From NCBI GenBank assembly GCA_965199955.1, contig CBDATQ010000001.1, positions 1,419,897 through 1,483,896 of the forward strand: DNA of 64,000 nucleotides. Direction: 5' to 3'. The stretch's first letter is position 1; the number at the start of each line of letters is the position of its first letter. The notes beneath the pieces are model-generated. The model was not told the origin of the DNA. It worked only from the letters and a program-made list of their open reading frames with translations, and did not search any database. The DNA is from Spirochaetia bacterium (GTDB lineage: Bacteria > Spirochaetota > Spirochaetia > SZUA-6 > Bin103). The translations under genes were made by a program, and so were the position numbers. This document shows positions 1-64,000 of the stretch, piece after piece.

Positions 1-740
1 TCGCCGTGCGCGCTCTGCTGGAGCGGCTGGGCGAACCGTTCGGGGTCGAGCTGGCACTGCACAAGGGCATGCCAATGGCCTCCGGACTGGGGGGCTCGGC
101 GGCCAGCGCCGCCGCGGCGCTGATCGCCGTGAACCGGCTGGCCGGCGATGCCATGCCGCCGGAGGAGCTGCTGCCCTGCGCGCTGGCGGCGGAGCGGGCC
201 GCCGCCGGCGCCGGCCACGCCGACAACGCGGCGCCCGCCTTGCTGGGAGGTGTCGTCCTGATCCGCAGCAGCGACCCGCCGGACCTGGTACGCCTGCCGG
301 TGCCGGCCGGCCTGGCCGTGGCCCTGCTCAGTCCCGACGTCGAGATCCGCACCGCGGCGGCGCGGCGCATGCTCCCCACGCAGATTCCGCTCACCCACGC
401 TGTGGCGCAGTGGGGGAACCTGGCGGCGCTGGTGGCGTCGCTGCACTCCGGGGACCTGGCGCTGATGGGCCGCTCGCTGTGCGACGTGGTGGCCGAGCCG
501 GTGCGGGCGGCGCTCATCCCGGAGTTCGACCGCGTGAAGCAGGCGGCGCTGGCCGGCGGCGCGATCGGTTGCTCCATATCCGGTTCCGGTCCGGCGGTGT
601 TCGCCCTGGCGGCGTCCACGGCGCGGGCCGCCTCCGTGGGGGAGGCCATGAAGAGCGCGTTCGCAGCCGCCGGGCTCAAGGCCGTCAGCTATGTGTCGGA
701 GATCGGCACGTCCGGGCCGCGCGTGCTGGCGGAGCGCTGA
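1..740 (+). CDS. thrB: homoserine kinase, C-terminal ~246 aa (5' end lies outside the window)
   Basis: GHMP-kinase phosphate-binding motif GMPMASGLGGSAASAAAA; length and position immediately upstream of thrC; high GC3 frame. Confidence 0.85.
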   Translation, partial: AVRALLERLGEPFGVELALHKGMPMASGLGGSAASAAAALIAVNRLAGDAMPPEELLPCALAAERAAAGAGHADNAAPALLGGVVLIRSSDPPDLVRLPVPAGLAVALLSPDVEIRTAAARRMLPTQIPLTHAVAQWGNLAALVASLHSGDLALMGRSLCDVVAEPVRAALIPEFDRVKQAALAGGAIGCSISGSGPAVFALAASTARAASVGEAMKSAFAAAGLKAVSYVSEIGTSGPRVLAER

Positions 741-767
741 GTCGGGCGCGGATCGGGGAGGACGGCG

Positions 768-2111
768 GTGCAGGTCTGCTCCACCCGTGACCGCGGCATG
801 CGCCTGTCGTTCAGCGCGTCGCTCCTGGCCGGGCTGCCTCCGAAAGGCGGGCTCTACCAGCCCGATCCGCCCCCGGACCTGAGGGGCGAGATCGCCGCCC
901 TACCGGAAGGGGCTTCGTTCCGGGAGGTGTCGGCGGCCGCCACCTCCCGGTTGCTGGAGGAGGAACTGGCGGCGTCGCCCGGCGGGTGGGTGGCGACGGC
1001 AGACTCCCTGGTCGAGGAGGCGTTTCCGTTCGCGCCCGCGCTGAGCCGGCTGCATGACGGCATCGTCCTGCTGGAGCTCTTCCACGGCCCCACCTGCGCC
1101 TTCAAGGACTTCGGCGCGTCGTTCCTGGCCACGCTGCTTGCGCGCCAGCTCCGCGCGAGCCCCGGCGGACAGCGTGTCGTGGTGCTGGTCGCGACCTCCG
1201 GCGACACCGGCGGCGCGGTGGCGCGCGCCTTCTGGCGGCGCAGCGGCATCGACGTGGTGCTGCTCTACCCATCTGGCCGCATCAGCCGCCTGCAGGAGCA
1301 GCAGCTCACCGCGCTGGGCGGCAACGTGCACGCGCTGGAGGTGGCAGGCTCGTTCGACGACTGCCAGCGCCTGGTGAAGGCGGCGCTGGCCGATCCGGAG
1401 CTGGCGGCGGCGGCGCGGCTGTGCCCGGCCAACTCCATCAGCCTGGGCCGCCTGCTGCCGCAAGCGTTCTACTACCTGTTTGCGGGCGTGCGCCTCGGCT
1501 CCCACGGGCGGCCCCTGTTCTGCGTGCCCAGCGGCAACTTCGGCAACCTGACCGCCGGCGTGTACGCCGCCTGGTGGGGGTTGCCTGTCGCCGGGTTCCT
1601 GGCGGCAACCAACCGCAACGACGTGGTTCCGCGGTACCTCGAAACCGGCGAGCTGGCCCAACATCCGAGCTTCGCCACGCTGTCCAATGCCATGGACGTG
1701 GGCGACCCCTCCAACTTCGAGCGCATCCTGGCGCGCTGGGAACACGACCATGCGGCCGTGCGCGCCCACCTGCTAGGCTGCGCGGTCAGCGACGCCGACA
1801 CCCTGGCCACCATGCGCGACGTGCACCGCCGCGACGGCCGGCTGGTGGATCCGCACACCGCCGTGGGCATCGCTGCGGCTCGGCGCCTGCGCGAATCCAG
1901 CGGCGTGGACGCCGGCAGGCCGCTGGTGGTGCTGGCCACCGCCGACGCCGGGAAGTTCCCGGAGACCGTGCGCCGGGCCACCGGCGTCGAGCCGCCGATC
2001 CCGCCATCACTGCAAGAGCTCCTGGCGCGTCCCAAGCAGGCGACGCCGCTGGAGCCACGCTCTGCGGCGCTGCGCGCGTTCATCCTCGAGCGTGCCGCCG
2101 CCGGCGGCTGA
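768..2111 (+). CDS. thrC: threonine synthase
   Basis: 447 aa; PLP-lysine motif HGPTCAFKDFG; N-terminus STRD/GGLYQP typical of ThrC. Confidence 0.9.
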   Translation: MQVCSTRDRGMRLSFSASLLAGLPPKGGLYQPDPPPDLRGEIAALPEGASFREVSAAATSRLLEEELAASPGGWVATADSLVEEAFPFAPALSRLHDGIVLLELFHGPTCAFKDFGASFLATLLARQLRASPGGQRVVVLVATSGDTGGAVARAFWRRSGIDVVLLYPSGRISRLQEQQLTALGGNVHALEVAGSFDDCQRLVKAALADPELAAAARLCPANSISLGRLLPQAFYYLFAGVRLGSHGRPLFCVPSGNFGNLTAGVYAAWWGLPVAGFLAATNRNDVVPRYLETGELAQHPSFATLSNAMDVGDPSNFERILARWEHDHAAVRAHLLGCAVSDADTLATMRDVHRRDGRLVDPHTAVGIAAARRLRESSGVDAGRPLVVLATADAGKFPETVRRATGVEPPIPPSLQELLARPKQATPLEPRSAALRAFILERAAAGG

Positions 2112-2114
2112 CCC

Positions 2115-3284
2115 GCTATGGCGAAAGGAACCGCCTCGAGGCTGCCGCGATGTCCGGGTACTCGCCTGCGGCCACGGCGCCACAGAGAGCCGCGCCGACC
2201 GCCGCGGCCTCCGCATTGGGCGACCGTGCGCGTCCGGTGCCCATCTGCCGCGCCGTCTGGCACGAAGTCGCGCAGCGCTCGCAGCGTCCGGCCCCCCCAC
2301 GCCCAGGCCGGCCAGCAGATGGCCCTGCTCGATGTAGGGCCGCAGCTCCAGCCAGCCGTGGTCGAACGGCTTACCGGGCGTTCGCAGCGGCTCCAGGTCA
2401 CCCACGAAGACGCTGCATTGTCCGGCGGTGCCGACGTTGACGGCCACGGAGGCGTCGCGGTCGGCGACCGCACCGGCGTACGAGCACTGCATGTCACCGG
2501 AGGCGACGGAGACCGGCACGGCTGGCCGCAGTCCCATCGCGTCTGCCATCTCCGGCCGGAGCCGCCCGCCCGGCCGGCAGGAGCGCACCACCTCCGGCAA
2601 CAGCGACGGGTCCAGTCCGAGCCGCCGGACCAGATCCTGGTTCCAGACTCCGCTGATCACGTCGAACACCCCCCAGCCGGCGGCGACCGCCCGCGGCCCC
2701 GTCAGCCGGGCGACCAGGAGCTCCGGTGCGGTACCCGCGCGCGCACCTGCCGGCAGCTCACCGGCCTGCTGGAGCCAGAACAGCAGCGGGACGGTGAACC
2801 CATGCGCCAGGGGGCAACCGGAATCGGCAAAGCGCGGACGCTGTCCGCTCGGGGTGATGGCGCCACCGCGCTCGGCCATCAGGTCGAGCCAGATCCCGCT
2901 GCCGGCCTGACCTGCCGCGGGCTCGGCGGTGCGGCGGTCCTGCCAGCCGATGTACGGACCGATCGCGGTTCCGTCTGCGGCCAGCACCTGGCAGCCCTTC
3001 TGCTGTCCGGTGACGCCGATCGCCTCGACGGCAGCCCCCGCGCATGCCTCCCCGGCACACAACAGGGCCAGGTCGAGCATGCGCTCGAAGTTCCATTCCG
3101 ACCGCCCGCGAGCCCGGTCGGCGGGCGAGGTCAACTCCGCGTCGTTGGCGCGGGAGCTGATGGCGGTCACAGCGCGAGCCGCGGTATCGATCACCACCGC
3201 CGTGATGCTGGTGGAGCCCAGGTCCAGTCCGAGGTAGCGGCTCACGGCGTCGTGCTCCTGGTCCGCGTCAGAACATCCAGTCAA
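2115..3284 (-). pseudogene. FGGY/ASKHA-family carbohydrate kinase, apparently disrupted (frameshift plus internal deletion)
   Basis: N-terminal LGLDLGSTS ATPase motif and FGGY_N-like domain are intact in the frame of ORF 2007..3284. After a C7 homopolymer (~2296-2302) the FGGY motif GGRTLRALRDFV continues in a second frame. The conserved C-terminal tail AEAAAVGAALCGAVAAGEY...* ends at 2115 in a third frame. About 120 aa of the C-domain are missing. Confidence 0.45.
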
Positions 3285-4497
3285 ACTGCGGCAGCGGCAG
3301 CAGCAGGGCGCGGTCCAGGTCGGCCAGCAGTTCCGCCGGTCCGGCCAGGTCGTCGGTAAGCGCCAGCGAGCTGGCCGGCCGCACGCCGGCCCAGAGGCGT
3401 GAGAAGGCGCCCGCGGACGCGCGCAGCTCCGCGAGGCCGGCGCGGTGGCCGGGCTCGACCTCGGATACTTCGGCCAGCGTGACCCGATACGCGCCGGCGA
3501 TCCCCCGCCAGCCGCCCTGCGCCGTCGTCCCGTCCAGGTAGCGCTCGATCGGATCGGTGAGCGTCAGGTTGAAGCGCACGGGCCGGTGGGTCCGGGTGGC
3601 GGCGATACAGCGCTGCAGGTCCAGGATGCGGATCTGCTGCCACGCCACGTACTGGAAGCGCTGCTCGTGCCTGGCGTTGCGCATGGCAGCGAGCCCGCGC
3701 AGCGGCTGGTGGAGCAGGTCCTGCACCTGCAGATGCACAGGCTCGGGCATCCGTACCTGGTGGACCTGGTCCGACAGGGAGGTGATCAGCGCCAGCAACT
3801 CCAGCAACTGGTGACCGTCCTCGTAGGCCAGCCACCAGATCGAGTACGGACCGTTCTCGTTCTCGGCTTCCGCGTAGAGGTGGTGGGTCAGCCGGTCGCC
3901 TGCGAAATAGCCGAGCCCGAAGCCGTTCTTCGCCCAGCGCAGGTCCATCTCCGTCGCCGCCGAGTCGTCGAAGACCACCGAACCGTGCGCGCGCATCCGC
4001 GCGCAGCGGTTGGCGTGCATCGGCGCGGTATGATCGACGGAGAGCCGCCGCGGAGGCCGTGCCTCGCATGGGACGCGGAGCTTGGCCGGATCGAACCTCA
4101 GGTCGAGGTTGTTGGGCATGCAGCCGAACCCGAGCCGGTTGTAGAACCCCTGTTCGAACATCCCAAGCCCGGCGACCGCCGCGCCGCTGCCGGCGGCCTC
4201 CGCCAGCGCCGCCGCCGTGACCCGGCCCGCCAGCCCCTGGCGGCGCGCCACCCGGCTGGTGGTCACCGCCATCACCCCGCACAGGTCGAGGTCCGCATCC
4301 CGGTAGCGCATCGAGCCGCGGCTGGTGAACACCGAGCACTCCGCGTCGCCGTCGATACGCGCGACCCAGCCGTCCATGCGGCGCATGCCGACGTCGAGCG
4401 CACGCTCGTGCGTGTCCTCCTCGACCCAGCCGGCCTCCCGCCACATGCGGACGACGGCCTTCGCGTCGCGCTCCCGGTCCAGCCGCTCCGGCGTCAC
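3268..4497 (-). CDS. Eis-like GNAT N-acetyltransferase with SCP2-like C-terminal domain (410 aa)
   Basis: Only the last ~410 codons of the 858-aa ORF are protein-like. A GTG start at 4497 overlaps the upstream TGA stop (GTGA). GNAT-like N-terminal region; overall length and architecture resemble Eis-family acetyltransferases. Confidence 0.6.
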   Translation of the reverse strand: MTPERLDRERDAKAVVRMWREAGWVEEDTHERALDVGMRRMDGWVARIDGDAECSVFTSRGSMRYRDADLDLCGVMAVTTSRVARRQGLAGRVTAAALAEAAGSGAAVAGLGMFEQGFYNRLGFGCMPNNLDLRFDPAKLRVPCEARPPRRLSVDHTAPMHANRCARMRAHGSVVFDDSAATEMDLRWAKNGFGLGYFAGDRLTHHLYAEAENENGPYSIWWLAYEDGHQLLELLALITSLSDQVHQVRMPEPVHLQVQDLLHQPLRGLAAMRNARHEQRFQYVAWQQIRILDLQRCIAATRTHRPVRFNLTLTDPIERYLDGTTAQGGWRGIAGAYRVTLAEVSEVEPGHRAGLAELRASAGAFSRLWAGVRPASSLALTDDLAGPAELLADLDRALLLPLPQFDWMF

Positions 4498-6161
4498 GGA
4501 CGCCTCAGCACGACGCGGCCATCGCCGCCGGTGCCGCCGAGCACGCGGATCACCCCGATCTCGGCGCCAGCCTCGGCGCCGCGGGCGCGCACGAACCACT
4601 CGACGATACGGCTGCCGGTGAGCGCGCGCAGGTGTCCCAGGTCGAGATGGCCTCGCGCCGACAGCAGCTCCACGCCGCCGGCCGACATCAGGCTGGCGCG
4701 CACCGGCTGCAGGCGCGGCAGCCCGAGCCCCTGGTTGGTGATGTTGGTCGGCAGCCGCCCGCGGTTGGCGATGCGCGCGCGGATGCGGTAGACGTCGCCG
4801 CCCACCGGGGCGACCTCGACTTCCTCCGCCTGTATCCGCGGATGCCGCTCGGCGAACGAGCGCGTGAAGCGGTAGGCGCCGTCCACCATCAGCGCAAGCG
4901 CCGGCACCAGCGGATTGTCGATCGCCGTGAACAGCAGGCCGCCCAGCTCGACCGGGCCGAGCTGCGGGTGGTCGAACCGCCGCCACGGCTCGAACAGCGG
5001 GTGGCGCCGTCCGTCCTCGTCCCACCATCGGAGGAGCTGCCGGTACATCGCGTCGATCCCGTCCCGGTCGCGGGAGCGTTCGTGCCACTCGTGGGCGGAC
5101 ACGCCCGCGGCGTTGACGATCGTGCCCAGCTCCACGTCGAAGCCGGGGATGCCGAGCTGGTGATAGGCGAAGCCGAGCGCGTGGCCGCGCCTGCCGCCGC
5201 TGCGGCCGCCGGGTCCGGTCGGATCGCTGAGGGCGACGGCCGGGCTGTCGATCGCCGCCGCTCCCTCCTGCGCCAGCTCCTCCAGGAGCGCGTCGTCGCC
5301 GGGATCCAGGTCCTCGCGCGGGCCCCACGCAGGCGGCCGGATCACCGACGCCGAGCCGCAGTGGTAGCCCAGGATCCCGCACAGCTTGGGCTGCTTGAAG
5401 ATGAACTCGGCGAGCGACCGCATCTCCGGCTCGCTGAACGGGTAGTCGCCGGCGCCCTGCTGCTCGCCCTCGTGCCGCCAGTCGTCCGACCAGTTGCGGT
5501 TGAAGTCGAAGCTGCGCCCGGCGTGCAGCTCCGGCGCGCCGGGGTAGAAGGAGTGCAGGCCGCCGATGCGGACGTCGTCGGTGCCGTCCCAGTCGTTGAT
5601 CATCCCCTCCGGGAAGACCCGGTAGAAGGGGCCGGGCGAGGTGGGCCGCCGGTCGACCAGCAGCCGCGGCTCCTCCGGGTCGCAGACGTAGGTGCCGTCC
5701 GGGTGCTCCTGGCGGATCGTCAGGATCAGCCCGTCGCCGTCGATGTCCGCGGAGTAGATGGTGTTGGGAGCGCGGTTGACCGAGTCGGTGCGGCTGCGGA
5801 CGCGGGCGGTGGTGGCCACGCAGAACTCGGAGGCGTCCGGGCACAGCCGCGGGACCAGGTAGAGGACCACGCGCGACAGCAGCCCGCCGCGCTCGTGGTC
5901 CTCCAGCAGGCGGTGCGCCGTGTACAGGGGACCGTGCGTGGAGGCCGGCTCGTGCGCGTGGATGCCGCCGTGGACGAGGAAGGCCGGCCGCTCGGACGGA
6001 TCGCCGGAGTCGAACTCCGTGACGGTGAGCAGGTGGAGGTCGCGGCCCTGGGCCGTGCGGCCTATGGAGCCTGCCCGGCAGAGCGCGGGGTGGGCGTCGG
6101 CCAGCTCCCGCACCACGGCGCTGATCTCATCGTACGTGTAGAAGTGGTCGAACTGGATCAT
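4494..6161 (-). CDS. M14-family zinc carboxypeptidase, no signal peptide (cytoplasmic)
   Basis: 555 aa; zinc-binding HxxE motif HGGIHAHEPAS near the N-terminus as in M14 peptidases; ATG start overlaps the stop of the upstream PhyH gene (ATGA at 6158-6161). Confidence 0.7.
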   Translation of the reverse strand: MIQFDHFYTYDEISAVVRELADAHPALCRAGSIGRTAQGRDLHLLTVTEFDSGDPSERPAFLVHGGIHAHEPASTHGPLYTAHRLLEDHERGGLLSRVVLYLVPRLCPDASEFCVATTARVRSRTDSVNRAPNTIYSADIDGDGLILTIRQEHPDGTYVCDPEEPRLLVDRRPTSPGPFYRVFPEGMINDWDGTDDVRIGGLHSFYPGAPELHAGRSFDFNRNWSDDWRHEGEQQGAGDYPFSEPEMRSLAEFIFKQPKLCGILGYHCGSASVIRPPAWGPREDLDPGDDALLEELAQEGAAAIDSPAVALSDPTGPGGRSGGRRGHALGFAYHQLGIPGFDVELGTIVNAAGVSAHEWHERSRDRDGIDAMYRQLLRWWDEDGRRHPLFEPWRRFDHPQLGPVELGGLLFTAIDNPLVPALALMVDGAYRFTRSFAERHPRIQAEEVEVAPVGGDVYRIRARIANRGRLPTNITNQGLGLPRLQPVRASLMSAGGVELLSARGHLDLGHLRALTGSRIVEWFVRARGAEAGAEIGVIRVLGGTGGDGRVVLRRP

Positions 6162-6985
6162 CGACGCGGGTTCTGCTCCAGCCAGTCGCGCAGCGGAACG
6201 TCCTGCGGCTTGGGCGAGGTGTAGCCGTGCCCGCCCGAGGGACTGGCGCCCAGAAGCTGCCGCCGGATCGGATCGCAGCGCTCCATCACGTGGGCGACGG
6301 TCATGTCGTCGCGCGGGCGCAGCCAGCGGTAGCTGTAGCCGTAGAAGAGCGCCTTGCGCGGGACGTCGGCATGGTTCGGGCTGCCGGTGTGCCAGACGCG
6401 GCGGTCGAACAGCACGATGCCGCCGCGCGGCACCAGCACCTCGGTCGCCCCCGGCGGATCGACGTCGCGCCGCTCGCGGTCGATCGCCGACTCGTCCAGG
6501 TGGCTGCCGGGCACGGCGGCGAAATTGCCGCGGCCGGGCTCGCTGCAGTCGGTGAGGAAGAGGCCCACCTTCAGCGAGACGCGCGGTTGTGGGGTCGTCT
6601 CCAGCTCGTGGTTGAGCCGATCGCTGTCCTGGTGCCAGTGCCGCTTGCCGGGGTCCGCACCCTGGCCGGCGCCGGGGGTGACGATCATGTGCGAGTGATA
6701 GATCTGGATGTTCCAGCCCAGCAGGTCGAGCACCTTGGGGAAGGTCGCCGGCCAGTCGATCATCGCAAGCAGCCGGTCGTCGCGCCCCAGGAAGTCGAAC
6801 ACGTTGAGCCGGTCAAGCTCGCTGGCGCTGAGCGCGACCCGCTCGGCGGCGATGACGGCGTCGAACGCCTCCTCCAGGCCGTCTGTCACCGCCTCCGGTA
6901 GCCGGTCCGGGAGTACGAGGAAGCCGTCGCCTACGAACTTCTCTTCCTCCGCGTCAGTCAGGCGGTGCCGGTTCCATGCGTCCAT
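6158..6985 (-). CDS. PhyH-family Fe(II)/2-oxoglutarate dioxygenase
   Basis: 275 aa; HxD facial-triad motif HWHQDSD and distal His in WHTGSPN; typical PhyH size. Confidence 0.75.
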   Translation of the reverse strand: MDAWNRHRLTDAEEEKFVGDGFLVLPDRLPEAVTDGLEEAFDAVIAAERVALSASELDRLNVFDFLGRDDRLLAMIDWPATFPKVLDLLGWNIQIYHSHMIVTPGAGQGADPGKRHWHQDSDRLNHELETTPQPRVSLKVGLFLTDCSEPGRGNFAAVPGSHLDESAIDRERRDVDPPGATEVLVPRGGIVLFDRRVWHTGSPNHADVPRKALFYGYSYRWLRPRDDMTVAHVMERCDPIRRQLLGASPSGGHGYTSPKPQDVPLRDWLEQNPRR

Positions 6986-7243
6986 GACCGGATCGTTCAG
7001 CGATCGGTCTCAAAGCCGTCCGACAGTTCCAAGGTCATACGGTGCATGTGGATAACGCCTCCCGGCGAGGCCAGCCGGACCCTGCCTTTTGCCCGCCAAA
7101 CTATCGGATGCATGGCGGATCGTCAACGTCGCTGTGCCGCCCGTCGAGGTGACGGTAGCCCGCCTGCACGTCGTCTACATAGACGCTCAGCTCACGCGCC
7201 CGGTCGCGCAACGATGGCAGCGGGACGGGGACGCCGGTGGCCT

Positions 7244-7789
7244 TCATCGGGAAACGTCGACTGCTATCTGCTGCAGGGCCGATACCGCCGACTTCATCCG
7301 CAGATCGATACTCTCGCGGCGTTCCTCCAATGATCGCATCGATCTCAGATGCGCCTCGTACTGATCGATGGCTTCTTGGTGTTCCCGCTGCAGGTCCACC
7401 GAGACGTCATCGCGTAACTTGAGTCGCAGCGCGCGAAGCTCAGCCTCGATCTTCCAGGAGTCCATCGTTCCGTCTCCGGCGCGGTCCAACTCGGCGCGTA
7501 GCGTAGCGAGTCGGTGCAGGTGATGGAGATAGTCATCGATCTCCGGTTCCAACTCACTGCGCAAGCCTGTGCCGAGCGCGCCCTGGTCCTGTAGTTCGTC
7601 GAGGATCCGGTCGCACAGCTCGATCACGGAGTCGGGCGCCGCGGCGTCCGTGTCCATCGAGGCAGGCCGCGCGGCGCCGAACTCGACGCCGGCTTCTCGC
7701 AGAAGGCGGCGCATCTTCCGCTGTCGCGTCGAGGTGAGGGCGTAGTGCGAGGCCAGCGCGACGCCCGCAGCGCCGATCGCGGGAAGCAA
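7244..7789 (-). CDS. hypothetical coiled-coil protein with N-terminal hydrophobic segment
   Basis: 181 aa, charged heptad-like C-terminal two thirds, hydrophobic N-terminus LPAIGAAGVALASHYAL; GC3 lower than neighbouring genes. Confidence 0.4.
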   Translation of the reverse strand: MLPAIGAAGVALASHYALTSTRQRKMRRLLREAGVEFGAARPASMDTDAAAPDSVIELCDRILDELQDQGALGTGLRSELEPEIDDYLHHLHRLATLRAELDRAGDGTMDSWKIEAELRALRLKLRDDVSVDLQREHQEAIDQYEAHLRSMRSLEERRESIDLRMKSAVSALQQIAVDVSR

Positions 7790-8151
7790 CCATGGACCGG
7801 TGGCGGCGAATTCCTGAGCGTGCGGCGATCAGTGAACGCACCGCGCGCAGCGCCGCCTCATCGAGGGGCGGCAACGCTGGAACGCACGGGTAAGCCGAAC
7901 GCGCGGCGCAGACGAGCGCTCTGACTCTGAGCGGATGCGGGTTCCTTGTGTCCTCATCGGAACGCCGCGGTCCCTTCGGTCGGACGGCCGCCGGGTCAGG
8001 CTGACGTTACCGCCCCGGTCCGTACTACCACCCAGCCACAGCGCGGCCATTGCTACGCCTGTCCTCTCATCGCGTCACACGGAGACACGCCCGTCCGATA
8101 GTCCGGCACGTGCCTCTCCGATCGCCGCCGTTCTCCTGTATGATCTGCGCC

Positions 8152-9936
8152 ATGTCGACTGCCACCCGTTCGCTTCTGACGATCGACACGCCGATGGCGC
8201 CACCCGCATGGGCGGTGATGCAGCGCGAGCTGCTGCGCGCCCAGACCGCGGCCATCGATGCGTTCCATGCGAAGTACTTCGACGAGCGCGGCTACCTGCG
8301 CTGCGTGCCCCGCTGGGGCGGGGACGACGGTGCCGACGACGCCGCGGAGAACTTCACGAGCTGGACCCTGCTGTACGCGCTCGGCGCCGACCAGTCGGTG
8401 CTGGACCGCTACCTCAACGCCTGGGAGGGCCACCTGCGGCAGTACACGGAGGCCAAGACGGTCGAGGTCGAGTTCGCCCGCGACGGCATGTACTTCAAGG
8501 AGTTCCCGGTCATGTTCGACTGGGGCCACAACGGCGAGGGGTTCAACGCCTTCTACCTGCAGGGCCTGTGCACGCCGGACGACCTGACGTTCCAGAGCCG
8601 GACGCGCCGCTACGCCGGCTTCTACATGGACGAGGATCCGATCGCCAAGAACTACGACCCCCGCCACCGGGTGATCCGCAGCATGTTCAACGGCAGCCGC
8701 GGCCCGCTGATGCGCAAGGCGACGGCGCTGGACTGGACCGGCGACCGGATCGAGATCGAGGGGCGCTTCAAGCCCGGCCACCGGGAGACCAGCTACGAGC
8801 AGATGCTCGCCCATTTCGCCGAGTACAACGACGTGGTCGGCGACCATCCGCTCAACCTGCAGACCACCACCCTGGCGATCAACGCCTACATGATCGCCGG
8901 TGAAGCGAAGTACCGGGACTGGATCATCGAGTACGTCGGCGCCTGGAAGGAGCGCACGGAGGCAAACGGCGGCATCATCCCCACGAACGTCGGCCTGGAC
9001 GGCACCCCGGGCGGGGCCGCCGACGGCCGCTGGTGGGGCAGCACCTACGGGTGGGGCTTCTCGATCGACGACTACCTCAACCCCGGCTCGGGCGGCCGCT
9101 TCCACCGCCACCTGTTCATCGAGCGGGCGCCGCGCGGGTTCGGCAACGCGCTGATGGTGACCGGCGACCAGGGCTACGTCGACACGTGGCGCGGCGTGAT
9201 CGACGGCGTGAACGCCAACGCCAAGGTGATCGACGGCCAGACCATGTACCCGCAGAACTACGGCGAGGAGGAAGGCGAGCCGGGCTGGTACAACTACGCG
9301 CCCGAGCCGTACACGAACGGCGCCATGCCGGTCTGGTTCTGGTCGATGCGGGACGCCGACAAGAAGCTGATCGCCGGCGACGACTGGGTGCGCTACCTGG
9401 GCAGCGACAACCCCGGCTTTCCGGTGGAGTCGCTGCAGCGCGAGTTCGCGGAGTTGCGCACGCGCGTCGAGCGCATGCACCGGGACACCAGCTCGCCGGA
9501 CACGCGCATGTCCGACGATCCGATGGGCGCCAATCCGGCGGTCGTGACCGCGTTGACGCAGCAGATGCTGGGCGGCCTGGAGACCTCGCACTACGGGTTC
9601 CCGGTGTACAGCCGGCTGCGCTACTTCGATCCCGAGCGCCGGCGGGCGGGCATCCCCCCGAACGTGGCGGCGCTGGTCGACTCGATGTCGGACACCGAGG
9701 TGGCGGTGACACTGGTCAACCTGGACCAGGCGGAGGCGCGCACCGTGGTCGTGCAGGCCGGCGCCTACGGCGAGCACCGCTTCGGCCAGGCGTCTGCCGG
9801 CTCGGCATGGGCGACCGTCGACCGCCCGCACGTGCGGGTGCGCCTGGAGCCCGGCTGCGGCGAACGGATCGTGTTCGAGCAGGCCCGCTACGCGGAACAG
9901 CCCACCTTCATGTTTCCGTGGGACCGGGCGGAGTAG
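8152..9936 (+). CDS. hypothetical protein (595 aa), family not recognised
   Basis: long protein-like ORF with high GC3; the start is moved to the ATG at 8152 because the upstream 34 codons are R/P-rich; no signal peptide; W/Y/G-rich composition may indicate a glycan-active fold. Confidence 0.55.
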   Translation: MSTATRSLLTIDTPMAPPAWAVMQRELLRAQTAAIDAFHAKYFDERGYLRCVPRWGGDDGADDAAENFTSWTLLYALGADQSVLDRYLNAWEGHLRQYTEAKTVEVEFARDGMYFKEFPVMFDWGHNGEGFNAFYLQGLCTPDDLTFQSRTRRYAGFYMDEDPIAKNYDPRHRVIRSMFNGSRGPLMRKATALDWTGDRIEIEGRFKPGHRETSYEQMLAHFAEYNDVVGDHPLNLQTTTLAINAYMIAGEAKYRDWIIEYVGAWKERTEANGGIIPTNVGLDGTPGGAADGRWWGSTYGWGFSIDDYLNPGSGGRFHRHLFIERAPRGFGNALMVTGDQGYVDTWRGVIDGVNANAKVIDGQTMYPQNYGEEEGEPGWYNYAPEPYTNGAMPVWFWSMRDADKKLIAGDDWVRYLGSDNPGFPVESLQREFAELRTRVERMHRDTSSPDTRMSDDPMGANPAVVTALTQQMLGGLETSHYGFPVYSRLRYFDPERRRAGIPPNVAALVDSMSDTEVAVTLVNLDQAEARTVVVQAGAYGEHRFGQASAGSAWATVDRPHVRVRLEPGCGERIVFEQARYAEQPTFMFPWDRAE

Positions 9937-9995
9937 CGTCCCAAGGGTGTGCGGCGCCTCGGGCGGCGCCCGCGTTCAGTCGGTCGGGCCGCGGA

Positions 9996-10283
9996 TTAGC
10001 GGAGTTCGAGTTCCAGACGCATCCCCACGGCAGCCGCCGCGCGCTTGAGTGTATGCAGGGTAACTCCCTCGTTCTCCGGGTCGAGCAGTCGGTCGAGTTG
10101 CGAGCGGCTGGTTTCCATTCGTTCGGCCATGCGCGCTTTGGAAAGCTTCTGATCCTTCATCGCTTGCTCCAGCTTGTAAGCGAGGACCGACTTGACGGCG
10201 TCGTTCTTGGCATCTTCGTAGGTGCCGTCTTCCCGCAGCAAGCTTTCAAGTGTCGATCCCAAGTGCGGGTTCTCATCAGGCAT
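9996..10283 (-). CDS. HigA-like HTH (XRE-family) antitoxin
   Basis: 95 aa; helix-turn-helix segment LSKARMAERMETSRSQLDRLLDPEN; overlaps the upstream toxin gene by 8 nt. Confidence 0.7.
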   Translation of the reverse strand: MPDENPHLGSTLESLLREDGTYEDAKNDAVKSVLAYKLEQAMKDQKLSKARMAERMETSRSQLDRLLDPENEGVTLHTLKRAAAAVGMRLELELR

Positions 10284-10701
10284 ATCGATGGTACTCCTTC
10301 ATCCGACGCTCGGCGAGTTTCAGTTCCTTCAGCGGTGTCGCCTGGCTCTTCTTCATGAAGCCGTGCAACAGCACCATATTCTGGTCCGATACGACGAAGA
10401 ACACGCGGGCGATCCGCCGGCCTTCAAGACGGCTGCGCACTTCGTAGAGACCCGGATAGGCGGACAGCGAGCGGCAGAGCGGAGCACCGCACGGCCAACC
10501 GAATTCGACTTTCGTCAGATCCCCGCCGATGCGCCTTCTATCCTCCAACGACTGGTCCATGAGCCACTCACGAACCGGCTCTCGACCACCACCGGGTGAC
10601 CGAAAGAACCGAGCCACGATCGCTTTCCCTTGTGGCTTCACTTCGGGAAGGTACCATATTTGGTACTGTGCTTCCACTCCACGTCGATGAACGAGTCCCA
10701 C
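10276..10701 (-). CDS. HigB/RelE-superfamily toxin (Gp49-like, DUF891-type); true start may be internal
   Basis: C-terminal ~110 aa match the Gp49/HigB pattern (REWL...KVEFG...YRVFFVV...LLHGFMKK); toxin-first order as in higBA. Confidence 0.65.
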   Translation of the reverse strand: MGLVHRRGVEAQYQIWYLPEVKPQGKAIVARFFRSPGGGREPVREWLMDQSLEDRRRIGGDLTKVEFGWPCGAPLCRSLSAYPGLYEVRSRLEGRRIARVFFVVSDQNMVLLHGFMKKSQATPLKELKLAERRMKEYHRYA

Positions 10702-10933
10702 TGGCCGCTGCGAGGAGTCGACAGCCTGGGCCGCTCACCAGCCGCGATGTGGGGGGAGTGAAAGTATGCTTTATTTCAGTCAACGGCTACTCAGGGAGCC
10801 GTTGCTGTCATCGAGAGCGGGCATCGGCACGGCCGGTTGTCGGGGCCGTCGAAGTGCGCTACCGTGAGCGGACCAAGGGGCCGTCTCCTGTGGACGCGCC
10901 GATTCCACTACCGCACTCAGAAGGAGATTTGCG
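10702..10933. promoter_or_regulatory. divergent intergenic region with an AT-rich tract (aaagtatgctttatttcagtcaacgg) between the toxin-antitoxin pair and the solute-binding-protein gene; SD GAAGGAGA precedes the 10934 ATG
   Basis: local drop in GC in an otherwise 70% GC context, lying between divergent starts. Confidence 0.3.
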
Positions 10934-12544
10934 ATGAGAAGAACCGTGGTACTCGCAGTCACGGTGGCCATGCTGTGCGCCGCCGCATCCGTGTCCGCCG
11001 ACGACTGGATGATGGACACGTCGCCCGTGACGCTGAAGGTCTACTCGGACCGCGGCTGGTTCCAGCCATGGGAGGGCCGGGGAGCCGAGTTCGTCACCGA
11101 GAAGACCGGGGTCGACCTGGAAATCCGCAAGCCGCCCGAGGACGACTCGACGGGCCAGGACATCAACCTGATGATCGCCAGCAACGACTGGCCGGACCTG
11201 ATGGTCGTCGACTGGAACAACCCGGGCGTGCCGCAGTTGATGGACGCCGGACTGGTCCATGACGTCAACGAGCTGATCGATGCGCATGCGCCGAGCTTCC
11301 GCGCCTACCTGGACGACGCCATCGGCCCGGAGCTGTTGGGCGGCACCTACGCTCACACCGACGGCAAGACCTATCGGCTGGCCTTCGGTGGCAACCTGGG
11401 GGCGAAGGACTCCGCGATGGCGGCCGAGGTCGGGTTCGCGATTCCGTGCTGGCTGCCGCGCTTCGGCGTGCGCCAGGACTACTTCGATGAGATCGGCGCG
11501 CCGGAGATCCGCAACGCCGACCAGTTCTATGAAGCCGTGAAGGCCATGGCGGCGAACCATCCGGACAAGATCCCCGTCCTGGGCGACAAGAACACCAAGC
11601 ACGCGTGGTTCACCTACCACTTCGGCACCAACCACACGTGGGGCAACTACTACGCCGACCCCGACGCCAAGGAGATCAAGTACTACACCAGCCACCCGGC
11701 GTTCCCGGAGGCGATCAAGTTCATGAACAAGCTGGCGCGTGAGGGCCTGTATCCGGAGGAGGCGCTCATCTGGACGTCCGAGGTCCACGAGGAATGGGTG
11801 GCCGGCAACGTCATCGTGATCATGACCAACGACTGTCCCCCCGGGCAGGCCATGCCCATAGGCGAGACCGGAACCACGCGCTACGTGCTGCCCCCGTGGG
11901 ACACCTATGCCTACAGCCTGTGGCGCACGCCGTGGATGGCCGACCTGTTCCCGACCGCGTCGGACAAGTCAGATCGCGCGATCCGCTTCGTCCAGTACTA
12001 CGCCAGCCCCGAGGGGTTCGCCGACACCTCCGCCGGTGTCGAGGGCGACGAGTGGACCGGTGATCCCGTGAACGGCCCCCACTTCTCTTACAATGCCGAC
12101 AACTACGTCACTCCGCTCTTCCCGGACGGGCTGCCGACTTGGTTCCCGGAGTTCCTGGAAATGGTCAATGCCGACTGGACCAACCTGATCACGGCCGGGA
12201 TCCATCTGCCGCCGATCATCACCCTGGACGGCATCAAGCTGGGTGCACCTCGCTGGCAGAATGGACCGAGTGCGAACGACGTCGCCTTTGTCGAGATGAT
12301 GACGCCGTACTTCACGGCCGGTCCCGAGCTGTACGTCCCGATCCGCGGTGACAGCGACATCGGCATCATCCGCGAGCGGGTGGACAAGCTGTTCGAGGAC
12401 TACTTCGCCCGCATGGTCTTCGCCGACAGCGAGGAAGAGGCCGTCAGCCTGATCGCCGAGTTCCAGGACAAGGCCGGGCAGGCGGGACTCGCCCAGTTCG
12501 AGGCCGAGGCGACGAGCATCTACCGCTCCAACCTCGGTATGTAA
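10934..12544 (+). CDS. ABC transporter extracellular solute-binding protein, family 1 (LplA-like sugar binding protein)
   Basis: 536 aa; N-terminal signal peptide MRRTVVLAVTVAMLCAAASVSA; size and composition match the large LplA-type sugar solute-binding proteins that partner LplB/LplC permeases. Confidence 0.85.
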   Translation: MRRTVVLAVTVAMLCAAASVSADDWMMDTSPVTLKVYSDRGWFQPWEGRGAEFVTEKTGVDLEIRKPPEDDSTGQDINLMIASNDWPDLMVVDWNNPGVPQLMDAGLVHDVNELIDAHAPSFRAYLDDAIGPELLGGTYAHTDGKTYRLAFGGNLGAKDSAMAAEVGFAIPCWLPRFGVRQDYFDEIGAPEIRNADQFYEAVKAMAANHPDKIPVLGDKNTKHAWFTYHFGTNHTWGNYYADPDAKEIKYYTSHPAFPEAIKFMNKLAREGLYPEEALIWTSEVHEEWVAGNVIVIMTNDCPPGQAMPIGETGTTRYVLPPWDTYAYSLWRTPWMADLFPTASDKSDRAIRFVQYYASPEGFADTSAGVEGDEWTGDPVNGPHFSYNADNYVTPLFPDGLPTWFPEFLEMVNADWTNLITAGIHLPPIITLDGIKLGAPRWQNGPSANDVAFVEMMTPYFTAGPELYVPIRGDSDIGIIRERVDKLFEDYFARMVFADSEEEAVSLIAEFQDKAGQAGLAQFEAEATSIYRSNLGM

Positions 12545-12608
12545 TCCGTCGCGCCTCCCCTGGGGGCGTGACCATTCGTTACGACGAGCGACGCTCGGTT
12601 CGTCGCAA

Positions 12609-12647
12609 GGGCACGCCGGTACAAGCAGCCGGCGTGCCCTTCTGATT
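12609..12647 (+). terminator. rho-independent terminator-like hairpin downstream of the solute-binding-protein gene
   Basis: perfect 11-bp inverted repeat GGGCACGCCGG / CCGGCGTGCCC with a 9-nt loop, followed by TTCTGATT. Confidence 0.5.
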
Positions 12648-12674
12648 AAGTGGGCGTTCGGTCTCCCAACCGGG

Positions 12675-14468
12675 ATGAGAGGAATGCGAGCAGACGAGCT
12701 GACCATCCCCGTGACCGCGCCCGCCCCGCTTCGCGAGAAACGGGCGTCGGTCCGGGACTACGGCGCCGATCCGGCCGCCGACGACAACTACGGCGCCTTC
12801 CAGCAGGCGCTCGACGACAGCCGCGACCGCGGCATCTCCACGCTGAGCGTTCCGCCGGGAATCTACCGCTTCGCGACGGCGCGCCCCCTCTGCCTGCGCG
12901 GTCTGGAGGACTTCACGCTCGACGGGAGCGGCGCCGAGCTGATCTTCAGCAGGGACGAGGACTTCATCCACCTCTCCGACTGCCGGCGCGTCGTGCTGCG
13001 CGACCTGGTGGTCGACTGGGACTGGGGCACGGCGCCGCTGGCCAGCATCGCGCAGGTGCGCGCAGCCGCCCCGGCCCGCGACTGGGTCGAGCTCGAGTTC
13101 ACCGAGCACGACCATGTCGACGCCGGCATGACCTTCGCCACCATGAACGCGCTCGACCCGCAGCGGCTCACGCCGGGGTGCGAGGGCGGCCGGGAGTACG
13201 GGCGCGGATTCTCCAGTGTGCGCAAGGCGGGCGCCAACGTGCTGCGCTGCCACCTCGATCCGGCCGGGCTGTCCGAGCTGTTGTTCAACCCGGGTTCGGT
13301 GTACCTAGTCCGGCACTTCCTGCACGACTCACCGGCGTTCACGATCAGCGATTGCCAGCACCTGTCGCTGCATCGGATCACCGTCCACTCGGCGGCCGGC
13401 GCCGGCTTCATCGTCCGCGGGGACACCGGCAACTGGGAGGCGGTGGCCTGCAGGATCGCCCTGCGGCCGGGCGCAACCCGTCGCATCACCACCACCTCGG
13501 ACGGCCTGCACCTGGCCCAGAGCCGCGGGTTCTTCAGGCTCGAAGGCTGCGACTTCAGCTTCCACGGCGACGACTGTCTGAACATCCACGACAACATCTC
13601 CATGGGCGTGCGCGACGTGCGGCGCCACACCCTGATCGCGCGCCACGTCCGCGAGGACGAACGGCCGCTGCACGTGGGCGATCCGGTCGAGTTCCGGCGT
13701 CCGGACCTGTCGCCTGCCGGGTTCACGAGCCACGTCACGGACCTCCGCTACCTGCCGGACGACGAGTGCGAGCTGGTTTTCGCCGACGTGCTGCCGGCTG
13801 ACCTCGACGCGCAGACCATCCTGTTCAACCGCCGCTATGACAGCTCCCACTACCTGGTCCGCGGCAACCACTTCCACGAGAACCGCGCGCGCGGCGTCCT
13901 CCTGCAGGCGTGCCACGGACTGGTGGAAAGCAACCGGTTCTACCGCAACCAGGGCGCCGCGGTGCAGATCGAGACCGGGGCCAGCTTCGGGACGTGGTCG
14001 GAAGGGATGGGGGTCGAGGATCTGATCGTCCGCGACAACACCTTCCACACCTGCGACGTCAACGACTGGGGCAAGGCCGTGGTGTACATCAGCGCGTTCC
14101 TGCCCGCGGGGGTGCCGGTCACGCCGCAGGGATCGCCCAACCCCACCAGCACGATCGGCGACTCGGGGTCCTTCTATCGCACCGCCTACCCGATCTTCCG
14201 GGACCTGCTCTTCGAGAACAACCGCTTCGTGGACTACCCGCGCAGGGCCATGATCGTCAGCTCGGCGCGGGACGTGACGGTGCGCGACAACACGTTCAGC
14301 AATCCCACCTCGCGCGCGCAGAACAACCCCGAACGGGGCTCCATCTGGGTGGAGCTGTCCAGCCGGGTGACCGTGCAGGGCAACGACTGGCAGCCGTCGC
14401 CGTATCAGGCGGAGCGCACGGTGGAGCGGGACTCCGCAACCGCGAGCGACGTCACGATGATCGATTGA
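12675..14468 (+). CDS. right-handed parallel beta-helix protein (pectin-lyase fold; GH28/GH91-like)
   Basis: 597 aa; repeated N/D/G/H-rich beta-helix turn motifs (NxxFHxN, GNHFHENRARG); no signal peptide. Confidence 0.65.
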   Translation: MRGMRADELTIPVTAPAPLREKRASVRDYGADPAADDNYGAFQQALDDSRDRGISTLSVPPGIYRFATARPLCLRGLEDFTLDGSGAELIFSRDEDFIHLSDCRRVVLRDLVVDWDWGTAPLASIAQVRAAAPARDWVELEFTEHDHVDAGMTFATMNALDPQRLTPGCEGGREYGRGFSSVRKAGANVLRCHLDPAGLSELLFNPGSVYLVRHFLHDSPAFTISDCQHLSLHRITVHSAAGAGFIVRGDTGNWEAVACRIALRPGATRRITTTSDGLHLAQSRGFFRLEGCDFSFHGDDCLNIHDNISMGVRDVRRHTLIARHVREDERPLHVGDPVEFRRPDLSPAGFTSHVTDLRYLPDDECELVFADVLPADLDAQTILFNRRYDSSHYLVRGNHFHENRARGVLLQACHGLVESNRFYRNQGAAVQIETGASFGTWSEGMGVEDLIVRDNTFHTCDVNDWGKAVVYISAFLPAGVPVTPQGSPNPTSTIGDSGSFYRTAYPIFRDLLFENNRFVDYPRRAMIVSSARDVTVRDNTFSNPTSRAQNNPERGSIWVELSSRVTVQGNDWQPSPYQAERTVERDSATASDVTMID

Positions 14469-16703
14469 ACGCTACCGTGCGTTCCGCCGGGAAGCGCAGG
14501 GTGTAGCTGCCGCCCGCCCTGGTCTGCAGCTCCTGCACGGTGCTGCCGTAGCGAACGCGGCACCGGCCGCCGCGGTCCGCGCGAACCAACGCTTCGGCGA
14601 GTGCGCCGCCGCGCCAGCGGGCATCCACGGAAAAGGCGCCGCGCGCGCGAAAGCCGCGGAAGGAGCCGTCGGCCCACGCGGACGGCAACGCGGGCAGCAG
14701 GTGGATGACGCCGGCGTGGCTCTGCAGGAGCATCTCCGTGATCGCGGCGGCGACGCCCATCATGTCGCCGACCTGCACCTGGCCGTGGGCGTCCACGAAC
14801 AGGTTCGGATAGAGCTTGCGGGCGAACGACCGCTCAATCAGCTCCAGAGCGCGATCGCCCAGGCGGAGCCGGGCCAGGATCGCGGCGATCCAGCCCAGGC
14901 TCCAGCCCTGCGCGTCGTAATCGTGGCGCAGCCGGTGCTCGACCGAGCGCTGCGCCGCCCGAGCCAGCTCGGGATCGCGGTCGGGCTGCACCCGGTAGCC
15001 GGGCATCAACCCGTACAGGTGGGAGACGTGGCGGTGGCCGGGCTCCGCCTCCGCCGGTTCGTGGCGCCACTCGCGGAGCCGGCCGTCGCTGCCGATCGCC
15101 GGCAGCGCCAGCCGGTCGCGCGCCGCGCGGACTTGGCGCAGCAGGCCGTCGTCGATCTCCAGGATTTCGGCTGCCTCGATGAAGCCGTCGAACGTGTGCC
15201 AGATGATCTCCTGGTCGCACGCGCACCCCATCGACAGGCTGCAGGCGCGGCCGTTCGCGTCCAGGAATCGATTCTCCGGCGACGCGCCGGGCCCGGAAAC
15301 CAGCGTGCCGTCGTCCGGGTCCACCGCCAGCCAGTCGAGCAGGAACAGCGTGCAATCCCGGAGCACGGGATAGGCGCGTTCCGACAGGAACGCCCGGTCC
15401 CGCGTATAGCGGTAGTGGTCGATCATGTGCTGGGCACACCACGCGGCGCCCATCAGCCACATCCCCCAGAGCGGTTCCCCGTACACCGCCGCGTACCCCC
15501 ACGCGTCGGTGTCGACGCCGGCGAAGAACCCCCGGCATCCCAGCTCCCGCGCCGCCCGTCCGCCGGCCACTCGCAGGCGTTCGGTGAGGTGGAACAGCGG
15601 CTCGTGGCACTCCGGCAGAGCCAGCGGCTCGGCGAGCCAGTAGGCCTCCTGGAGATTGACGTTGATGTGGTAGTCCGAGTGCCACGGCGCGCGCAGCAGC
15701 GGGTTCCACACCCCCTGCAGGTTGGCCGGCAGCGTGCCGGGCCGGGACGCGGCGATGAACAGGTAGCGGCAGTAGTGGAAGTAGAGCAGCAGCAGCCCGG
15801 GGTCTGCCACGCCGGCTGCCGCGGCGCTCACGCGCGCGTCCGTGGCCCGGTCCCCGCCCGCGTCGACCGCAAGCTGCAGGTCCACCCGGCCGAACAGGCG
15901 TCCGTGGTCCGATTCGTGATGCTCGCGCAGCTCCTCATACGGCCGGCCGGCTGCGTCGTCGAGCCGCTGCCGGCACGCGGCCGTCAGGTCGCCGGGCAGC
16001 GGGCGCGAAGGGTCATCGAACCGATAGTCCGTGGCGATGGCCACCAGGACGGTCACGGAACGTGCGCCCCGGACCCGCAGCGACTCGGGCGCATCGACCG
16101 GGCCGTCATCACCAGCTCCGCGCCGGACCGGAGGTCGGTGACGCCGCCCGCGCCGCCCGGGTGCTGCAGTGCGAACGAAGCGCCGACGCGCGGCTCATCG
16201 GCATCGAGGCGCAGAACCACGATGTCGTCGGCGGCCGAAACGAACGCCTCGCGGCGATGGCGGACGCCTGCGCACCGGTACTCCACCGTGGCGACCGCGG
16301 TGCGCAGGTCGAGCCGCCGGCGGTAGTCGTGCACGGCTGCCTGCCCGTGTCCGAGCTCCATCGACAGGTAGCCGGCCGGCTGGTAGCTGCGCGGCGAGAT
16401 GCGCGGGGCAAGGAGATGGCGCTGGCAGTAGCGTTCCGCATCGAAGTGGCGGCCGGCGGACAGCAGGCGCCGGATCTCCGCGACGTGACGCCGCGCGTGC
16501 GGCTGCATGACCGGCACCGGCGGCCCGGCCCAGATCGTCTTTTCGTTGAGCAGCACCTGATCACGCCCGATGCCGCCATAGATCATGGCGCCCAGGCGGC
16601 CGTTGCCGAGCGGCAGGGCGGCGCTCCAGCCGCGCGCGGGCCGATCCCGGTCGGAGACCGGCCGGTCCAGGGCCGCCGGAGCGTTGTACCAGAGGTCGTG
16701 CAC
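14452..16703 (-). pseudogene. GH95-family alpha-L-fucosidase, split into two ORFs by a frameshift near 16055 (or a sequencing error)
   Basis: ORF 16053..16703 carries the GH95 N-terminal domain signature LWYNAPA...WSAALPLGNGRLGAMIYGG...LLNEKTIWAG. ORF 14452..16056 carries the catalytic (alpha/alpha)6 region with NLQGVWN and HVSHLYGLMPG. The two ORFs overlap at CCGTGACC in different frames. Confidence 0.5.
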
Positions 16704-16732
16704 GGAGTCGGAGGCTCGCGGTGGTGCGCGGA

Positions 16733-17653
16733 TTACGCCTTGATGTGGCCGACCAGCAGTCCCTTCACGAAGTAGCGCTGCAGGAACGGGTAGGCGACGG
16801 TGATCGGAAACACGGTGACCACGATCGTGGCGTACTTCATCGATTCCATGGTCACCAGCATCTCGGAGGTGATCATCTCCGCGCCGGGTTGGATGCTCTG
16901 CGACTGGGCGGAGGCCACCCGGTAGAACGCCTCCAGGCTCGACATGGTCTTGATCAGGATCGTCGGCACCGTCCACCACTTCTGGTTGAACACGAAGTAC
17001 GCGGATGCGAACCAGTCGTTCCAGTGCAACACGCCCACGAACAGGGCGATCGTCGCCAGCACAGGCCTGGACAGCGGCAGCATGATGCTCACGAAGATGC
17101 GGAAGTCGCCGGCGCCGTCGACCTTCGCCGAGTCCTCCAGCGACTGGGGCAGCTCCCGGAAGAACGCCATGAACAGGAGCGCGTGATAGTAGGCGAACAG
17201 CTCGGGAACGATGTAGACCCAGAACGTGTTGAGAAGGCCTATCGCGCGGTACAGCAAGTAGGTCGGGATCAGTCCGCCCGAGAAAAAGAGCGTGACCAGG
17301 CCGATCATCGAGTAGGTCTTGCGAAAGACGAGGTGCCTCTTGGAGAGCCCGTAGGCGACCATGGACGTGAAGAACACGGCGGTCACCGTGCCCACCGCCG
17401 TGCGCAGGATCGTCACCAGGAACGCGGTGCCGATGAGGGGATCGCCCAGCACGACGCGGTAGTTGGTCAGCGTAGGGCGGCGCGGGAACAGGAACAGCCC
17501 GCCCTTGGCCGAGTCGATCCCCTCGTTGAGGGAGCGCAGGATGACGTAGTAGAAGGGGTAGAGGGTGACGATGAGCACGATCAGCGCCAACGCGACCACG
17601 ACCATGTTGATGACGCGGTCCTCCCTCGACTGGGCCATGCGCGCGAGCGCCAT
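16733..17653 (-). CDS. ABC sugar transporter permease (LplC-like)
   Basis: multi-TM protein with the binding-protein-dependent permease EAA-like loop; ATG at 17653 overlaps the upstream stop (ATGA). Confidence 0.85.
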   Translation of the reverse strand: MALARMAQSREDRVINMVVVALALIVLIVTLYPFYYVILRSLNEGIDSAKGGLFLFPRRPTLTNYRVVLGDPLIGTAFLVTILRTAVGTVTAVFFTSMVAYGLSKRHLVFRKTYSMIGLVTLFFSGGLIPTYLLYRAIGLLNTFWVYIVPELFAYYHALLFMAFFRELPQSLEDSAKVDGAGDFRIFVSIMLPLSRPVLATIALFVGVLHWNDWFASAYFVFNQKWWTVPTILIKTMSSLEAFYRVASAQSQSIQPGAEMITSEMLVTMESMKYATIVVTVFPITVAYPFLQRYFVKGLLVGHIKA

Positions 17654-18603
17654 CAGAACAGGCTCCTGCCGCTGATCCGGCCCGACAGCCAGTTGGTGAT
17701 GACCACCAGGATCATCGCCAGCAGCGACTGCATCAGTCCGACCGAGGTGGCGAACGAGTAACGGCCGAGCTCCAGGCCCATTTCCAGGATGTAGTACTCC
17801 AGAACGTACGAGGTCTCGCGCGTGAACAGGTTGCCGAGCAGGTACGACGTGTCCAGGCCGGCGCGCACCAGCCCTCCCATGCTCAGGATCAGCAGCACCG
17901 CGATGAGGCCGGTCATGTTCGGCAGGGTGATCCGCCACGCGCGCCGCAGCCGTCCCGCGCCATCGATGGTCGCCGCCTCGTAGAGCTGCTCGTCGATGCC
18001 GGCGATCGCCGCCAAGTAGAGGATGGCGCTCCAGCCCATGCTCTTCCAGACGTTCACCATCGTCGCCAGCAGCCGCCAGTACTCGGGTTTCGTCCAGAAC
18101 AGCACCGGTTCGTCGACCAGGCCGACGGCAACCAGCACGTCGTTGACGATGCCGCGGCGGTCGAGCAGCAGGATGAACAGGTAGGCGGTGACCACGTAGG
18201 AGATGAAGTGCGGCAGGTAACTGGTGGTCTGCACCACCCGCTTGAATCCGGTGCGGGGGATCTCGTTGATCAGCAGCGCCAGCAGGATGGGTGCCGGGAA
18301 GCCGAACACCAACCCGTAGAGGCTGAGCAGCACGGTGTTCCGGAACGCGGGATAGAACTCCGGATCGGTGAGCGCCCAGGTGAAGTGCTTGAGTCCCACG
18401 AACGGGCTGGCGAAGTAGCCCATGAGGATCTTGAAGTCCTGGAAGGCGATGATCAGGCTGATCATCGGCAGATAGGCGAAGATGAGGAGGAACAGCACCC
18501 CCGGCAGGGTCATGAGCTGCAACTGGAGCTGTCCCCTGAACCGCCGCATCAGCGGTACGCGCACGATCGGCGCCGCGCGGCCGATTGCCGCCCTGTCCGC
18601 CAT
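17653..18603 (-). CDS. ABC sugar transporter permease (LplB-like)
   Basis: 317 aa multi-TM permease; start placed at MADRAAIG; 5 nt downstream of the GH32 stop. Confidence 0.85.
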   Translation of the reverse strand: MADRAAIGRAAPIVRVPLMRRFRGQLQLQLMTLPGVLFLLIFAYLPMISLIIAFQDFKILMGYFASPFVGLKHFTWALTDPEFYPAFRNTVLLSLYGLVFGFPAPILLALLINEIPRTGFKRVVQTTSYLPHFISYVVTAYLFILLLDRRGIVNDVLVAVGLVDEPVLFWTKPEYWRLLATMVNVWKSMGWSAILYLAAIAGIDEQLYEAATIDGAGRLRRAWRITLPNMTGLIAVLLILSMGGLVRAGLDTSYLLGNLFTRETSYVLEYYILEMGLELGRYSFATSVGLMQSLLAMILVVITNWLSGRISGRSLF

Positions 18604-18607
18604 GGGC

Positions 18608-20191
18608 TCAGTCACGCCCCTTGCGCACATAGGGGGCGGTCGGCGTGATCCGTTCGGTGAAGTGATCCTCGCCGCTGTCGATGCCGTCCAGATCCCACGC
18701 GTCCAGGTGACGCAGCGTCACCACGTGCTTGGAGTCGATGGGCGCGCCGCGCACGAAGAAGTGATACGCCAACCGGTCGGGGTCCGGCGGGTAGATGCGG
18801 TTGGCCATCGGCACGCCGTCGCCGGCGAACACCTCCAGTACCGACGCGTCCACGAACACCCGCAGCCGCACCTCCGCGCCGGCTTCGATTCCCGCCGGCG
18901 CGGTGTACTCGTTGTCCGGCGTGAGCATGCGGAGCTGTCCGTCGGCGGTGGAGTAGGTCACCTCGCAGGCGAACGGTCCGTCGGCGATGCGCAGGCCGCA
19001 GGAGAAGTCCTTGTACTCGATATCGTCCGGCGAGCCCGGATCCACGGCCAGCGCGATCTCCACCGACGAGCCCAGGACGCCGAGCTCGCAGACCTCGCCG
19101 ACAGCGAACGTGCGGTCGGCCCATCGGCGGTGGTTGCGGCGCAGCGCGGCGATCTCGCCGGCGGGCACGACGTCGAACGTGCCCTGCCGGTTGGGGATGA
19201 ATTGCCGCGGCACCGTGAACACGCCGGACCAGCGGATGTCCGGGTCTTGCGTGCGCCGCTGCTTGTCCGGGATCCAGCCCCACATGAACAGCCGCCCCGC
19301 GTCGTCGCGGGTCAGGACCGAGACCAGGAAGTTGTGGCCGTGGTCGGCGAAGCCGCGCCGCTCCTCGATGAAGCGGCCGTCCCGGATCGTGCCGACCATG
19401 TACTGGCGGTGGGCAAGGTTGCTGAGCAGGTGCCGGCCGTCGTCGAGGGGCCACACGCACGGACACTCGTAGTAGATGCCTTCCCGCTCGGCGTCGTCGG
19501 CCGACCAGAGGATGCCGCGGTAGCGCCACTCGCAGAGGTCGGACGAATCGAACAGCAGCACCAGGGATCCGGCCTTGTGCCGGCGCCCGGAGCCGACGGC
19601 CATGAAAAAGCCGTCGCGGTCGCGCCATACCCACGGATCGCGCATGCCCATCAGGTGCTCGTCGGCGCGCTCCGTATCGTAGGGGATGCCCAGGTCTTCA
19701 TGGTCGGGCGGGAGGGTGGCGACGGGGTTGGCGTGGTGCGCCCGGAAGCCCTGCAGGTCCTCCCCGTCGCTGACCGCCAGGTACACGTCGCGGTTCTCGA
19801 TCGTGTAGAAGGCGTACACCTTGCCCTCGTGCGCAATCAGGTTGCCGGACCAGAGGTGGCGGTCCGCGGCGACGCCGTGCTCGGGGGAGGTGAGCGCGGG
19901 CGGATAGTGCGTCCAGGTGACCAGGTCGGCGCTGGCCACGTGGCCCCATTGGCAGGGGCCGTGCATGGCCCGGAAGTCGGGCGAGTAGCTGTGCTGGTAG
20001 GTCACGTGGTAGCGGCCGCCGGCGAAGACGGGGTGCGTGTCTCCGGCGGCGCCGAAGGGTGCCGCCAGGTGGTAGCGAGGGTACCAGCGATCGGCCCGCA
20101 CCTCCCGGCGCAACGCGTCCACGGTGCGGCGGTACGCCGTCAGCCCCTCTGTCGCCGCCGCGTTGCCCATCGACAAGCCATCGTGTTCCAA
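18608..20191 (-). CDS. glycoside hydrolase family 32 (beta-fructofuranosidase / fructan hydrolase), intracellular
   Basis: GH32 motifs: N-terminal catalytic Asp block GDTHP in the YHLAAP...YHVTYQH context, RDP motif MGMRDPWVW, EC motif IYYECPCVW. Confidence 0.85.
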   Translation of the reverse strand: MEHDGLSMGNAAATEGLTAYRRTVDALRREVRADRWYPRYHLAAPFGAAGDTHPVFAGGRYHVTYQHSYSPDFRAMHGPCQWGHVASADLVTWTHYPPALTSPEHGVAADRHLWSGNLIAHEGKVYAFYTIENRDVYLAVSDGEDLQGFRAHHANPVATLPPDHEDLGIPYDTERADEHLMGMRDPWVWRDRDGFFMAVGSGRRHKAGSLVLLFDSSDLCEWRYRGILWSADDAEREGIYYECPCVWPLDDGRHLLSNLAHRQYMVGTIRDGRFIEERRGFADHGHNFLVSVLTRDDAGRLFMWGWIPDKQRRTQDPDIRWSGVFTVPRQFIPNRQGTFDVVPAGEIAALRRNHRRWADRTFAVGEVCELGVLGSSVEIALAVDPGSPDDIEYKDFSCGLRIADGPFACEVTYSTADGQLRMLTPDNEYTAPAGIEAGAEVRLRVFVDASVLEVFAGDGVPMANRIYPPDPDRLAYHFFVRGAPIDSKHVVTLRHLDAWDLDGIDSGEDHFTERITPTAPYVRKGRD

Positions 20192-20243
20192 TTCGTCGAT
20201 GAGGACAACATCCCGCTACTCCGGCGCGGCAGGAGCCTGACGC

Positions 20244-22211
20244 ATGCTGCTTGAGAACGACATGCTGCGCGTGCAGCTCCACGACGGCATACCGGTCGTC
20301 GCGTCGTACACGCACCTTCCCACAGACCAGACGCTGCTCGGCGACCCGGGCGCGACGCCACTGACGATCAACGGCGACGCGGTCGCATGGAGTGAGCTGA
20401 CCGTCGATCACTCCGCAACGGCGACCTCCGCGGCGTTCCACGTGTCCTACGGCGACATCTCGTTCGACTACCGGCTCGACCTGGAGGCCGATTGCCTGCG
20501 GCTGCGCATCGACGGCATCTCCGGGCCGCTCGCCACGCTCGGCTTCGGCGGCTCGCCGCTGCTGCAGGTGAGCGACCCGGAGTACCGGTACGCCCGCATC
20601 TCGTTCGAGGAGGACAGGGAAATCGCCAAGAAGTGGTGGCGGGAGCACTTCGGCGCGGTCGGCGGCGACAGCGACGCGTGCGACGTGATGCACGGCTGCG
20701 TCTGCCACCCCGACCGGCTGTGCGCCTTCGTGCACAGCAACTTCCCGCTGCTGCCGGCGCGCCATGCCAACGGTCCCGGCGGCTACTCGGTCGCCCTCAA
20801 CGACTACCGCTACCGGCTGCGTTCGCGGACGATGTGGCCGCTCGACGTGAAGGTGGTGTTCCTGCAGGACTACAACGGCGACGGCATCATGGACTGGAGC
20901 GACTGGGCGCTCTGGGTCAACCGCTCCCTGCCGGACGCCGACGAGCTGTACCGCACGACCATTTCCTACAAGATCTTCCTGACGCTCAAGAACGACCAGG
21001 TGTTCACCACCTACCCGCAGATGATGGAAATCGTGCGCGCCATCCACAACGTCGCTGACGGCATCCCCCAGCTCATCTACCTGGTCGGCTGGCAGAACCA
21101 GGGCCACGACGACAACTATCCGACCATGGACCGGATCAACCCGCGGCCCGGCGGCAGGCACCGTCTGCTGCGGGCCATCGACGAGTGCGAGCGGGACTAC
21201 GACACGACCGTCAGCTATCACATCAACATCGACGACGCCTATCCCGAAAGCCCGGACTGGGACCCGTCGTACATGTCCGCCGAGAGCGGCAAGCCATGCG
21301 GCGTCGTGCACACACTGGACTGGGAGCTCGGCCACTTCCGGCGGCGCATGGAAGGGATGCTGCGCATGGTGCCCGTGCCCCGGACCCTGCACGTCGACAA
21401 CACCCGCATCTGCAACACGGCCGCCCGCGATTTCGACGGCATCGGCGAGCTGGAGGAGCTGTACTGCGGGCTGTTGCCCATGGCGGAGTGGCTCAAGGAG
21501 AAGGGCATCAGCCTCACCACCGAAGGCACGAACGGCATGCCCATCGACGGGACGCTGCTGTTCTCCGGGTGGTTCCACTACGACTGCGGGCTCATCGGCC
21601 GGCAGATGCTGCACCGCAAGATCGTCGGCGGCGGCGCCGGCCGCCACTTCGGCGAGCTGTACGCGCGCGACTACGCACTCGGCTCCAACATCCACGTCGA
21701 CTTCGCCTACGGGCGCCGCGACGTCGTGGTCAGTTATCTGGAGGACTGGCGCGGCATGGTCGACCGGATCTACCTGGGCTCGCTCCTCTATCTCTACTTC
21801 CTGGAGCGCGAGATGGTGGTGTGCCGCGGCACCTGGCCGGACGACATCCACATGGAGTACGACGACGGCACCGTCGTGGACATCACCTCCCAGTACACCA
21901 TGACCGTCAAGCGCGGTGACATGGTGATCGCCAAGGACAACGACACGCGCTGCGTCCCGCTGGGAGACGCGCTGTACCTCTACTCACCGGTCGGCGACCG
22001 GCAGAGCTTCGTCCTGCCGCCGGAATTGCACGGCAAGCCGTTGCGGATCGTCATGCTGTCGCGGGACGGCGTCGAGGAGCACGATTTCGCGCTGCCGGCC
22101 GACGCCCACTACCACGTTAAGCACGACCGCATCGACTTCCACTGGATGGCGACCTACGTGCCGTACAAGGTGACTCTGGCGGAGCCGGCGGCCGACCCCG
22201 CGCAGGACTGA
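20244..22211 (+). CDS. uncharacterised 655-aa protein, paralog A of a three-member family in this window
   Basis: SD AGGAG 9 nt upstream of the ATG; protein-like composition; conserved EF-hand-like loop DYNGDGIMDWSD; WQNQGHDD and NIDDAYP blocks suggest a (beta/alpha)8-type fold; no signal peptide. Confidence 0.75.
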   Translation: MLLENDMLRVQLHDGIPVVASYTHLPTDQTLLGDPGATPLTINGDAVAWSELTVDHSATATSAAFHVSYGDISFDYRLDLEADCLRLRIDGISGPLATLGFGGSPLLQVSDPEYRYARISFEEDREIAKKWWREHFGAVGGDSDACDVMHGCVCHPDRLCAFVHSNFPLLPARHANGPGGYSVALNDYRYRLRSRTMWPLDVKVVFLQDYNGDGIMDWSDWALWVNRSLPDADELYRTTISYKIFLTLKNDQVFTTYPQMMEIVRAIHNVADGIPQLIYLVGWQNQGHDDNYPTMDRINPRPGGRHRLLRAIDECERDYDTTVSYHINIDDAYPESPDWDPSYMSAESGKPCGVVHTLDWELGHFRRRMEGMLRMVPVPRTLHVDNTRICNTAARDFDGIGELEELYCGLLPMAEWLKEKGISLTTEGTNGMPIDGTLLFSGWFHYDCGLIGRQMLHRKIVGGGAGRHFGELYARDYALGSNIHVDFAYGRRDVVVSYLEDWRGMVDRIYLGSLLYLYFLEREMVVCRGTWPDDIHMEYDDGTVVDITSQYTMTVKRGDMVIAKDNDTRCVPLGDALYLYSPVGDRQSFVLPPELHGKPLRIVMLSRDGVEEHDFALPADAHYHVKHDRIDFHWMATYVPYKVTLAEPAADPAQD

Positions 22212-22214
22212 CGC

Positions 22215-24182
22215 ATGCTGCTCGAGAACGAAACGCTGCGCGTGCAACTCCATGACGGGATTCCCGCCGTCGCGTCGTACACCCATCTCGCCACCGGCCA
22301 AGCGCTGCTCGGGGATCCGGACGCGACGCCGCTCGTGATCAACGGCGCCGCGGTCGCGTGGAGCGATCTGACCATCGATCGATCCGCAACGGCGACGGCG
22401 GCGGCATTCCACGTCACGTACGGCGACATCTCGTTCGACTGCCGGTTCGAGCTGGAGCCGGACTGCCTGCGCCTGCGCCTCGACGGTGTCTCCGGGCCGC
22501 TCGAGACGCTCGGCTTCGGCGGCTCGCCGCTGCTGCAGGTGAGCGGCCGGGACTGGCGCTACGCCCGCATCGCTGTTTCCGAGCCAAGCGAGAATGGCAA
22601 GAAGTGGTGGCGCGAGCACTTCGGCTCGGTCGGCGGCGATCAGGCCGAGTGCGACGTGATACGTGGCTGCATCTACCATCCGGACCGGCTGTGCGCCTTC
22701 GTGCACAGCAACTTCCCGCTGCTGCCGGAGCGCCATGCCAACGGCGCCGGCGGCTATTCGGTCGCCCTCAGCGACTACGGCTACCGGGTGCGCTCACGGA
22801 CGATGTTCCCGCTCGACGTGAAGGTCGTCTTCCTGCAGGACTACAACGGCGACGGAACCATCGACTGGAGCGACTGGGCGCTCTGGGTCAACCGCACCCT
22901 GCCGGACGCCGACGATCTGTATCGCTCGACGATCTCCTACAAGATCTTCGTTACCGTCAAGAACGACCAGGTGTTCACCACGTTCCCGCAGATGACGGAG
23001 ATCGTCCGCGCCATCCACAACGTCGCCGACGGTATTCCTCAGCTCATCTACATGGCCGGCTGGCAATACCAGGGGCACGACGACCGTTACCCGTCGATCG
23101 ACCAGGTCAATCCGCGCGCCGGCGGCGCGCACCGTCTGCTGCGGGCCATCGACGAGTGCGAGCGAAACTACGACACGACCGTCAGCTACCACATCAACAT
23201 CGACGACGCCTATCCCGACAGCCCGGACTGGGACCCGTCCTACATGACCGCCATGGACTGGGATCCGTCGGACGGCGGGCGTCCCTGCGGCGTCGTGCAC
23301 ACCTTGGATTGGGAGCTCGGGCACTTTCGCCGGCGCATGGAAGCGATGATGCGCACGGTGCCCGTGGCCCGCACCCTGCACGTCGACAACACCCGCATCT
23401 GCAATACGGCAGGCCGCGGCTTCGGCGGCATCGGTGAGCTGGAGGAGCTCTACTGCGGGTTGCTGCCCATGGCGGAGTGGTTGAAGGAGAGGGGGATCAG
23501 CCTCACCACCGAAGGGACGAACGGCATGCCGATCGACGGGACGCTGCTGTTTTCGGGGTGGTTCCACTACGACTGCGGGCTCATCGGCCGGCAGATGCTG
23601 CACCGCAAGATGGTCGGCGGCGGCCCCGGCCGCCACTTCGGCGAGCTGTACGCGCGCGACTACGGGATCGGCTCGAACATCCACGTCGACTTCTCGTACG
23701 CGCGCCGCGAGTTCGAGGTCAGTTACCTGGAGGACTGGCGCGGCATCGTCGACCGGATCTACCTGGGCACGCTGCTCTACCTCTATTTCCTGGAGCGCGA
23801 GATGGTGGTGGCCCGCGGCACGTGGCCGGACGACGTCCACATCGAGTACGACGACGGCACCGTCGTGGACATCACGTCCCGGCACACCATGACCGTCGTA
23901 CGCGGCGACATGGTGATCGCCAGGGACAACGACACGCGCTGCATCCCGCTGGGAGACACCCTGTACCTCTACTCACCGGTCGGCGACCGGCAGAGCTTCG
24001 TCCTGCCGAGCGAGTGGCACGGCAAGCCGTTGCGGATCGTCATGCTGACCCGCGACGGTGTCGAGGAGCACGACGAGGCGCTGCCCGCCCGATGGAAGTA
24101 CCGGGTCGAGCACGACCGCATCGACTTCCACTGGATGCCGCCGTACGTGCCCTACAAGGTGACGCTCGCAGATCAGGCTTGA
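22215..24182 (+). CDS. uncharacterised 655-aa protein, paralog B (recent tandem duplicate of A)
   Basis: about 85% nt identity to paralog A including the junction CAGGA..CTGACGCATGCTGCT; begins 3 nt after the stop of A. Confidence 0.75.
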   Translation: MLLENETLRVQLHDGIPAVASYTHLATGQALLGDPDATPLVINGAAVAWSDLTIDRSATATAAAFHVTYGDISFDCRFELEPDCLRLRLDGVSGPLETLGFGGSPLLQVSGRDWRYARIAVSEPSENGKKWWREHFGSVGGDQAECDVIRGCIYHPDRLCAFVHSNFPLLPERHANGAGGYSVALSDYGYRVRSRTMFPLDVKVVFLQDYNGDGTIDWSDWALWVNRTLPDADDLYRSTISYKIFVTVKNDQVFTTFPQMTEIVRAIHNVADGIPQLIYMAGWQYQGHDDRYPSIDQVNPRAGGAHRLLRAIDECERNYDTTVSYHINIDDAYPDSPDWDPSYMTAMDWDPSDGGRPCGVVHTLDWELGHFRRRMEAMMRTVPVARTLHVDNTRICNTAGRGFGGIGELEELYCGLLPMAEWLKERGISLTTEGTNGMPIDGTLLFSGWFHYDCGLIGRQMLHRKMVGGGPGRHFGELYARDYGIGSNIHVDFSYARREFEVSYLEDWRGIVDRIYLGTLLYLYFLEREMVVARGTWPDDVHIEYDDGTVVDITSRHTMTVVRGDMVIARDNDTRCIPLGDTLYLYSPVGDRQSFVLPSEWHGKPLRIVMLTRDGVEEHDEALPARWKYRVEHDRIDFHWMPPYVPYKVTLADQA

Positions 24183-26377
24183 GGGCCCGGCTCGGCCGGC
24201 CGCTCCCAGATCGACCGCATCTCGTGAACGCGCAGGCGGTCCACGCGCACGGCGCCGCCGGCGGTCCGCAGCAGGACGGCGCCGGCGGTCTGCGGGAAGG
24301 CACACCGGACCGGCGTGTAGTAGCGGCCGCGCGCGCTGAAGATCTCCAGGAAGATCGTGTCGACGATCAGCCGCAGGTCCAATCGGCCGTCCACCGGGGC
24401 CAGCGGTGCCCGTACGTCGTTGTCCTCCAGCGCCTCGTGGAACTGCAGTTCCATCGCCTGCAGGTCGAGCCGGATCTGTTTCCCCAGGATTTCGAGCGTC
24501 AGGGCGCCGGCGCCGGCCGGCGTCAGCTCCAGCTCGATGTCCAGGAGCCTGCCGGCGGGCCGCACCTCGAGCGGCTCGGCGTCGCTGACCACGGTGCCGT
24601 CCGGTACGCTCGCGGTGTCGAAGCGCAGGCGGTCCAGCTCGGCCACCGGGTTCTGATGGATCCGCAGGCCTTCGTCCTTGCGCCGCAGGGTCAGCTCGAT
24701 CGGAAAGCTGATGAGGCTGTTCAGCATCGGGTTCAGGCCGCTGACCTGGCCCTTGGCCACCAGGATGCGCCGGCCGTCCGGCGCGTCGTTGAAGGTCTGT
24801 GACGCGTACAGGCTGCCGTCGGTGTACTTGAAGCGGATGATGTCCGTCTCCGGCACGAAGCGCGTGCCGTCGAACGTGCCCAGGTAGTAGTCGCAGCTCG
24901 CGCCGAAGAACACCCACCTGCTTGTGCCCGGCTCGTCCTGCACGGGAAGCTCGAAGAGCTCCGGGCACTCGTGCATGCCGGGCACCTGGCTCCGGAACTG
25001 CCAGTGCAGCAGATCCGTGGAGGTCATGATGAAGTGCACGTCGTTGTGGATGTAGAGCACCATGACCCAGTGCCTGCCGGGCTGATACCAGAACACTTTC
25101 GCGTCGCGGTTGCCGCGGTCGATGTTGCGGATGACCGGGTTGCCGTCCCAGGGGCGCCAGGTGCGCCCCCGGTCGGTGCTGTAGACGATGCAGACGTCCA
25201 CCGACCGGCCGTGCGACAGCCGGTTGGAGCCGCCGTAGGCGGTGTAGAAGATCACCATCGGCGTGCGGCCGGGGCTGCCCAGGCCGGACGAGTTGTGGTG
25301 GTCGACCACGCACGAGCCGGACACGGCCACGCCCCGCTCGTCGGGCCAGAGCGTGTCGGGAAGCTCTTCCCAGTGCACGAGGTCGCGGCTGACCGCGTGG
25401 CCCCAACCCCAGTTGCAGTTCGAGTTGCCGGGCGTGACGTTGCACGGCACGTGCTGGTAGTGCAGGTGCCATTCCCCGTCGAACCAGACCAGGCCGTTGG
25501 CGTCCGAGGACGCGCCGCGGCGCGGCGCGTAGTGGAGCAGCGGCCGGCCGGGCTCCCGGTACAGGTCGTCGCAGCCGACCATCCGGTCGCCGATGCGCAC
25601 GGCCGCCAGCAGGTCGGTGGCCGGCGGCGCCGCGGCGTCGGCGAGCTCTTCGATGCGCAGCGTCAGGTCCATCCCCTCCCAGGCCGACAGGTCGACCGGC
25701 ACCCAGAAGTCCGGATCGTCGAGCGCGATGCTCACGGTGTTGGAGGCGACCGTGTGCCCTCCGCCGGTGAGCTGGATCTCGCGAAAGGGTGAGCGCAGGC
25801 CGACGGGAAGGTTGAGGAAGCGGTGCCCGGCCCGGAAGCGGCGCTCCGCGAAGGTCGGCAGCGGGAGCGGCGGCGTGTCGGTCTGCGCGATCTGGTCGGC
25901 CAGGATGTGGCCCCAGGGGCCGGTGTGCTGATCGACGATCTCCACCCGGACCTGCCTGCCCGCCAGGTCGGCAAGGTCGAACCAGTCCCACGCCAGGTGG
26001 TCCGCGCCGTCCGCCTCCCACTGGCTGCGCGGCGCCGTGCGCACGACGTGGCCGTCGTGGACGAGGTTGAGGGCGACGTAGCCGGGGTCGTTGTTGCCGT
26101 AGTAGGTGCGGCGGCCGCCGCCGATCAGGAAACTCAGGTAGCGGCGCTGCGCCGTGAACGGAGGCGAGATCAGCCGGCCGAGCGCGGGGTCGCCGCCGTG
26201 AAAGCTGGAGGCGTAACCGTCGCCGAGATAGCCGGTGACCTCCGTCTGGCCGGGCAGGACGCCGCGCACGGGCGCGGGGCCGAAGGCGGTGCCCTCGACC
26301 GTCCACCCGCCCCAGTCGTCGCCTTCGAAGTCGGCGAGGAGGATGTCGGGCCGCGTCTGCCTGGGTGCCGCCATCAA
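24173..26377 (-). CDS. glycoside hydrolase family 32 with ~260-aa N-terminal accessory (lectin/beta-sandwich-like) domain
   Basis: 734 aa; GH32 blocks SSDANGLVWFDGEWHLHYQ, WGHAVSRDLVHWEELP, RDAKVFWYQ, MHECPELF; N-terminal DFEGDDWGGWTVEGTAFG region. Confidence 0.85.
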   Translation of the reverse strand: MMAAPRQTRPDILLADFEGDDWGGWTVEGTAFGPAPVRGVLPGQTEVTGYLGDGYASSFHGGDPALGRLISPPFTAQRRYLSFLIGGGRRTYYGNNDPGYVALNLVHDGHVVRTAPRSQWEADGADHLAWDWFDLADLAGRQVRVEIVDQHTGPWGHILADQIAQTDTPPLPLPTFAERRFRAGHRFLNLPVGLRSPFREIQLTGGGHTVASNTVSIALDDPDFWVPVDLSAWEGMDLTLRIEELADAAAPPATDLLAAVRIGDRMVGCDDLYREPGRPLLHYAPRRGASSDANGLVWFDGEWHLHYQHVPCNVTPGNSNCNWGWGHAVSRDLVHWEELPDTLWPDERGVAVSGSCVVDHHNSSGLGSPGRTPMVIFYTAYGGSNRLSHGRSVDVCIVYSTDRGRTWRPWDGNPVIRNIDRGNRDAKVFWYQPGRHWVMVLYIHNDVHFIMTSTDLLHWQFRSQVPGMHECPELFELPVQDEPGTSRWVFFGASCDYYLGTFDGTRFVPETDIIRFKYTDGSLYASQTFNDAPDGRRILVAKGQVSGLNPMLNSLISFPIELTLRRKDEGLRIHQNPVAELDRLRFDTASVPDGTVVSDAEPLEVRPAGRLLDIELELTPAGAGALTLEILGKQIRLDLQAMELQFHEALEDNDVRAPLAPVDGRLDLRLIVDTIFLEIFSARGRYYTPVRCAFPQTAGAVLLRTAGGAVRVDRLRVHEMRSIWERPAEPGPQA

Positions 26378-26416
26378 CTGTCGCCGGCCGGACGGTGCAA
26401 TGGCCGCCCGGTGCGG

Positions 26417-26637
26417 TCAAGCACGGTGGTCCGTCGCACACTGAACCGCATCGGGGTTTGCCGCGACGCCGATGGTCGCCCCAGCGTCGTCGATGCCGAG
26501 CACCAGGAGGCCGCCGGCGCCATTTGCGAAAGCACACAGCGTCCTGCCGACGCCCGCATGTCGTCGACGCCGCGCTTGAACTCGGTAGCGGCATCCTCTC
26601 CCGCGTGGACACGCCGCTCGACCTCGGCCCACTCCAT
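26417..26637 (-). pseudogene. remnant of an AlbA_2 (Schlafen-like) domain gene, frameshifted and truncated
   Basis: two overlapping minus-strand frames together read ...EDAATEFKRGVDDMRASAGR / TLCAFANGAGGLLVLGIDDAGATIGVAAN, matching the AlbA_2 N-terminal consensus (E.EFK ... AFAN.GG.L.GV.D.G); no downstream ATPase part. Confidence 0.35.
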
Positions 26638-26758
26638 CGTCGTCCGTGTCGGAGCATACCAGCAGCCCGGCCGGGTGATCGTCGTTGCGGGGTCAGGCAA
26701 CCCTTGCCGGATGCGACATTCGCGTATACACAGAGGCCGCGCAGGAGGTCGCTACATC

Positions 26759-28861
26759 GTGCATGACGACAGGAACGACACCCCGGTGGTCCTCGATAGC
26801 CCGGAGCTGCAAGTAGAGCTGGATCCGAACCTGCCGCTGGTGAGGGGGTATCGCCACCTCCCGACCGGCCGCGCCTTCGGAGGCAGTCACGACGGGACGC
26901 TGCGCGTGAACGGAGCCGAGTTCCGCATGAGCGACCTGGAGATCGAGCCGCGCGCCATCCCCGACGGCCGCTGCTACGGCGTCTCGGTTCCCGAGCAGCG
27001 GATCGCGTTCGAGCTGGCTTTTACGCTTGCCGGTGCCACGCTGTCGCTGAGGATGCAGGACATCGACGACGAGCGCACGCCGCTTGCGAGCCTGCAGTGG
27101 GTGGACAGTCCCCTGCTGGTCTGCGACGCCCCGGCGCTCCGCTTCTTTCGCATGTTCACGACCGAGCCCGACCAGAAAGCGATGGGCAAGATGTGGCTCC
27201 GCGACGCCGACGGCGCCGTTCGCGACGCGCCGGACGAGGCCGAGCCGGTGCCGCTGATCTACGGCGCGCTCTACCAGCCGGAATCGGTCTGCGCGTTCCT
27301 GCACTCCAACTACCCGTTGTTTCCGCAGTCCCATCGGATCACCGCAGGGCGGTGCGAGATTCACCTGGGCGATTACCGGCATCGGGTGCGCGACCGCGTG
27401 GTGCCGCCGCTGGAGGCTGACATCGTCTTCCTGGGCGATATCAATCAGGACGGGAGGGTGGACGCCAGCGACTACCGCCTGTGGCTCAACCGCCGGCTGC
27501 CCGACGGCGATTCCGTGTATCGGACGTCGCTCTGGTACAAGATCCTCTGCGACATGAGCGGCCACTATCCCAAGGTGGGCGTGACCGCGACGATCGAGGA
27601 GTCCGAGCGGATCATCCGCTCGATCCATCACGTGACCGACGGCCTCCCGCAGGCCGTCTTCATGACCAACTGGAACGCCCAGCAGCCCGAAGCCGCGTAC
27701 CCGGCGCTCGACCTGTACAACCACAACATCGGCACCCCGGAGGAGCTGCGCGCGCTGGCGGCGACCTGCAAGGAGCTGGGCGGACTGCTCAGCTACCACA
27801 CGAACATCGACGATGCCCACCTCACCAGCAAGGACTATGACGAGGCGCTCCTGGGCCGCCGCTACGATCCGCACGGCACGGTGTGGGACGAGAACGGCGA
27901 GGCCTGGGACGAATCGGTCATTGCCGGCATATCCCACACCCGCGACGTGGAGAGCGGGGCGATCTTCCGCCGCCTGGAGGCGATGATGCGGGTGATCCCG
28001 GTGGAGCGGACGATCCACATGGACAACATCCGGCTTACCAACTGCGACCCGGACGCCGACCCGGACGACATCGGCGTCACCGAGGAGCTGGTGTGCGGCA
28101 TGCTGCCGATCGTGGAGTGGCTCCGCGACCGCGGCATCAGCGTGTCGGGTGAGGGCTACAACGGCCTGCCGATCGACCCGACGCTGCTGAACGCCGCGTT
28201 CTGGCACCACGACGCGAGCGACCTCTCGCGGCAGATCTTCCACCGCAAGGTGATGGGCGGCGGGCGCGGCGACCACTACGGCGGCGCGACGACCATGGAC
28301 TACGGTATCTGCAAGTCCATCCACCAGGACATCACGTACCGCCCGGTCAGCGTCTCCGCGCTCGGCAAGGAGACGTACCTGGAGTACTTCCCGTGGCTGC
28401 ATGACCACGAGCGGGCGACCCTGTCGTTCCTGGAAAATTGGGACCTGATCGTGGATCGGATCTACCGGGGATCGCTGCTCAACCTCTTCTACCTGGAGCG
28501 GGAGATGCTGTCGTGGGACAGAGTGGGTGACGGCGCCCGGGTCCGTTATGCGGGCGGCGTGGAAGCGCAGGTGTGCATCGACGGGCCGGATCACCTGCGT
28601 GTGACCTGGGGCGACGTGGTGGTCGCCGATGGCGATGACCGGTTCGTGCCGCTCGGCGACGGCGTGTACTGCTACAGCCTGCTCGGCGGACGCCGCGACT
28701 GGACGCTGCCGCCGGGGCTTCGCGGGCGGAAATTGGCGCTCTACAGCCTGAGCGCCGACGGGCGGGGACCGGCGCCCGAGCACGCGGTGGACAGGGATTA
28801 CCTGACCCTGACGCTGGCCGCCGGTGTTCCGGTCAAGGTGACCGCCGCCGGATCCGCCTGA
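26759..28861 (+). CDS. uncharacterised 700-aa protein, paralog C of the same family
   Basis: GTG start with SD AGGAGG 10 nt upstream (an alternative ATG is at 26711); aligns with paralogs A and B including the EF-hand-like loop DINQDGRVDASD; its stop overlaps the start of the downstream GH32 (TGATG). Confidence 0.75.
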   Translation: MHDDRNDTPVVLDSPELQVELDPNLPLVRGYRHLPTGRAFGGSHDGTLRVNGAEFRMSDLEIEPRAIPDGRCYGVSVPEQRIAFELAFTLAGATLSLRMQDIDDERTPLASLQWVDSPLLVCDAPALRFFRMFTTEPDQKAMGKMWLRDADGAVRDAPDEAEPVPLIYGALYQPESVCAFLHSNYPLFPQSHRITAGRCEIHLGDYRHRVRDRVVPPLEADIVFLGDINQDGRVDASDYRLWLNRRLPDGDSVYRTSLWYKILCDMSGHYPKVGVTATIEESERIIRSIHHVTDGLPQAVFMTNWNAQQPEAAYPALDLYNHNIGTPEELRALAATCKELGGLLSYHTNIDDAHLTSKDYDEALLGRRYDPHGTVWDENGEAWDESVIAGISHTRDVESGAIFRRLEAMMRVIPVERTIHMDNIRLTNCDPDADPDDIGVTEELVCGMLPIVEWLRDRGISVSGEGYNGLPIDPTLLNAAFWHHDASDLSRQIFHRKVMGGGRGDHYGGATTMDYGICKSIHQDITYRPVSVSALGKETYLEYFPWLHDHERATLSFLENWDLIVDRIYRGSLLNLFYLEREMLSWDRVGDGARVRYAGGVEAQVCIDGPDHLRVTWGDVVVADGDDRFVPLGDGVYCYSLLGGRRDWTLPPGLRGRKLALYSLSADGRGPAPEHAVDRDYLTLTLAAGVPVKVTAAGSA

Positions 28862-30201
28862 TGGCGACTCGGGCGGGCGGCGTCCCGGTCCCGGCCAATC
28901 CCAGCTCGCCGCTGCACTTCCGGCCCGCGCGCGGCAGGATATGCGACACCATCCCGTTCTTCGACGACGGCGAATACCACATCTTCTACATCCGCTGTGA
29001 CACCGAGGGCGGGTTGCCGTGGGACCACATCGTCTCCCGCGACCTCGTGCACTGGCACGAGCTGCCCACCGCCCTGGAGCGGGATCCGAACGACCCGCAC
29101 GGCCCGGACGGACGGGACATGTTCACCGGTTGCGTCGTCGAGTACGACGGCGTGTTCCACATCTTCTACACCGGCCACAACCCGGTGAACCCCGACGGCG
29201 CCGAGATCATCTGCCACGCCACCAGCGACGATCTGGTGACCTGGCACAAGCACCGCGAGCACTGCTTCGCCCCGGACGGCGCCGTCTACCATCCGTGCGA
29301 CTTCCGCGATCCGTTCGTGTTCCGGCACGAGGAGTCCGGTGAGTGGTGGATGCTGCTGTGCGCCGGGTTGGCCGGCTCGGACTGCTCCGGCATCGGCCGG
29401 CTGGTATCGACCGACCTGGTGTCCTGGAAGCCGGCGGAGCCGCTACTGCTCGACCCGCCGTTGCTGGAGGGCGAGACCGGAGCACCCGAGTGCCCGGACC
29501 TGTTCCGCATCGGCGACTACTGGCATCTGCTCTACACGCGGCGGGGGCAGAACATCCGCCGCGCGCGCCACGTCGACGGACCCTTCATGCACGGGGTTCC
29601 GTCCCAGCTCGACAACACCCTGCTGCTGGCCGGAAAGCGCCTGTTCGACGGCACGCGCCACATCTACTTCGGTCCGCTGTTCGGAGACCACAACGATTCG
29701 GTGATGAACCTCCCGCGCGAGCTCTTCCAGGGCGACGACGGCCATCTGCGCGTTCGTCCGGTCCGGGAAGTGGTGGACTTCTTCGTCGCAGTCGTCCACG
29801 AGTCGGCGGACGGCGGTTTCGACCTGCCTGCAACCGGCTATCGTTGCCCGGTGCCCGCGGACTGCCTGGTGCGGTGCTCGGTCGAGCTCGCGGAGGACAC
29901 AACCCTCACCATCGGCCTGCGCGCCGACGCCGACGGCAGCGGCGGCATCCCGGTCACGGTCCATGCCGGCCGCCGTTCGCTGGAGATCGGCCCGTACCAC
30001 CGGAGCTGGGGCGACGCCGCGCTGCCGGTTATCACGTTGCAGATCTTCGTGCTCGGCACGGTCATCGAGTGCTTTCTCGACGACCGCCTGGCCATGGTCG
30101 GGCGCACCTACGAACGAAGCGGCGGCTACCTGTCGATCGCCAGCCACGGAGGCGCGGCCCGAGTGCTCGCGCTTGAGGTACGCGAAGCGCCCGACGCGTG
30201 A
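28861..30201 (+). CDS. glycoside hydrolase family 32 (short, 446 aa), intracellular
   Basis: catalytic blocks FFDDGEYHIFY, SRDLVHWHELP, FRDPFVF, ECPDLF. Confidence 0.85.
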   Translation: MATRAGGVPVPANPSSPLHFRPARGRICDTIPFFDDGEYHIFYIRCDTEGGLPWDHIVSRDLVHWHELPTALERDPNDPHGPDGRDMFTGCVVEYDGVFHIFYTGHNPVNPDGAEIICHATSDDLVTWHKHREHCFAPDGAVYHPCDFRDPFVFRHEESGEWWMLLCAGLAGSDCSGIGRLVSTDLVSWKPAEPLLLDPPLLEGETGAPECPDLFRIGDYWHLLYTRRGQNIRRARHVDGPFMHGVPSQLDNTLLLAGKRLFDGTRHIYFGPLFGDHNDSVMNLPRELFQGDDGHLRVRPVREVVDFFVAVVHESADGGFDLPATGYRCPVPADCLVRCSVELAEDTTLTIGLRADADGSGGIPVTVHAGRRSLEIGPYHRSWGDAALPVITLQIFVLGTVIECFLDDRLAMVGRTYERSGGYLSIASHGGAARVLALEVREAPDA

Positions 30202-30587
30202 GCGTCCCGCGGAATCGCCGAGCGGCCTCCCCGGCGGTGCGGCTCGCAGCGAGCGTTCAAAGTCGAGCTATTCGCTCTGCAACAGCCTCCTGACCGGTGC
30301 GACCCCCGCGGTTCGGTGCCACGCTCGCGCAGACATGAGCCCCACGAGTCGAGGTAGTCCTTGAACGACGGATCTGCGTTCGGGTCCCAGTGGTTCAGGT
30401 GGCCGCAATCCCGCCAGACGGTTGGGTCCGCTTGGAACGAGTCCAGCAGTGCGACGGCGACCGTCCCGCACAGATCGCGCTCATAGGGATTTGCTTCCAG
30501 TCTCGGGCCGGCTTCCGTAAACCACTCGGGAAGACGGTCGCGGCTGATCCGAGGATATCGTGCTGCGGTACGCTCGGCGTACGTCAT
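30126..30587 (-). CDS. hypothetical small protein (about 150 aa) in a lower-GC3 patch
   Basis: ORF from the ATG at 30587; the first ~90 codons are protein-like (MTYAERTAARYPRISRDRLPEWFTEAGPRLEANPYERDLCGTVAVALLDSFQADPTVWRDCGHLNHWDPN), the tail is low complexity; weak SD. Confidence 0.25.
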   Translation of the reverse strand: MTYAERTAARYPRISRDRLPEWFTEAGPRLEANPYERDLCGTVAVALLDSFQADPTVWRDCGHLNHWDPNADPSFKDYLDSWGSCLRERGTEPRGSHRSGGCCRANSSTLNARCEPHRRGGRSAIPRDAHASGASRTSSASTRAAPPWLAIDR

Positions 30588-30657
30588 CCTAACCCGGCCG
30601 GCCGTGCTACCGTGCGCGCTATCGCCCGTCATGGGCGGAACCAGGCGAGGGGAGATC

Positions 30658-31479
30658 ATGCCGCGAGTGAGCGTTGACGAGGCGATCCGGCGGGTCGCCG
30701 TCGAGGGCTGGTGCGTCCTGGACTCGGTGATCCCGCCGGGCGAGGTGGACGGCGTGCGCGACGCCGTGCTTGCCGTGTCGCGGCGGGAGCGGGACGCGGA
30801 CAAGCCGCGCATCGGCATCGGCGGGCTGATCGCCAAGACGCAGGCGTTCGCGCCGTACGTCGCCGAGGAGCGGCTGCTCGGCGTGGCCCACGCGCGGCTC
30901 GGCACGCCGGTGCGCATCTCGATGACACACGGCATCGTCACCGCGCCCGGCTACGGCCGCGCCAACTGGCACGGCGACTGGCCGTTCAGCCTGCGGCAGG
31001 ACCAGAAGGTCCTGCACCCGTACCCGATCGACGCGCCGATGCACATCACCACCCTCTGGGCGCTCACCGAGTTCAGCGCCGCCACCGGCGGCACCGCGAT
31101 CGTCCCGGGCAGCCACCGCTTCGGGAACAATCCTTCGGGCGACAACGGCTACGGCGAGCACGCGCCGGTTCCGTCGGAGCTGCAGCCGCACATGGACCCG
31201 GGCGACGTGCTGATGATCGACAGCCGCGTCTGGCACACGAACGGCGACAACATCAGCGACCGCACGCGCGTCGGCATGGCGGTCCGCTATGCGCCGTGGT
31301 GGTACAACATCCACGTGCTGACCGCCGGCATCCGCCAGTACGAGGAGACGGCGGCCGAACGCGGACTGCGCGCCGACGACGTGATCCCGATCACGCCCGA
31401 GCAGTACGAGTCGCTGCCGGACGCGGTCAAGCCGTTGCTGCGCCACATCGTCGTCGGCCAGAAGGTCCGGGCGGCATGA
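30658..31479 (+). CDS. PhyH-family Fe(II)/2OG dioxygenase, paralog 1 of a tandem pair
   Basis: about 273 aa from MPRVSVDEAIRRV; HxD motif NWHGDWPF; second His in PGSHRF. Confidence 0.75.
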   Translation: MPRVSVDEAIRRVAVEGWCVLDSVIPPGEVDGVRDAVLAVSRRERDADKPRIGIGGLIAKTQAFAPYVAEERLLGVAHARLGTPVRISMTHGIVTAPGYGRANWHGDWPFSLRQDQKVLHPYPIDAPMHITTLWALTEFSAATGGTAIVPGSHRFGNNPSGDNGYGEHAPVPSELQPHMDPGDVLMIDSRVWHTNGDNISDRTRVGMAVRYAPWWYNIHVLTAGIRQYEETAAERGLRADDVIPITPEQYESLPDAVKPLLRHIVVGQKVRAA

Positions 31480-32315
31480 GTGACACCGCCGTCGCCCACA
31501 CCGTCGGCGCCGAGGAGGCGCTCCGCCGCGTGCGGACCGAGGGCTGGTGCGTGATCGACGGCGTCATTCCGCAGGACGAGCTGGCCGAGGTGGTCGGCAG
31601 CGTCTCCGCCACCCTGGGCGGCCGTTCCGAGTTGCGCGGCCTGATCGCCTGCGACAGCTCGTTCGCGCCCTACTTGGTCGACGAGCGGCTCACTGCGATC
31701 GCCGAGGGAATGTTCGGCCCCGCGTCGCGCATCGCCAGAACTGACGCCTTCGCGGCCGAGCCCTGCGCCGCCTACAGCGGCTGGCACGCCGACTGGCCGT
31801 TCTCCGGCGACGACAGCTATCGGGTGGCCGTGCCGTACGGTGACCTGGCCATGGCGGTGACCACCCTCTGGATGCTCACCGATTCTCCCGCGGGCGCAGG
31901 CGCCACGGTGATCGCCTCCGGCAGCCACCGCACGCACGACAACCCGGCCGTCGCGCCCGGTTACGCCGCCGACGCGGAGATCGCTTCGCAGATGCTCCCG
32001 GAGGTCCCAGCCGGCAGCGTGCTGGCGTTCGACAGCCGCCTGTGGCACCGGACCACAGCCAACACGGGTGCCGAACGGCGTTTGTGGCTCGACATCCAGT
32101 ACGTGCCATGGTGGCTGGACGTCACCAGCATGATTCCCGGGCTCGCGGACTACGAGACGCGCGCCGAGGGGCTCGCCTACCGGCCCGTGGAGATCCGCCC
32201 GCTTGACGAGGCTTCCTTCGGGGCACTGCCGGACGAGGTGAAGCCGCTGTTCGACCACCTGCTCCTCGATCAGGGGGTGATCGCCTGGCATCCGGACGCA
32301 CCGGCGTCCTCCTGA
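31476..32315 (+). CDS. PhyH-family Fe(II)/2OG dioxygenase, paralog 2
   Basis: 279 aa from MSDTAVAH; the ATG overlaps the upstream stop (ATGA); motifs GWHADWPF and SGSHRTH; collinear similarity to paralog 1. Confidence 0.75.
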   Translation: MSDTAVAHTVGAEEALRRVRTEGWCVIDGVIPQDELAEVVGSVSATLGGRSELRGLIACDSSFAPYLVDERLTAIAEGMFGPASRIARTDAFAAEPCAAYSGWHADWPFSGDDSYRVAVPYGDLAMAVTTLWMLTDSPAGAGATVIASGSHRTHDNPAVAPGYAADAEIASQMLPEVPAGSVLAFDSRLWHRTTANTGAERRLWLDIQYVPWWLDVTSMIPGLADYETRAEGLAYRPVEIRPLDEASFGALPDEVKPLFDHLLLDQGVIAWHPDAPASS

Positions 32316-32375
32316 AGTCGACGCATCGGGGACTGAACGAACCGGTGGACCGAAAACGGTCCTCCTCTGCCACCG

Positions 32376-33551
32376 TCACAGCCGCCCAGAGGCGGCAGCG
32401 CGGTCCAGGCGCCACACGTCCCCCGGACGCCACGCACTCTCCACGCGGTGAGTGAAGTCCCGCTTGCTCAGCTCTACCTGCTCCGCCGAGATGGTTACCG
32501 CGCTTCCCGCGGCGAGAAACAGTGCATCCCGGTGGACGTGAACGGCACATGCGTGGCGCCGGCTCCAGGGCGTGGCTGTCAGTTCCTCCCATCGTTCGCC
32601 GTCCGCGGAATACCACACGTCATTGCGATTGCCGTCGGTCCAAACCTCAGCCGGGTGGTCCGCCACTCCTCGGTGTCCGCCTAACACCCAAAGCTTGCCG
32701 TCCCACGCCGCGGTATCGTGATAGGACCGTGCCGGCCAGGGAGCTTCTCCCTCCGCAAGGTGACGGGCCCATTCGTGTCCGTCTGCCGACGACCACACAT
32801 CGTTGTGGTACAGGCGTGCCTTCAGTCGTGGCTGCTGCTCCAGGTCGTAGCGCAGTGAGCTCAGCGTGGTCCCGCCCGTCCCGACGTATCCCCCGCCCAA
32901 GATCCACATTCGATCGTGGAGCACGGCAACGCCGCCATTCGCGCCGGTGATCATGCCCCTGGGGGCCCACGGCGCGCTGTCCGTCACCAGCTCCCAGCTC
33001 AGACCGTCCTGCGTCCGCCAGACGTCGCGCAACGGTGGACGCGCCGGCGGAAAGGGTTTCCCGGCCTTCAGGTCCGCCACGAAGTTGGTCTGAGCGGGTA
33101 CGCTGGCCTGGCCACCCATGACCCAGATCGAGCCGTCGAAGACGGTGACCATCTGGTTGCTGCGCTCCTGCCAAGGTACGGTTGACGCGACGAGTTCCCA
33201 ATTCACGCCATCGTTGGATTTCCACACGTCGTCGGGGGTCCCGCCCTCGGCCCCGACAATCCAGATGTGATCATCGTGCGCGACGGCCCCGTGCATGTGC
33301 CGCCCGCTCCATGGCGCGGTGGCCGCCAACGACCAGCTTCCACCATCGTCATCCGAGCACCACACCTCCGAGCACACTTCCGACTCGAAAGAGCCGGCGC
33401 CGGCGCCGGCGAGATCGGGCCTCGCGCCCGCGTACTGGTTCCATCCACCCAGGAGAAAGAGCTTGTCCCGGAAGGAGACGAGCTGTGCCCCGTCGCGAGG
33501 CGCCCATGGCACCTCCGCGCTCACACAATTCCAACGGTATGCGGTGCTCAT
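32376..33551 (-). CDS. Kelch-repeat beta-propeller protein (NanM/mutarotase-like architecture), cytoplasmic
   Basis: repeated ...LGG...W / HxxxW kelch blades (LFLLGGWNQY, IWIVGAEGG, IWVMGGQAS, MWILGGGYVG, LWVLGGHRG); start at the ATG preceded by GAGGAG. Confidence 0.7.
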   Translation of the reverse strand: MSTAYRWNCVSAEVPWAPRDGAQLVSFRDKLFLLGGWNQYAGARPDLAGAGAGSFESEVCSEVWCSDDDGGSWSLAATAPWSGRHMHGAVAHDDHIWIVGAEGGTPDDVWKSNDGVNWELVASTVPWQERSNQMVTVFDGSIWVMGGQASVPAQTNFVADLKAGKPFPPARPPLRDVWRTQDGLSWELVTDSAPWAPRGMITGANGGVAVLHDRMWILGGGYVGTGGTTLSSLRYDLEQQPRLKARLYHNDVWSSADGHEWARHLAEGEAPWPARSYHDTAAWDGKLWVLGGHRGVADHPAEVWTDGNRNDVWYSADGERWEELTATPWSRRHACAVHVHRDALFLAAGSAVTISAEQVELSKRDFTHRVESAWRPGDVWRLDRAAASGRL

Positions 33552-33749
33552 CGGTTCTCCTCGATCCAGCTTGAGCACCGACTCGGAGGTCGTGTCAATG
33601 GGTGCGTATCGCTTCGCCGCGTCGGTCCGTACCCGCAGCGCCGCGAACGGGGACTCGATCACGTCGTTCGTCCGCAGGTGCCGCCGGTCCGTTCGTCCAG
33701 TTCGTGCAGCCGCCGTACCTTCTGGCTGGCGGGAGCCGTGGAGGGAACG

Positions 33750-35597
33750 ATGAAGGTGGTGACGTTCGCGCGCTTCATCGCGCGCGGGATCGCGCTGAGC
33801 TGTCAGGCGGGCAAGGCGCTGTTCCTTGCCAGCACGCTCACATCGGTGGTGGGGGCGGTCATCGTGCCCCTGCAGATCGTGCTGCTGGCCACGACCATAG
33901 ATCTGGTCCCAAGCGTGGCCGGCTCCGGGTCGGCCGGTGAGGCGCTGCAAGCGCTCGCGTTGCCGCTGGCCGGCATGGCGCTCCTGTGGTTGCTGGGAGG
34001 CATGCTGGCACCAGTCAGCGAGTCATGCAGCCGCGCGTTCTACGTCAAGCTGGGGAATCATGTCCAGGGCCAGCTTCTGCGCAAGGCGGCATCGCTGGAT
34101 CTGGCGCTGTTCGACGATCAGCGCTTTTACAACAAGCTGGAGATAGCCCATCGGGATCACCGGCGCGCCGGCGACATGCCGGTCGCTCTGACGTATTCCC
34201 TGCGTTCATGGATCACGCTGGTGTCGGTGCTGGGGCTGCTGGCCATGTTCACGCCCTGGGCCGTGCTCATCCTGAGTGCTACCGTAGTGCCAGAGCTCCT
34301 GTTCCGAGGGCGGATCACCGGTCAGTTGTACGTGATGTGGAACACTCAGGCGCCGATCCAGAGGCTGTGCCACTACATCGCGTCGCTGCTTGTGGATCGA
34401 GTGCCGGCCAAGGAGACCCGCCTGTTCGGATTGGGGGCATCGCTGATCGAGCGTTACCGCCGGGCCCGGGTCGACCTGTATCGGCAGGAGCGGCGCATCC
34501 TGGGTGTCGAGGTCCGCGGCTTGGGCCTTCTGGGCTTGCTGTCGGTGGCGGGTACCGTGGCGATCTGGATCTGGGCCGCCGTCGATGCGGTCAGCGGCGC
34601 GGTCGCGCTCGGCACGCTGGTGCTGGTGTTCCAGTCTGCTGACAAGGCGCGAGGTCAACTCCAGGATGCCGCCCGGGGAGCCGGCATGCTGGTCGAGAGC
34701 CGGCTGCACGCGCAGAGCTATTTCGACTTCATGGACCTGAACCCCGGCGACTATGCCGGCTCGCTGCGACCGGCGGCGCGGCAGGTGGCCGCGCCGTCCT
34801 CCGTGAGTGACGGCCTCGAACTGACCGGCGTGTCCTTCGAGTATCCTGGGACGGAACGGCCGGTATTGCGGAACCTCAACCTCCGGTTGCGCGCAGGCGA
34901 GCGCGTGGCGATCGTGGGCGAGAACGGGGCAGGCAAGACCACCCTGGTGAAGCTGCTCACGCGCCTGTATGACCCGACGGGCGGCAGCATCGAGCTCGAC
35001 GGCGTCGATTACCGCGACTACGACGTCTCCGGGTTGCGGAAGCTCTTCGGCGTTGCGTTCCAGGACTACGCTCAATTTCATCTCACCGCACGCGAGAACG
35101 TCGGCTTCGGCGACATCGAGCGGGTGGACGACACCGAAGCGATCATGGAAGCCGTCCGCAGCGCGGCGGCGCAGGAGATGGTCGAGCAGTTGCCGAGCGG
35201 GCTCGACACCATGCTGGGCCGGACGCTGGGCGAAGGCACGGACCTGTCCGGCGGACAGTGGCAGAAACTGGCGCTGGCCCGCGCCTTCTTTCGCGACGGG
35301 GCCGTGCTGATCCTGGACGAGCCGACCGCCGCGCTCGACGCGCGTGCCGAGCACGAGCTGTTCGACCACATCCTGGCGGAGAGCCGCGGGCGCACCACGA
35401 TCATCATCTCGCACCGTTTCTCGACAGTGCGTAGCGCCGACCGTATTCTCGTGCTCCATGAAGGGGAGATCGTCGAGGACGGCGATCACGCCGGCCTGAT
35501 GGAGCGCAACGGCCGCTACGCCGAGATGTTCCGCCTGCAGGCCAGCCGCTACACCGATCCGCCTGCCGAGCAGGAAGAGGAACCGGGGGAGGAGTGA
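33750..35597 (+). CDS. ABC exporter, fused permease/ATP-binding protein (type I exporter, MsbA-like)
   Basis: 615 aa; N-terminal 6-TM domain; Walker A GENGAGKTT, signature LSGGQWQKLALARAF, Walker B ILDEPTAALD; SD GGAGGG upstream of the 33750 ATG. Confidence 0.85.
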   Translation: MKVVTFARFIARGIALSCQAGKALFLASTLTSVVGAVIVPLQIVLLATTIDLVPSVAGSGSAGEALQALALPLAGMALLWLLGGMLAPVSESCSRAFYVKLGNHVQGQLLRKAASLDLALFDDQRFYNKLEIAHRDHRRAGDMPVALTYSLRSWITLVSVLGLLAMFTPWAVLILSATVVPELLFRGRITGQLYVMWNTQAPIQRLCHYIASLLVDRVPAKETRLFGLGASLIERYRRARVDLYRQERRILGVEVRGLGLLGLLSVAGTVAIWIWAAVDAVSGAVALGTLVLVFQSADKARGQLQDAARGAGMLVESRLHAQSYFDFMDLNPGDYAGSLRPAARQVAAPSSVSDGLELTGVSFEYPGTERPVLRNLNLRLRAGERVAIVGENGAGKTTLVKLLTRLYDPTGGSIELDGVDYRDYDVSGLRKLFGVAFQDYAQFHLTARENVGFGDIERVDDTEAIMEAVRSAAAQEMVEQLPSGLDTMLGRTLGEGTDLSGGQWQKLALARAFFRDGAVLILDEPTAALDARAEHELFDHILAESRGRTTIIISHRFSTVRSADRILVLHEGEIVEDGDHAGLMERNGRYAEMFRLQASRYTDPPAEQEEEPGEE

Positions 35598-37057
35598 GCG
35601 CTCCGGCCCGCCCCAACCTCGTCCTGATCTCGGCCGACCAGTGGCGCGGCGACGTGCTCGGTGTCGCCGGCGACCCGGTGATCCACACGCCCGGCATCGA
35701 TGCCATGGCCGCCAGCGGCCACTACTTCCCGCGCGCGGTCACCGAGCTGCCGTCGTGCGTGGGCGCGCGCCGCACGCTGTTCAGCGGGCAGTGGCCGGTG
35801 ACGCACGGCATGACCGGCTTCGACGACCTGGAGCCGTGGCCGGAGCCCGACACCCTGTGCCGGGTCTTTCAGCGCAACGGCTACCGGACCTACGGCATCG
35901 GCAAGCGCCATGTCTATCCGCAGGACGCCCGCCACGGCTTCGACCTGCTGCGCACCCACGAGGAAGGCCGCTTCCTGAGCCCCGGCTACCGCGACGACTA
36001 CCTGTCCATGCTCGCCGAGGCGGGGTGGGGGGACTTCGGCCTGTTCGGCGCCGGGGTGACCAACAACAGCTACCACGGCCGCGCGAGCGTGCTGCCGCCG
36101 GAGCTGCACGTCACCACCTGGACCGCCACCGAGGCGATCCGGGTGATGGAGGACCACGTCAGGACCTGGGGCCGCGACCAGCCGTTCTTCCTGTACGTCT
36201 CCTTCAGCAAACCGCACCCGCCGTGGGACCCGCCGGCGCACTTCTTCGACCACTACTACGGCGACCCCGATCTGCCGATGCCCGTGATCGGGGATGCCGC
36301 CGGCTACGTCATCTCGCCCAGTCCGTTCGTGGCCGGCACGCGCGGGCCGCTCCCGGAGGGCGAGGTCTGTCAGCTCAAGGCCAGGGACATGCGCCGCGCG
36401 CGCGCCGCCTACTACGGCCTGATCGACCAGATCGACGCGCAGATCACCCGCCTGGCCTACCACCTGTGGCGCTCCCTGATGGTGCGCAACACCGTCTTCG
36501 CCTTCGTCGCCGACCACGGCGAGATGCTCGGCGATCACCACTGGTGGGCGAAGTCGGTGGGATACGAGGGCTCCATCCGCGTGCCGTTCGTCCTCAGCTT
36601 CCCTCAGGAGATGCCGCTGCCGACCAACCGCACCTATCCCGACGCGACCGTCGGGCTGGCCGACCTGATGCCCACTGTGCTGGACGCGTGCGGCCTGCCG
36701 ATCCCGGAGCGCTGCGACGGCGCGTCGCTGATGCCGCTGATTTCAGGCGAGGCGGACCGCCTCGACCGCGGCCATCTGCACGTCGAGCACCTGGAGTACG
36801 GCCACTTCCTGCTCGACCACACCGGGAAGTTCCTCTGGCACTACCGGATGGGCGTGAAGGAATACTACGACCTGCAGGACGACCCGAACGAGTGCCGCAA
36901 CCGCTACGGTGACGACCCGCGGGCGCCAAAGCTGGAGGAACGGCTGAAGGCGCTGCTGGTCGAACAGGGCCGCGAGGACGACTTCATGCGCGGGGGCGAG
37001 CTGGACGACGCGACCGCGCAGTCCCACATCCACGAGCCGCCCGCGTACGCGCGGTAG
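35594..37057 (+). CDS. sulfatase / alkaline-phosphatase-superfamily hydrolase with non-canonical active-site motif, cytoplasmic
   Basis: 487 aa; N-terminal LVLISADQWRGD and the sulfatase fold pattern; active-site segment SCVGARRTLFSG in place of canonical CxPxRxxxLTG; GTG start overlaps the ABC exporter stop (GTGA). Confidence 0.8.
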   Translation: MSAPARPNLVLISADQWRGDVLGVAGDPVIHTPGIDAMAASGHYFPRAVTELPSCVGARRTLFSGQWPVTHGMTGFDDLEPWPEPDTLCRVFQRNGYRTYGIGKRHVYPQDARHGFDLLRTHEEGRFLSPGYRDDYLSMLAEAGWGDFGLFGAGVTNNSYHGRASVLPPELHVTTWTATEAIRVMEDHVRTWGRDQPFFLYVSFSKPHPPWDPPAHFFDHYYGDPDLPMPVIGDAAGYVISPSPFVAGTRGPLPEGEVCQLKARDMRRARAAYYGLIDQIDAQITRLAYHLWRSLMVRNTVFAFVADHGEMLGDHHWWAKSVGYEGSIRVPFVLSFPQEMPLPTNRTYPDATVGLADLMPTVLDACGLPIPERCDGASLMPLISGEADRLDRGHLHVEHLEYGHFLLDHTGKFLWHYRMGVKEYYDLQDDPNECRNRYGDDPRAPKLEERLKALLVEQGREDDFMRGGELDDATAQSHIHEPPAYAR

Positions 37058-37081
37058 CCGGATTCGACGCAGGAGGTTTTC

Positions 37082-38452
37082 ATGACGCCGTTACCCACCA
37101 CCAACCAGGGTTGGCTCGAGCTTGGCAATCGGTATCTCCTTCGGCATCCGATGCGGACCGCTCCGCTGGTGCCCGAGCGTGGCGAGGGAATCTACCTGTG
37201 GGACGTGGAGGGCCGGCGGTTCATCGACTTTCAGTCCGGTCAGCTCTGCGTGACGCTCGGCCACTCCCACCCGGAGTACGTGCAGGCGCTGTGCGACCAG
37301 GCACGGAAGATCGTTCAGATCGGCAGCACCTTCATAGCGCCGTCAGAGGTGCTGTTGGCGAAGAAGATGGCCGACATCGCACCCGATCCGCTGCAGAAGT
37401 CCTTCTTCGCGTGTACCGGTTCCGAATCGAACGAGATGGCGCTGCGCCTGGTGAGGAAGTACACGGGACGCTTCGAGGTGATCGCGCTCATGCGCGGCTA
37501 CCACGGGCAGTCGTACGGGAGCGCATCCATCACCGGTCGGGGCGGCATGCTGCGCGAGGGATACGGCCCCATGCCCGCCGGCGCCGCGTTCGTTCCGCCG
37601 CCGTACGCCTATCGCTGCCAGTTCTGCCGCGATGAGGCCTGCTGCAACCTGGGCTGCGCCGACGCGGCCGAGTACGTCCTCGATACGGCGACCTCCGGCC
37701 GGCCGGCGGCGTTCTTCTTCGAGCCGTTGATGAGCGCGGCCGGACAGATCGTGCCCTCCAGGGAGTGGATACGGCGGATGGTCGAGGTCTGCCGGAGCCG
37801 GGACATACTGATGGTGGCGGACGAAGCGCTGACCTGCTTCGGCCGGACGGGCCGGTGGTTCGCCTTCGAGCACTTCGACTTCGTGCCCGACCTCGTCACC
37901 TGCTCAAAGGGGCTCGGCGGCGGCGTGCCCCTGTGCGCGGTCCTTACCAGCGCCGAGATCGCCGACGTGGCAGTGGAACGGGGGTTCATGCCGTTCTCGT
38001 CCCACGCCGGGGACCCGCTGCTCTGCGCCACCGGCCTGGCGAACCTGGAGATCGTCGAACGCGAAGATCTCGTGGAGAACGCCCGGCGGGTAGGCGGCTA
38101 CTTCATGGAAAAACTCAAGGCGCTGGAGAGAGAACTGGCCATCGTCGGCGAAGCCCGCGGCCTCGGCCTGTGTCTGGGCCTGGAGCTGGTGACCGACAAG
38201 GAGAGCCGGGAGCCCAACTTCGCTGCTGCCGCGATGGCGACGAACTACTGCTACGAGCACGGCCTGTGGCTGCCGATCGTGCCGATGGTGCAAGACGACA
38301 ACCCGCTGAGTCGGCGTTTCATGGAGATCTCGGGCTCCCACGTCCTGCGCTTCATGCCGCCGATCACCGTCACCGAGGCGCAGATCGACGAAGCGATGGA
38401 CATCATCGCGGCAAGCCTGCGGCTCGCGGAAGATGCATGCGCATCGGCGTAG
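37082..38452 (+). CDS. class-III (omega) aminotransferase, PLP-dependent
   Basis: 456 aa; aminotransferase class III pattern including CSKGLGGG with the PLP-lysine, and ADEALTCFGRTG. Confidence 0.85.
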   Translation: MTPLPTTNQGWLELGNRYLLRHPMRTAPLVPERGEGIYLWDVEGRRFIDFQSGQLCVTLGHSHPEYVQALCDQARKIVQIGSTFIAPSEVLLAKKMADIAPDPLQKSFFACTGSESNEMALRLVRKYTGRFEVIALMRGYHGQSYGSASITGRGGMLREGYGPMPAGAAFVPPPYAYRCQFCRDEACCNLGCADAAEYVLDTATSGRPAAFFFEPLMSAAGQIVPSREWIRRMVEVCRSRDILMVADEALTCFGRTGRWFAFEHFDFVPDLVTCSKGLGGGVPLCAVLTSAEIADVAVERGFMPFSSHAGDPLLCATGLANLEIVEREDLVENARRVGGYFMEKLKALERELAIVGEARGLGLCLGLELVTDKESREPNFAAAAMATNYCYEHGLWLPIVPMVQDDNPLSRRFMEISGSHVLRFMPPITVTEAQIDEAMDIIAASLRLAEDACASA

Positions 38453-40464
38453 ATTCCGGCGGCACGTTCACGGACGTGGTCGCCTTCGACCCGGAACGCG
38501 GCCGCCTGGTGTTCCACAAGGTCGCCTCGACGCCGGACGACCCGGCGGCGGGCATCGTCAGCGGCGCGCTGGGAGCCGCCGAGCGGGCGGAGGCGCAGCC
38601 GGTCGACGTGGCGATGCTCATCCACGGCACGACGGTCGCCACCAACCAGGTGCTGCAGCGCGCCGGGGCGCTGGTCGCGCTGATCACCACCGCCGGGTTC
38701 CGGGACGTACTGCACATCCAGCGCCAGTCGCGGCCGCGCATGTACGACCTGCGCTCACGCCGGACCGCTCCGTTGGTGCCGCGCGAGCTGCGCTTCGAGG
38801 TGCGCGAGCGCATGCGCTTCGACGGCACCGTTCAGACCCCCCTGGACCGCGCGGGGCTGGCCGCCGTGATCGACGCCATCCGCGATGCGGGCGTGCAGGC
38901 GGTCGCCGTGGGGCTGCTACACAGCTACGCCAATCCCGGCCACGAGCGGGAGATAGGCGAGGAGGTGGCGCGCCGGCTGCCGGGGGTCGCCGTCAGCCTG
39001 TCGCACGAGCTGATGGGCGAGCACGGCGAGTACGAGCGGTTCAGCACCTGCGTGATGAACGCATTCGTGCAGCCGGGGATCGAGCGCTACGTTACTCGGC
39101 TCGGCGCGGGGCTGCGCGAGGCCGGCTTCACGGCGCCGCTGTACGTGATGAAGTCCAACGGCGGCGTCATGACCGCCGCTTCCGCCGCGCGCCGCTGCGT
39201 GGAGACGGTGCTCTCCGGGCCGGCCGGCGGCGTGGTCGCGGGCGCCGCGGTGGCGCGGGCGCGCGGCGCCGCCGACCTGATCACCTGCGACATGGGCGGC
39301 ACCAGCTTCGACGTCGGCGTCATCCAGGACGGCGACATCCCGTTCGCCCGCGACACGGAGATGGGCGGCCTTGCCCTTGGCGTGCCGATGCTGGACCTGC
39401 ACACCGTGGGCGCCGGCGGCGGCAGCATCGCCTGGCTGGACGCCGGCAACGCCCTGCGCGTGGGGCCGCGCTCGGCCGGCGCCGTGCCCGGGCCGGCCTG
39501 CTACGGGACCGGCGGCAGCGAGCCGACGGTCACCGACGCCGACCTGGTGCTGGGCCGGCTGGGGACCCGGACGCTGCTGGGCGGCGGCATGACCCTGGAC
39601 CGGGAGGCGGCCGAGCGGGCGATTCACGACCGCATCGCCGCGCCGCTCGGACTGGGCGTCGCCGAGGCGGCCGAGGGGATCGTGCGCGTGATCAACGCCA
39701 CCATGACCGCCGCGATCCGCAAGCTGACCATCGAGCGCGGCCACGATCCCCGCCGGTTCGCGCTCTGCCCGTTCGGCGGCGCCGGCCCCATGCACGGCGC
39801 GGAGCTGGCCGCCGAGCTGGGGGTCGCGGAGACCGTGATCCCGGTCGCCCCCGGCGTGCACTCCGCGCTCGGGCTGCTGATGACCAATCTGCGCGAGGAC
39901 CGCACCCGCACGCTGGTGCGGCGGCTGGACGCCGCGGCCGTGGAGGAGCTGAGCGCCGTGCTGGGCGACCTGGAAACGGAGGGACGCGCGCAACTCCGCG
40001 CGCACGACGGAGTCGCTCCGGCCGTCAGCCGCGCGGTCGGTCAGCGCTACCTGGGCCAGCGTTACGAGCTGTCGGTGCCAGTCGGCGCCGAGCTGCCGCC
40101 GCTTGCGGAGCTCGGCGACCGGTTCCACGACCTGCACGACCGGCGCTACGGCTACCGGCGCGAAGACCATCCGGTGGAGGTGGCCAGCGCCTGGGTGGCG
40201 GTCGAGCACGACCTGCATCCCCTGGAGATGCCCGAGGCGCAGGCGGCTGCCGGGGAGCCCGCGCCCCGCCTGATGCGGGAGGCTCGCTTCAACGGCGTCG
40301 AGCAGGAGGTGCCGGTGTTCGCTCGCGCGGACCTTGGAGCCGGCTGCATCGTGCGCGGGCCGGCGGTCGTGGAGCAACTCGACGCCGCCTCCGTCATTCC
40401 CCCGGCGCACCGGCTGGAGGTGGATCGCTTCGGCCACCTGGTGGTATCACGCACCGATGGCTGA
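38437..40464 (+). CDS. hydantoinase/oxoprolinase/lactamase family, A subunit (HyuA-like, ATP-dependent)
   Basis: 675 aa from MRIGVDSGGTFTDVV (ASKHA-type N-terminus of HyuA/OplA); the 5' part of the long ORF is a shadow. Confidence 0.85.
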   Translation: MRIGVDSGGTFTDVVAFDPERGRLVFHKVASTPDDPAAGIVSGALGAAERAEAQPVDVAMLIHGTTVATNQVLQRAGALVALITTAGFRDVLHIQRQSRPRMYDLRSRRTAPLVPRELRFEVRERMRFDGTVQTPLDRAGLAAVIDAIRDAGVQAVAVGLLHSYANPGHEREIGEEVARRLPGVAVSLSHELMGEHGEYERFSTCVMNAFVQPGIERYVTRLGAGLREAGFTAPLYVMKSNGGVMTAASAARRCVETVLSGPAGGVVAGAAVARARGAADLITCDMGGTSFDVGVIQDGDIPFARDTEMGGLALGVPMLDLHTVGAGGGSIAWLDAGNALRVGPRSAGAVPGPACYGTGGSEPTVTDADLVLGRLGTRTLLGGGMTLDREAAERAIHDRIAAPLGLGVAEAAEGIVRVINATMTAAIRKLTIERGHDPRRFALCPFGGAGPMHGAELAAELGVAETVIPVAPGVHSALGLLMTNLREDRTRTLVRRLDAAAVEELSAVLGDLETEGRAQLRAHDGVAPAVSRAVGQRYLGQRYELSVPVGAELPPLAELGDRFHDLHDRRYGYRREDHPVEVASAWVAVEHDLHPLEMPEAQAAAGEPAPRLMREARFNGVEQEVPVFARADLGAGCIVRGPAVVEQLDAASVIPPAHRLEVDRFGHLVVSRTDG

Positions 40465-42154
40465 CGGAGCCGCGATCGATCCCATCACGCTCGAGATCAT
40501 GCGCAACCGCTGGCTGGGAATCGCCGAGGAGTGTTGCGCCGCCCTGGTGCGCGCCAGCTACTCCACCAACATCAAGGACCGCCGTGACTGCTCGGTGGCG
40601 CTGGCCACGCCCGACGGGGTGATCGTCGCCCAGGCGGAGGTGGGCACGCCCCTCCACCTGGGCATCATGCCGGGCGTCCTGGGCGCGATCCTGGCCGAGT
40701 TTCCTCCGAAGGGGATGCAGCCCGGCGACATGTATGCCAGCAACCTGCCCTATCCCGAGGGGCCGGGCCACCTGCCGGACCTGTCGCTGGTGGCGCCCGT
40801 CTTCCACGGGGGCGAGCTGGTCGCACTTTCGGCGTCCACCGCCCACCACGTGGACATGGGCGGCTACGCGCCGGGCAGCATGCCGTTCGGGGTGACCGAG
40901 ATCTACCAGGAGGGGCTGCAGATCCCGCCGATCGCGCTGGTGCGCGGCGGCGAGCTGCAGGAGCCGATCCTGCGGCTGATCGAGCAGAACGTCCGCACCC
41001 GCATCGAGGTGCGCGGCGACCTGATGGCCCAGTACGCCACCGCCCGCACCGCGGAGCGGCGGGTGGCCGAGCTGCTGGACGCAGGCGACGGCCGGCTGGC
41101 GCTCGACGCCATCCCCGCCATCCTCGATCACGCCGAGGCGTGCATGCGCGCCGGCATCCGCGGGCTGCCTGACGGGGTGTACCGGTTCCGCGACTACCTG
41201 GACGACGACGGCTTCACCGACGACCCGGTACGCATCGCCGTCGAGATCCGCGTCGCTGGTGACGAGTTGTCCGTCGACTTCGACGGAACCAGCGCCCAGG
41301 TGGCCGGCCCCCTGAACGCGCGGCTGAGCGCCGCGCGCGCGGCGGTCTACTACACCTGCAAGGCCGTGATCGACCCCGACCTGCCCACCTCGGCCGGAGC
41401 CTACCGCCCCATACACGTCAGCGCTCCGGAAGGGACGGTCATGAACGCCACCTTCCCGGCGGCCATCGGCAACGCCAACATCCTCACCGACCAGCGTGTG
41501 GTCGACGTGCTGATGGGGGCGCTGGCGCAGTGCGTGCCGGAGCGGGTGTGCGCCGCCTGTTCGGGAGAGATGAACCTGCTCAACATCGGGGGCGTCGACG
41601 ACCGTCCCGACGCCCTCGACTCCTACTACAACTACGTGGAGACCTACGCTGGCGGGCAGGGAGCGATGCACGACCTGGACGGCGAGGACGGCGTGCACAC
41701 CCATCTGACCAACACCCGCAACGCCCCGGTGGAGGTGATCGAGCGCACCTACCCGCTGGAGGTGGTGCGCTACGGGCTTGTCCCCGACACCGAGGGCGCG
41801 GGCCGCCGGCGCGGCGGCTGCGGCATGGTGCGCGAGCTGCGCTCCCTGGGCGAGCGCACGGTGGTCACCATCGGCGCCGACCGCCGCCGCTTCACGCCCT
41901 GGGGGTTGGACGGCGGGAAGAATGCTACGGGCTCGATGCTCACCGTGACCGCCGCCGACGGCACGGTGCGCGTGCTGCCGACCAAAGCGTTCGTGGAGCT
42001 TCAGCGCGGCGACGTGCTCACTGTCCAGACGCCGGGCGGCGGCGGCTGGGGCGCGCCGGCGGACCGTGAGCCCGACCGGCTGGATCGGGACGTAAGCTCC
42101 GGCCTGATCAGCCCGGAGCGGGCGCGTGAGGTGTACGGCAGCGACGGTCCCTGA
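40457..42154 (+). CDS. hydantoinase/oxoprolinase/lactamase family, B subunit (HyuB-like)
   Basis: 565 aa from MADGAAIDPITLEIMRNRW (canonical HyuB N-terminus); 8-nt overlap with the A subunit. Confidence 0.85.
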   Translation: MADGAAIDPITLEIMRNRWLGIAEECCAALVRASYSTNIKDRRDCSVALATPDGVIVAQAEVGTPLHLGIMPGVLGAILAEFPPKGMQPGDMYASNLPYPEGPGHLPDLSLVAPVFHGGELVALSASTAHHVDMGGYAPGSMPFGVTEIYQEGLQIPPIALVRGGELQEPILRLIEQNVRTRIEVRGDLMAQYATARTAERRVAELLDAGDGRLALDAIPAILDHAEACMRAGIRGLPDGVYRFRDYLDDDGFTDDPVRIAVEIRVAGDELSVDFDGTSAQVAGPLNARLSAARAAVYYTCKAVIDPDLPTSAGAYRPIHVSAPEGTVMNATFPAAIGNANILTDQRVVDVLMGALAQCVPERVCAACSGEMNLLNIGGVDDRPDALDSYYNYVETYAGGQGAMHDLDGEDGVHTHLTNTRNAPVEVIERTYPLEVVRYGLVPDTEGAGRRRGGCGMVRELRSLGERTVVTIGADRRRFTPWGLDGGKNATGSMLTVTAADGTVRVLPTKAFVELQRGDVLTVQTPGGGGWGAPADREPDRLDRDVSSGLISPERAREVYGSDGP

Positions 42155-42525
42155 GAGCGCGTCCCGCCATATCGGCAGTTGTCGGAACTCGGGTTGGCCC
42201 AGTGGCTGGAAATCGCGACGAGCGGGGACATAACGACTGCACAATACTCGCGGGGAGGAGAAATCGGGCACTCTTGCAGATCCACCAACGCCGGCGCTGG
42301 CGGTGAAAGGTTGGCGTTCCGCACGCCGGCGGATCCAGGGTCTGTCCCGACCGAGGGTGGGAGCTGTCGCCACGATCGGCCGGAGCCAGTAGCGGCGTCG
42401 CGCGTCCGTGATCGGCTCGAACGGCCTGAGAGGGGCGGCAGGGGCAGCGCTTGACGGAGCACAGAGAAGCGGACATTTGCGCCCGGAGCGGCCCCTGTCA
42501 TATCATCGCGGTCTCTCCTGCACCG

Positions 42526-43233
42526 ATGCCGCTAACCTACTATATCCACGCACGCCGCGACGAGCCCAAGGTTGCGCTGACCTTCGACGACGGGCCGAAC
42601 CCGCCCCGCACCGACGAGATCATGGACATCCTGGAGGCGAAGGGAGCCCGCGGCACGTTCTTCGTGCTCGGCAAGTGGGTCGAGCGGTGGCCGCAGGCGT
42701 TCGAGCGGATCGTGCGGCGCGGCCACTGCATCGGCAACCACAGCCACGTCCACCACGCACACGTCGGCGACTTCGACCGCGCCGAGGCCGTGATCGGCAA
42801 CATCCTGGGCCGCCCCACGCGGTTCTTGCGCGCCCACTACTTCAACTACTTCACCTGCCTGTACTCGCCGCTTGCGATGTCCGAGTCGATGGCGATCGTC
42901 GACTCGGACGTCAACCCGGCCGACTACGCCAAGACCGATCCGCAGGAGATCGTCGAAGCCACGCTGCAGCACCCGTCGCTCGCCGCCGGGTCGATCATCG
43001 ACCTGCACGACAGCGGCGAGACGGACGACGACGGGCTGCGCCTGGCACGGCCGCTGCCGCTGATTGCGGCTCTGCCGACGATCATCGACGGCCTGCAGGC
43101 GCAGGGCTTCCAGCTCGTCGGCCTGGACCAGATGACCCTGGTCGACCCGGTCGAGTGGCAGCCGGACGACCGCGCGACCTACGCGTCGCCGGAGGCGCGC
43201 GCCGCGGTGTACGAGCTCGGCCGGCAGCGATGA
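42526..43233 (+). CDS. polysaccharide deacetylase (NodB-homology domain, CE4-like)
   Basis: NodB motifs ALTFDDGP and HSHVHH; start chosen at MPLTYY (the ORF could begin at 42451). Confidence 0.75.
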   Translation: MPLTYYIHARRDEPKVALTFDDGPNPPRTDEIMDILEAKGARGTFFVLGKWVERWPQAFERIVRRGHCIGNHSHVHHAHVGDFDRAEAVIGNILGRPTRFLRAHYFNYFTCLYSPLAMSESMAIVDSDVNPADYAKTDPQEIVEATLQHPSLAAGSIIDLHDSGETDDDGLRLARPLPLIAALPTIIDGLQAQGFQLVGLDQMTLVDPVEWQPDDRATYASPEARAAVYELGRQR

Positions 43234-43287
43234 ACCTCGCCTTCAACATCTGCTCATCAATCCTTGTTCACGAAGGAGGAGACTAGA

Positions 43288-44868
43288 GTGAACATCCGTA
43301 TCAGACCTGTGTTCCTGGCCGTGCTGGCGGTCGCGCTGGTGCTCGGCGGCGGCGCGGCCGTGGCGTACGACGACGTCCTGGTGATCGCGATATCGGGCGA
43401 CATCGAGACGCTCGACCCGCCGTTCTCGCGCTTTCAGCGCTCGAACGAGACCAACCTGAACGTCTACGACCAGTTCTTCCGCTACGGGCGGCGCGACACC
43501 GGTCAGGGCTACAGCATCGCCGACACCGGCACCATCGAAGGCGCAGCCATCGAGTCGTGGGAGTGGTCGGACGACGGGCTGTCGATCGTGCTCGACATCC
43601 GGCAGGGCGTGACCTTTTCCAAGACCGGCCGCGAGCTGACCGCCGACGACTTCATCTACTGGTTCGACCGGGCGCACGGAACGGAGTCCGGCACCGCCTG
43701 GAACGTCAACACCGCCGGCATCACCGCGTACGAGAAGACCGGCGACCACCAGGTGACGCTGCAGTTCTCGAATCCCAGCCCATGGTTCTTCTTCCTGTTC
43801 CGCGACCAGTCGCAGGGGCCGATGGACCACGTCGAGGCGCAGGCGCACGTCGAGTCCGACGATCCGTGGGCGACGCGCTGGCTGGCCAAGAACGACGTCG
43901 GCTCCGGCGAGTACTACGTCGAGAGCTGGGAGGCCGGCGTGCAGATGGTGCTGCGCGCCAATCCCGACTACTGGGCCGGGCCGGCCTTCTTCGAAGAGAT
44001 CATCCTGCAGATCGTCCCCAACTCGGCCGATCGCGCGCTGCTGCTGCGCGAAGGAGAGGTGGACATCGCCACCGGGCTCTCCACGGACGAGCTTTCTGCC
44101 CTGCGCGACTCCGACGGCGTCAAGGTGCTGTCGATTCCGACGCGCAACCAGATGATCTTCGGCTTCAACGTGCAGCGTGCGCCGTTCGACGACGAGCGCG
44201 TACGCCAGGCGCTGTCCTACGCGGTGCCGTACGAGGCGATCGCGCAGGGGATCTTCGGCGGCAACGCTCTGGTGTCGGCCGGTCCGATACCGGTCGGCGG
44301 GCAGTATCACGACAGCAGCCTGTGGCCGTACAGCTTTGATCTGGACAAGGCGTCGGCCCTGCTGGCCGAGGCCGGCTACGGCGACGGGTTCGAGTTCACC
44401 CTGGACATCGCCTCCGGCCTGCCCACCACGGAGCAGATCGCGGTCGTCCTGCAGGACGCGTTCAAGGACGTCGGCGTGACCATGAACATCAACCCGCAGC
44501 CCGCCGCGGTGTTCGCGGAGCAACTCGGCACGCTGGAGCATCACGCCTGGATGCGTGACCTGCTGTGGTACGTGGACGACGCCGGCTATACCGGCGACCT
44601 GTTCTTCCGTACCGGCGCGGTCGCCAACTGGATGGGCTACAGCGACACGGAGCTGGATCCCATCATCGACGAGCTGACCGTCACGCTCGACCCCGGGCGC
44701 AAGGCGGAGCTGACGCATCGCTACCAGGAGATCCTGATCGCGGCGGCGCCGGCTCTCTACGTCTCGGAGATGCCGTTCGAGATCGCGATGCGCGACGATA
44801 TTCACGGCTACGTGCAGCTCCCCGACAATCTGCTGTGGTACTGGCCGCTGTACCGCGACGACGGCTGA
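43288..44868 (+). CDS. ABC transporter solute-binding protein, family 5 (peptide/nickel/oligosaccharide type)
   Basis: signal peptide VNIRIRPVFLAVLAVALVLGGGAAVA after a GTG start with SD GGAGGAG; family-5 length and composition. Confidence 0.85.
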   Translation: MNIRIRPVFLAVLAVALVLGGGAAVAYDDVLVIAISGDIETLDPPFSRFQRSNETNLNVYDQFFRYGRRDTGQGYSIADTGTIEGAAIESWEWSDDGLSIVLDIRQGVTFSKTGRELTADDFIYWFDRAHGTESGTAWNVNTAGITAYEKTGDHQVTLQFSNPSPWFFFLFRDQSQGPMDHVEAQAHVESDDPWATRWLAKNDVGSGEYYVESWEAGVQMVLRANPDYWAGPAFFEEIILQIVPNSADRALLLREGEVDIATGLSTDELSALRDSDGVKVLSIPTRNQMIFGFNVQRAPFDDERVRQALSYAVPYEAIAQGIFGGNALVSAGPIPVGGQYHDSSLWPYSFDLDKASALLAEAGYGDGFEFTLDIASGLPTTEQIAVVLQDAFKDVGVTMNINPQPAAVFAEQLGTLEHHAWMRDLLWYVDDAGYTGDLFFRTGAVANWMGYSDTELDPIIDELTVTLDPGRKAELTHRYQEILIAAAPALYVSEMPFEIAMRDDIHGYVQLPDNLLWYWPLYRDDG

Positions 44869-44964
44869 TCACCGAGCCGCTCTCTTTCCGTGTGCGGGGT
44901 GCGGGCGCCGAGCGCTCGTCACCCCGCTCATCTTTCGGTGGCTTTCGTGAGCGCGCCCTGACCG

Positions 44965-45993
44965 ATGCTTGAGTCCGCGCGCGAATGGGCGCTGTTCCTG
45001 GCCAAGCGGGTCGGGATCCTCATCATCTCCCTGCTGGGCGTGTCGATGATCACCTTCGCGGTCACGCATGCCATCGGCAACCCCGTCTACCTGCTGGTCG
45101 GTCCCAGGCACAACCAGGAGATGCTCGACAACCTGACCCGCGAGCTGGGCCTGGACCGGCCGCTGTACGAGCGCTACGTCAACTACCTGGCCAACCTGGC
45201 CCGAGGCAACCTGGGCGTGTCCCGCTACTCCTACAACCCGGTGCTGACCGACATCCGCTCGCGGCTGCCGGCCACCCTGGAGCTGTCCACGTTCGCGCTG
45301 CTGCTCGGGGTGCTGTGGGCGGTGCCGGCCGGCGTGGTCGCCGGCATCCGCCGCCGCGGCGTGTTCGCCCGGTTGGCGGACGTGACCGCGCGCGGCGGCG
45401 TCTCCATGCCCGGGTTCTGGCTCGGGCTGCTTCTGATCTTCGTCTTCTTCGCGGAGCTGGGCTGGCTGCCGGCGCCGCTCGGCCGCCTGGACCGCGAGTT
45501 CGGCAAGCCGCCGTACGTCACCGGCTGGTACACGGTCGACTCGCTGCTGGCCGGCGACGCCGGCGCGTTCGTGTCCACCGTCCGCCACCTGATCCTGCCG
45601 GCGGTGACGCTGGCGCTCACCACCAGCCCCAGCACGCTGCAGATCACGCGCAACAAGATGCGGGAGGTGATGCAGAGCGACTTCATCCGCACCGCCAGGG
45701 CGTTCGGGATGCCGTCCTCGACGGTCTATCGCTATGCGCTGCGCAACATCCTGGGACCGGTGATCACCATGATCGCCATGACCTACGGCTATCTGCTGAG
45801 CGGCACCGTGCTGGTCGAGGTGGTGTTCACCTGGCCGGGGCTGGGGCTGTACGCGGTCGACGCCATGAACCACTCCGACTACGAGCCGATCATGGGCGTG
45901 GTGCTGCTGACCGCCGCCTTCTACCTGACGATCTACCTGGCCGCCGACGTCGTCAACGCCATGCTCGATCCGCGCGCGCGCAGCCGGGAGTGA
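44965..45993 (+). CDS. ABC permease (DppB/OppB-like)
   Basis: 342 aa, 6-TM permease with a conserved N-terminal amphipathic helix. Confidence 0.85.
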   Translation: MLESAREWALFLAKRVGILIISLLGVSMITFAVTHAIGNPVYLLVGPRHNQEMLDNLTRELGLDRPLYERYVNYLANLARGNLGVSRYSYNPVLTDIRSRLPATLELSTFALLLGVLWAVPAGVVAGIRRRGVFARLADVTARGGVSMPGFWLGLLLIFVFFAELGWLPAPLGRLDREFGKPPYVTGWYTVDSLLAGDAGAFVSTVRHLILPAVTLALTTSPSTLQITRNKMREVMQSDFIRTARAFGMPSSTVYRYALRNILGPVITMIAMTYGYLLSGTVLVEVVFTWPGLGLYAVDAMNHSDYEPIMGVVLLTAAFYLTIYLAADVVNAMLDPRARSRE

Positions 45994-45995
45994 GC

Positions 45996-46877
45996 ATGGG
46001 CGCCGCCGATCTCGCGTCCGCCGCCGTGGCCGACACCGCCCGGCCGGGCTTCTACCGGCGCCTGGAGAACGCCAACGGCGCCGCCCGGGTGCGGATCAAC
46101 CTCGCCCTGCTTTCGCTGCTGATCATGCTGGGCGCGGTCGCTCCGCTGCTGCCGCTGCAGGATCCGGTCGATCCGAATCCGCTCTCCCGGTTCGCGCCGC
46201 CGTCGCGGGAGCACTGGTTCGGCACCGACACCAATGGCATGGACGTGTTCTCCCGCACGATCCACGCGATTCGCGTCGACTTCTCGCTGGCGCTGAGCTC
46301 GGTGCTGTTGGGCATCCTGGTCGGCGTGCCGCTGGGCGCGCTGGCCGGCTACTTCGGGGGCCGTTTCGACACCGTGGTGACGCGGATCACGGAGGTGTTC
46401 CAGGGCTTTCCGCAGATCCTGTTCGGGATGGCGGTGCTGGCGGCCGCCGGCAACACGCTGGTGAACCTGGTGCTGATCATCGCGTTTTACAACGTTCCCG
46501 TGTACAGCAAGATGGTGCGCAGCGCCGCCGTGCCCCTGCGCGAGGCGGACTTCGTGCTGGCGGCGCGGGTGTTCGGCAACTCGCCGCTGTCGGTGGTGTT
46601 CCGGCACGTCATGCCCAACACGCTGGTGCCGGTGTTCTCGCAGCTTCCGCTGAGCTGCGCCTACGCCGTGCAGATGATCGCGGGCCTTAGCTTCGTCGGC
46701 CTGGGCGTCTCCATCCCGACGCCGGAGTGGGGCTCGATGATCCAGCTCGGCGCAAATCAGATGGTGTTCGGCAAGTGGTGGGCGTCGGTGTTCCCCGGAC
46801 TGGCGCTGTTCGGCTCGGTCTGGGTGCTCAACAACGTCAGCGACCTGCTCGGGTCGCTGGTGGTACGGCGGGCGTGA
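45996..46877 (+). CDS. ABC permease (DppC/OppC-like)
   Basis: 293 aa from MGAADLAS, multi-TM; the long upstream ORF in this frame is a shadow over the preceding permease. Confidence 0.85.
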   Translation: MGAADLASAAVADTARPGFYRRLENANGAARVRINLALLSLLIMLGAVAPLLPLQDPVDPNPLSRFAPPSREHWFGTDTNGMDVFSRTIHAIRVDFSLALSSVLLGILVGVPLGALAGYFGGRFDTVVTRITEVFQGFPQILFGMAVLAAAGNTLVNLVLIIAFYNVPVYSKMVRSAAVPLREADFVLAARVFGNSPLSVVFRHVMPNTLVPVFSQLPLSCAYAVQMIAGLSFVGLGVSIPTPEWGSMIQLGANQMVFGKWWASVFPGLALFGSVWVLNNVSDLLGSLVVRRA

Positions 46878-46881
46878 CGCC

Positions 46882-47841
46882 GTGGCCCTGCTGTCGATCC
46901 GCGACCTGGCCGTGGAATTCCTGGTCGACCGGCAGACCATTCACGCCCTGCGCGGCGTGACCATGAGCCTCGAAGAGGGGTCGCGCACGGCGGTCGTCGG
47001 CGAGAGCGGCTCGGGCAAGACCGTGACCGCGCTCAGCGTTCTGCGGCTCCTCCCGCCAACCGCGCGGATAACTTCCGGGCAGATCGATTTCGCCGGCCGG
47101 GACCTGACCTCACTGGACGATGCGCGGCTGGGCGAGATCCGCGGCTCGCAGGTGGCGATGATCTTCCAGCACGCCGCGGCGGCACTCAATCCGCTCTGGC
47201 CGGTCGGCCGCCAGATCGCGGACGTCTATCGCCGCCACCGGGGAGGAGCGCGGCGCGAAGCGTGGCAGCGCGCGGTCGAGGTGCTGGCCGCCACGGGCAT
47301 CCCCGACGCGGCCGCGCGTGCGCGGGACTATCCGCACCAGTTCTCGGGCGGCATGGCGCAGCGGGTGATGATCGCGATGGCGCTGGTGTGCTCGCCGAAG
47401 TTGCTAATCGCCGACGAGCCCACCACCGGGCTCGACCTGACCATCCAGGTGCAGGTGCTCGATCTGATAGCCGAGGTGGTCGAGCGGCTGGGCGCGACGC
47501 TGATGCTCATCTCGCACGACCTGGCGATCGTCGGAGCGCTCTGCGACCACGTGGTGGTGATGTACGCGGGCGAGGTGATGGAGAGCGGCACCACCGCGCA
47601 GGTGCTCGAAGAGTCGGCCAATCCGTACACGGAAGGGTTGCTGGCGTGCTTCGCCGAGGCAGAGGGCGGAGACATGCCGTCCATCCCCGGACGCGCACCC
47701 GACATGCGCCGGCCGCTGCCGGGCTGCGGATTCGCCGAGCGCTGCGCGCATGCCGGCGCCATCTGCCGACGGCATCCGGCGCCGGTGGTCGAGGTCGCGG
47801 CCGGGCATCTCTCGCGGTGCCACTTCGCCGGGGAGCGGTAG
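46882..47841 (+). CDS. ABC ATPase (DppD/OppD-like) with C-terminal oligopeptide-transporter extension
   Basis: GTG start; Walker A GESGSGKT, signature FSGGMAQRV, Walker B LIADEPTTGLD; C-terminal Cys-rich tail. Confidence 0.85.
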   Translation: MALLSIRDLAVEFLVDRQTIHALRGVTMSLEEGSRTAVVGESGSGKTVTALSVLRLLPPTARITSGQIDFAGRDLTSLDDARLGEIRGSQVAMIFQHAAAALNPLWPVGRQIADVYRRHRGGARREAWQRAVEVLAATGIPDAAARARDYPHQFSGGMAQRVMIAMALVCSPKLLIADEPTTGLDLTIQVQVLDLIAEVVERLGATLMLISHDLAIVGALCDHVVVMYAGEVMESGTTAQVLEESANPYTEGLLACFAEAEGGDMPSIPGRAPDMRRPLPGCGFAERCAHAGAICRRHPAPVVEVAAGHLSRCHFAGER

Positions 47842-47948
47842 CGCCCCAAACCCGTCGCCTCCGGCTCCGCGTTTGGCCCATCCCTGCCTTCCGGTTCGGA
47901 TTCTGTCGGCTTCCCGCTTGAGCGGCAATCCGCCAGAATCCTCGCGGC

Positions 47949-48929
47949 GTGGACGACCAGCCGCTGCTCCGTGTCGAGCGCTCGGTGAAGCGCTACGCGC
48001 TGCGCCGGCGCGGTCTGCGCCGCTCGCACGTGGCGGCCCTGGACGGCGTGTCGGTCGCGGTGCGGCGAGGCGAGTGCGTGGGCCTGGTCGGGGAATCGGG
48101 TTCCGGCAAGTCGACGCTGGGCCGCTGCGTGCTCAACCTCACGCCTCTGGATGCGGGCCGCATCGTGTTTCAGGGGAAGGAGATCCAGGCGCTGGGAGAA
48201 CGCGAGTGGCGGCCGTTGCGCCGGCAGTTGCAGATGGTGTTTCAGAACCCGCTGACCTCGTTCAACCCCATGATGACCATCGAGCAGTCACTGCAGGACG
48301 CGTTGCGCCACACCGCCGGCATGGAGGCCGCGGCGCGGCGCAGCCACGCGCGGGTATTGCTGGAGCAGGTGCAGCTCGATCAGCGGTTCGCGGCGCTCTA
48401 TCCGTACGAGCTCTCCGGCGGTCAGTTGCAGCGCGCCGCCATCGCGCGGGCGCTGGCGCCGGGGCCCGACTTCCTGTTCCTGGACGAGCCGACGGCCGCC
48501 CTGGACATGTCGATCAAGGGGCAGATCGTGAATCTGCTCCGCGAGCTGCAGCGCCGCCACGAGCGGGCGCTCATCTTCGTGTCGCACGACCTGCGGGCGG
48601 TACGCTACGTGGCCGACCGCATCTGCGTGATGTACCAGGGTCAGGTCGTGGAGCAGGGCAGCCGCGCTGCCGTATTCCACCGGCCGCGGCATCCGTACAC
48701 CCGAGCCCTGCTGGCCGCGACGCTGATCGGGCGCGGCGCGCGCGCCGCGTCGACCGCGCCGGGCGGTGACAACGAGCCCACGGAGCGGTTACCGGAGGGA
48801 TGCCGGCTGGTCGGACGCTGTCCGTTCGCCCAGGAATGCTGCCGGCGGGAGCCGCAGGAGTTGCGCCCGATCGCGCCGGGCCACGAGGTTCGCTGCTGGC
48901 GCTCGGAGGAGCTCCCCGCGGCCGGCTGA
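47949..48929 (+). CDS. ABC ATPase (DppF/OppF-like)
   Basis: Walker A GESGSGKST, signature LSGGQLQRAAIARAL, Walker B LFLDEPTAALD. Confidence 0.85.
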   Translation: MDDQPLLRVERSVKRYALRRRGLRRSHVAALDGVSVAVRRGECVGLVGESGSGKSTLGRCVLNLTPLDAGRIVFQGKEIQALGEREWRPLRRQLQMVFQNPLTSFNPMMTIEQSLQDALRHTAGMEAAARRSHARVLLEQVQLDQRFAALYPYELSGGQLQRAAIARALAPGPDFLFLDEPTAALDMSIKGQIVNLLRELQRRHERALIFVSHDLRAVRYVADRICVMYQGQVVEQGSRAAVFHRPRHPYTRALLAATLIGRGARAASTAPGGDNEPTERLPEGCRLVGRCPFAQECCRREPQELRPIAPGHEVRCWRSEELPAAG

Positions 48930-48939
48930 GCCGACGTGC

Positions 48940-49109
48940 TGGCCGATATCACGCGGGAGGTGTACGAAGCGCCAGCAGGGTCGTTTGCTGCAGGCCACAA
49001 GGCACTGGAGTCGCTCGTCCTGACCCGCTCCGCGATCGAGTTCAAACGCGGCGTGTCGCATGAATTTGCGAGACTCGTATACGACGGCATGTGGTTCACC
49101 TCGCATTGA
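48940..49109 (+). pseudogene. argininosuccinate synthase (ArgG) internal fragment, about 50 aa, gene remnant
   Basis: in-frame peptide EVYEAPAGSFAAGHKALESLVLTRSAIEFKRGVSHEFARLVYDGMWFTSH* matches the conserved ArgG block (GIYETPGGTIL..AHRALESLTLDRE....AELVYNGLWFSP); no flanking remainder of the gene. Confidence 0.4.
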
Positions 49110-49501
49110 GGAGGCGCGGACGAGCTCGATCGAGCCGGAAGTACCGACAGGTCGCTCCTCGCTGCTGCCCTCGTCGCCAACCCTGGTGTGAAGTTGCCCG
49201 GTGCGTCGCCGGAGCGCTGATACGCGACGGCAAGGTGCTGCTCGTCAAGAGGTCGTTTCAAGTCCGCCAATACCCGGGCGTGTGGGATCTGATGGGAGGG
49301 CACGTCGAGGGAGACGAGTCCCTGGAGGACGCGTTGCGCCGCGACGCGTTCGAAGAGCTGCGGGTAGCAAGCGAGTCCTCCCAGCCACTGGGGACCATCC
49401 ATGATCCGGTTGAACCGGCTGAAGTCAGCGTCTATGTCGTGTCCCGCTGGAGCGGCGAACCCGTGAACGCCTCTCCCGACGAACACAGTGAGATACGCTG
49501 A
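49091..49501 (+). pseudogene. NUDIX hydrolase domain, apparently truncated
   Basis: Nudix box GGHVEGDESLEDALRRDAFEELRV is present. The protein stops right after EHSEIR, where NUDIX proteins usually continue RW.... The N-terminal 38 codons are Arg-rich and overlap the argG remnant, and there is no plausible start near VAGALIRDGKVLLVKR. Confidence 0.4.
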
Positions 49502-49664
49502 TAAACGGTCCGACGAGCGATTCGCAGCAGTCGATGTCCGATTCGAGGACATGAACAAGCGCTTCGATTCAATGCGGTGGCTGTTGGCGGTGCGTTCGTC
49601 GTGATCGGGGTCCTGATGACCGTCTTCGAGTTCATTACCTGACGCGCGGGAACCGCGCCCCGGC

Positions 49665-51311
49665 TCACGGCTGGACGGTCAGGGTCTGGTTCGGCGCCAG
49701 GTCGCGCAGCGCGGTCCGAGTGCCGTCCGGCCAGTCGACGATCAGCTCATCCACGCTCGCCGCCGAGCCCAGACCGAAGTGCGCGGACAGCTCGGAGGCG
49801 CCGAAGAAGCCGCCGGCCCCGACCGGGGCGCGCTGTGTACGGCCGCCGGCAACCACCGTCACGACCGCGCCCCAGCCGTGCGGGGCCAGTCCCGAGCCGT
49901 GCGGCGTCTCCAGGAACACGCGCAGCCAGCCGGCGTCCCCGGCGCCGCTCGGGCCGTCCGGCCCACCCAGGTCGTTGCGGAACAGGGACGGCCGCGCGTC
50001 GAAGTTGAAGATGACGATGTCGCGGTCGCCGTCGTCGTCGTAGTCCAGCGTGATCAGCGCGCGGCCCTGCAGGCGGTGCCGCAGCCCCACGGCGGCGGCG
50101 TCGACCGGCTCGAACGCCGGCACGCCTTCCGCATCGGCGCCGGTGTTGCGGAACAGGAACGTCGGCTGCTCCTCCCATTCGTAGAGATCGGCTCCGTTCG
50201 GCGTGATCCAGCCGGTGGTGGTGACCAGGTCGCGCAGCCCGTCGTGGTCCAGGTCGACCGCCTCCACGCCCCAGCCCCAGCCGGCGTCGCGCACCTGCGC
50301 GGGGCGGGCCACCTCGTCGAAGCGGTCGCCGCCGGTGTTCAGGTAGAGCATGTTGCCGGTGCCCGGCGTGCGGTCGATCGGCCAGCGCGTGGAGACGCTG
50401 GTGACGTACCAGTCCAGGCGGCCGTCGCCGTTCAGGTCGGCCACGGCCGAGCCCATGCCGTTCGCCTCGCGGCCGGTCCGGGAGGAGATGGTCCGGTCGG
50501 TGAAGGTGCCGTCGCCCTCGTTGCGGTAGTAGCGGCTCGTGCCGAAGTCGGCGGCCACGATCAGCTCCGGGTAGCGGTCGCCGTTGAGGTCCACGAACTG
50601 TGCGGCAAAGGCCAGCACCAGGTCGTCGGCGACGCCGGCGCGCGCGCCCACCTCCGTGAAGCCGCCGTCGCCGTCGTTGCGGAACAGCACGTTGCCGCGG
50701 ATGCCGGACGCCCAGTTGCCCACGAACAGGTCCAGGTCGCCGTCCAGGTCGTAGTCCCCGAAGGCGGCGGCCATGCCGCCGGCGCCGCGGTCGAGGCGGC
50801 CGTCCGGGTCGCGATACGGCGCGCAGCAGGTGAAGGTGCCGTCGCCCTTGCCGCGGTATAGCAGCAGGTGCCCGGGCGGCGGCAACCCCGGCTCCTCCGG
50901 GCCGGCCGAGGGGATGAACAGGTCCAGCGCGCCGTCGCCGTCGAAGTCGGCGGCTGCCGCGCCGTGCGCGCGGTGCACGCGCGCCAGTCCGGCGGGGACG
51001 GCCCGATCGATGAAGGTGCCGTCGCGCCGGTTGATGAACAGGCGATCGCGGGCGCCGCCGCCGGTGGCATAGAAGAGGTCCTGGACGCCGTCGCCGTCGA
51101 AGTCGGCGGCCACACCCCCGGGGGCGTGGGGCGGCGCGGAGAACGCGCCCGGATGCTCCCGGCCCAGGCCGGCCCGCACGCCCACCTCGCTGAACTGCAG
51201 CGGCGGCGTGGCAAACACGGCCGGGGCGCCCGCGAGAACCGCGCAAAGCGCGCCGGCGATCGTGATCCCGATCCAGGGCCAGTGGCGGTGGCGGGCGCCT
51301 GGCTCGATCAA
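49665..51311 (-). CDS. secreted FG-GAP / VCBS repeat protein with C-terminal ASPIC/UnbV-like region (CRTAC1-like)
   Basis: repeated DxDGDGxxD calcium-loop/FG-GAP motifs; signal-peptide-like WPWIGITIAGALCAVLAGAPAVFA; TTG start overlaps the stop of the upstream dehydrogenase (TTGA). Confidence 0.7.
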   Translation of the reverse strand: MIEPGARHRHWPWIGITIAGALCAVLAGAPAVFATPPLQFSEVGVRAGLGREHPGAFSAPPHAPGGVAADFDGDGVQDLFYATGGGARDRLFINRRDGTFIDRAVPAGLARVHRAHGAAAADFDGDGALDLFIPSAGPEEPGLPPPGHLLLYRGKGDGTFTCCAPYRDPDGRLDRGAGGMAAAFGDYDLDGDLDLFVGNWASGIRGNVLFRNDGDGGFTEVGARAGVADDLVLAFAAQFVDLNGDRYPELIVAADFGTSRYYRNEGDGTFTDRTISSRTGREANGMGSAVADLNGDGRLDWYVTSVSTRWPIDRTPGTGNMLYLNTGGDRFDEVARPAQVRDAGWGWGVEAVDLDHDGLRDLVTTTGWITPNGADLYEWEEQPTFLFRNTGADAEGVPAFEPVDAAAVGLRHRLQGRALITLDYDDDGDRDIVIFNFDARPSLFRNDLGGPDGPSGAGDAGWLRVFLETPHGSGLAPHGWGAVVTVVAGGRTQRAPVGAGGFFGASELSAHFGLGSAASVDELIVDWPDGTRTALRDLAPNQTLTVQP

Positions 51312-52360
51312 CTCGGCACCGCCCCCAGCTCCTGCTCCAGGCGGCCCAGCACCGCATCGCCGACCGCCGTGGTGGTGGCGTGCCCCTGCAGGTCCGGCGT
51401 ATGGGGACCCGCGGCCAGCACCGCCTGCACGGCGCGCTCGATGGCCACGGCGGGGCGGGGACGCCCCAGCGCGTCCAGCAGCATGGCGGCGGCCCGGCAC
51501 GCCGCCAGCGGGTTGGCGCGGCCGGTGCCGGTCAGATCGGGGGCGCTGCCGTGCACGGGCTCGGCGATCAGGGTGCCTGCGCCGGCGTTCGCCCCGGCCA
51601 CCAGCCCCAGGCCGCCGACCAGCGCGGCGCCGGCGTCACTGATGATGTCCCCGTACAGGTTGGGGGCCAGGATCACGTCATACGACTCCGGCTCACGGAT
51701 CAGCCGGTAGAGGTGCGAGTCGACGAGCTGTTCGTCGACGGCTACCTCCGGAAACTCGCGAGCGACGGCGAGAGCCGTCTCGCGGAACAGCCCGTCGGTC
51801 AGCCGCAACACGTTGGCCTTGTGCACGATCGTCACCCGCCCCGCCCCGCCCCGCACCCGCGCGCGATCGGCGGCGTGCCGGAACGCGGCCCGGGCGATCC
51901 GCTTGGTCGCCCGGCGGGAGATCACGCGTTCGGCTACGGCTACGGTCTCTGGCTGCTCCCACCGCTCGCGCCCGGCGTAGAGCCCTTCGGTGTTCTCCCT
52001 GACGACCAGGATGTCGACCCCGGCAACGCTGCCGGCGACCGGTGCCGACAGCAAAGGCCGAAGGTTGGCGTAGAGGTCCAGCTCCTGCCGCAGGGCGACC
52101 ACCGGGCTGCGATAGCCGTCGACGCGTTCCGAGGGGGAGCTGACCGCGCCGAGCAACGCGCCCGCACAGCCGGCCAGAGCGGTCCGGGTGGCATCCGGCA
52201 GAGCATCTCCGTGCCGCTCGAACGCCGACCAGCCTACCTCCAGCTCGACCAGGTCGATCCCGCCGACGGCCTCCAGGAGCCGCGAGGCCTGGGCGGTCAC
52301 CTCCGGCCCGATCCCGTCGCCGGGCAGCAGCGCCACCCGCGCGGGCCCGCCGTCGCTCAT
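51308..52360 (-). CDS. isocitrate/isopropylmalate dehydrogenase family (homoisocitrate or 3-isopropylmalate dehydrogenase)
   Basis: 350 aa from [21 protein letters not shown]; NLYGDIISD motif; ATG overlaps the stop of the upstream small subunit (ATGA). Confidence 0.85.
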
Positions 52361-52845
52361 CGGGCGAGCCGGGCGCGCACGAACGGAATGAGGCCGCCGA
52401 CGTCCAGGATCCGCTGCACGCCCTCGCTGAATGGCGGGAACCGGTAGCACGCGGTTCCGCTGCGGATGATCGACTCCTCGACCAGCACCTCCGCGCTCTC
52501 GCCGCCGGCGACCGCGGCCACCGCTTCCGGGCAGACGACGGCGGGCAGCCCGTTGTTGATGCAGTTGCGATAAAAGATCCGCGCGAAGCTCACGGCAACG
52601 ACGGCGGCGATGCCGTTGGCCACCAGGCAGGTGACCGCCTGTTCGCGGCTGGACCCGCACCCGAAGTTCCGGCCGGCGAGGATCACGTCCCCCGTCCGGA
52701 CCTGGCGGGCGAAGTCGGGGTCGAGATCCTCCAGGGCGTGAGACTTGATCTCGTCGACCGACCGGAGCGTGTAGGTGTACTTCCCGGGGAAGATGACGTC
52801 CGTGTTGACGTCATCGCCGTACTTCCAGACCCGGCCTGCCGCCAC
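52357..52845 (-). CDS. 3-isopropylmalate/homoaconitate dehydratase small subunit, short (archaeal/LysU-type) form
   Basis: 162 aa, LeuD-like GSSRE motif ([10 protein letters not shown]). Confidence 0.85.
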
Positions 52846-52846
52846 G

Positions 52847-54142
52847 TCAGTCGGCGCCCACCGCGTCGGGCGCGCAGATCCGGCCGGCCACGGCGCTGGC
52901 GGCGACCACGGCCGGCGAGCCCAGGTAGATCTCGGCGTCCGGGGTGCCCATCCTGCCCCGGAAGTTCCGGTTGCCGCTCGAGATGCACACCTCGCCGGGC
53001 GCCAGCACGCCGAGGTGGTTGCCCATGCACGGTCCGCACCCCGGCGTCCCGAAGACGGCGCCGGCGGCCATCAGATCCGACGCCAAGCCGGCGCGCACGG
53101 CGTCCTCCAGCACGCGGCTCGACGCCGGCACGATGAGCAGCCGCGTGCCGGCGGCGATCCTGCGGCCGCGCAGGACGCGGTGGACGGCCTGCAGGTCCTC
53201 CAGCCTGCCGTTGGTGCAGGTGCCGATGAAGGCCTGGTCGACCCGCACGGCGCCGAGCTCGTCGACGGCCACGACGTCGTCCACCCGGTGCGGGCGCGCC
53301 ACCATCGGCCGCAGATCCGACGCGTCGACCACCACGCGCATCGCATAGACCGCGTCGGGATCGGGATACAGCGCCGTCCGCCCTAACTCCTCGGGGCTCC
53401 GGCCACTCGCCGCCGCCAGGAAGTCGAAAACCGGCCGATCCGGCGGCAGGTACGTACACTTGACGCCCATCTCCGCCATCATGTTGGCAAGGCTCGTCCG
53501 CGACTCGAGGCTCAACGTGGCGAGTCCGTCGCCGACGAACTCCACGCTGCGGTAGAGTCCGCCGTCCGCTCCCAGCCGCGACAGCAGGTGCAGGGCGATG
53601 TCCTTGCCGGTGACCGAGGGCGGCACCGGGCCGTCGATCGTCACCTGCAGCGACTCCGGCACGCGCAGCCACAGTTCCCCGGTGGCCCACAAGCACGCCA
53701 CCTCGCTTCGCCCGACTCCCGCGCCGAAGGCCCCCATCCATCCGAAGTGCGGCGTGTGGCTGTCGGCGCCCAGGATGAGCTGGCCGGGCAGCACGAGCGC
53801 CTCCTCGCTCAGCACCTGGTGGCAGATGCCGCGCCCCACCTCGAAGAAGTGCCGGACGCCCTGCTCGCGGACGAACCGGCGCACCTCCGCGTGGTTACGC
53901 GCGTGCGCGGTGCTGGGCGCGGGCACCGCGTGGTCCAGCGTGATCGCCATCCGCTCCGGGATGACCACGCGTTCCTGTCCGAGCTCCATCCAGATCTTGC
54001 GGATGGCGGCGGTGTTGTCGTGGCTCAGCACCACGTCCGGCCGCGTATCCACGACCTGCCCGACCTCCACCGAGCCGGCGCCGGCCGCGCGCGCGAGTGC
54101 CTTTTGCGCGAATGTCTGGGCGGACTTCTGCACGCCGCTCAT
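52847..54142 (-). CDS. 3-isopropylmalate/homoaconitate dehydratase large subunit, short (archaeal/LysT-type) form
   Basis: 431 aa aconitase-family protein with Fe-S ligand context ([17 protein letters not shown]). Confidence 0.85.
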
Positions 54143-55287
54143 GGCTCCCCGCCGTCCTCCACGCCCTGTGCGGCCCGCAGGAGCGCATCGACGTCGTCCA
54201 GGCTCAGCGGCTTGTCGTCCGCCATGCGCTTGATCCGCGACGTCAGGCTGCGGATCTGGTCGTCGCCGAGATCGAGCTGGAGCTGCTGCGCCCGGTGCTT
54301 GATCGCGTTCCAGCCGGTGAGGCGGTGCGCCACGTGGATGTACCGGTCCATGCCGAAGTCGCCGGGATCGAGGATCTCGTACGTGCTGGGATTATTGAGC
54401 ATCGCCTTGGCGTGGATACCTGCCTTGTGCATGAACGCCGCGTAGCCGGTGATGTAGTTGTTGAACGGCACGTCGATGCCGACCAGGTCGGCGACGAGGT
54501 TCTCCACGCGCCGGAGCACCGGCAGGCGGTAGCGGGTGCGCACCAGGTCCGCGTCATGGGCGTACATACGGGCCAGGAATCCACCGAGCGGCGTGATCCC
54601 GTTGCGCTCGCCGATGCCCAGCACGGAGGCGTCGACGTGCGTCGCCCCGGCCGCCAGCGCCGCGTAGGCGTTGGCGACCGCGCAGCCGGTGTCGTTGTGG
54701 CCGTGGAACTCGATGTTGCAGGTGACGATGCCGCGCAGGGTGCGCACGACCTCGTGCACGCGCAGCGGGTCCGCCACGCCCACCGAGTCGGCGATGCCGA
54801 CGCGCGACACGCCGACCTTGTCCACCTCGCGGTAGATGGTGAGCAGGTCGATCAGGTCGCTGCGGAAGCTGTCCTCGCTGGAGAACCTGACCTCAAGGCC
54901 GTGGCCCTTGATGAACTCGATCACCTCGACGGCCGCCTCGATGATTTCGCCGATGTCGCGGCCGTGGGAGAACTGGCGGAGCAGGCTGGAGGTCCCGAAC
55001 AGGACGTCCAGGCCGTCGACGCCGGTCTCCACGGCGAGCCGGGCGTCGTCCATGTGGCAGCGGGTGTGGGTGAGCACCTTCGCCTTCAGGCCGAGCCCGG
55101 TGATGCGCTCGCAGTCGCGCCGGGAGCCGGGGCTGGCGGCGGGCGAGGTCAGCTCCAGGTACTCGACGCCCAGCTCGTCCAGGAGGGTGGCGATCTCCAC
55201 CTTGTCGTCCGTCGTGAAGAACGCGTTGGCGAACTGCTCGCCCTCGCGCAGGGTCGACTCGATGATCGCGAAGTTGTCCAGGCTCAT
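54139..55287 (-). CDS. homocitrate synthase / short-form 2-isopropylmalate (citramalate) synthase (LeuA/NifV family without regulatory domain)
   Basis: 382 aa from [19 protein letters not shown] (the ESTLREGEQ block); DRE-TIM barrel motifs [13 protein letters not shown]; stop overlaps the start of the downstream large subunit. Confidence 0.8.
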
Positions 55288-55399
55288 GGTGACGGGCGTC
55301 CGGCAACCGGCGGCAACCCCATCACGGTGGCACGGGCCGCAGGCCCCCGATACGATGCGCCCGACGATAGCATGCGACGATGATTCGCAGGAGGAGCCG

Positions 55400-56836
55400 A
55401 TGGCGACAATCAAAGGGGTGATCATCGATCAGACGAGCGGCCAACCCGCCGCCTGCACCGTGCACGTGCTGTCATCGAACGGGGCGTTCATCCACCCGGA
55501 CGGGGCGGTCCTCAAGGTGGGACCCGGCACCCCGGCGTTCTACTGCGACGGCTCGTTCGAGGTCACGGTCCCGACCGGCGGCGTACGGGTGCTGGTCGAG
55601 CGCGGCACCGAGTACGTGCCGCTGAAACGCAACCTTACCGTCACCGAGACGCAGACCGTCGACCTGGAGCTGCCGCTGCAGCGGTGGAGCCATCTGACCG
55701 AGCAGGGCTGGTACCCGGGCAACACCCATATCCACTACGACGAGAAGGAGCAGCAGCGCGACGGCCGGCTGGCGCTGGAGGGCCACGTGCACGACTTCTC
55801 GGTCACGGTGGTCAGCGTGCTGCGGCGCTGGGAACTCGACTACGCCAGCAACCACTTTCCGATCGGGGTGATGACCGACCTGAGCACCTCCCATCACGTC
55901 GTCGACATCGGCGAGGAGAACCGCCACAACTTCCACGGCGGGGAGATCGGCTACGGCCACGTGATGTTCCTGCGCATCCGCAACCTGGTGGAGCCGGTCA
56001 GCCGCGGCATGCTGGTCGACAACCTCGACCCCGACTACCCGCCGATCTGTCACGCCTGCGACGACGCGCGCGACCAGGACGGCATCGTCCTCTGGTGCCA
56101 CAACGGCCGCGGCCTGGAGGCGCCGGTCGCCGCCGCCTTGGGCAAGCTGGACGGCTTCAACCTGTTCGATCCGTTCTGGATGGACCCCGAGTACGAGATC
56201 TGGTACCGGCTGCTGAACTGCGGCATCCCGCTGCCGGCCAGCACCGGCTCGGACTGGTTCGTCTGCTCCAACAACCGCGTCTACGTCGACACCGGCGGCC
56301 AGGGTTTCGACTACGACCGCTGGATCGACGGACTGAAGGCCGGCCGCACCTTCATCACCAACGGGCCGACGCTGTTCCTGCGCGCCGACGGCGCCGCTCC
56401 CGGCGACACGCTGGACGTGCAACCCGACCGGGAGCTGGAGGTGGAGGTGGAGCTCAAGAGCCATCACCGCGTCGACCGCATTGAGCTGGTATGCAACGGC
56501 GCGGTGGTCAAACGCTGGCACCGGCCGGCCGGCGTCGCCGCCGAGACGATCCGCGAGCGGTTCGCCCCGCCGGGCGACGGCTGGGTCGCGGCGCGCTGCT
56601 ACAGCCACGTGCGCGACAGCTACGACCAGGAGATCTTCGCCCACACCAGTCCGATCTACCTGCGCTGCGGCACGCCGAACCGGGCCGCGAAGCCCGACGC
56701 CGCGTACTTCGTCGACGGGATCGACGTGGCGCTGAACCAATGGGTGAGCCACAAGCTGCGCTATGGCTCGGACCGCCAGCGCGAGGACGTGCGCGAGCTG
56801 TTCAAGCGCGGCCGCGGCTTCTTCGAGGGAGTGTGA
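55400..56836 (+). CDS. CehA/McbA-like metallohydrolase (PHP-type metal site) with N-terminal prealbumin-like domain
   Basis: SD AGGAGGAG; N-terminal [19 protein letters not shown] carboxypeptidase-regulatory-like strand; metal-binding NTHIHYDE and later His-rich blocks. Confidence 0.55.
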
Positions 56837-56838
56837 CG

Positions 56839-58494
56839 ATGGCGGGAGAGAAGCCGCGCGGGCGGCTGGCGCGGAACTACCGGCTGACCTGGGTCGACGA
56901 CTCAGGGTTCACGGCGAGCGTGATCAATCCGCCGGTGAGCCCGGCGCGGCTGGCCCACCTGACGGTGGGCGGGCTGGCCGGCACGCCGGTGGATGCGTTC
57001 GTGGCCACCGTCGGCCAGTGTGCCGGCTACACGCTGTCCTATCCGACGAAGGTGGAAGGCATGGAGTTCCTGGTCGACCGCCTGAACGCGGGCGCCGCGC
57101 TGGGCGGCGGCGTTCAGTGGCGGAGCGCGGAGAACCTGCGCCGGCTGTGGGCCGACGGCCACGACCCCGTGCGCATCGTGATGGACGAGGCGCACCGGCT
57201 GGGCATGGACTTCTGGCTGCAGCTCCGCATGAACGACTGGCACCACGTCGACAGCGAGGGCAAGGTCTACCGGCTGATCGGCAGCGACTACTACGAGAGC
57301 CACCCCGAGCTGCTGATCGGCGCGGAGGGCGTGGCCGGCTGGCCGGAGTCGCTGCAGGAGTCGCTGGCCTGGTTCCAGGATTTCGCCCACGAGAAGGTGC
57401 GCCGCATCCGCCTGGACACCGCCACCGAAGCGATCGAGCGCTACGACGCCGAGGGCTGGGAATACGACTTCATGCGCTGCCCGGGACTGTTCGCGTACGG
57501 CCGGGAGCGCGCCAACGCCCACTTGGTCACGGAGCTGATCCGCGACACGTGGCGGATGCTGGACGAGGTCGGCCGCGCGCGCGGCAAGACGCTGGGCCTG
57601 TCGGTACGCGTGCCCAACACCATTGCCGGGGCCACCATGCTCGGCCTGGACGTCGAGGAATGGGTCGCCGACCACTTGGTCGACATCGTCGTGCCGTCGA
57701 CCTTCTTCGCCCAGGACACGGAGGAGGACATGCGCGAGTGGGTGAAGCTGGCGGCCGGCACGCCGGTGCTGGTCCATCCCGCGATCGAGGAGGGCTTCAT
57801 CACCGGCAAGCGCACCGGCTACGGCATCCCCTACTACCAGGTGCAGTCCGACCCGATGCAGGCGATGACCGTGGAGATGATCCGGGGTATCGCGGCCCGC
57901 CACCACGCCGCCGGCGTGCACGGCCTGTACCTGTTCAACTATCAAGGCACCTGGACGACCTACGGGTACGACAACAGCCCCGCGCTCGACGACATGGCTT
58001 CGCCGCTGCGGCTGCGCTTCAAGGACAAGCGCTACGTCGTGATGCGCCGCAACGGCTCGTTCCCGAACTGCTTCCCTCAGGAGCGCCGGATTCCGGTCGA
58101 GCTGGGGCCCGGACCGGTCGAGATCGACATCGAGATCGCCGACGACTTCGCCGACGCCGGCGCTCGGCTGCGCTCCGTTCACCTGAAGCTGCTGCTGGTC
58201 GAGCCGTGCCACGAGGACCGGCTGGAGGTGCGCCTGAACGGCGGCGAGCCGCTGCCGATCGCCAACCCCATGGCCGCCGGCCGGGCCGCGCCTTTCGAGC
58301 GCGCATGGGCGGTGTTCGACCTCACGCCGTCCCCGCCCCGTGTCGGCGTCAACCGGATCAGCGTGCGGGTGGAGCGCCACCCGCGCCTGGCCAAGGAGTT
58401 GCCGCTGGTGCTCAGCGACATGGAGATCGACGTCTCCTACCGCTACCCGAACGGCCCCTGGATCCCGCCCCCCGGCTTCAAGCCGCGGACGTAG
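56839..58494 (+). CDS. GHL10-like (glycoside-hydrolase-like family 10 / DUF187-type TIM barrel) protein, paralog 1
   Basis: 551 aa; motifs EAHRLGMDFWLQLRMNDWHH, EGWEYDFMRCP, VDIVVPSTF; starts 3 nt after the stop of the CehA-like gene. Confidence 0.5.
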   Translation: MAGEKPRGRLARNYRLTWVDDSGFTASVINPPVSPARLAHLTVGGLAGTPVDAFVATVGQCAGYTLSYPTKVEGMEFLVDRLNAGAALGGGVQWRSAENLRRLWADGHDPVRIVMDEAHRLGMDFWLQLRMNDWHHVDSEGKVYRLIGSDYYESHPELLIGAEGVAGWPESLQESLAWFQDFAHEKVRRIRLDTATEAIERYDAEGWEYDFMRCPGLFAYGRERANAHLVTELIRDTWRMLDEVGRARGKTLGLSVRVPNTIAGATMLGLDVEEWVADHLVDIVVPSTFFAQDTEEDMREWVKLAAGTPVLVHPAIEEGFITGKRTGYGIPYYQVQSDPMQAMTVEMIRGIAARHHAAGVHGLYLFNYQGTWTTYGYDNSPALDDMASPLRLRFKDKRYVVMRRNGSFPNCFPQERRIPVELGPGPVEIDIEIADDFADAGARLRSVHLKLLLVEPCHEDRLEVRLNGGEPLPIANPMAAGRAAPFERAWAVFDLTPSPPRVGVNRISVRVERHPRLAKELPLVLSDMEIDVSYRYPNGPWIPPPGFKPRT

Positions 58495-58502
58495 GAGGAC
58501 AC

Positions 58503-58542
58503 GTGAACCAGAAGATCCGGCAGTGAACCAGAAGATCCGGCA
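58503..58542 (+). repeat. perfect tandem duplication of a 20-bp unit gtgaaccagaagatccggca (2 copies)
   Basis: read directly from the sequence, 8 nt after the stop of the GHL10-like gene. Confidence 0.9.
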
Positions 58543-58702
58543 GGGGCTGGGGCAACCGTCAGCCGGACACGTGACTCCGCCGAGGACCAGGCCTCATCAC
58601 TTCGGAGTTCGGCCCGGAGTGGACCTCGACAGCTCAACCAACTGGCCGACGAGTTGGAGGCGGAAGCGTTCGTCGCGCGCTACAACGGGAAGACCGGACT
58701 CG

Positions 58703-58948
58703 GTTGATCCCAACCTCCTCATCCATGCTCACAATGCGACTCGCCGGCGCACGATGCGGCTCGGCGCAGGCAACCTCACCACGGACGCTCACCTGGCCGC
58801 CCTGGCGATCGGCCGAGGGTACGAACTGCACAGCACGGACACGGACTACGCCCGGTTTCCGGCGCCTGAAGTGGCGGTTCGGTCCGGCGGCGGCGGAGCG
58901 GTTGTCGGCGGTGCTCGCCGGCGTGACCGACGCGGATCGCCTCGCTGA
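58703..58948 (+). pseudogene. VapC-like PIN-domain toxin remnant with internal deletion
   Basis: the N-terminal PIN motif VDPNLLIHAHNA is joined almost directly to the C-terminal motif NLTTDAHLAALAIGRGYELHSTDTDYARFP; the central ~70 aa of a normal VapC are absent. Confidence 0.4.
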
Positions 58949-58975
58949 AGCGGGCGAGTGGATCGTGGACTGCGC

Positions 58976-59201
58976 TACGACTGCCGATTTCCTGGCCCGC
59001 GTGAGCGGCGCCGGCGCGTAGCCCCAGCGGCGATGCACGCATGAATGTCCTCGGCCGTCAGATCAGGGTAGTAGTCACGAGTGATCTGACTGAACGGAAG
59101 GCCCTCATCGACCAGTGCGAGGACGTCGTGCACCGTAATGCGCGTCCCGGCGACGCACGGTTGCCGAAGTGCACCGTGGAGTCGACGGCGATACGGTCCA
59201 T
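58976..59201 (-). pseudogene. DUF433-family small protein (antitoxin-like), disrupted by a 1-nt frameshift
   Basis: MDRIAVDSTVHFG (frame 0), then after a shift PCVAGTRITVHDVLALVDEGLPFSQITRDYYPDLTAEDIHACIAAGA, matching the DUF433 consensus (GKPCIRGTRIPV...ILEDYPQLTKEDI.AA.AYA); below the 60-aa ORF-track cutoff. Confidence 0.5.
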
Positions 59202-59215
59202 CTCGGCGGGGCGCA

Positions 59216-60244
59216 CTACGCTTCGCCGAGCAGTTCCCGCTCGCCCTTCAGGTGTAACTCGTCGGCGAAGTGGCAGGCGGAGAGGTGCCCGTCGCCGCCG
59301 ACCGGCGCGAGAGGGGGCAGTTCCTGCTCGCAGATCGGCTGCCGGTACGGGCAGCGCGTGTGGAACGGGCAGCCGCTCGGCACCTTCGCGACCTCGGGTA
59401 TCTCTCCTTCCAGGATGATGCGCTCCAGCGGGCGGTGCGGATTGGGCTGCGGGATGCCGGAGAAGAGCGCCTCCGTGTAGGGGTGCTTGGGGCGCAGGAA
59501 GATCTCGCGGCGCTCTCCCACCTCCACGAAGTGGCCGAGGTACATCACCGCGACGCGGTCGGTCATGTGCCGGATCACGCTGAGGTCGTGCGTGACGAAC
59601 AGCACGGTGAGGTGCAGATCGCGCTGCAGGTCCAGGAGCAGGTTGAGGATCTGCGCCTGCACGGAGACGTCCAGCGCGGAGGTAGGCTCGTCGGCCAGCA
59701 GCAGTTGCGGGTCGAGCGCCAGCGCGCGCGCCACGCCGATGCGCTGCCGCTGGCCGCCGGAGAAGGCGTAGGGGTAGCGGTTGAGCTGCTCCGGCTGCAG
59801 TCCCACTATGCGCATGAGCCGCTTCACCGCGTCGTCGAGCTCGCCGCCTTTCACGCCGCCGTTCACCATCAGCGGCTCGCCGATGATCCGGCGCACGGTC
59901 ATGCGCGGATTGAGGGACGACTCCGGGTCCTGGAAGACCACGCGGATCCTGCGCCGCACGGCCTTGAGCGCATCGCGGTCGGCCGTCACGACGTCGATCG
60001 GTTCGGCGTCGTGGGGACGGAACACGATGTGGCCGTCGGTGGGCTCCACGGCACGAACCAGCAGCCGCAGCACCGTGGTCTTGCCGGACCCGCTCTCGCC
60101 GACCAGGCCCAGCGTCTCGCCGCGCTGCACCTGGAAGCTCACGTCGTCCACCGCGCGGATCCAGCCCACAGTGTGCTTGAGGATCCCGCGCTTGATCGGA
60201 AAGTATTTCTTCAGGCCGCGGACGGTGAGGACGTCCGGTGCCAT
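59216..60244 (-). CDS. ABC ATPase, OppF-like, with no cognate permease or solute-binding-protein gene adjacent
   Basis: Walker A GESGSGKTT, signature FSGGQRQRIGVARAL, Walker B LLADEPTSALD; C-terminal Cys/His extension. Confidence 0.85.
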   Translation of the reverse strand: MAPDVLTVRGLKKYFPIKRGILKHTVGWIRAVDDVSFQVQRGETLGLVGESGSGKTTVLRLLVRAVEPTDGHIVFRPHDAEPIDVVTADRDALKAVRRRIRVVFQDPESSLNPRMTVRRIIGEPLMVNGGVKGGELDDAVKRLMRIVGLQPEQLNRYPYAFSGGQRQRIGVARALALDPQLLLADEPTSALDVSVQAQILNLLLDLQRDLHLTVLFVTHDLSVIRHMTDRVAVMYLGHFVEVGERREIFLRPKHPYTEALFSGIPQPNPHRPLERIILEGEIPEVAKVPSGCPFHTRCPYRQPICEQELPPLAPVGGDGHLSACHFADELHLKGERELLGEA

Positions 60245-60263
60245 TTCGGCGGAGCCGTTGGGG

Positions 60264-61376
60264 TCAGCCAGGGGTCGCCTCCCCGGCGAGCTCCGCCTCC
60301 GGGACGGCGGACTCGACCACCTCGTTTCCCTCGTAGAGGAAGCAGCGCACCGTGTGGCCGCTGTCGGTGCGGTACAGCGGCGGGAGCTGCGCGTCGCAGG
60401 TGCCGGCGATGAACTCCGCGCAGCGGTTGCTGAACGGACACCCGCGCGGCCGGCTGTAGGGGTCGGGCACCGACCCCTCGATCGCCTCCAGGCGGCTCTT
60501 GGGCTCGACGCCGATACCGGGGATGGAGGCGAGCAGCGCCCGCGTGTAGGGGTGCTTGGGCTCGTCGAAGATGGCCACGACCTCGCCCTGCTCGACGACC
60601 GTGCCCAGGTACATCACCACCACCTCGTCCGCGAGCTCGGCGATGACGCCCATGTTGTGGGTGATGAAGATCATCGACATGCGGTTGGCGTCGTGCAGCG
60701 TGCGCAGCAGGTCGAGCACCTTGGCCTGGATGGTGACGTCGATCGCCGTGGTCGGCTCGTCCGCCATCAGCAGGCGCGGGTTCCCGGCCAGCGCCATGGC
60801 GACCAGCACGCGCTGCCGCATGCCGCCGGACAGCTCGAAGATGTAGGAGTCGATCAGGGTGCGCGGGGAGGGGATGCCGACCTCGGCCAGCAGGTCCACG
60901 CAGCGGTCGCGGCCGGTCTCCTTGGTGAGGCTCTCGTCGTACAGGCAGAGCGCCTCGACGATCTGGCTGCCGACCGTGTGCACGGGGCTGAGCGCGCTCA
61001 TCGGCTCCTGGAAGATCATGGCGATCTCCCGGCCGCGGATCGAGCGGAACTCCTCGCTCTGCGGGTCGAGCTGCGCCAGGTCCATGACGCCGGCGGTGTC
61101 GCTGGCCGCGGTGGTGGACGCGCCGTGGAAGCGGATGCTGCCGGCGACGACGCGGCCCGGCGGCGGGATGATGCCGAGGATGGAACGCGCCGCGACCGAC
61201 TTGCCGCAGCCGCTCTCGCCGACGATGCCGACGATGCGCTGCTCGGGCACCTGGAACGACAGGCCGTCGACGGCGCGGACCACGCCCAGGTTGGTGAAGA
61301 AGTAGGTGCGCAGCCCGGAGACCTCCAGGAGAGGCTTCCCCGCCGGACCGGCGCCGCGCGCTCCGGAATCGCTCAT
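60264..61376 (-). CDS. ABC ATPase, OppD-like, with no cognate permease or solute-binding-protein gene adjacent
   Basis: Walker A GESGCGKS, signature [15 protein letters not shown], Walker [12 protein letters not shown]; start overlaps the stop of the upstream GHL10-like gene (ATGA). Confidence 0.85.
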
Positions 61377-62992
61377 GCGTCCGATTCGCGATAGCGGATG
61401 TCCGCCTCCACCTTCTCCACGACGATGCCGTTTCCGTACATGGCGGGACCGTAGGGGGCGCGCTCGCCCGAGGCGATGGAGACGCGGTTCTCGCCGACGA
61501 TCAGGTCGGCGGCCGGCAGCTCGAAGGTGATCTCCAGGAGCTTCTGCTCGGGATCCTCGACGTAGGAGGGGATGCTGCCGGCATGCGGTTGCGGCCCGCC
61601 GCCGTAGATCTGCGCGTCCTTGACCGTGGCGTCACGGCCCAGCTCGCGCAGGCGCCGTCCTCCCAGCCACACGTCGATCCGGTCCTGCGGATCGGCGGCC
61701 CACAGGATCACGCGCAGGCGCGCGTCGGCGACCGTGTCGGCCTGGACGTCGCGCCAGACGTAGAGCGGCAAGTGCACGGGCTGTCCGTGGTTGGGGAGCT
61801 CCGTCGGCAGCGGCCGGTCGTGGTTGCAGCAGTAGAAGCAGCCCTCGTCGGTCCAGGGGAAGCCGCCGCGGCGCTCGATGACGTAGGTGGCGTCGCGGCC
61901 GGTCATGGCGGCCGGCTCGCCGATCAGGAACATGGCCTCGGTGTGCTGGCCGTAGGTGCCGGCCATCACGTCGCCCTGGGAGCCCAGCTGGGTGTAGTGC
62001 TCCTCGGGCGCCGTGGGCCAGTTGAAGACGTTCACGAAGTCCACGCCCTGCGCCCAGAAGTTGGAGAAGGCGCCGAGGAAGACCTCCAGCGACGGGCTGC
62101 AGTAGCCGTCCGTGGAGTGGTGGGCGTCGTGCGTGGCGGCGATCCGGATCGGGGTGCCGGCGGCGATGCTGCGGAAGCCGGCGACGTCGATGGTGAGCGT
62201 GCGCGAGCCGATCACGAAGATGTCGACCAGCAGCTCGCGCGCCCAGGTGGCGACGTCCAGGCCGTCGACCGCGCAGCCGGCCACCGTCTCCGGCACCTTG
62301 ACGGCCAGCAGGATCGGCCTGCCGTTCCGCGCCTCCATCTCAAGACTCATCTCCCGCACGCCGCGAATGTAGGCGGTGGCGTCCTCGCGGTGCTGCCACT
62401 GGCGGCCGATCGGCAGGGTGGGCTGGTGGCGGGAGAAGTCGAGCTGCAGGCCGTCGAAGGCGTAGCGGGCCAGCAGCTCGCGGAGCACCGCCACCTTGTG
62501 CTCGCGCAGACCGGGCGAGGACAGGTCATAGAGCCCGTTCCACCACCAGCAGCGCTGCACCCAGTCGGGGTGCTCCTCCTTCAGCCAGTTCCGGCGCGCC
62601 GGGTCGGTGAGCGGCTGGCCGAGCGGCGGCTGCGCCGGGTCGACGGGCGCCACGCGGCTGTTCCAGAACACCTCCAGCCCACGCCGGCGGGTCTCCTCGA
62701 CCAGGGTGCCGACGAAGTCCACCCCCTGCTCCCGCCACCGGTTGAGGCCCGGCTCGTCGAGCAGCGGCAGCTTGTCGTTCTCGTAGAGCGCGTAGGCGTC
62801 CTCGCCGTCGCCCACGTCCCAGATGAAGCCGTCGATCTGGTTGCCTTCCAGGTCGGCGTGGTGGAAGCGCAGGTCCACGTACTCCTGCATCGGGATGCCC
62901 AGCAGGTCGATCGGAGTCATCCCGTCCATCTGGTCGAGGATGCGCCGCCGCCGACCTACCGCTGCCAAGTGCGCGTCGCTGAGCCGAATCAT
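61373..62992 (-). CDS. GHL10-like TIM-barrel protein, paralog 2 (the N-terminal start may be internal)
   Basis: 539 aa; shares blocks with 56839..58494 (RRRGLEVFWNSRV, FDGLQLDFSRHQP similar to the GHL10 DG.hLDY.RYP, GLDVATWARELLVDIFVIGS). Confidence 0.5.
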   Translation of the reverse strand: MIRLSDAHLAAVGRRRRILDQMDGMTPIDLLGIPMQEYVDLRFHHADLEGNQIDGFIWDVGDGEDAYALYENDKLPLLDEPGLNRWREQGVDFVGTLVEETRRRGLEVFWNSRVAPVDPAQPPLGQPLTDPARRNWLKEEHPDWVQRCWWWNGLYDLSSPGLREHKVAVLRELLARYAFDGLQLDFSRHQPTLPIGRQWQHREDATAYIRGVREMSLEMEARNGRPILLAVKVPETVAGCAVDGLDVATWARELLVDIFVIGSRTLTIDVAGFRSIAAGTPIRIAATHDAHHSTDGYCSPSLEVFLGAFSNFWAQGVDFVNVFNWPTAPEEHYTQLGSQGDVMAGTYGQHTEAMFLIGEPAAMTGRDATYVIERRGGFPWTDEGCFYCCNHDRPLPTELPNHGQPVHLPLYVWRDVQADTVADARLRVILWAADPQDRIDVWLGGRRLRELGRDATVKDAQIYGGGPQPHAGSIPSYVEDPEQKLLEITFELPAADLIVGENRVSIASGERAPYGPAMYGNGIVVEKVEADIRYRESDA

Positions 62993-63087
62993 GCGTTCAG
63001 CGTATGGGATTGGCGATGGATCGCAAAGACGCCCGAACGCTGCCTGATCCTCTGCTACCGGGCCGCGGGGGTTATAGTGAGCGGACG

Positions 63088-64000
63088 ATGGCGAACGTGA
63101 AGGTCGTCTACAACGAGCAGCAGAAGGCGCTGGAGCTGCTGCTGCGGACGATCGACCGGCCCGGAGATTACTGTACCGCGGACCGGTTGCTGGCGCCGAT
63201 GCCGCGCGTGGCGGTGGACGGGGCCGGTTCGCTTTCCTTTCCGGTCACCGAGGAGCAGGCGCGCGCGCTGGCCTCGGCGGGGGAGCAGGCGCCCTACGGA
63301 CGGGGCGAGGAGACGCTGGTGGACAGCTCCGTCCGCGCGTGCCGGCAGATCGACGCGGAGCGCGTGAGCATTACCGGCGGCGCGTGGGACGACACGTTGG
63401 ACAAGGTCGTCGATCGGGCGGCAACCGGCCTCGGCTGCCCGCCCGAATTCACGTCGGCGCATCTGTACAAGCTGCTGGTGTACGAGCTGGGCGGGTTCTT
63501 CGCTCCGCACCGGGATACCGAGAAGGTCGTCGGCATGGTCGCGACGCTGGTGGTGTCGCTGCCGGTGGTCGGCGCCGGCGGCGAGCTGGTCATCCGCCAC
63601 CGGCAGCGCAGCACGGTCGTCGATCTGCATACCGACGAGCCGTCCGAGCTCGCCTTCGCCGCGTTCTACGCCGACTGCGTCCACGGTAGCCGGCCGGTGA
63701 CGGCCGGCTACCGTATCGTGCTGGTCTACCATCTGGTCGTGCGGGGCGCCGCTGCCGCCGTACTGCAGGCCGCGCCTGACTTCGACGCGCAGGAGGAACA
63801 GGTCGCGGACCAGCTCCGGGCGTGGGAAGCGAGCTCGTCGGCGGGCGACAAGCTGGTCTGGCTCCTGGAACACCAGTACAGCCAGGACGGCCTGTCGTTC
63901 GACGTGCTGAAGAACGCCGACTCGGCGCTGGGCCGGGTCCTCGCCCGCGCCGCGCAACGGGCGAATCACGCGCTGTACGCGGCCATCCTCAGCATCTACG
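63088..64000 (+). CDS. 2OG-Fe(II) oxygenase superfamily protein, 3' end outside the window
   Basis: ATG at 63088 with high-GC3 coding through the window end (absent from the ORF track because there is no in-window stop); HxD motif FFAPHRDTEK and distal His/Arg CVHGS...GYRIVLVY. Confidence 0.6.
   Translation, partial: MANVKVVYNEQQKALELLLRTIDRPGDYCTADRLLAPMPRVAVDGAGSLSFPVTEEQARALASAGEQAPYGRGEETLVDSSVRACRQIDAERVSITGGAWDDTLDKVVDRAATGLGCPPEFTSAHLYKLLVYELGGFFAPHRDTEKVVGMVATLVVSLPVVGAGGELVIRHRQRSTVVDLHTDEPSELAFAAFYADCVHGSRPVTAGYRIVLVYHLVVRGAAAAVLQAAPDFDAQEEQVADQLRAWEASSSAGDKLVWLLEHQYSQDGLSFDVLKNADSALGRVLARAAQRANHALYAAILSIY

Follow-up and report, generated by a model that had tools for sequence, protein, structure and literature searches.

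The locus lies within a 64,000-nucleotide stretch of spirochaetal DNA, hereafter the window, and consists of three minus-strand genes in tandem, recognised from ORF calls and from reading of the sequence (Table 1). They encode a PhyH-family oxygenase, an M14 metallocarboxypeptidase and an Eis-fold acetyltransferase of the GNAT superfamily, starting with ATG, ATG and GTG, respectively. Consecutive genes share ATGA and GTGA start/stop overlaps. The first-pass annotation had described this arrangement; its coordinates match on the sequence and the same overlaps are retained in related genomes. It had also read the overlaps as implying co-translation and co-function. Analysis of confident gene calls within the window revealed 4-nt start/stop overlaps at 5 of 20 same-strand junctions, so such overlaps are commonplace here and support operon organisation, nothing more specific. 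A GAGG Shine-Dalgarno-like motif lies upstream of the M14/GNAT overlap and ends about 7 nt before it. The GTG start of the GNAT gene is supported by the family consensus, which opens at the same residue, and by the invariance of D11 and R17. Catalytic residues are kept in all three proteins, and the clade comparison indicated purifying selection on the three genes alike (dN/dS 0.13-0.48; 0.13-0.23 for PhyH). No sigma-70 promoters or intrinsic terminators were found in a scan of positions 1900-8200, a result that is uninformative for such an organism.

Table 1. Features of the operon and its immediate surroundings (positions within the window).
Feature	Position	Strand	Remarks
FGGY sugar-kinase gene, disrupted here	2007..3245	-	Starts 22 nt past the GNAT stop; only FGGY_N detected
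Eis-fold acetyltransferase (GNAT), 409 aa	3268..4497	-	N-terminal GNAT, central GNAT-like domain, C-terminal SCP2 domain
M14/GNAT GTGA start/stop overlap	4494-4497	-	M14 stop TGA 4496-4494, GNAT start GTG 4497-4495
M14 metallocarboxypeptidase, predicted cytoplasmic, 555 aa	4494..6161	-	M14A/B-like catalytic domain
PhyH/M14 ATGA start/stop overlap	6158-6161	-	PhyH stop TGA 6160-6158, M14 start ATG 6161-6159; sequence reading
PhyH-family Fe(II)/2-oxoglutarate oxygenase, 275 aa	6158..6985	-	Pfam PF05721; first gene of the operon, accessory module member
181-aa ORF	7244..7789	-	Weak DUF445 match below cut-off; between PhyH and p628
p628, 594-aa protein without known family	8152..9936	+	Divergently transcribed from the operon

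The product of the first gene, earlier described as an Fe/2OG hydroxylase, is indeed a PhyH-family protein (55.2 bits, cut-off 22; E=1.5e-14). H118, D120, H199 and R210 are invariant among 30 homologues and supply the H-x-D...H iron triad and the 2OG-binding arginine; in the profile alignment R210 falls with the P-R of EctD. The PhyH domain, the triad and this arginine are common to EctD, phytanoyl-CoA hydroxylase and other PhyH-family oxygenases. Unlike EctD and phytanoyl-CoA hydroxylase, the operon subfamily has at its C-terminus about 60 additional conserved residues of its own. The family profile matches EctD (1.8e-9), human PhyH and GriE; the likeness to EctD is confined to profile level (E ~1e-9), and no EctD or other equivalog was matched among NCBIfam models at E<=0.01. 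Orthologues elsewhere neighbour Gfo/Idh/MocA, DegT aminotransferase and enolase-superfamily genes. An ectoine-type gene set following the logic of EctD, DoeB and EctA was rejected, as no EctD equivalog is present, the M14 protein does not resemble DoeB and the acetyltransferase is of Eis type.

The second gene encodes a predicted carboxypeptidase that matches Peptidase_M14 (PF00246) with 106.7 bits (cut-off 21.6). The HAHE motif near the N-terminus, from which a zinc carboxypeptidase had been proposed, is H68-A-H-E71. In the alignment with CPA4, H68 and E71 occupy the HxxE motif and H267 the position of His196 (CPA numbering); all three predicted zinc ligands are invariant in 31 homologues. 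The stretch D219-F-N221-R222-N223-W224 aligns to DPNRNW of CPA4, with the carboxylate-binding Asn144/Arg145 positions present and invariant. E344 is likewise invariant; its F-x-V-E-L-G context, which lies outside the CPA alignment, resembles the F-E-L context of Glu270 in CPA. The sequence shows no clear equivalent of Tyr248, and the model has low confidence at residues 316-320. Because the M14 domain begins at residue 1-10 across the family, there is no room for a signal peptide, and the enzyme is predicted to be cytoplasmic, as had been claimed.

Structure comparison placed the catalytic-domain fold nearer to M14A/B than to the MpaA, CCP or AstE/AspA branches. Profile and fold together assign the protein to the A/B type; an AstE/AspA identity (including DoeB), raised at first pass as an alternative, was rejected because the best profile and fold match is not AstE_AspA. 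In comparison with carboxypeptidases T, B and A (MEROPS M14A) and domain II of carboxypeptidase D (M14B), to which it is 17-21% identical, the protein is predicted to be cytoplasmic, lacks a pro-peptide or signal peptide, and has two additions: about 85 residues after the R-x-R motif, inserted in the catalytic domain at residues ~130-218, and a C-terminal region of about 170 residues forming a beta-rich domain (~385-555). It is a member of the classical A/B-type metallocarboxypeptidase family with putative carboxypeptidase activity and forms a subfamily of its own. Proteins of this subfamily (~545-570 aa) occur in Poribacteria, PVC phyla, Armatimonadota, Latescibacterota, Anaerolineae and Gemmatimonadota. 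Their genes lie near sulfatase, Gfo/Idh/MocA, enolase-superfamily, heparinase-like and amidohydrolase genes in other phyla, and no partner conserved across phyla was found. A literature search on this subfamily returned nothing relevant.

Analysis of the third protein confirmed the Eis fold that the first-pass annotation had proposed for a two-domain N-acetyltransferase and added a C-terminal SCP2 domain. Acetyltransf_9 reaches 28.5 bits, above its cut-off of 25, and SCP2_2, although detected in 22 of 33 family members, narrowly misses its own in this protein (21.9 bits against 23.2). The family profile aligns full-length (residues 30-401) to 2HV2 with E=1.6e-9, and also to Mtb Eis and Mab Eis2. 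The best 50 PDB matches found by Foldseek with the AF2 model (pLDDT 90.9) are all Eis-family chains, with TM 0.70-0.77 over ~410-430 columns. The acetyl-CoA motif R/Q-x-x-G-x-G/A is present as R85-R-Q-G88-L-A90 (R85-x-x-G88-x-A90) and is invariant, as is Y119, which by approximate alignment offsets corresponds to the general-acid Tyr126 of MtEis. The protein ends in ...DWMF (family consensus ...DWDF), with Phe as C-terminal residue. In characterised Eis, the N-terminal GNAT domain acetylates aminoglycosides and the carboxylate of the C-terminal Phe is the remote base (PMC8556138). The protein thus shares with Eis (M. tuberculosis Eis, M. abscessus Eis2, 2HV2, 2I00, 3N7Z, 2OZG, 4MY0) the three-domain fold, the acetyl-CoA motif, the conserved Tyr and the C-terminal Phe, whereas it is only 12-18% identical to the Eis family and is translationally coupled to a carboxypeptidase, a coupling for which the literature search found no report. 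Scores against the NCBIfam Eis equivalogs are far below the cut-offs (NF002368, 14.8 bits against 576; NF002369, 30.1 bits against 463), so the protein shares the Eis fold without being an Eis orthologue. Elsewhere the family is found near exporter genes (MatE, DrrA-like ABC, EamA) or housekeeping genes, not sugar genes; exporters adjoin a minority of the loci only.

The operon is surrounded mostly by glycan-utilisation genes, and thrC and toxin-antitoxin genes also lie nearby. The FGGY gene downstream has apparently lost a net ~335 nt from its interior; the shifted tail enters the 3' end of thrC. It is intact (494 aa) in seven relatives, the one scanned (L001) having both FGGY_N and FGGY_C, and it is absent from four clade loci. 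Upstream, the 181-aa ORF lies in a stretch of about 1 kb with a GC content of ~65%, against ~72% in the flanks; it occurs in two relatives only (L002 and L011) and is probably not part of the module. The divergent gene p628 has no PADLOC match and none in Pfam, NCBIfam or PDB, even with a profile of 24 sequences; 5NO8 (E=0.5) and, for a single member, C5-epim_C (E=0.05) are marginal traces and the only ones. p628 matches ~1,974 representative clusters at E<=1e-3. The protein is possibly an (alpha/alpha)6 glycan-active enzyme of lyase or epimerase type. Proteins without Pfam domains in the operon of locus L094 were considered as p628 relatives and found not to be homologous. p628 adjoins M14 in 9 of the 12 clade loci described below and also in L009 and L012 (M14 identity 75% and 58%); it is the older neighbour of M14 in spirochaetes, accessory to the module, and can be lost. 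The window further contains genes for a sugar-type SBP and permeases, GH95, three GH32, three GH101-like proteins, an SGSH-type sulfatase and a second PhyH.

Gene-neighbourhood analysis revealed that the trio recurs in one narrow group and is absent outside it. It is confined to a shallow clade of high-GC "Spirochaetia" MAGs (12 loci in 11 genomes) with dS of 0.18-0.46, and at so slight a divergence common descent alone could account for much of the synteny. M14 and GNAT adjoin each other in all 12 loci, with the (G/A)TGA overlap in 11; in the remaining locus, L006, a 68-nt spacer takes its place. PhyH lies directly upstream of M14, with the same ATGA junction, in 9 of the 12; in 4 it is missing, displaced or pseudogenised. 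In L003, L006 and L007 the flanks differ and the homologous block is reduced to exactly M14 and GNAT (3265-6201 of the window), which indicates that the pair has been kept through rearrangements; it is retained in three different genomic contexts, and in L006 and L007 a sugar ABC transporter and a GH123-like gene adjoin it. Genome OZ253561.1 carries the block, including p628, twice, and in the second, otherwise decaying copy (L005) the PhyH and p628 genes are frameshifted and the M14 and GNAT frames are open. The M14-GNAT pair is therefore the stable core, to which PhyH and p628 are accessory and losable.

Outside the clade, HMM search found neither GNAT nor orthologous PhyH at any of 68 M14 loci. 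Neither M14 nor PhyH lies at any of 85 GNAT loci, neither M14 nor GNAT at any of five PhyH-orthologue loci, and no M14, PhyH or p628 at any of 80 metagenome GNAT loci. The trio was thus not found together in phylogenetically distant genomes. Remote PhyH paralogues (E 1e-4 to 1e-10) do occur at 10 of the 68 M14 loci. A recurring PhyH and M14 partnership (L009, L091, L094 and some Poribacteria) was rejected, as these proteins are remote paralogues with no BLASTP similarity and HMM E-values of 1e-10 or weaker. PhyH genes are massively expanded in sponge-symbiont genomes (PMC3909097), and PhyH near M14 was for this reason treated as chance or weak evidence. PhyH, M14 and GNAT each come from a large uncharacterised subfamily, are solitary in other phyla and are joined only in this clade. 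Overall, the genes very probably form a real operon with an M14-GNAT core that is specific to the clade and is not a general pathway. The protein families and the operon of the first-pass annotation are borne out; a widely conserved pathway is not, and its antibiotic-immunity analogy gains little support. The literature search for this gene combination returned nothing relevant.

Our best explanation of the whole, a lineage-restricted operon in which a coupled M14-GNAT unit processes an imported compound in the cytoplasm, is put forward as a reasonable but tentative reading. Most likely, we infer, a glycoconjugate or peptide is imported and then processed in the cytoplasm. The substrate, which would come from a host or the environment, would be a glycoconjugate, peptide or amino compound, and in the cytoplasm M14 would take off a C-terminal residue or an amide-linked acid with a free alpha-carboxylate. 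The Eis-type GNAT would next N-acetylate the free amine of the product or of the remaining amino-sugar or peptide moiety, and the acetylated product would enter N-acetyl-sugar or amino-acid catabolism or be rendered harmless. PhyH, where present, may hydroxylate the substrate or the product. The order of reactions is guesswork, and the specific catabolic order given here is doubtful. The genomic context is catabolic, comprising FGGY, the SBP and permeases, GH genes and the sulfatase as well as the M14 neighbours in other phyla; it is weak evidence, since these genomes are rich in glycan-utilisation genes. Against a catabolic reading, the GNAT family elsewhere keeps other company than sugar genes and the FGGY gene is disrupted here.

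An alternative is that the three enzymes belong to no common pathway, being neighbours by descent that are co-transcribed for convenience, each with its own substrate. The separation of the families outside the clade, the low dS within it and the frequency of 4-nt overlaps in the window all fit this account, and adjacency of PhyH is cheap given the expansion of PhyH genes in sponge symbionts (PMC3909097) and the second PhyH in the window. It does not readily explain a two-gene M14-GNAT block that persists in three contexts with its overlap in 11 of 12 loci, or a decaying copy in which these two frames alone among the four stay open, and we consider it somewhat unlikely. A third account, murein-peptide recycling, would make M14 an MpaA-like gamma-D-Glu-meso-DAP amidase and the GNAT a modifier of the freed diamino acid. 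A homologue with 60% identity (P0011) bears the JGI label 'murein tripeptide amidase MpaA', and M14 is, like MpaA, predicted to be cytoplasmic; since its fold is nearer to M14A/B than to the MpaA branch, this account is highly improbable.

Detoxification or self-protection would assign to the operon the Eis-type acetylation and M14 hydrolysis of a toxic amine compound, with oxidative inactivation by PhyH, the targets being aminoglycoside-like, peptide or peptide-nucleotide antibiotics from neighbours in a dense microbial community. Aminoglycoside acetylation by characterised Eis (PMC8556138) is consistent with this, as are the C-terminal Phe, Y119 and acetyl-CoA motif kept in the GNAT and the MatE efflux pump and DrrA-like ABC and EamA exporters beside some of its orthologues. 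However, exporters are minority neighbours, M14 keeps catabolic company in other phyla, neither biosynthetic nor toxin genes occur within ~10 kb of the operon, and PADLOC gave no match for any of the five proteins scanned, on which ground anti-phage defence was also rejected. A single-sequence search gave PhyH a weak match to kanamycin B dioxygenase and EvdO2, but the family profile favours EctD, PhyH and GriE and leaves KanJ at E ~0.02; a KanJ-like dioxygenase paired with an Eis-like aminoglycoside acetyltransferase was accordingly set aside. The earlier comparison with acetyltransferase and peptidase immunity pairs holds in outline only, in that the microcin C pair MccE (C-terminal GNAT) and MccF also sets an acetyltransferase beside a carboxypeptidase-type hydrolase, either of which could inactivate an aminoacyl or peptidyl toxin. 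MccF is an S66 serine peptidase, and the C-terminal domain of MccE is a RimL-type single-domain GNAT. Here, in contrast, an M14 metallopeptidase accompanies an Eis-type GNAT with no mcc-like biosynthetic genes nearby, and a microcin-C-type immunity pair was rejected, with S66 peptidase, RimL-type GNAT and linkage to an MccB-type cluster all lacking. Taken together, detoxification appears unlikely.

The locus is a clade-specific operon of known enzyme superfamilies; nothing in it is mechanistically surprising and it opens no long-standing question. If M14 and GNAT share one substrate, the pair would provide a handle on three very large, widespread and unannotated enzyme subfamilies: the 550-aa, predicted cytoplasmic M14 enzymes known from Poribacteria, PVC phyla and Armatimonadota, the 410-aa Eis-fold acetyltransferase and the 594-aa protein without a recognised domain. 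It would also shed light on the handling of complex material of host or algal origin by uncultured, apparently host-associated bacteria. A bolder and rather improbable version is that M14 and GNAT constitute an undescribed two-step 'cleave, then N-acetylate' route by which, with PhyH and p628, these high-GC spirochaetes would consume or disarm an amine-bearing glycopeptide or peptide. If so, three large orphan subfamilies would gain their first functional assignments.

The three minus-strand genes at the start of the window, encoding PhyH (an Fe(II)/2-oxoglutarate oxygenase), M14 (a zinc carboxypeptidase) and GNAT (an Eis-fold acetyltransferase), form an operon of three intact enzymes in a region of 70-75% G+C. 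The two 4-nt stop/start overlaps described in the first-pass annotation were seen in the raw sequence, as ATGA at 6161-6158 for the PhyH/M14 junction and GTGA at 4497-4494 for the M14/GNAT junction. After filtering of the gene calls by third-position GC, such overlaps were counted at 5 of the 20 junctions between same-strand neighbours in the window; since they are common in this genome, those of the trio are nothing remarkable and indicate operon organisation with possible translational coupling. The GNAT frame is open far 5' of the GTG start, an extension that is an artefact of the high GC content. The GNAT start is preceded, at a distance of about 7 nt, by a GAGG motif; the family consensus opens at the identical residue, with D11 and R17 both invariant. 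M1 of PhyH is invariant among homologues. The predicted starts of the trio genes agree with their homologues. Comparison with relatives revealed purifying selection on all three genes, with dN/dS values of 0.13-0.23 for PhyH, 0.14-0.28 for M14 and 0.20-0.48 for GNAT.

Features of the window; the trio genes were located from the ORF listing and the raw sequence
Feature	Position	Strand	Remarks
FGGY sugar-kinase gene	2007-3245	-	22 nt 3' of GNAT
GNAT	3268-4497	-	409 aa, GTG start
M14	4494-6161	-	555 aa, ATG start
PhyH	6158-6985	-	275 aa, ATG start
Lower-GC stretch	6986-8049		about 1 kb, ~65% GC
181-aa ORF	7244-7789	-	inside lower-GC stretch
594-aa protein gene	8152-9936	+	divergent
Toxin-antitoxin-like pair	9996-10701	-	Gp49/DUF891 (HigB/RelE-type), 141 aa; overlapping Cro/C1-type HTH, 95 aa
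GH95, two ORFs	14452-16979	-	N-terminal domain 16053-16979; catalytic and C-terminal domains 14452-16056; 4-nt overlap
GH32 (three)	18608-20191, 24173-26377, 28861-30201		
GH101-like (three)	20244-22211, 22215-24182, 25823-28861		
Second PhyH-family gene	30487-31479		
N-sulfoglucosamine-sulfohydrolase-type (SGSH-type) sulfatase	35594-37057		
SBP and permeases; beta-helix protein	elsewhere in window		
Hydantoinase B; peptide/oligosaccharide SBP	elsewhere in window		

The identification of the first gene as an Fe/2OG hydroxylase is borne out by a match to Pfam PF05721 (E=1.5e-14) and by H118, D120, H199 and R210, invariant in an alignment of 30 homologues, which make up the iron triad and the 2OG-binding arginine. 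The family profile matches EctD (1.8e-9), human PhyH and GriE, a leucine hydroxylase; no NCBIfam equivalog was matched.

The M14 gene matches Pfam PF00246 (E=2e-30). The HxxE motif noticed in the first pass (H68, E71), together with N221-R222 and H267, aligns to carboxypeptidase A4 and is invariant in 31 homologues, as are R122, R124 and E344. Foldseek matches to the AF2 model (pLDDT 83) are carboxypeptidases T, A and B. Because of this motif alignment and these matches, M14 is predicted to contain a classical-type metallocarboxypeptidase domain. By the same motifs and fold it is neither an MpaA nor an AstE/AspA deacylase, the desuccinylase type that the first-pass annotation had named as one example of what would refute its reading; M14 lacks the defining features of both. 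The protein carries an insertion at residues ~130-218 and a beta-rich C-terminal region. The 31-homologue alignment leaves no room for an N-terminal secretion extension in any family member, in keeping with the lack of a signal peptide noted in the first pass.

For GNAT the earlier designation as Eis-like stands as to fold. Acetyltransf_9 was found over the Pfam threshold and SCP2_2 slightly under it; of 33 family members, all 33 match Acetyltransf_9 and 22 match SCP2_2. The family profile aligned end to end with the Eis-family structure 2HV2 and matched Mtb Eis and Mab Eis2, and the AF2 model (pLDDT 90.9) retrieved Eis-family structures only (TM 0.70-0.77). Conserved features are the acetyl-CoA motif R85-x-x-G88-x-A90, Y119 and a Phe as the last residue; they match the mechanism of MtEis, in which Tyr126 and the Phe402 carboxylate take part (PMC8556138). 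The score is far under the NCBIfam Eis equivalog threshold, and GNAT is therefore a relative with the Eis fold, not Eis itself.

A survey of one genome per GTDB species gave 80 M14 loci with 10-kb flanks. The window belongs to a lineage of "Spirochaetia bacterium" MAGs, since these hold the closest M14 loci (84-96% M14 identity). By tblastn and family HMMs, GNAT adjoins M14 in all 12 loci (11 genomes) of the trio-bearing clade and in none of the 68 others, and orthologous PhyH occurs in clade loci only; 10 non-clade loci have, within 10 kb of M14, PhyH paralogues that are only remotely related (E 1e-4 to 1e-10). Reciprocally, M14 and PhyH were absent from GNAT orthologue loci in genomes, M14 and GNAT from PhyH orthologue loci, and M14, PhyH and the 594-aa protein from 80 metagenome GNAT loci (595 kb). 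The trio arrangement is thus restricted to one clade, and conservation of the neighbourhood elsewhere was not found. The clade is shallow (dS 0.18-0.46), so conserved gene order inside it is expected by descent.

Variation among the clade loci shows that M14-GNAT is the robust unit and PhyH is optional. The (G/A)TGA overlap of M14 and GNAT is present in 11 of 12 loci, L006 having a 68-nt spacer instead; PhyH lies immediately 5' of M14 with the ATGA overlap in nine, the exceptions being L003, L006 and L007. In L003 an ~8-kb block with PglZ-domain and DUF6079 proteins (BREX-like) separates PhyH from M14 (L003 2149-8102), these defence genes being placed, as an insertion, exactly at the boundary. 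L006 and L007 have no PhyH within 10 kb; a giant NERD-kinase protein is the upstream neighbour, and the downstream genes encode parts of a sugar ABC transporter as well as a GH123-like protein. DNA comparison revealed that the block shared by L003, L006 and L007 is exactly M14 plus GNAT (window 3265-6201). The two genes have stayed coupled despite rearrangement around them.

Genome OZ253561.1 holds two copies of the block, the syntenic L062 and a second, L005, whose homology to the window covers 3267-9957, with the GNAT stop at one edge and the end of the 594-aa gene at the other. In L005 (7329-12820) PhyH is at the junction and frameshifted, the 594-aa gene is frameshifted too, and M14 has an in-frame deletion of 24 codons; L005 is a decaying second copy. 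A DDE transposase gene lies ~2.5 kb past its GNAT, and its M14 is closer to the window than that of L062 (dS 0.19 vs 0.28).

The 594-aa protein gave no match in Pfam, NCBIfam, PADLOC or PDB, profile search included, and belongs to a family of ~1,974 representative clusters. Its gene is the divergent neighbour of M14 in every spirochaete locus that carries it, including the GNAT-less L009 (75% M14 identity) and L012 (58%); in L009 it is the first gene of an operon that also encodes two PhyH paralogues and a sulfatase of the SGSH type. Marginal fold hints were to the PL27-like structure 5NO8 (E=0.5) and a glucuronyl C5-epimerase C-terminus (E=0.05). The lower-GC stretch separating it from PhyH looks like an insertion; other relatives have ~100 nt there, and the 181-aa ORF was found in L002 and L011 only among related genomes. 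The toxin-antitoxin-like pair sits in a GC dip between the 594-aa gene and a sugar-binding protein gene.

Seven relatives have an intact FGGY gene (494 aa), with FGGY_N and FGGY_C in L001, the one scanned. The window copy has a net internal deletion of ~335 nt that leaves the N-terminal domain alone, its shifted frame entering the 3' end of thrC; pseudogenisation and misassembly are the two explanations. The remainder of the window consists mostly of carbohydrate-active and uptake genes, with a dense glycan-utilisation island at 18608-37057; the GH95 interruption reflects a split gene or else a frameshift. In other phyla M14 has no fixed partner, and sulfatase, Gfo/Idh/MocA, enolase-superfamily, amidohydrolase and heparinase-like genes lie near it. 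From gene company we infer a sponge origin of the window. PhyH genes are hugely expanded in sponge-associated Poribacteria, their function mostly unassigned (PMC3909097), and PhyH adjacency therefore carries less weight.

The M14-GNAT pair would have a cytoplasmic role, its substrate being an imported compound with a free C-terminal carboxylate, as M14 requires, and a free amine, as the Eis-type acceptor; the gene context points to material from a host or from algae, in the form of a glycopeptide, an amino-sugar conjugate or a peptide. The carboxypeptidase would trim this compound, GNAT would then cap the exposed amine, leading to N-acetyl-sugar/amino-acid catabolism or neutralisation, and PhyH would hydroxylate the compound. 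This specific scheme is put forward very tentatively, and that the genes share no pathway is likewise a doubtful though possible reading, to be set against the persistence of M14-GNAT. Detoxification is in keeping with the known activity of Eis enzymes and with the MatE, DrrA-like and EamA genes neighbouring GNAT orthologues, and is nonetheless unlikely. In its defining features the trio matches neither MccE/MccF immunity, the peptide-nucleotide comparison once drawn for it, nor the ectoine ect/doe genes. Recycling of murein peptides is highly improbable. In L081 5777-8221 (a 7.8-Mb genome), two tandem GNAT orthologue copies lie 3' of a MatE efflux gene and 5' of 2-hydroxyacid dehydrogenase and 3-keto-disaccharide hydrolase genes.

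A literature search found no report of the PhyH-M14-GNAT combination, which does not recur beyond one shallow clade. With 12-21% identity to any solved structure, each enzyme is a divergent member of a well-known superfamily; the trio represents further members of known superfamilies in a lineage-specific operon. All three subfamilies are large and well conserved and bear generic public names only: 456 matches for M14 (~545-570 aa; Poribacteria, Planctomycetota, Lentisphaerota, Kiritimatiellia, Armatimonadota, Latescibacterota, Anaerolineae and Gemmatimonadota), >1,100 for GNAT (~406-413 aa) and >2,400 for PhyH (~280 aa). A genuine 'cleave, then acetylate' pathway is rather improbable; if true, it would give large orphan families a function.

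Follow-up and report, generated by a model that had tools for sequence, protein, structure and literature searches.

A divergent clade of GH101-like proteins, putative cytoplasmic alpha-glycosidases, encoded among GH32-type genes in Spirochaetia

The window analysed here, a stretch of 64,000 nucleotides from a Spirochaetia bacterium (GCA_965199955.1, contig CBDATQ010000001.1), encodes three paralogous proteins, A, B and C, which sequence comparison identifies as an uncharacterised, divergent clade of the known GH101 superfamily. We consider it probable that they are cytoplasmic, minimal retaining alpha-glycosidases of this superfamily, acting on an imported non-mucin oligosaccharide. Literature searches returned no description of this GH101-like clade or of the gene cluster, and no biochemical data for any member.

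Three paralogous genes in a cluster with GH32-type genes

A sequence-only reading of this DNA had proposed three paralogous genes, and the ORFs match its coordinates exactly (Table 1). The GTG start of C is preceded by AGGAGG 10 nt upstream. The GC content at the third codon position is 0.94 in A and 0.91 in B, compared to a window GC of about 0.69, and 0.85 in C, where the value refers to the stop-to-stop ORF (25793-28861) and includes upstream non-coding sequence. Long ORFs are common in high-GC DNA and the adjacent GH95 gene is frameshifted, which would suit spurious ORFs or decaying pseudogenes; this idea was ruled out by the strong codon-position bias, by the 962 homolog clusters found in total, by full-length conservation across phyla with invariant catalytic residues and by the conserved gene order, and its probability is negligible, as the earlier reading had also held.

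A and B are 82–83% identical to each other and 37–39% identical to C. As two related loci (L003 and L015) carry a single A/B-type copy each, the A/B duplication occurred within the lineage. C is the older and more widely distributed type, with orthologs in other phyla at 41–48% identity. The sequence blocks quoted earlier as shared by all three are present as quoted in A, and appear as close variants in B and as more diverged ones in C. At the N-termini (MLLENDMLRVQLHDG..., MHDDRNDTPVV...) no signal peptide is visible on inspection by eye, in agreement with the earlier claim, and a Pfam scan of the three proteins detected no domain besides PF12905.

The arrangement described for the GH32 genes was also borne out: the stop codon of C and the start of GH32 #3 overlap as TGATG (28859-28863), B converges with GH32 #2 with a 10-nt overlap, and all three GH32 genes match Pfam Glyco_hydro_32N (E 3e-28 to 3e-44). 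GH32 #1 matched beta-fructofuranosidases in the PDB at E 1e-30 and keeps the RDP and ECP motifs, with a degenerate nucleophile box (GAAGDTHP); GH32 #2 is extended at its N-terminus by about 280 aa, a stretch shared in part by orthologs in two loci (L055 and L059, 30–32% identical), and reads SDANG, RDA and ECP at its motifs. Because the nucleophile boxes of the window's GH32 proteins are degenerate, the term fructoside is uncertain even for these partner enzymes.

Table 1. Features of the gene cluster in the window.
Feature	Position	Strand	Remarks
DUF8034-family protein	8152..9936	+	Upstream of binding protein
Solute-binding protein of ABC importer, large, extracellular	10868..12544	+	558 aa; Pfam SBP_bac_8
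GH110-like right-handed beta-helix protein (alpha-1,3-galactosidase family)	12675..14468	+	Pfam Beta_helix; PDB GH110 7jw4, E 7.5e-21
GH95 (alpha-L-fucosidase / alpha-L-galactosidase family)	14452..16979	-	Pfam GH95 catalytic domain, 3e-138, and GH65N_2
Two ABC permease genes	16733..18630	-	Longest ORFs 16733-17938 and 17653-18630; Pfam BPD_transp_1
GH32 #1	18608..20191	-	527 aa; divergent from A, 52-nt gap; Pfam GH32N 1.9e-36, GH32C 1e-09
Paralog A	20244..22211	+	655 aa; GH101-like glycosidase; Ca-loop D209; GHD D289
Paralog B	22215..24182	+	655 aa; tandem duplicate of A
GH32 #2	24173..26377	-	734 aa; convergent with B, divergent from C; Pfam GH32N 3.2e-44
Paralog C	26759..28861	+	700 aa; GTG start; GHD motif replaced by QPE (E311)
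GH32 #3	28861..30201	+	446 aa; start overlaps C stop codon (TGATG)
PhyH-family Fe(II)/2-oxoglutarate dioxygenase	30604..31479	+	Pfam PhyH 3.1e-18

Among the other neighbours, the solute-binding protein has a hydrophobic, signal/anchor-like N-terminal segment, and the first permease probably starts near 17656, judging by a 307-aa ortholog in the gene calls of L003. The GH95 gene is split into two ORFs in the window by a frame change near 16095-16113, and its halves are joined in a single open frame in three related loci (L008, L010, L013). The beta-helix gene was considered as a GH91 inulin fructotransferase / DFA-III hydrolase and rejected, a PDB search having returned GH110 alpha-1,3-galactosidases; no signal peptide was seen in its product by inspection. 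The DUF8034 protein had no sequence match in the PDB and its fold search gave weak (alpha/alpha)6-barrel matches only, so that it yields no substrate clue.

A, B and C belong to the GH101 superfamily

The paralogs had been assigned to an unrecognised family, which the profile searches contradict. All three exceed the gathering cut-off (25 bits) of Pfam PF12905 (Glyco_hydro_101), with 39.7, 42.6 and 26.1 bits for A, B and C, these matches being partial and covering positions 40-128, 40-176 and 47-174, respectively, out of 272. Using A as query, phmmer matched SpGH101 from Streptococcus pneumoniae (PDB 3ECQ, 5A55) and EngBF from Bifidobacterium longum (PDB 2ZXQ) at E 1e-8, and a profile of the A/B/C family matched EngBF at E 5e-21 in three collinear stretches that together span N-domain, barrel and C-terminal sandwich. 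The predicted fold of A, from a model built on a shallow alignment of 14 sequences, matches GH101 with a TM of 0.74 and comprises a mutarotase-like N-domain followed by a (beta/alpha)8 barrel and a beta-sandwich, as the (beta/alpha)8 fold guessed earlier had anticipated. Identity to GH101 in the structure-based matches is only 15–17%. The NCBI pipeline (PGAP) names near-identical proteins "endo-alpha-N-acetylgalactosaminidase family protein". The earlier suggestion of a new carbohydrate-active family was thus right as to carbohydrate-active enzymes with a (beta/alpha)8 barrel, but the similarity to the existing GH101 family is significant, an outcome that the earlier reading itself had named as refuting its proposal.

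GH129, represented by the alpha-N-acetylgalactosaminidase NagBb (PDB 5WZN) and the 3,6-anhydro-D-galactosidase DagB (PDB 5OPQ), was a secondary structural match with a TM of only about 0.5, against 0.74 for GH101, with insignificant sequence similarity (family profile E 0.33 to 5WZN). The alpha-galactosidase-type enzymes of GH36, GH97 and GH31 (PDB 9AWT, 5XFM, 6PHW) have, like A, B and C, an N-terminal beta-sandwich and a (beta/alpha)8 barrel, and their substrates are alpha-linked, mostly galacto-configured sugars.

Predicted catalytic residues

The putative nucleophile is D385 in A (nt 21396-21398), D391 in B and D422 in C, and the putative acid/base is E427 in A (nt 21522-21524), E433 in B and E465 in C. 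These residues were assigned by profile alignment via an intermediate sequence and by secondary-structure position, rather than by residue-level structural superposition: "FVYLDTYR" of a GH101-like bridge protein (P0130) aligns with "tlhvDntr" of the family, and in EngBF, "IYLDVW...GWRMTTEW", the Asp-to-Glu spacing is 33 residues. We take the GH101 nucleophile to be EngBF D789 / SpGH101 D764 and the acid/base to be E822 / E796. In the model of A, strands 381-385 and 423-426 have D385 and E427, respectively, at their C-terminal ends; among the relatives, D385 is conserved in 149 of 150 and E427 in 144 of 147. GH101 and the three paralogs have in common the three-domain catalytic core, the nucleophile Asp on strand 4, the acid/base Glu in "TTE" on strand 5, a Ca-binding DxNxDGxxDxxD loop, and the GHD and H-x-N motifs, with QPE in place of GHD in C.

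Nearly all relatives have the GHD motif, which corresponds to SpGH101 D658, and replacement of this motif by QPE was found only in C and two homologs (P0014 and P0021). Given this departure from a near-universal motif, the activity of C may be altered or reduced. The same loss would fit C being a non-catalytic sugar-binding paralog, or the proteins being retaining glycoside phosphorylases or transglycosylases; a GH65 phosphorylase-family gene lies 3′ of a homolog in L041, and some cytoplasmic enzymes that have a retaining fold and an Asp/Glu pair are phosphorylases, e.g., GH13_18. We consider these possibilities improbable, since C retains both predicted catalytic residues and the conservation pattern is that of a hydrolase active site; moreover, we know of no phosphorylase described within GH101 or GH129.

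The paralogs differ from mucin-degrading GH101 enzymes

To our knowledge, GH101 has a single known activity, the release of core-1 O-glycans from mucins, and its enzymes are large, surface-associated proteins of host-associated Actinomycetota and Firmicutes. A, B and C, with 655–700 aa, are far smaller than the GH101 catalytic-core constructs in the PDB (1112–1531 residues), native GH101 enzymes being larger still. Unlike these, they have no signal peptide (by inspection), cell-wall anchor, carbohydrate-binding modules or Trp-Asn-Trp substrate loop. Relative to the A/B/C family profile, EngBF has the segment "sagglsygwnwldqgv" inserted, and A reads HTLDWE at that place; the "YGWNWLDQG" loop of EngBF carries the tryptophans that stack on the Gal-GalNAc substrate. 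With this loop, a secretion signal and extra binding domains all missing from the sequences, cleavage of mucin O-glycans by A, B and C appears unlikely. The setting also differs, the paralogs occurring in uncultured environmental bacteria together with GH32 genes and an ABC importer, in contrast to the mucin-degradation genes around GH101. Reports of characterised GH101 enzymes, which are large proteins, concern Actinomycetota and Firmicutes, and the C-terminal domains of POGases bind glycans on cells (PMC11861894).

The paralogs could still be true endo-alpha-N-acetylgalactosaminidases that free Ser/Thr-linked Gal-beta-1,3-GalNAc from O-glycopeptides after their import, as the Pfam GH101 match, the PGAP name and the conserved catalytic Asp, Glu and GHD motif would allow. 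The GH95 and GH110-like neighbours recall enzymes trimming mucin and blood-group glycans, and two M60-like peptidases are encoded near homologs in other loci. Against this stand the low identity to GH101, the missing EngBF loop, the lack of a visible signal peptide and of accessory binding domains, the environmental MAGs as hosts and the GH32 and sugar ABC importer genes as neighbours, so that we judge such an activity very unlikely.

Conservation and distribution of the gene cluster

Ten Spirochaetia MAG species, at 79–96% identity, share one gene order, namely solute-binding protein, GH110-like, GH95, permeases, GH32, A, B, GH32, C, GH32; the solute-binding protein is syntenic in loci L002–L015. 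A-type genes are also linked to the orthologous transporter of L002, whose permeases are about 70% identical, and one of these A-type genes is translationally coupled to a GH172 gene; GH172 also occurs near C-type homologs. GH32, C-type and PhyH genes lie together in L055, and GH32, GH95-like and C-type genes in L059; the C-type proteins of these loci share about 44% identity with C. The GH32 proteins of the two loci, about 31% identical to GH32 #2, show the near-canonical motif set GWINDPCG/RDP/ECP. Linkage of GH32, C-type and PhyH genes is seen again in an unrelated, Gemmatimonadota-like lineage, and is not family-wide. PhyH-family genes recur beside C-type homologs in other lineages (four neighbours counted with Pfam, three of them also found by jackhmmer and a small HMM), and a DUF8034 protein is co-located with a C-type homolog in L072.

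Clustering at 50% identity places the near-full-length members of the clade in about 60 clusters, beside which there are several hundred more distant clusters; members occur in uncultured bacteria only, from at least 10 phyla. Outside the Spirochaetia lineage the neighbourhoods are heterogeneous, with GH130-like, GH63-like, GH92, GH65 and GH172 genes, sulfatases and GDSL esterases, which makes one common substrate unlikely. A propeller gene directly 3′ of a Bacteroidota homolog was examined as a counterpart of the window's GH32 partner and rejected: its product is GH130-like, with a beta-1,2-mannobiose phosphorylase as best PDB match and weak repeat-level similarity only to GH32 #3.

The sequence-only reading had suggested fructan-derived or related oligosaccharides as substrates. 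Activity as alpha-fructofuranosidases or difructose-anhydride hydrolases would agree with the three GH32 genes of the cluster, with the near-canonical GH32 adjoining the C-type gene in L055 and L059, and with the GH172 genes described above, GH172 being the alpha-D-fructofuranosidase / DFA I family (PMC8605356). Linkage to GH32 holds in the ten related MAG species, with the sugar ABC transporter, and for C-type genes in the Gemmatimonadota-like lineage, but not for most homologs of other phyla; a survey of 21 GTDB loci from such phyla found no GH32 gene in the vicinity of the homologs. Furthermore, the close structural relatives all act on galacto-type pyranosides, the beta-helix neighbour is GH110-like and not of the GH91 fructotransferase family, and GH95 and GH110-like partners are ill-suited to a pure fructan. 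We therefore assign this reading a low probability.

Proposed function

For the reading that we prefer, hydrolysis of a non-mucin oligosaccharide after import, the 558-aa binding protein would capture the oligosaccharide and the two permeases would import it. Breakdown would then take place in the cytoplasm by the GH101-like proteins together with the three GH32-type (beta-fructofuranosidase-like), the GH110-like (alpha-1,3-galactosidase-like) and the GH95 enzymes. The GH101-like proteins, in which a (beta/alpha)8 barrel is predicted between a galactose-mutarotase-like beta-sandwich at the N-terminus and a second beta-sandwich at the C-terminus, would cleave an alpha-glycosidic linkage as GH101 enzymes do, by retaining double displacement. 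The nucleophile would be the Asp of H-V/M-D-N-x-R, where barrel strand 4 ends, and the acid/base the Glu of T-T-E-G, where strand 5 ends. The -1 site probably takes a galacto-configured sugar (alpha-Gal, alpha-GalNAc or a mimic), since all close structural neighbours act on sugars of this type. The classic raffinose operon combines an alpha-galactosidase, a GH32 enzyme and an ABC importer, a logic that the A/B/C cluster resembles.

Discussion

As the clade seems cytoplasmic, is devoid of the mucin-binding loop and occurs in uncultured bacteria only, it is very likely that the GH101 catalytic scaffold has been reused for another alpha-glycoside. More tentatively, the proteins might constitute a distinct GH family or subfamily in the GH101/GH129 fold group, the first non-mucin GH101-type enzymes, acting as cytoplasmic retaining alpha-glycosidases in cooperation with GH32-type, PhyH and DUF8034 proteins on an environmental hetero-oligosaccharide; GH129 is a precedent of a distinct family set up within the same fold group. 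The value for enzyme discovery would be incremental and not conceptually surprising. Identification of the substrate would add to the known specificities, perhaps also to the CAZy families, and it would correct the automated label "endo-alpha-N-acetylgalactosaminidase family protein", which is probably misleading where mucin degradation is deduced from metagenomes.

Three GH101-like paralogs interspersed with GH32 genes

The three co-linear paralogs (A, B and C) proposed by a sequence-only reading were recovered as open reading frames with exactly matching coordinates, and they are considered coding because their third-position GC is 0.85-0.94 (the figure for C being taken over the longer stop-to-stop ORF). 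A and B share 82-83% identity, and either is 37-39% identical to C. As described before, no signal peptide was visible in the three proteins when judged by eye. The GH32 genes said to be intermixed with them were found by Pfam and PDB sequence searches, and both reported overlaps are present: the stop of C and the start of GH32 #3 share TGATG, and B and GH32 #2 are convergent with a 10-nt overlap. These genes belong to a larger cluster with the order PhyH (Fe(II)/2-oxoglutarate dioxygenase family), DUF8034, solute-binding protein, GH110-like, GH95, permeases, GH32 #1, A, B, GH32 #2, C, GH32 #3 and PhyH.

Features of the GH101-like gene cluster in the window
Feature	Coordinates	Strand	Remarks
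PhyH	6158-7009	-	
DUF8034	8152-9936	+	
Solute-binding protein	10868-12544		
GH110-like beta-helix	12675-14468		
GH95	14452-16979	-	frameshifted
Two permeases		-	between GH95 and GH32 #1
GH32 #1	18608-20191	-	
A	20244-22211	+	ORF, 655 aa
B	22215-24182	+	ORF, 655 aa
GH32 #2	24173-26377	-	
C	26759-28861	+	ORF, 700 aa; GTG start 10 nt past AGGAGG
GH32 #3	28861-30201	+	
PhyH	30604-31479	+	
PhyH	about 31500-32315	+	

According to tblastn, the stretch running from the binding protein as far as C is syntenic in ten Spirochaetia MAG species, most of them including GH32 #3, and GH95 is missing in two of the ten (L011 and L015). The window GH95 is split into an N-domain (16053-16979) and a catalytic domain (14452-16056) in different frames, the change lying near 16095-16113, and the same region of three other loci (L008, L010, L013) is in one frame throughout; the frame change reflects either a pseudogene or an assembly indel error. 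The canonical GH32 nucleophile box is W-M-N-D-P-N-G; those of the window enzymes are degenerate (GAAGDTHP, GASSDANG, RICDTIP), with RDP/RDA and ECP kept, and judging from these motifs the -1 site may be altered.

The paralogs belong with GH101

The paralogs had been regarded as members of an unrecognised family, a view overturned by Pfam, phmmer, profile search and NCBI naming, all of which point to GH101. Pfam Glyco_hydro_101 scored 39.7, 42.6 and 26.1 bits in A, B and C, respectively (gathering score 25), with weak matches to the GH101-associated galactose-mutarotase-like N-domain in all three and to the GH101 C-terminal sandwich in C alone. A phmmer search with A retrieved pneumococcal and bifidobacterial endo-alpha-N-acetylgalactosaminidases (E 1e-8), and a profile of 14 family members matched the Bifidobacterium longum enzyme EngBF (E 5e-21) over three collinear stretches, namely N-domain, barrel and C-terminal sandwich. 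The window proteins are already deposited, on a contig of 2.36 Mb that is in NCBI and ENA, and cluster mates of at least 90% identity are named 'endo-alpha-N-acetylgalactosaminidase family protein [Spirochaetaceae bacterium]' at NCBI.

In the EngBF motif 'IYLDVW...GWRMTTEW' the Asp and Glu are spaced 33 residues apart, which fits the published nucleophile D789 and acid/base E822. The family motif 'SLTTEG' parallels 'MTTEW' of EngBF, and the GH101-like protein P0130, 49% identical to the Streptococcus pneumoniae enzyme SpGH101 across a 140-residue core fragment, has 'FVYLDTYR' aligned with 'tlhvDntr' of the family. D385 and E427, the predicted nucleophile and acid/base of A, each sit in its predicted model at the C-terminal end of a strand (381-385 and 423-426, respectively), the places expected for barrel strands 4 and 5. 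Among 150 cluster representatives D385 is retained in 149/150 and E427 in 144/147; an H-x-N motif is also conserved, and almost all keep the active-site motif GHD (including D289 of A), which corresponds to SpGH101 D658 in our own numbering of the phmmer alignment. The EngBF loop 'YGWNWLDQG', which carries the tryptophans stacking on the disaccharide, is an insertion, not found in the A/B/C family in the 14-member profile alignment. Because the catalytic residues are kept and this loop is absent, we infer that A, B and C work by the mechanism of a retaining alpha-glycosidase and on a substrate other than mucin core 1.

Only C and its Spirochaetia orthologs P0014 and P0021 have QPE (residues 309-311 of C) in place of GHD, the motif of nearly all the other relatives in the set of ~150; the catalytic Asp/Glu pair is kept in these proteins. 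The exchange suggests that C has functionally diverged.

Taken together, A, B and C agree with GH101 in sequence, fold and catalytic residues but differ from it in substrate loop and architecture, with identity of just 15-17%. The description that suits them best is an uncharacterised, divergent and probably cytoplasmic clade within the GH101 superfamily, for which literature searches found no describing publication and which CAZy might later make its own family, after characterisation of a member.

Distribution of relatives

A word-indexed search returned just 13 relatives; an exhaustive search with HMMER, covering 1.84 billion cluster representatives, raised this to 962 (E<=1e-3), of which 117 reached E<=1e-30 and about 60 of those are near-full-length close relatives. 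In GTDB, surveyed with one genome per species, close relatives (79-96% identity) are confined to ten 'Spirochaetia bacterium' MAGs, five of them reported as single chromosomes of 4.6-7.4 Mb, and no isolate carrying a relative was found. Both this size and the G+C of the window (~69%) seem unusually high for spirochaetes. The closest genomes (L006-L015) are MAGs labelled Spirochaetia or Spirochaetaceae. Distant relatives (25-48%) occur in MAGs of Planctomycetales, Gemmatimonadota, Sumerlaeia, Poribacteria, Latescibacterota, Zixibacteria, Chitinophagaceae/Puia, Acidobacteria and Proteobacteria. The C-type is the widespread form and the A/B-type is narrower, the tandem duplication of A and B being lineage-specific.

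Genomic neighbourhoods of the homologs

Linkage to GH32 is genuine and is seen again in two distant lineages, yet it is no property of the whole family: GH32 was absent among 73 neighbours at ten loci of other phyla, where PhyH (four) and GH172 (two) were counted. At 30 metagenome loci, 114 neighbours included six GH32 N-domains (three with the GH32 C-domain), six PhyH, five enolase-superfamily dehydratases and four sulfatases. Locus L055, whose lineage is that of the Gemmatimonadota MAG L017, has the order PhyH, GH3, GH32, C-type, PhyH, dehydratase, aldolase, and in L059 a C-type gene accompanies GH32 and a GH95-like gene. The GH32 proteins of both loci show 30-32% identity to GH32 #2, with which they have part of the N-terminal extension in common, and their motifs are near-canonical (GWINDPCG/RDP/ECP).

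Other partners were found elsewhere. Locus L002 pairs a 59%-identical A-type gene with an orthologous transporter (permeases ~70% identical) and a beta-helix gene, with GH127 and a translationally coupled GH172 in place of the GH32 genes; the stretch at 10001-13428, with GH127 and a second GH101-like gene close by, is a furanosidase partnership paralleling C and GH32 #3. A Bacteroidota homolog belongs to a SusC/SusD locus that also encodes a GH130-like propeller, a GH63-like enzyme, GH92, GH95 and GH29, and another is flanked by a GH65 and by GDSL esterases. Given the partners GH172 and GH127, a furanoside-related substrate is a possible alternative.

Counted by family, PhyH comes first among the neighbours in one census (4/73) and shares first place with GH32 in the other (6/114 ORFs). 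PhyH genes flank the window cluster and recur right beside C-type genes in Spirochaetia and Gemmatimonadota-like lineages (L017 797-1648 and 4170-5024; L055 3634-4479 and 11135-11965; L037 12161-13910). L072 has a C-type gene together with PhyH and, near the C-type gene, a DUF8034 gene; in L083 a DUF8034 gene adjoins SGSH-like sulfatases. The window DUF8034 protein belongs to a very large family (>4660 matches), carries no annotation other than hypothetical, and is ~60% identical to proteins in MAGs with the labels Chloroflexi, Poribacteria, Zixibacteria and Candidatus Handelsmanbacteria. It had no sequence match in PDB, and its AF2 model (pLDDT 77.5) combines an (alpha/alpha)6-type barrel with a beta-sandwich; the fold matches, to sugar epimerases, GH76 and GH127, were all weak (E ~1e-3, TM 0.2-0.3).

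A window sulfatase (35594-37057, +) with an N-sulfoglucosamine-sulfohydrolase-type C-domain lies a few kb from the C-type gene, and sulfatases stand directly beside C-type genes in metagenome loci L045 (2447-4021), L069 (2024-3475) and L073 (11593-13044). These could point to a sulfated substrate; alternatively, they may reflect genomes rich in sulfatases.

Proposed role

Since the binding protein alone within the cluster has an export/anchor signal, the cluster seems to serve for importing an oligosaccharide that has several types of linkage and then dismantling it. Raffinose-type operons combine an alpha-galactosidase, GH32 and an ABC importer, and the window cluster has a similar logic. For A, B and C, the role with the best support would be to cleave an alpha-linked, probably galacto-configured residue, because their near structural neighbours are without exception alpha-GalNAc, alpha-GalN, 3,6-anhydro-alpha-Gal, beta-L-Arap or alpha-Gal enzymes; the GH110-like and GH95 enzymes would add trimming of alpha-1,3-Gal and alpha-L-Fuc/L-Gal. 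Automated annotation of the clade is likely misleading, and the clade, while no conceptual surprise, is a good target for enzyme discovery.

Follow-up and report, generated by a model that had tools for sequence, protein, structure and literature searches.

A candidate HyuA/HyuB-type cyclic-amide hydrolase and a late-inserted class-III PLP enzyme in a sponge-symbiont spirochaete

Marine and symbiotic bacteria carry a greatly expanded HyuA/HyuB family, of which almost no member has a known substrate; one sampled Rhodospirillales MAG has 25 HyuA-like matches, and the genome examined here has seven HyuAB pairs. Several described systems come close to the locus reported below. The caprolactamase CapA/CapB of Pseudomonas jessenii (PDB 6YRA) resembles it in being a two-subunit, ATP-dependent cyclic-amide hydrolase, as is predicted for our pair, and in having a class-III PLP enzyme encoded alongside; both keep the ATP motifs P1, P2 and A together with the Asp-His-Asp-His metal site. 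A fused 1288-aa protein deposited under the name 'N-methylhydantoinase' (PDB 7HK5/9H03) has in common with our HyuB an NTRN-P-E motif region that is missing from CapB. Acetone carboxylase (Xanthobacter, 5SVB/5M45) and acetophenone carboxylase (5L9W) belong to the same superfamily and have the same metal-site scaffold. Catabolism of the opine lactam agropinic acid, encoded on Agrobacterium Ti plasmids, employs the HyuA/HyuB-like AgaF/AgaG and an opine/peptide-type ABC importer; here, too, a HyuAB-type enzyme stands beside an importer of the SBP_bac_5 type. Many Agrobacterium plasmids carry HyuB homologues at 31–40% identity, in records that bear generic product names only. A literature search on the 7HK5/9H03 structure and on sponge-symbiont hydantoinases returned nothing usable.

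The window, the whole 64,000-nt stretch of DNA that was analysed, comes from a sponge-symbiont spirochaete and contains a real three-gene unit on the plus strand. It consists of an aminotransferase-family gene (AT) for a class-III PLP enzyme similar to 2,2-dialkylglycine decarboxylase (DGD) (37082..38452; Aminotran_3, E = 1e-80), HyuA, the predicted ATP-binding, substrate-phosphorylating subunit (38437..40464; Hydant_A_N, E = 3e-54; Hydantoinase_A, E = 6e-97), and HyuB, the predicted metal-dependent hydrolytic subunit (40457..42154; Hydantoinase_B, E = 2e-178). The end of AT runs 16 nt into HyuA (ATGCGCATCGGCGTAG), and that of HyuA 8 nt into HyuB. The ORFs, the enzyme families and the order AT-HyuA-HyuB with these two overlaps are as the initial annotation had given them. 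The true HyuA frame begins at 38437; a 729-aa ORF at 38433 has no family match, and in this DNA of 69% GC the list of longest ORFs is misleading. Upstream lies a sulfatase-family gene (35594..37057, plus strand; Pfam Sulfatase and SGSH_C) with a C-V-G-A-R active-site motif. Downstream, a 371-nt spacer (42155..42525) separates hyuB from a CE4 (NodB-type) deacetylase-family gene (42526..43233, plus strand, with ATG at 42526; Polysacc_deac_1, E = 6e-22). The Pfam matches of a whole Dpp/Opp-type ABC importer follow on the plus strand (43264..48929): an SBP_bac_5 protein (43264-44868), two permeases (44965-45993 and about 45990-46877) and two oligo_HPY ATPases (46882-47841 and 47949-48929). The deacetylase and transporter genes claimed up to 48929 are thus present.

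In two RNA libraries, contigs run across the junctions between the sulfatase gene and AT, AT and HyuA, and HyuA and HyuB (0–3 mismatches), which is consistent with, and does not prove, co-transcription. The reading of AT, HyuA and HyuB as one operon is upheld. The contigs stop at 42518 and resume at 42525-42531; depth changes about 6-fold at the CE4 start, and CE4/Dpp lie on separate, deeper contigs, although such contigs cannot reveal strand or transcript ends. Two small-share RNA runs (X17 and X19) were excluded because they mapped at 90–95% identity and belong to relatives. Co-transcription with HyuAB does not in itself prove that AT acts on the HyuAB product.

HyuA-type and HyuB-type domains in an adjacent pair with an 8-nt overlap place HyuAB in the hydantoinase/oxoprolinase family, and the Pfam scores (184 and 325 bits for HyuA on PF05378 and PF01968, 595 bits for HyuB on PF02538) are above the gathering scores. 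The DxGGTxTD, DxGGT and GxxPGP motifs of the A subunit are present in HyuA as DSGGTFTD (6-13), DMGGT (285-289) and GAVPGP (348-353), and the metal tetrad of the B subunit as D44/H105/D108/H130 of HyuB, aligned to CapB D41/H99/D102/H124. Among solved structures the best relative is the 'N-methylhydantoinase' 7hk5 (478/273 bits for HyuA/HyuB), followed by caprolactamase 6yra (433/202), acetophenone carboxylase (285/130) and acetone carboxylase (224/49). This ranking puts the pair, as far as sequence similarity can tell, on the hydrolase side. In both the HyuA and the HyuB tree the pair falls inside a 100%-supported clade, together with orthologues from its genus, the sister genus and Planctomycetota, Lentisphaerota and Gemmatimonadota, and outside the CapAB and acetone-carboxylase clades. 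A check for clustering with the acetone/acetophenone carboxylases, which would have told against the hydrolase assignment of the initial annotation, found none in either the PDB ranking or the trees. These are FastTree trees with several long branches; CapA anchors were chosen by NF050156 score (plus an adjacent CapB) and acetone carboxylase anchors by the PF08882 gamma subunit, and the anchors are without OPLAH, N-methylhydantoinase and the NS671 HyuAB. Characterised enzymes come no closer to the pair than the 35–40% identity range. Assignment as a caprolactamase CapAB equivalog was rejected, since the pair scores 543 and 266 bits against cut-offs of 1000 (NF050156/NF050157) and lies outside the CapA and CapB clades, each with 100% support; sequences above the CapA cut-off score 1174–1244 bits, and scores of 543/266 bits are generic for any HyuA. 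Of the six other HyuAB pairs in the genome one is fused like OPLAH, and this paralog is no better than the window pair against 7hk5 (705 bits overall), so that no orthology to 7HK5/9H03 can be claimed; the comparison singled out no paralog as the most oxoprolinase-like. The genome has four full creatininase-family genes and a fragment, none adjoining any HyuAB pair, and hence a creatinine route is not tied to the window HyuAB.

AT belongs to the class-III, fold-type I family PF00202 (272 bits) and keeps the Schiff-base Lys and the Asp that pairs with the pyridine nitrogen (counterparts of DGD Lys272 and Asp243). Its best PDB match is DGD of Burkholderia cepacia (1DKA; 270 bits over 431 residues), versus only 179 bits to 6g4b, which we take to be the P. 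jessenii caprolactam-pathway transaminase. The suggested analogy of AT to the transaminase of caprolactam catabolism is thus not sustained. No NCBIfam model reaches its cut-off on AT; membership of a biosynthetic clade was looked for as well, and AT is not of the ArgD type (249 bits against a cut-off of 410, TIGR00707). Counterparts of DGD Q52, D243, K272 and R406 are all kept, as are those of the K+-site residues Ser80, His304 and Asp307, and the GabT-type Arg141 and Glu211 positions hold Gln and Ala. The active-site set of DGD comprises Gln52, Trp138, Met141, Ser215, Tyr301 and Arg406; the AT pocket differs from it by Trp138->Tyr, Met141->Gln, Ser215->Ala, Tyr301->Phe and Gln246->Leu. AT also has a conserved Cys cluster (YRC-x2-C-x4-CC-x3-C) where the DGD loop is Cys-free. 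Since its dN/dS is 0.06–0.11, AT is probably functional, and the four conserved DGD residues together with Gln and Ala at the GabT-type positions suggest that it is probably of the pyruvate type. Because decarboxylases, racemases and lyases are found in the DGD-like subgroup as well, transamination by AT is not assured.

A HyuB orthologue, and with it HyuAB, is found in 13/13 genomes of the genus and 10/11 of the sister genus; the AT orthologue occurs in only 8 of the 13 genus genomes. Genome-wide searches found it nowhere in the other five (G001, G003, G004, G007, G008), where the AT-less junctions are clean (18–50 nt), and rooting the tree implies that AT was gained a single time inside the genus and lost a single time. 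In the sister genus and three other phyla the HyuAB orthologues stand alone as gene pairs among unrelated neighbours, and AT is absent from those inspected in six sister-genus genomes and at 11 loci of other phyla. Any class-III aminotransferase lies within about 4 kb of only 2 of 75 non-genus HyuA loci. Close AT homologues number 14 in marine metagenome contigs (13 at 77–85% identity, one at 50%), none with HyuA/B nearby within the contig DNA examined. A distantly related cluster with the order AT-SBP-permeases-HyuA-HyuB is present in metagenome contigs L149/L152. The neighbours of Planctomycetota/Gemmatimonadota HyuAB and of marine AT orthologues are mutually unrelated and give no substrate clue. 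To judge from this distribution, AT is a late, dispensable, lineage-specific insertion before an older stand-alone HyuAB pair. The initial annotation had envisaged a candidate module of ring opening plus transamination. That such a module is conserved does not agree with an AT gene present in 8 of 13 genus genomes after one gain and one loss; nor do the comparisons support AT and HyuAB as a dedicated pair, with AT missing from HyuAB loci of the sister genus and other phyla and AT orthologues elsewhere lacking HyuAB.

The genes downstream are no more constant. CE4-Dpp closely follows hyuB in the window and in four relatives (G001, G004, G006, G011). In the loci examined in G003, G005 and G012 no SBP/Dpp match follows CE4 within 5.4–7.5 kb of DNA, in the one from G007 neither CE4 nor Dpp matches follow hyuB, and in the sister genus CE4-Dpp is not beside HyuAB. 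A defence-like, mobile cassette (AAA_21 and RloB) separates hyuB from CE4 in five relatives. Of the genomes compared only this one has the 371-nt spacer (blastn against 17 related loci gave no match), in which there is no Rfam match, promoter-like site or plus-strand terminator-like site. At several other loci (L024, L031, L043, L067, L069) HyuAB lies beside peptide-type ABC genes. CE4 and the Dpp-type importer are therefore a neighbouring, separately organised and variably linked unit, which the pathway need not include; the variable linkage, the cassette and the absence from the sister genus do not bear out the idea of the initial annotation that they could supply and deacylate the substrate.

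The upstream side is steadier. The sulfatase gene adjoins HyuA, or AT-HyuA, in 12/12 genus loci inspected, with an invariant C-V-G-A-R motif. Sulfatase genes lie within 3 kb of 3/7 HyuAB pairs in the genome, and non-orthologous sulfatases lie 0–6 kb from the orthologous HyuAB in 6/6 sister-genus loci. We take this adjacency as a hint only, because a test gave a p-value of only about 0.03 under a generous random model. These hints underlie a reading that we regard as quite unlikely, namely that the conserved unit is the unusual C-V-G-A-R sulfatase-fold enzyme plus HyuAB, which together would process, in two steps, a cyclic amide that the sponge host makes and that is sulfated or otherwise esterified, with the DGD-like enzyme recruited later in one subclade to harvest nitrogen.

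The reading we prefer, with somewhat better than even confidence, is that HyuAB is a stand-alone ATP-dependent cyclic-amide hydrolase with an accessory, acquired DGD-like AT, and that CE4/Dpp is not obligatory. HyuAB would be a lactamase/hydantoinase/oxoprolinase-type enzyme. If it works like CapAB, the substrate in its lactim form would be phosphorylated by HyuA with ATP, and the ring so activated would be hydrolysed at the HyuB metal site. The uncharacterised orthogroup of the pair would already have been present in the common ancestor of the sponge-symbiont spirochaete family. A horizontally acquired DGD-like class-III PLP enzyme would then have been inserted directly before hyuA in one genus subclade, becoming translationally coupled to it. 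Most likely it takes the amino group off the product of ring opening and passes it, probably, to pyruvate, in a step that the core function of HyuAB would not require.

We think it unlikely that the locus encodes a dedicated pathway in which the Dpp importer and NodB deacetylase supply the substrate, HyuAB opens an omega-lactam and the omega-amino acid is then transaminated by AT, on the pattern of caprolactam catabolism. The gene order and the 16/8-nt overlaps are as such a pathway would have them, CE4-Dpp is close behind hyuB in the window and the same four relatives, and there are the L149/L152 cluster and the five loci with peptide-type ABC genes beside HyuAB. Against this are the late gain and single loss of AT and its absence from every orthologous HyuAB locus outside the subclade, the missing or partial CE4-Dpp in the sister genus, G007, G003, G005 and G012, the cassette in five genomes, the break and depth change of RNA contigs at the CE4 start, the position of HyuAB outside the CapAB clade and the preference of AT for DGD over 6g4b. 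Moreover, no aldehyde dehydrogenase gene, to carry a semialdehyde product onward, is found in the 64-kb window. We give a similarly small chance to HyuAB being the lineage's housekeeping 5-oxoprolinase, repairing spontaneous pyroglutamate, with AT merely on the same transcript. Lone two-gene orthologues with unrelated neighbours in the sister genus and three phyla are what a housekeeping role expects, the best solved relative has an OPLAH-like fused architecture, and a search of 25 relatives, with control genomes positive, turned up no PxpA, the subunit that bacterial 5-oxoprolinases usually have. However, 16 of the 17 order-level relatives searched have no orthologue of this HyuB, and PxpA is in 0/9 of those searched, so complementarity between HyuAB and PxpA does not hold. 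The six other HyuAB pairs, the OPLAH-like fusion among them, and the low identity to characterised enzymes also speak against this role, and its product, glutamate, would need no DGD-like enzyme.

Two further alternatives turn on the chemistry of the PLP enzyme. It might be a racemase or epimerase of an alpha-amino-lactam or amino-acid amide that acts before HyuAB and feeds it one enantiomer, like alpha-amino-epsilon-caprolactam (ACL) racemase. ACL racemase, amino-acid amide racemase, isoleucine 2-epimerase and a broad-specificity racemase are among the PDB matches of AT (195–205 bits), and the NCBIfam Leu/Met racemase model scores 261 bits. DGD is nevertheless clearly higher at 270 bits, the counterpart of its Arg406, which binds the alpha-carboxylate, is kept, and HyuAB would appear, from the distribution of AT, to work without AT in related genomes; we consider a racemase very unlikely. 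DGD produces ketones from dialkylglycines, and HyuAB, whose superfamily includes the carboxylases, could itself be an acetone/acetophenone-type carboxylase that acts on a ketone from a DGD-like decarboxylating transaminase. This is extremely improbable given the 49 bits of HyuB to acetone carboxylase alpha, the position of both subunits outside the acetone-carboxylase clade and the acetophenone carboxylase (Apc) models, which score 145–289 bits against cut-offs of 1250–1500. In addition, no Acetone_carb_G gene (PF08882, the gamma subunit) was found in the genome; the same family matches 7/401 Pseudomonadota.

A tight, translationally coupled gene order can come from recent insertion, so that gene order alone defines no pathway. 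Here, comparison with a dozen close relatives told the old sulfatase-HyuAB core apart from the PLP enzyme, a young addition, and from CE4-Dpp, a neighbour with only a loose attachment. If its substrate is found, the stand-alone hydrolase that we favour would join the few characterised ATP-dependent lactamases, and the finding might lead to a metabolite of the sponge that its symbionts use.

Set against the known systems, the locus departs from each. Tyr136 of the CapB pocket is Met in HyuB, which also lacks the vicinal Cys410-Cys411; the gene order is A-B here and B-A in the caprolactamase system, and our PLP enzyme is a dispensable one of the DGD-like kind. The 7HK5/9H03 protein is a single fused chain and is only moderately similar to the two-gene pair. 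AT keeps the Gln52, Asp243, Lys272, Arg406 and K+-site counterparts of the B. cepacia enzyme, and differs in its replaced pocket residues and its Cys cluster. Unlike in the agropinic acid system, the importer is variably linked to HyuAB, and unlike the acetone and acetophenone carboxylases, which score much lower and form separate clades, the pair has no gamma subunit. Because the older pair received its PLP gene late and can do without it, HyuAB with AT is an ordinary addition to a known enzyme type, and nothing suggests a new kind of system.

The window has a GC content of ~69%, so its list of longest ORFs is crowded with spurious frames; domain searching found no family match for a 729-aa ORF starting at 38433. 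The initial annotation described an aminotransferase gene overlapping a HyuA/HyuB pair, and its families, order, and overlaps all match what we found: a class-III PLP enzyme (AT, 37082–38452; Aminotran_3, E 1e-80), HyuA (38437–40464; Hydant_A_N and Hydantoinase_A), and HyuB (40457–42154; Hydantoinase_B, E 2e-178), with 16 nt of hyuA already read before the AT stop (ATGCGCATCGGCGTAG) and a hyuA/hyuB overlap of 8 nt. An ABC exporter (33267–35597) and a sulfatase-family gene (35594–37057) precede these genes. Downstream, a 371-nt spacer separates hyuB from a CE4 (NodB-type) deacetylase gene (ATG at 42526), after which the genes of a complete Dpp-type importer extend to 48929. The accompanying interpretation, a candidate lactam ring-opening and transamination module with CE4 and Dpp as possible suppliers of the substrate, is supported in part.

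HyuA contains all three ATP-site motifs defined for caprolactamase (PMC8453981), as DSGGTFTD, DMGGT, and GAVPGP, and HyuB retains the Asp-His-Asp-His metal ligands (D44, H105, D108, and H130). HyuB differs from the caprolactamase subunit CapB in having Met at pocket position Tyr136 and in lacking the vicinal disulfide. The top solved structure for both proteins is a fused 1288-aa "N-methylhydantoinase" (7hk5; 478 bits for HyuA, 273 for HyuB), compared with 433 and 202 bits for caprolactamase (6yra), 285 and 130 for acetophenone carboxylase, and 224 and 49 for acetone carboxylase. Against the NCBIfam caprolactamase models the pair scores 543 and 266 bits (cut-offs of 1000); since 450–610 bits to the CapA model is typical of any HyuA homologue, a caprolactamase "best hit" carries no specificity. 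We built HyuA and HyuB trees of 98–99 sequences each, anchored by five CapA sequences above the equivalog cut-off (1174–1244 bits, each with an adjoining CapB) and four acetone carboxylases found via their gamma-subunit gene. In both trees the window pair falls in a strongly supported clade with orthologues from its genus, the sister genus, and Planctomycetota, Lentisphaerota, and Gemmatimonadota (these last at 57–60% and 68–70% identity), separate from the genome's six other HyuAB pairs and outside both the CapAB and acetone-carboxylase clades. No Acetone_carb_G was found in the genome, though the family search does give matches elsewhere. This placement and this absence argue that HyuAB is of the hydrolase type and belongs to an uncharacterised orthogroup, and a ketone carboxylase is effectively excluded.

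AT matches no NCBIfam model at its cut-off; ArgD was rejected as an identity at 249 bits (cut-off 410). Its top solved relative is 2,2-dialkylglycine decarboxylase (DGD; 270 bits, next match 218 bits), and PDB 6g4b, which we take to be the Pseudomonas jessenii caprolactam-pathway transaminase, scores 179 bits. Aligned to DGD, AT retains counterparts of Gln52, Asp243, Lys272, Arg406, and the K+-site residues, with substitutions at Trp138, Met141, Ser215, Tyr301, and Gln246. In the same alignment the positions that are presumably Arg141 and Glu211 of GabT-type enzymes are Gln and Ala, which argues against a 2-oxoglutarate/GABA-type enzyme. Searches also place racemases, an ammonia-lyase, and a phospho-lyase among its neighbours, so transamination is only its putative reaction. 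A cluster of Cys residues, YRC-x2-C-x4-CC-x3-C (residues 181–194, window 37622–37663), is kept in all close orthologues and recurs in reduced form, with three to four Cys, in many homologues at 43–50% identity, whereas the corresponding DGD loop is Cys-free. The residues may bind a metal ion or an Fe-S cluster; a 2Fe-2S cluster is known from pig GABA aminotransferase. Where present, AT is under strong purifying selection (dN/dS 0.06–0.11).

The window's genome has its closest relatives among sponge-associated "Spirochaetia" MAGs. Among these, a HyuB orthologue occurs in 13/13 genomes of the genus and 10/11 of the sister genus; an AT orthologue occurs in eight of the 13, was not found anywhere in the other five (G001, G003, G004, G007, and G008), and in the sister genus is represented only by an incomplete match (65%) on a 2-kb contig of its own. 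Wherever AT occurs, the sulfatase gene precedes it and hyuA follows; in AT-less genomes hyuA starts 18–50 nt after the sulfatase stop, and these junctions hold no AT remnant. When HyuA and HyuB were concatenated and the tree rooted on the sister genus, three AT-less genomes were basal, and all seven included AT-bearing genomes plus one AT-less genome formed one 100%-supported clade, a topology that implies one gain and one loss. The closest AT relatives outside the genus (77–85% identity) are on marine metagenome contigs of 52–55% GC, some with Latescibacteria as source label; their neighbours vary between contigs, with no HyuA or HyuB gene within the contig DNA examined. AT is also missing where HyuAB orthologues were compared in six sister-genus genomes and at 11 loci of other phyla, and the genes flanking all these loci are unrelated to one another. 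Any class-III AT lies within ~4 kb of just 2/75 non-genus HyuA loci, by rough estimate close to chance. Two metagenome contigs (L149:1888–10353 and L152:8001–16751) encode a class-III AT, SBP_bac_5, two permeases, HyuA, and HyuB; their HyuA joins the CapA clade with weak support (86%), and they are a distant cluster in which the same parts were joined independently. At the window locus AT is a young, dispensable add-on to HyuAB.

The downstream genes also vary. Neither the sister genus nor G007 has CE4–Dpp beside HyuAB, and in G003, G005, and G012 the locus DNA compared shows no Dpp match after CE4. Five genus genomes carry a homologous hyuB–CE4 insert of 1.8–2.1 kb and lower GC (60–62%), at L212:10994–13063 (G002) and in L001 (G003), L009 (G009), L211 (G012), and L214 (G010). 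It codes for an AAA_21 ATPase and an RloB-like protein, with a DDE transposase in addition in G010, and looks like a small defence cassette. The window's own spacer is unmatched in all relatives compared, and searching it gave no Rfam match and no promoter-like or + strand terminator-like site.

Contigs near-identical to the window come from two RNA libraries of one study, probably the one that yielded the genome. They cover sulfatase–AT (36087–38037 and 36865–38831) and AT–HyuA–HyuB–spacer (38030–42518) at depth 8–12, with fresh contigs from 42525 and 42531, at the CE4 ATG; depth rises from about 8–17 before 42518 to 57–60 after the CE4 start. Because RNA libraries can contain DNA and contigs reveal neither strand nor transcript ends, this is a weak hint that CE4–Dpp forms its own, more strongly expressed unit; the break at 42518–42531 could be a transcript start or processing site, or may be an assembly effect.

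Three of the genome's seven HyuAB pairs have a sulfatase-family gene no more than 3 kb away (window 35594–37057, C1:794454–795923, and C1:1777233–1778501; permutation p ~0.03), and in the sister genus a non-orthologous sulfatase lies 0–6 kb from the orthologous pair in 6/6 loci. The window sulfatase, alone among ~40 in the genome, has C-V-G-A-R in place of C-x-P-x-R, invariant in 12/12 genus orthologues. Among the HyuAB paralogs, one (C2:643251–647333, minus strand; also L236:51–4133) is a single 1360-aa HyuA–HyuB frame with the fused architecture of eukaryotic 5-oxoprolinase (705 bits to 7hk5), and at another locus (C2:109326–114880) two HyuB genes come after HyuA. A 3.6-Mb Rhodospirillales MAG (G044, source of L029) has 25 HyuA-like matches (346–610 bits to the CapA model, 0/25 above cut-off), an extreme family expansion.

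From family, motifs, and clade, we commit to HyuAB as a putative self-sufficient ATP-dependent cyclic-amide hydrolase. On the model of CapAB (PMC8453981), HyuA would phosphorylate the lactim and HyuB would carry out metal-assisted hydrolysis; the DGD-like enzyme, recruited within one subclade, would probably deaminate the product with pyruvate as acceptor. The full pathway first proposed, CE4 and Dpp included, remains a rival, and so does a housekeeping 5-oxoprolinase: PxpA was not found in the 25 relatives searched, but relatives without the HyuAB orthogroup also lack PxpA, and six HyuAB paralogs compete for the role. The PLP enzyme as an amino-lactam racemase is a further rival. We found no aldehyde dehydrogenase within the 64-kb window, and creatininase genes are linked to none of the genome's HyuAB pairs. 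The locus is chiefly of value as a case of recent operon assembly by insertion; the HyuAB–AT unit itself belongs to an already known kind of system.
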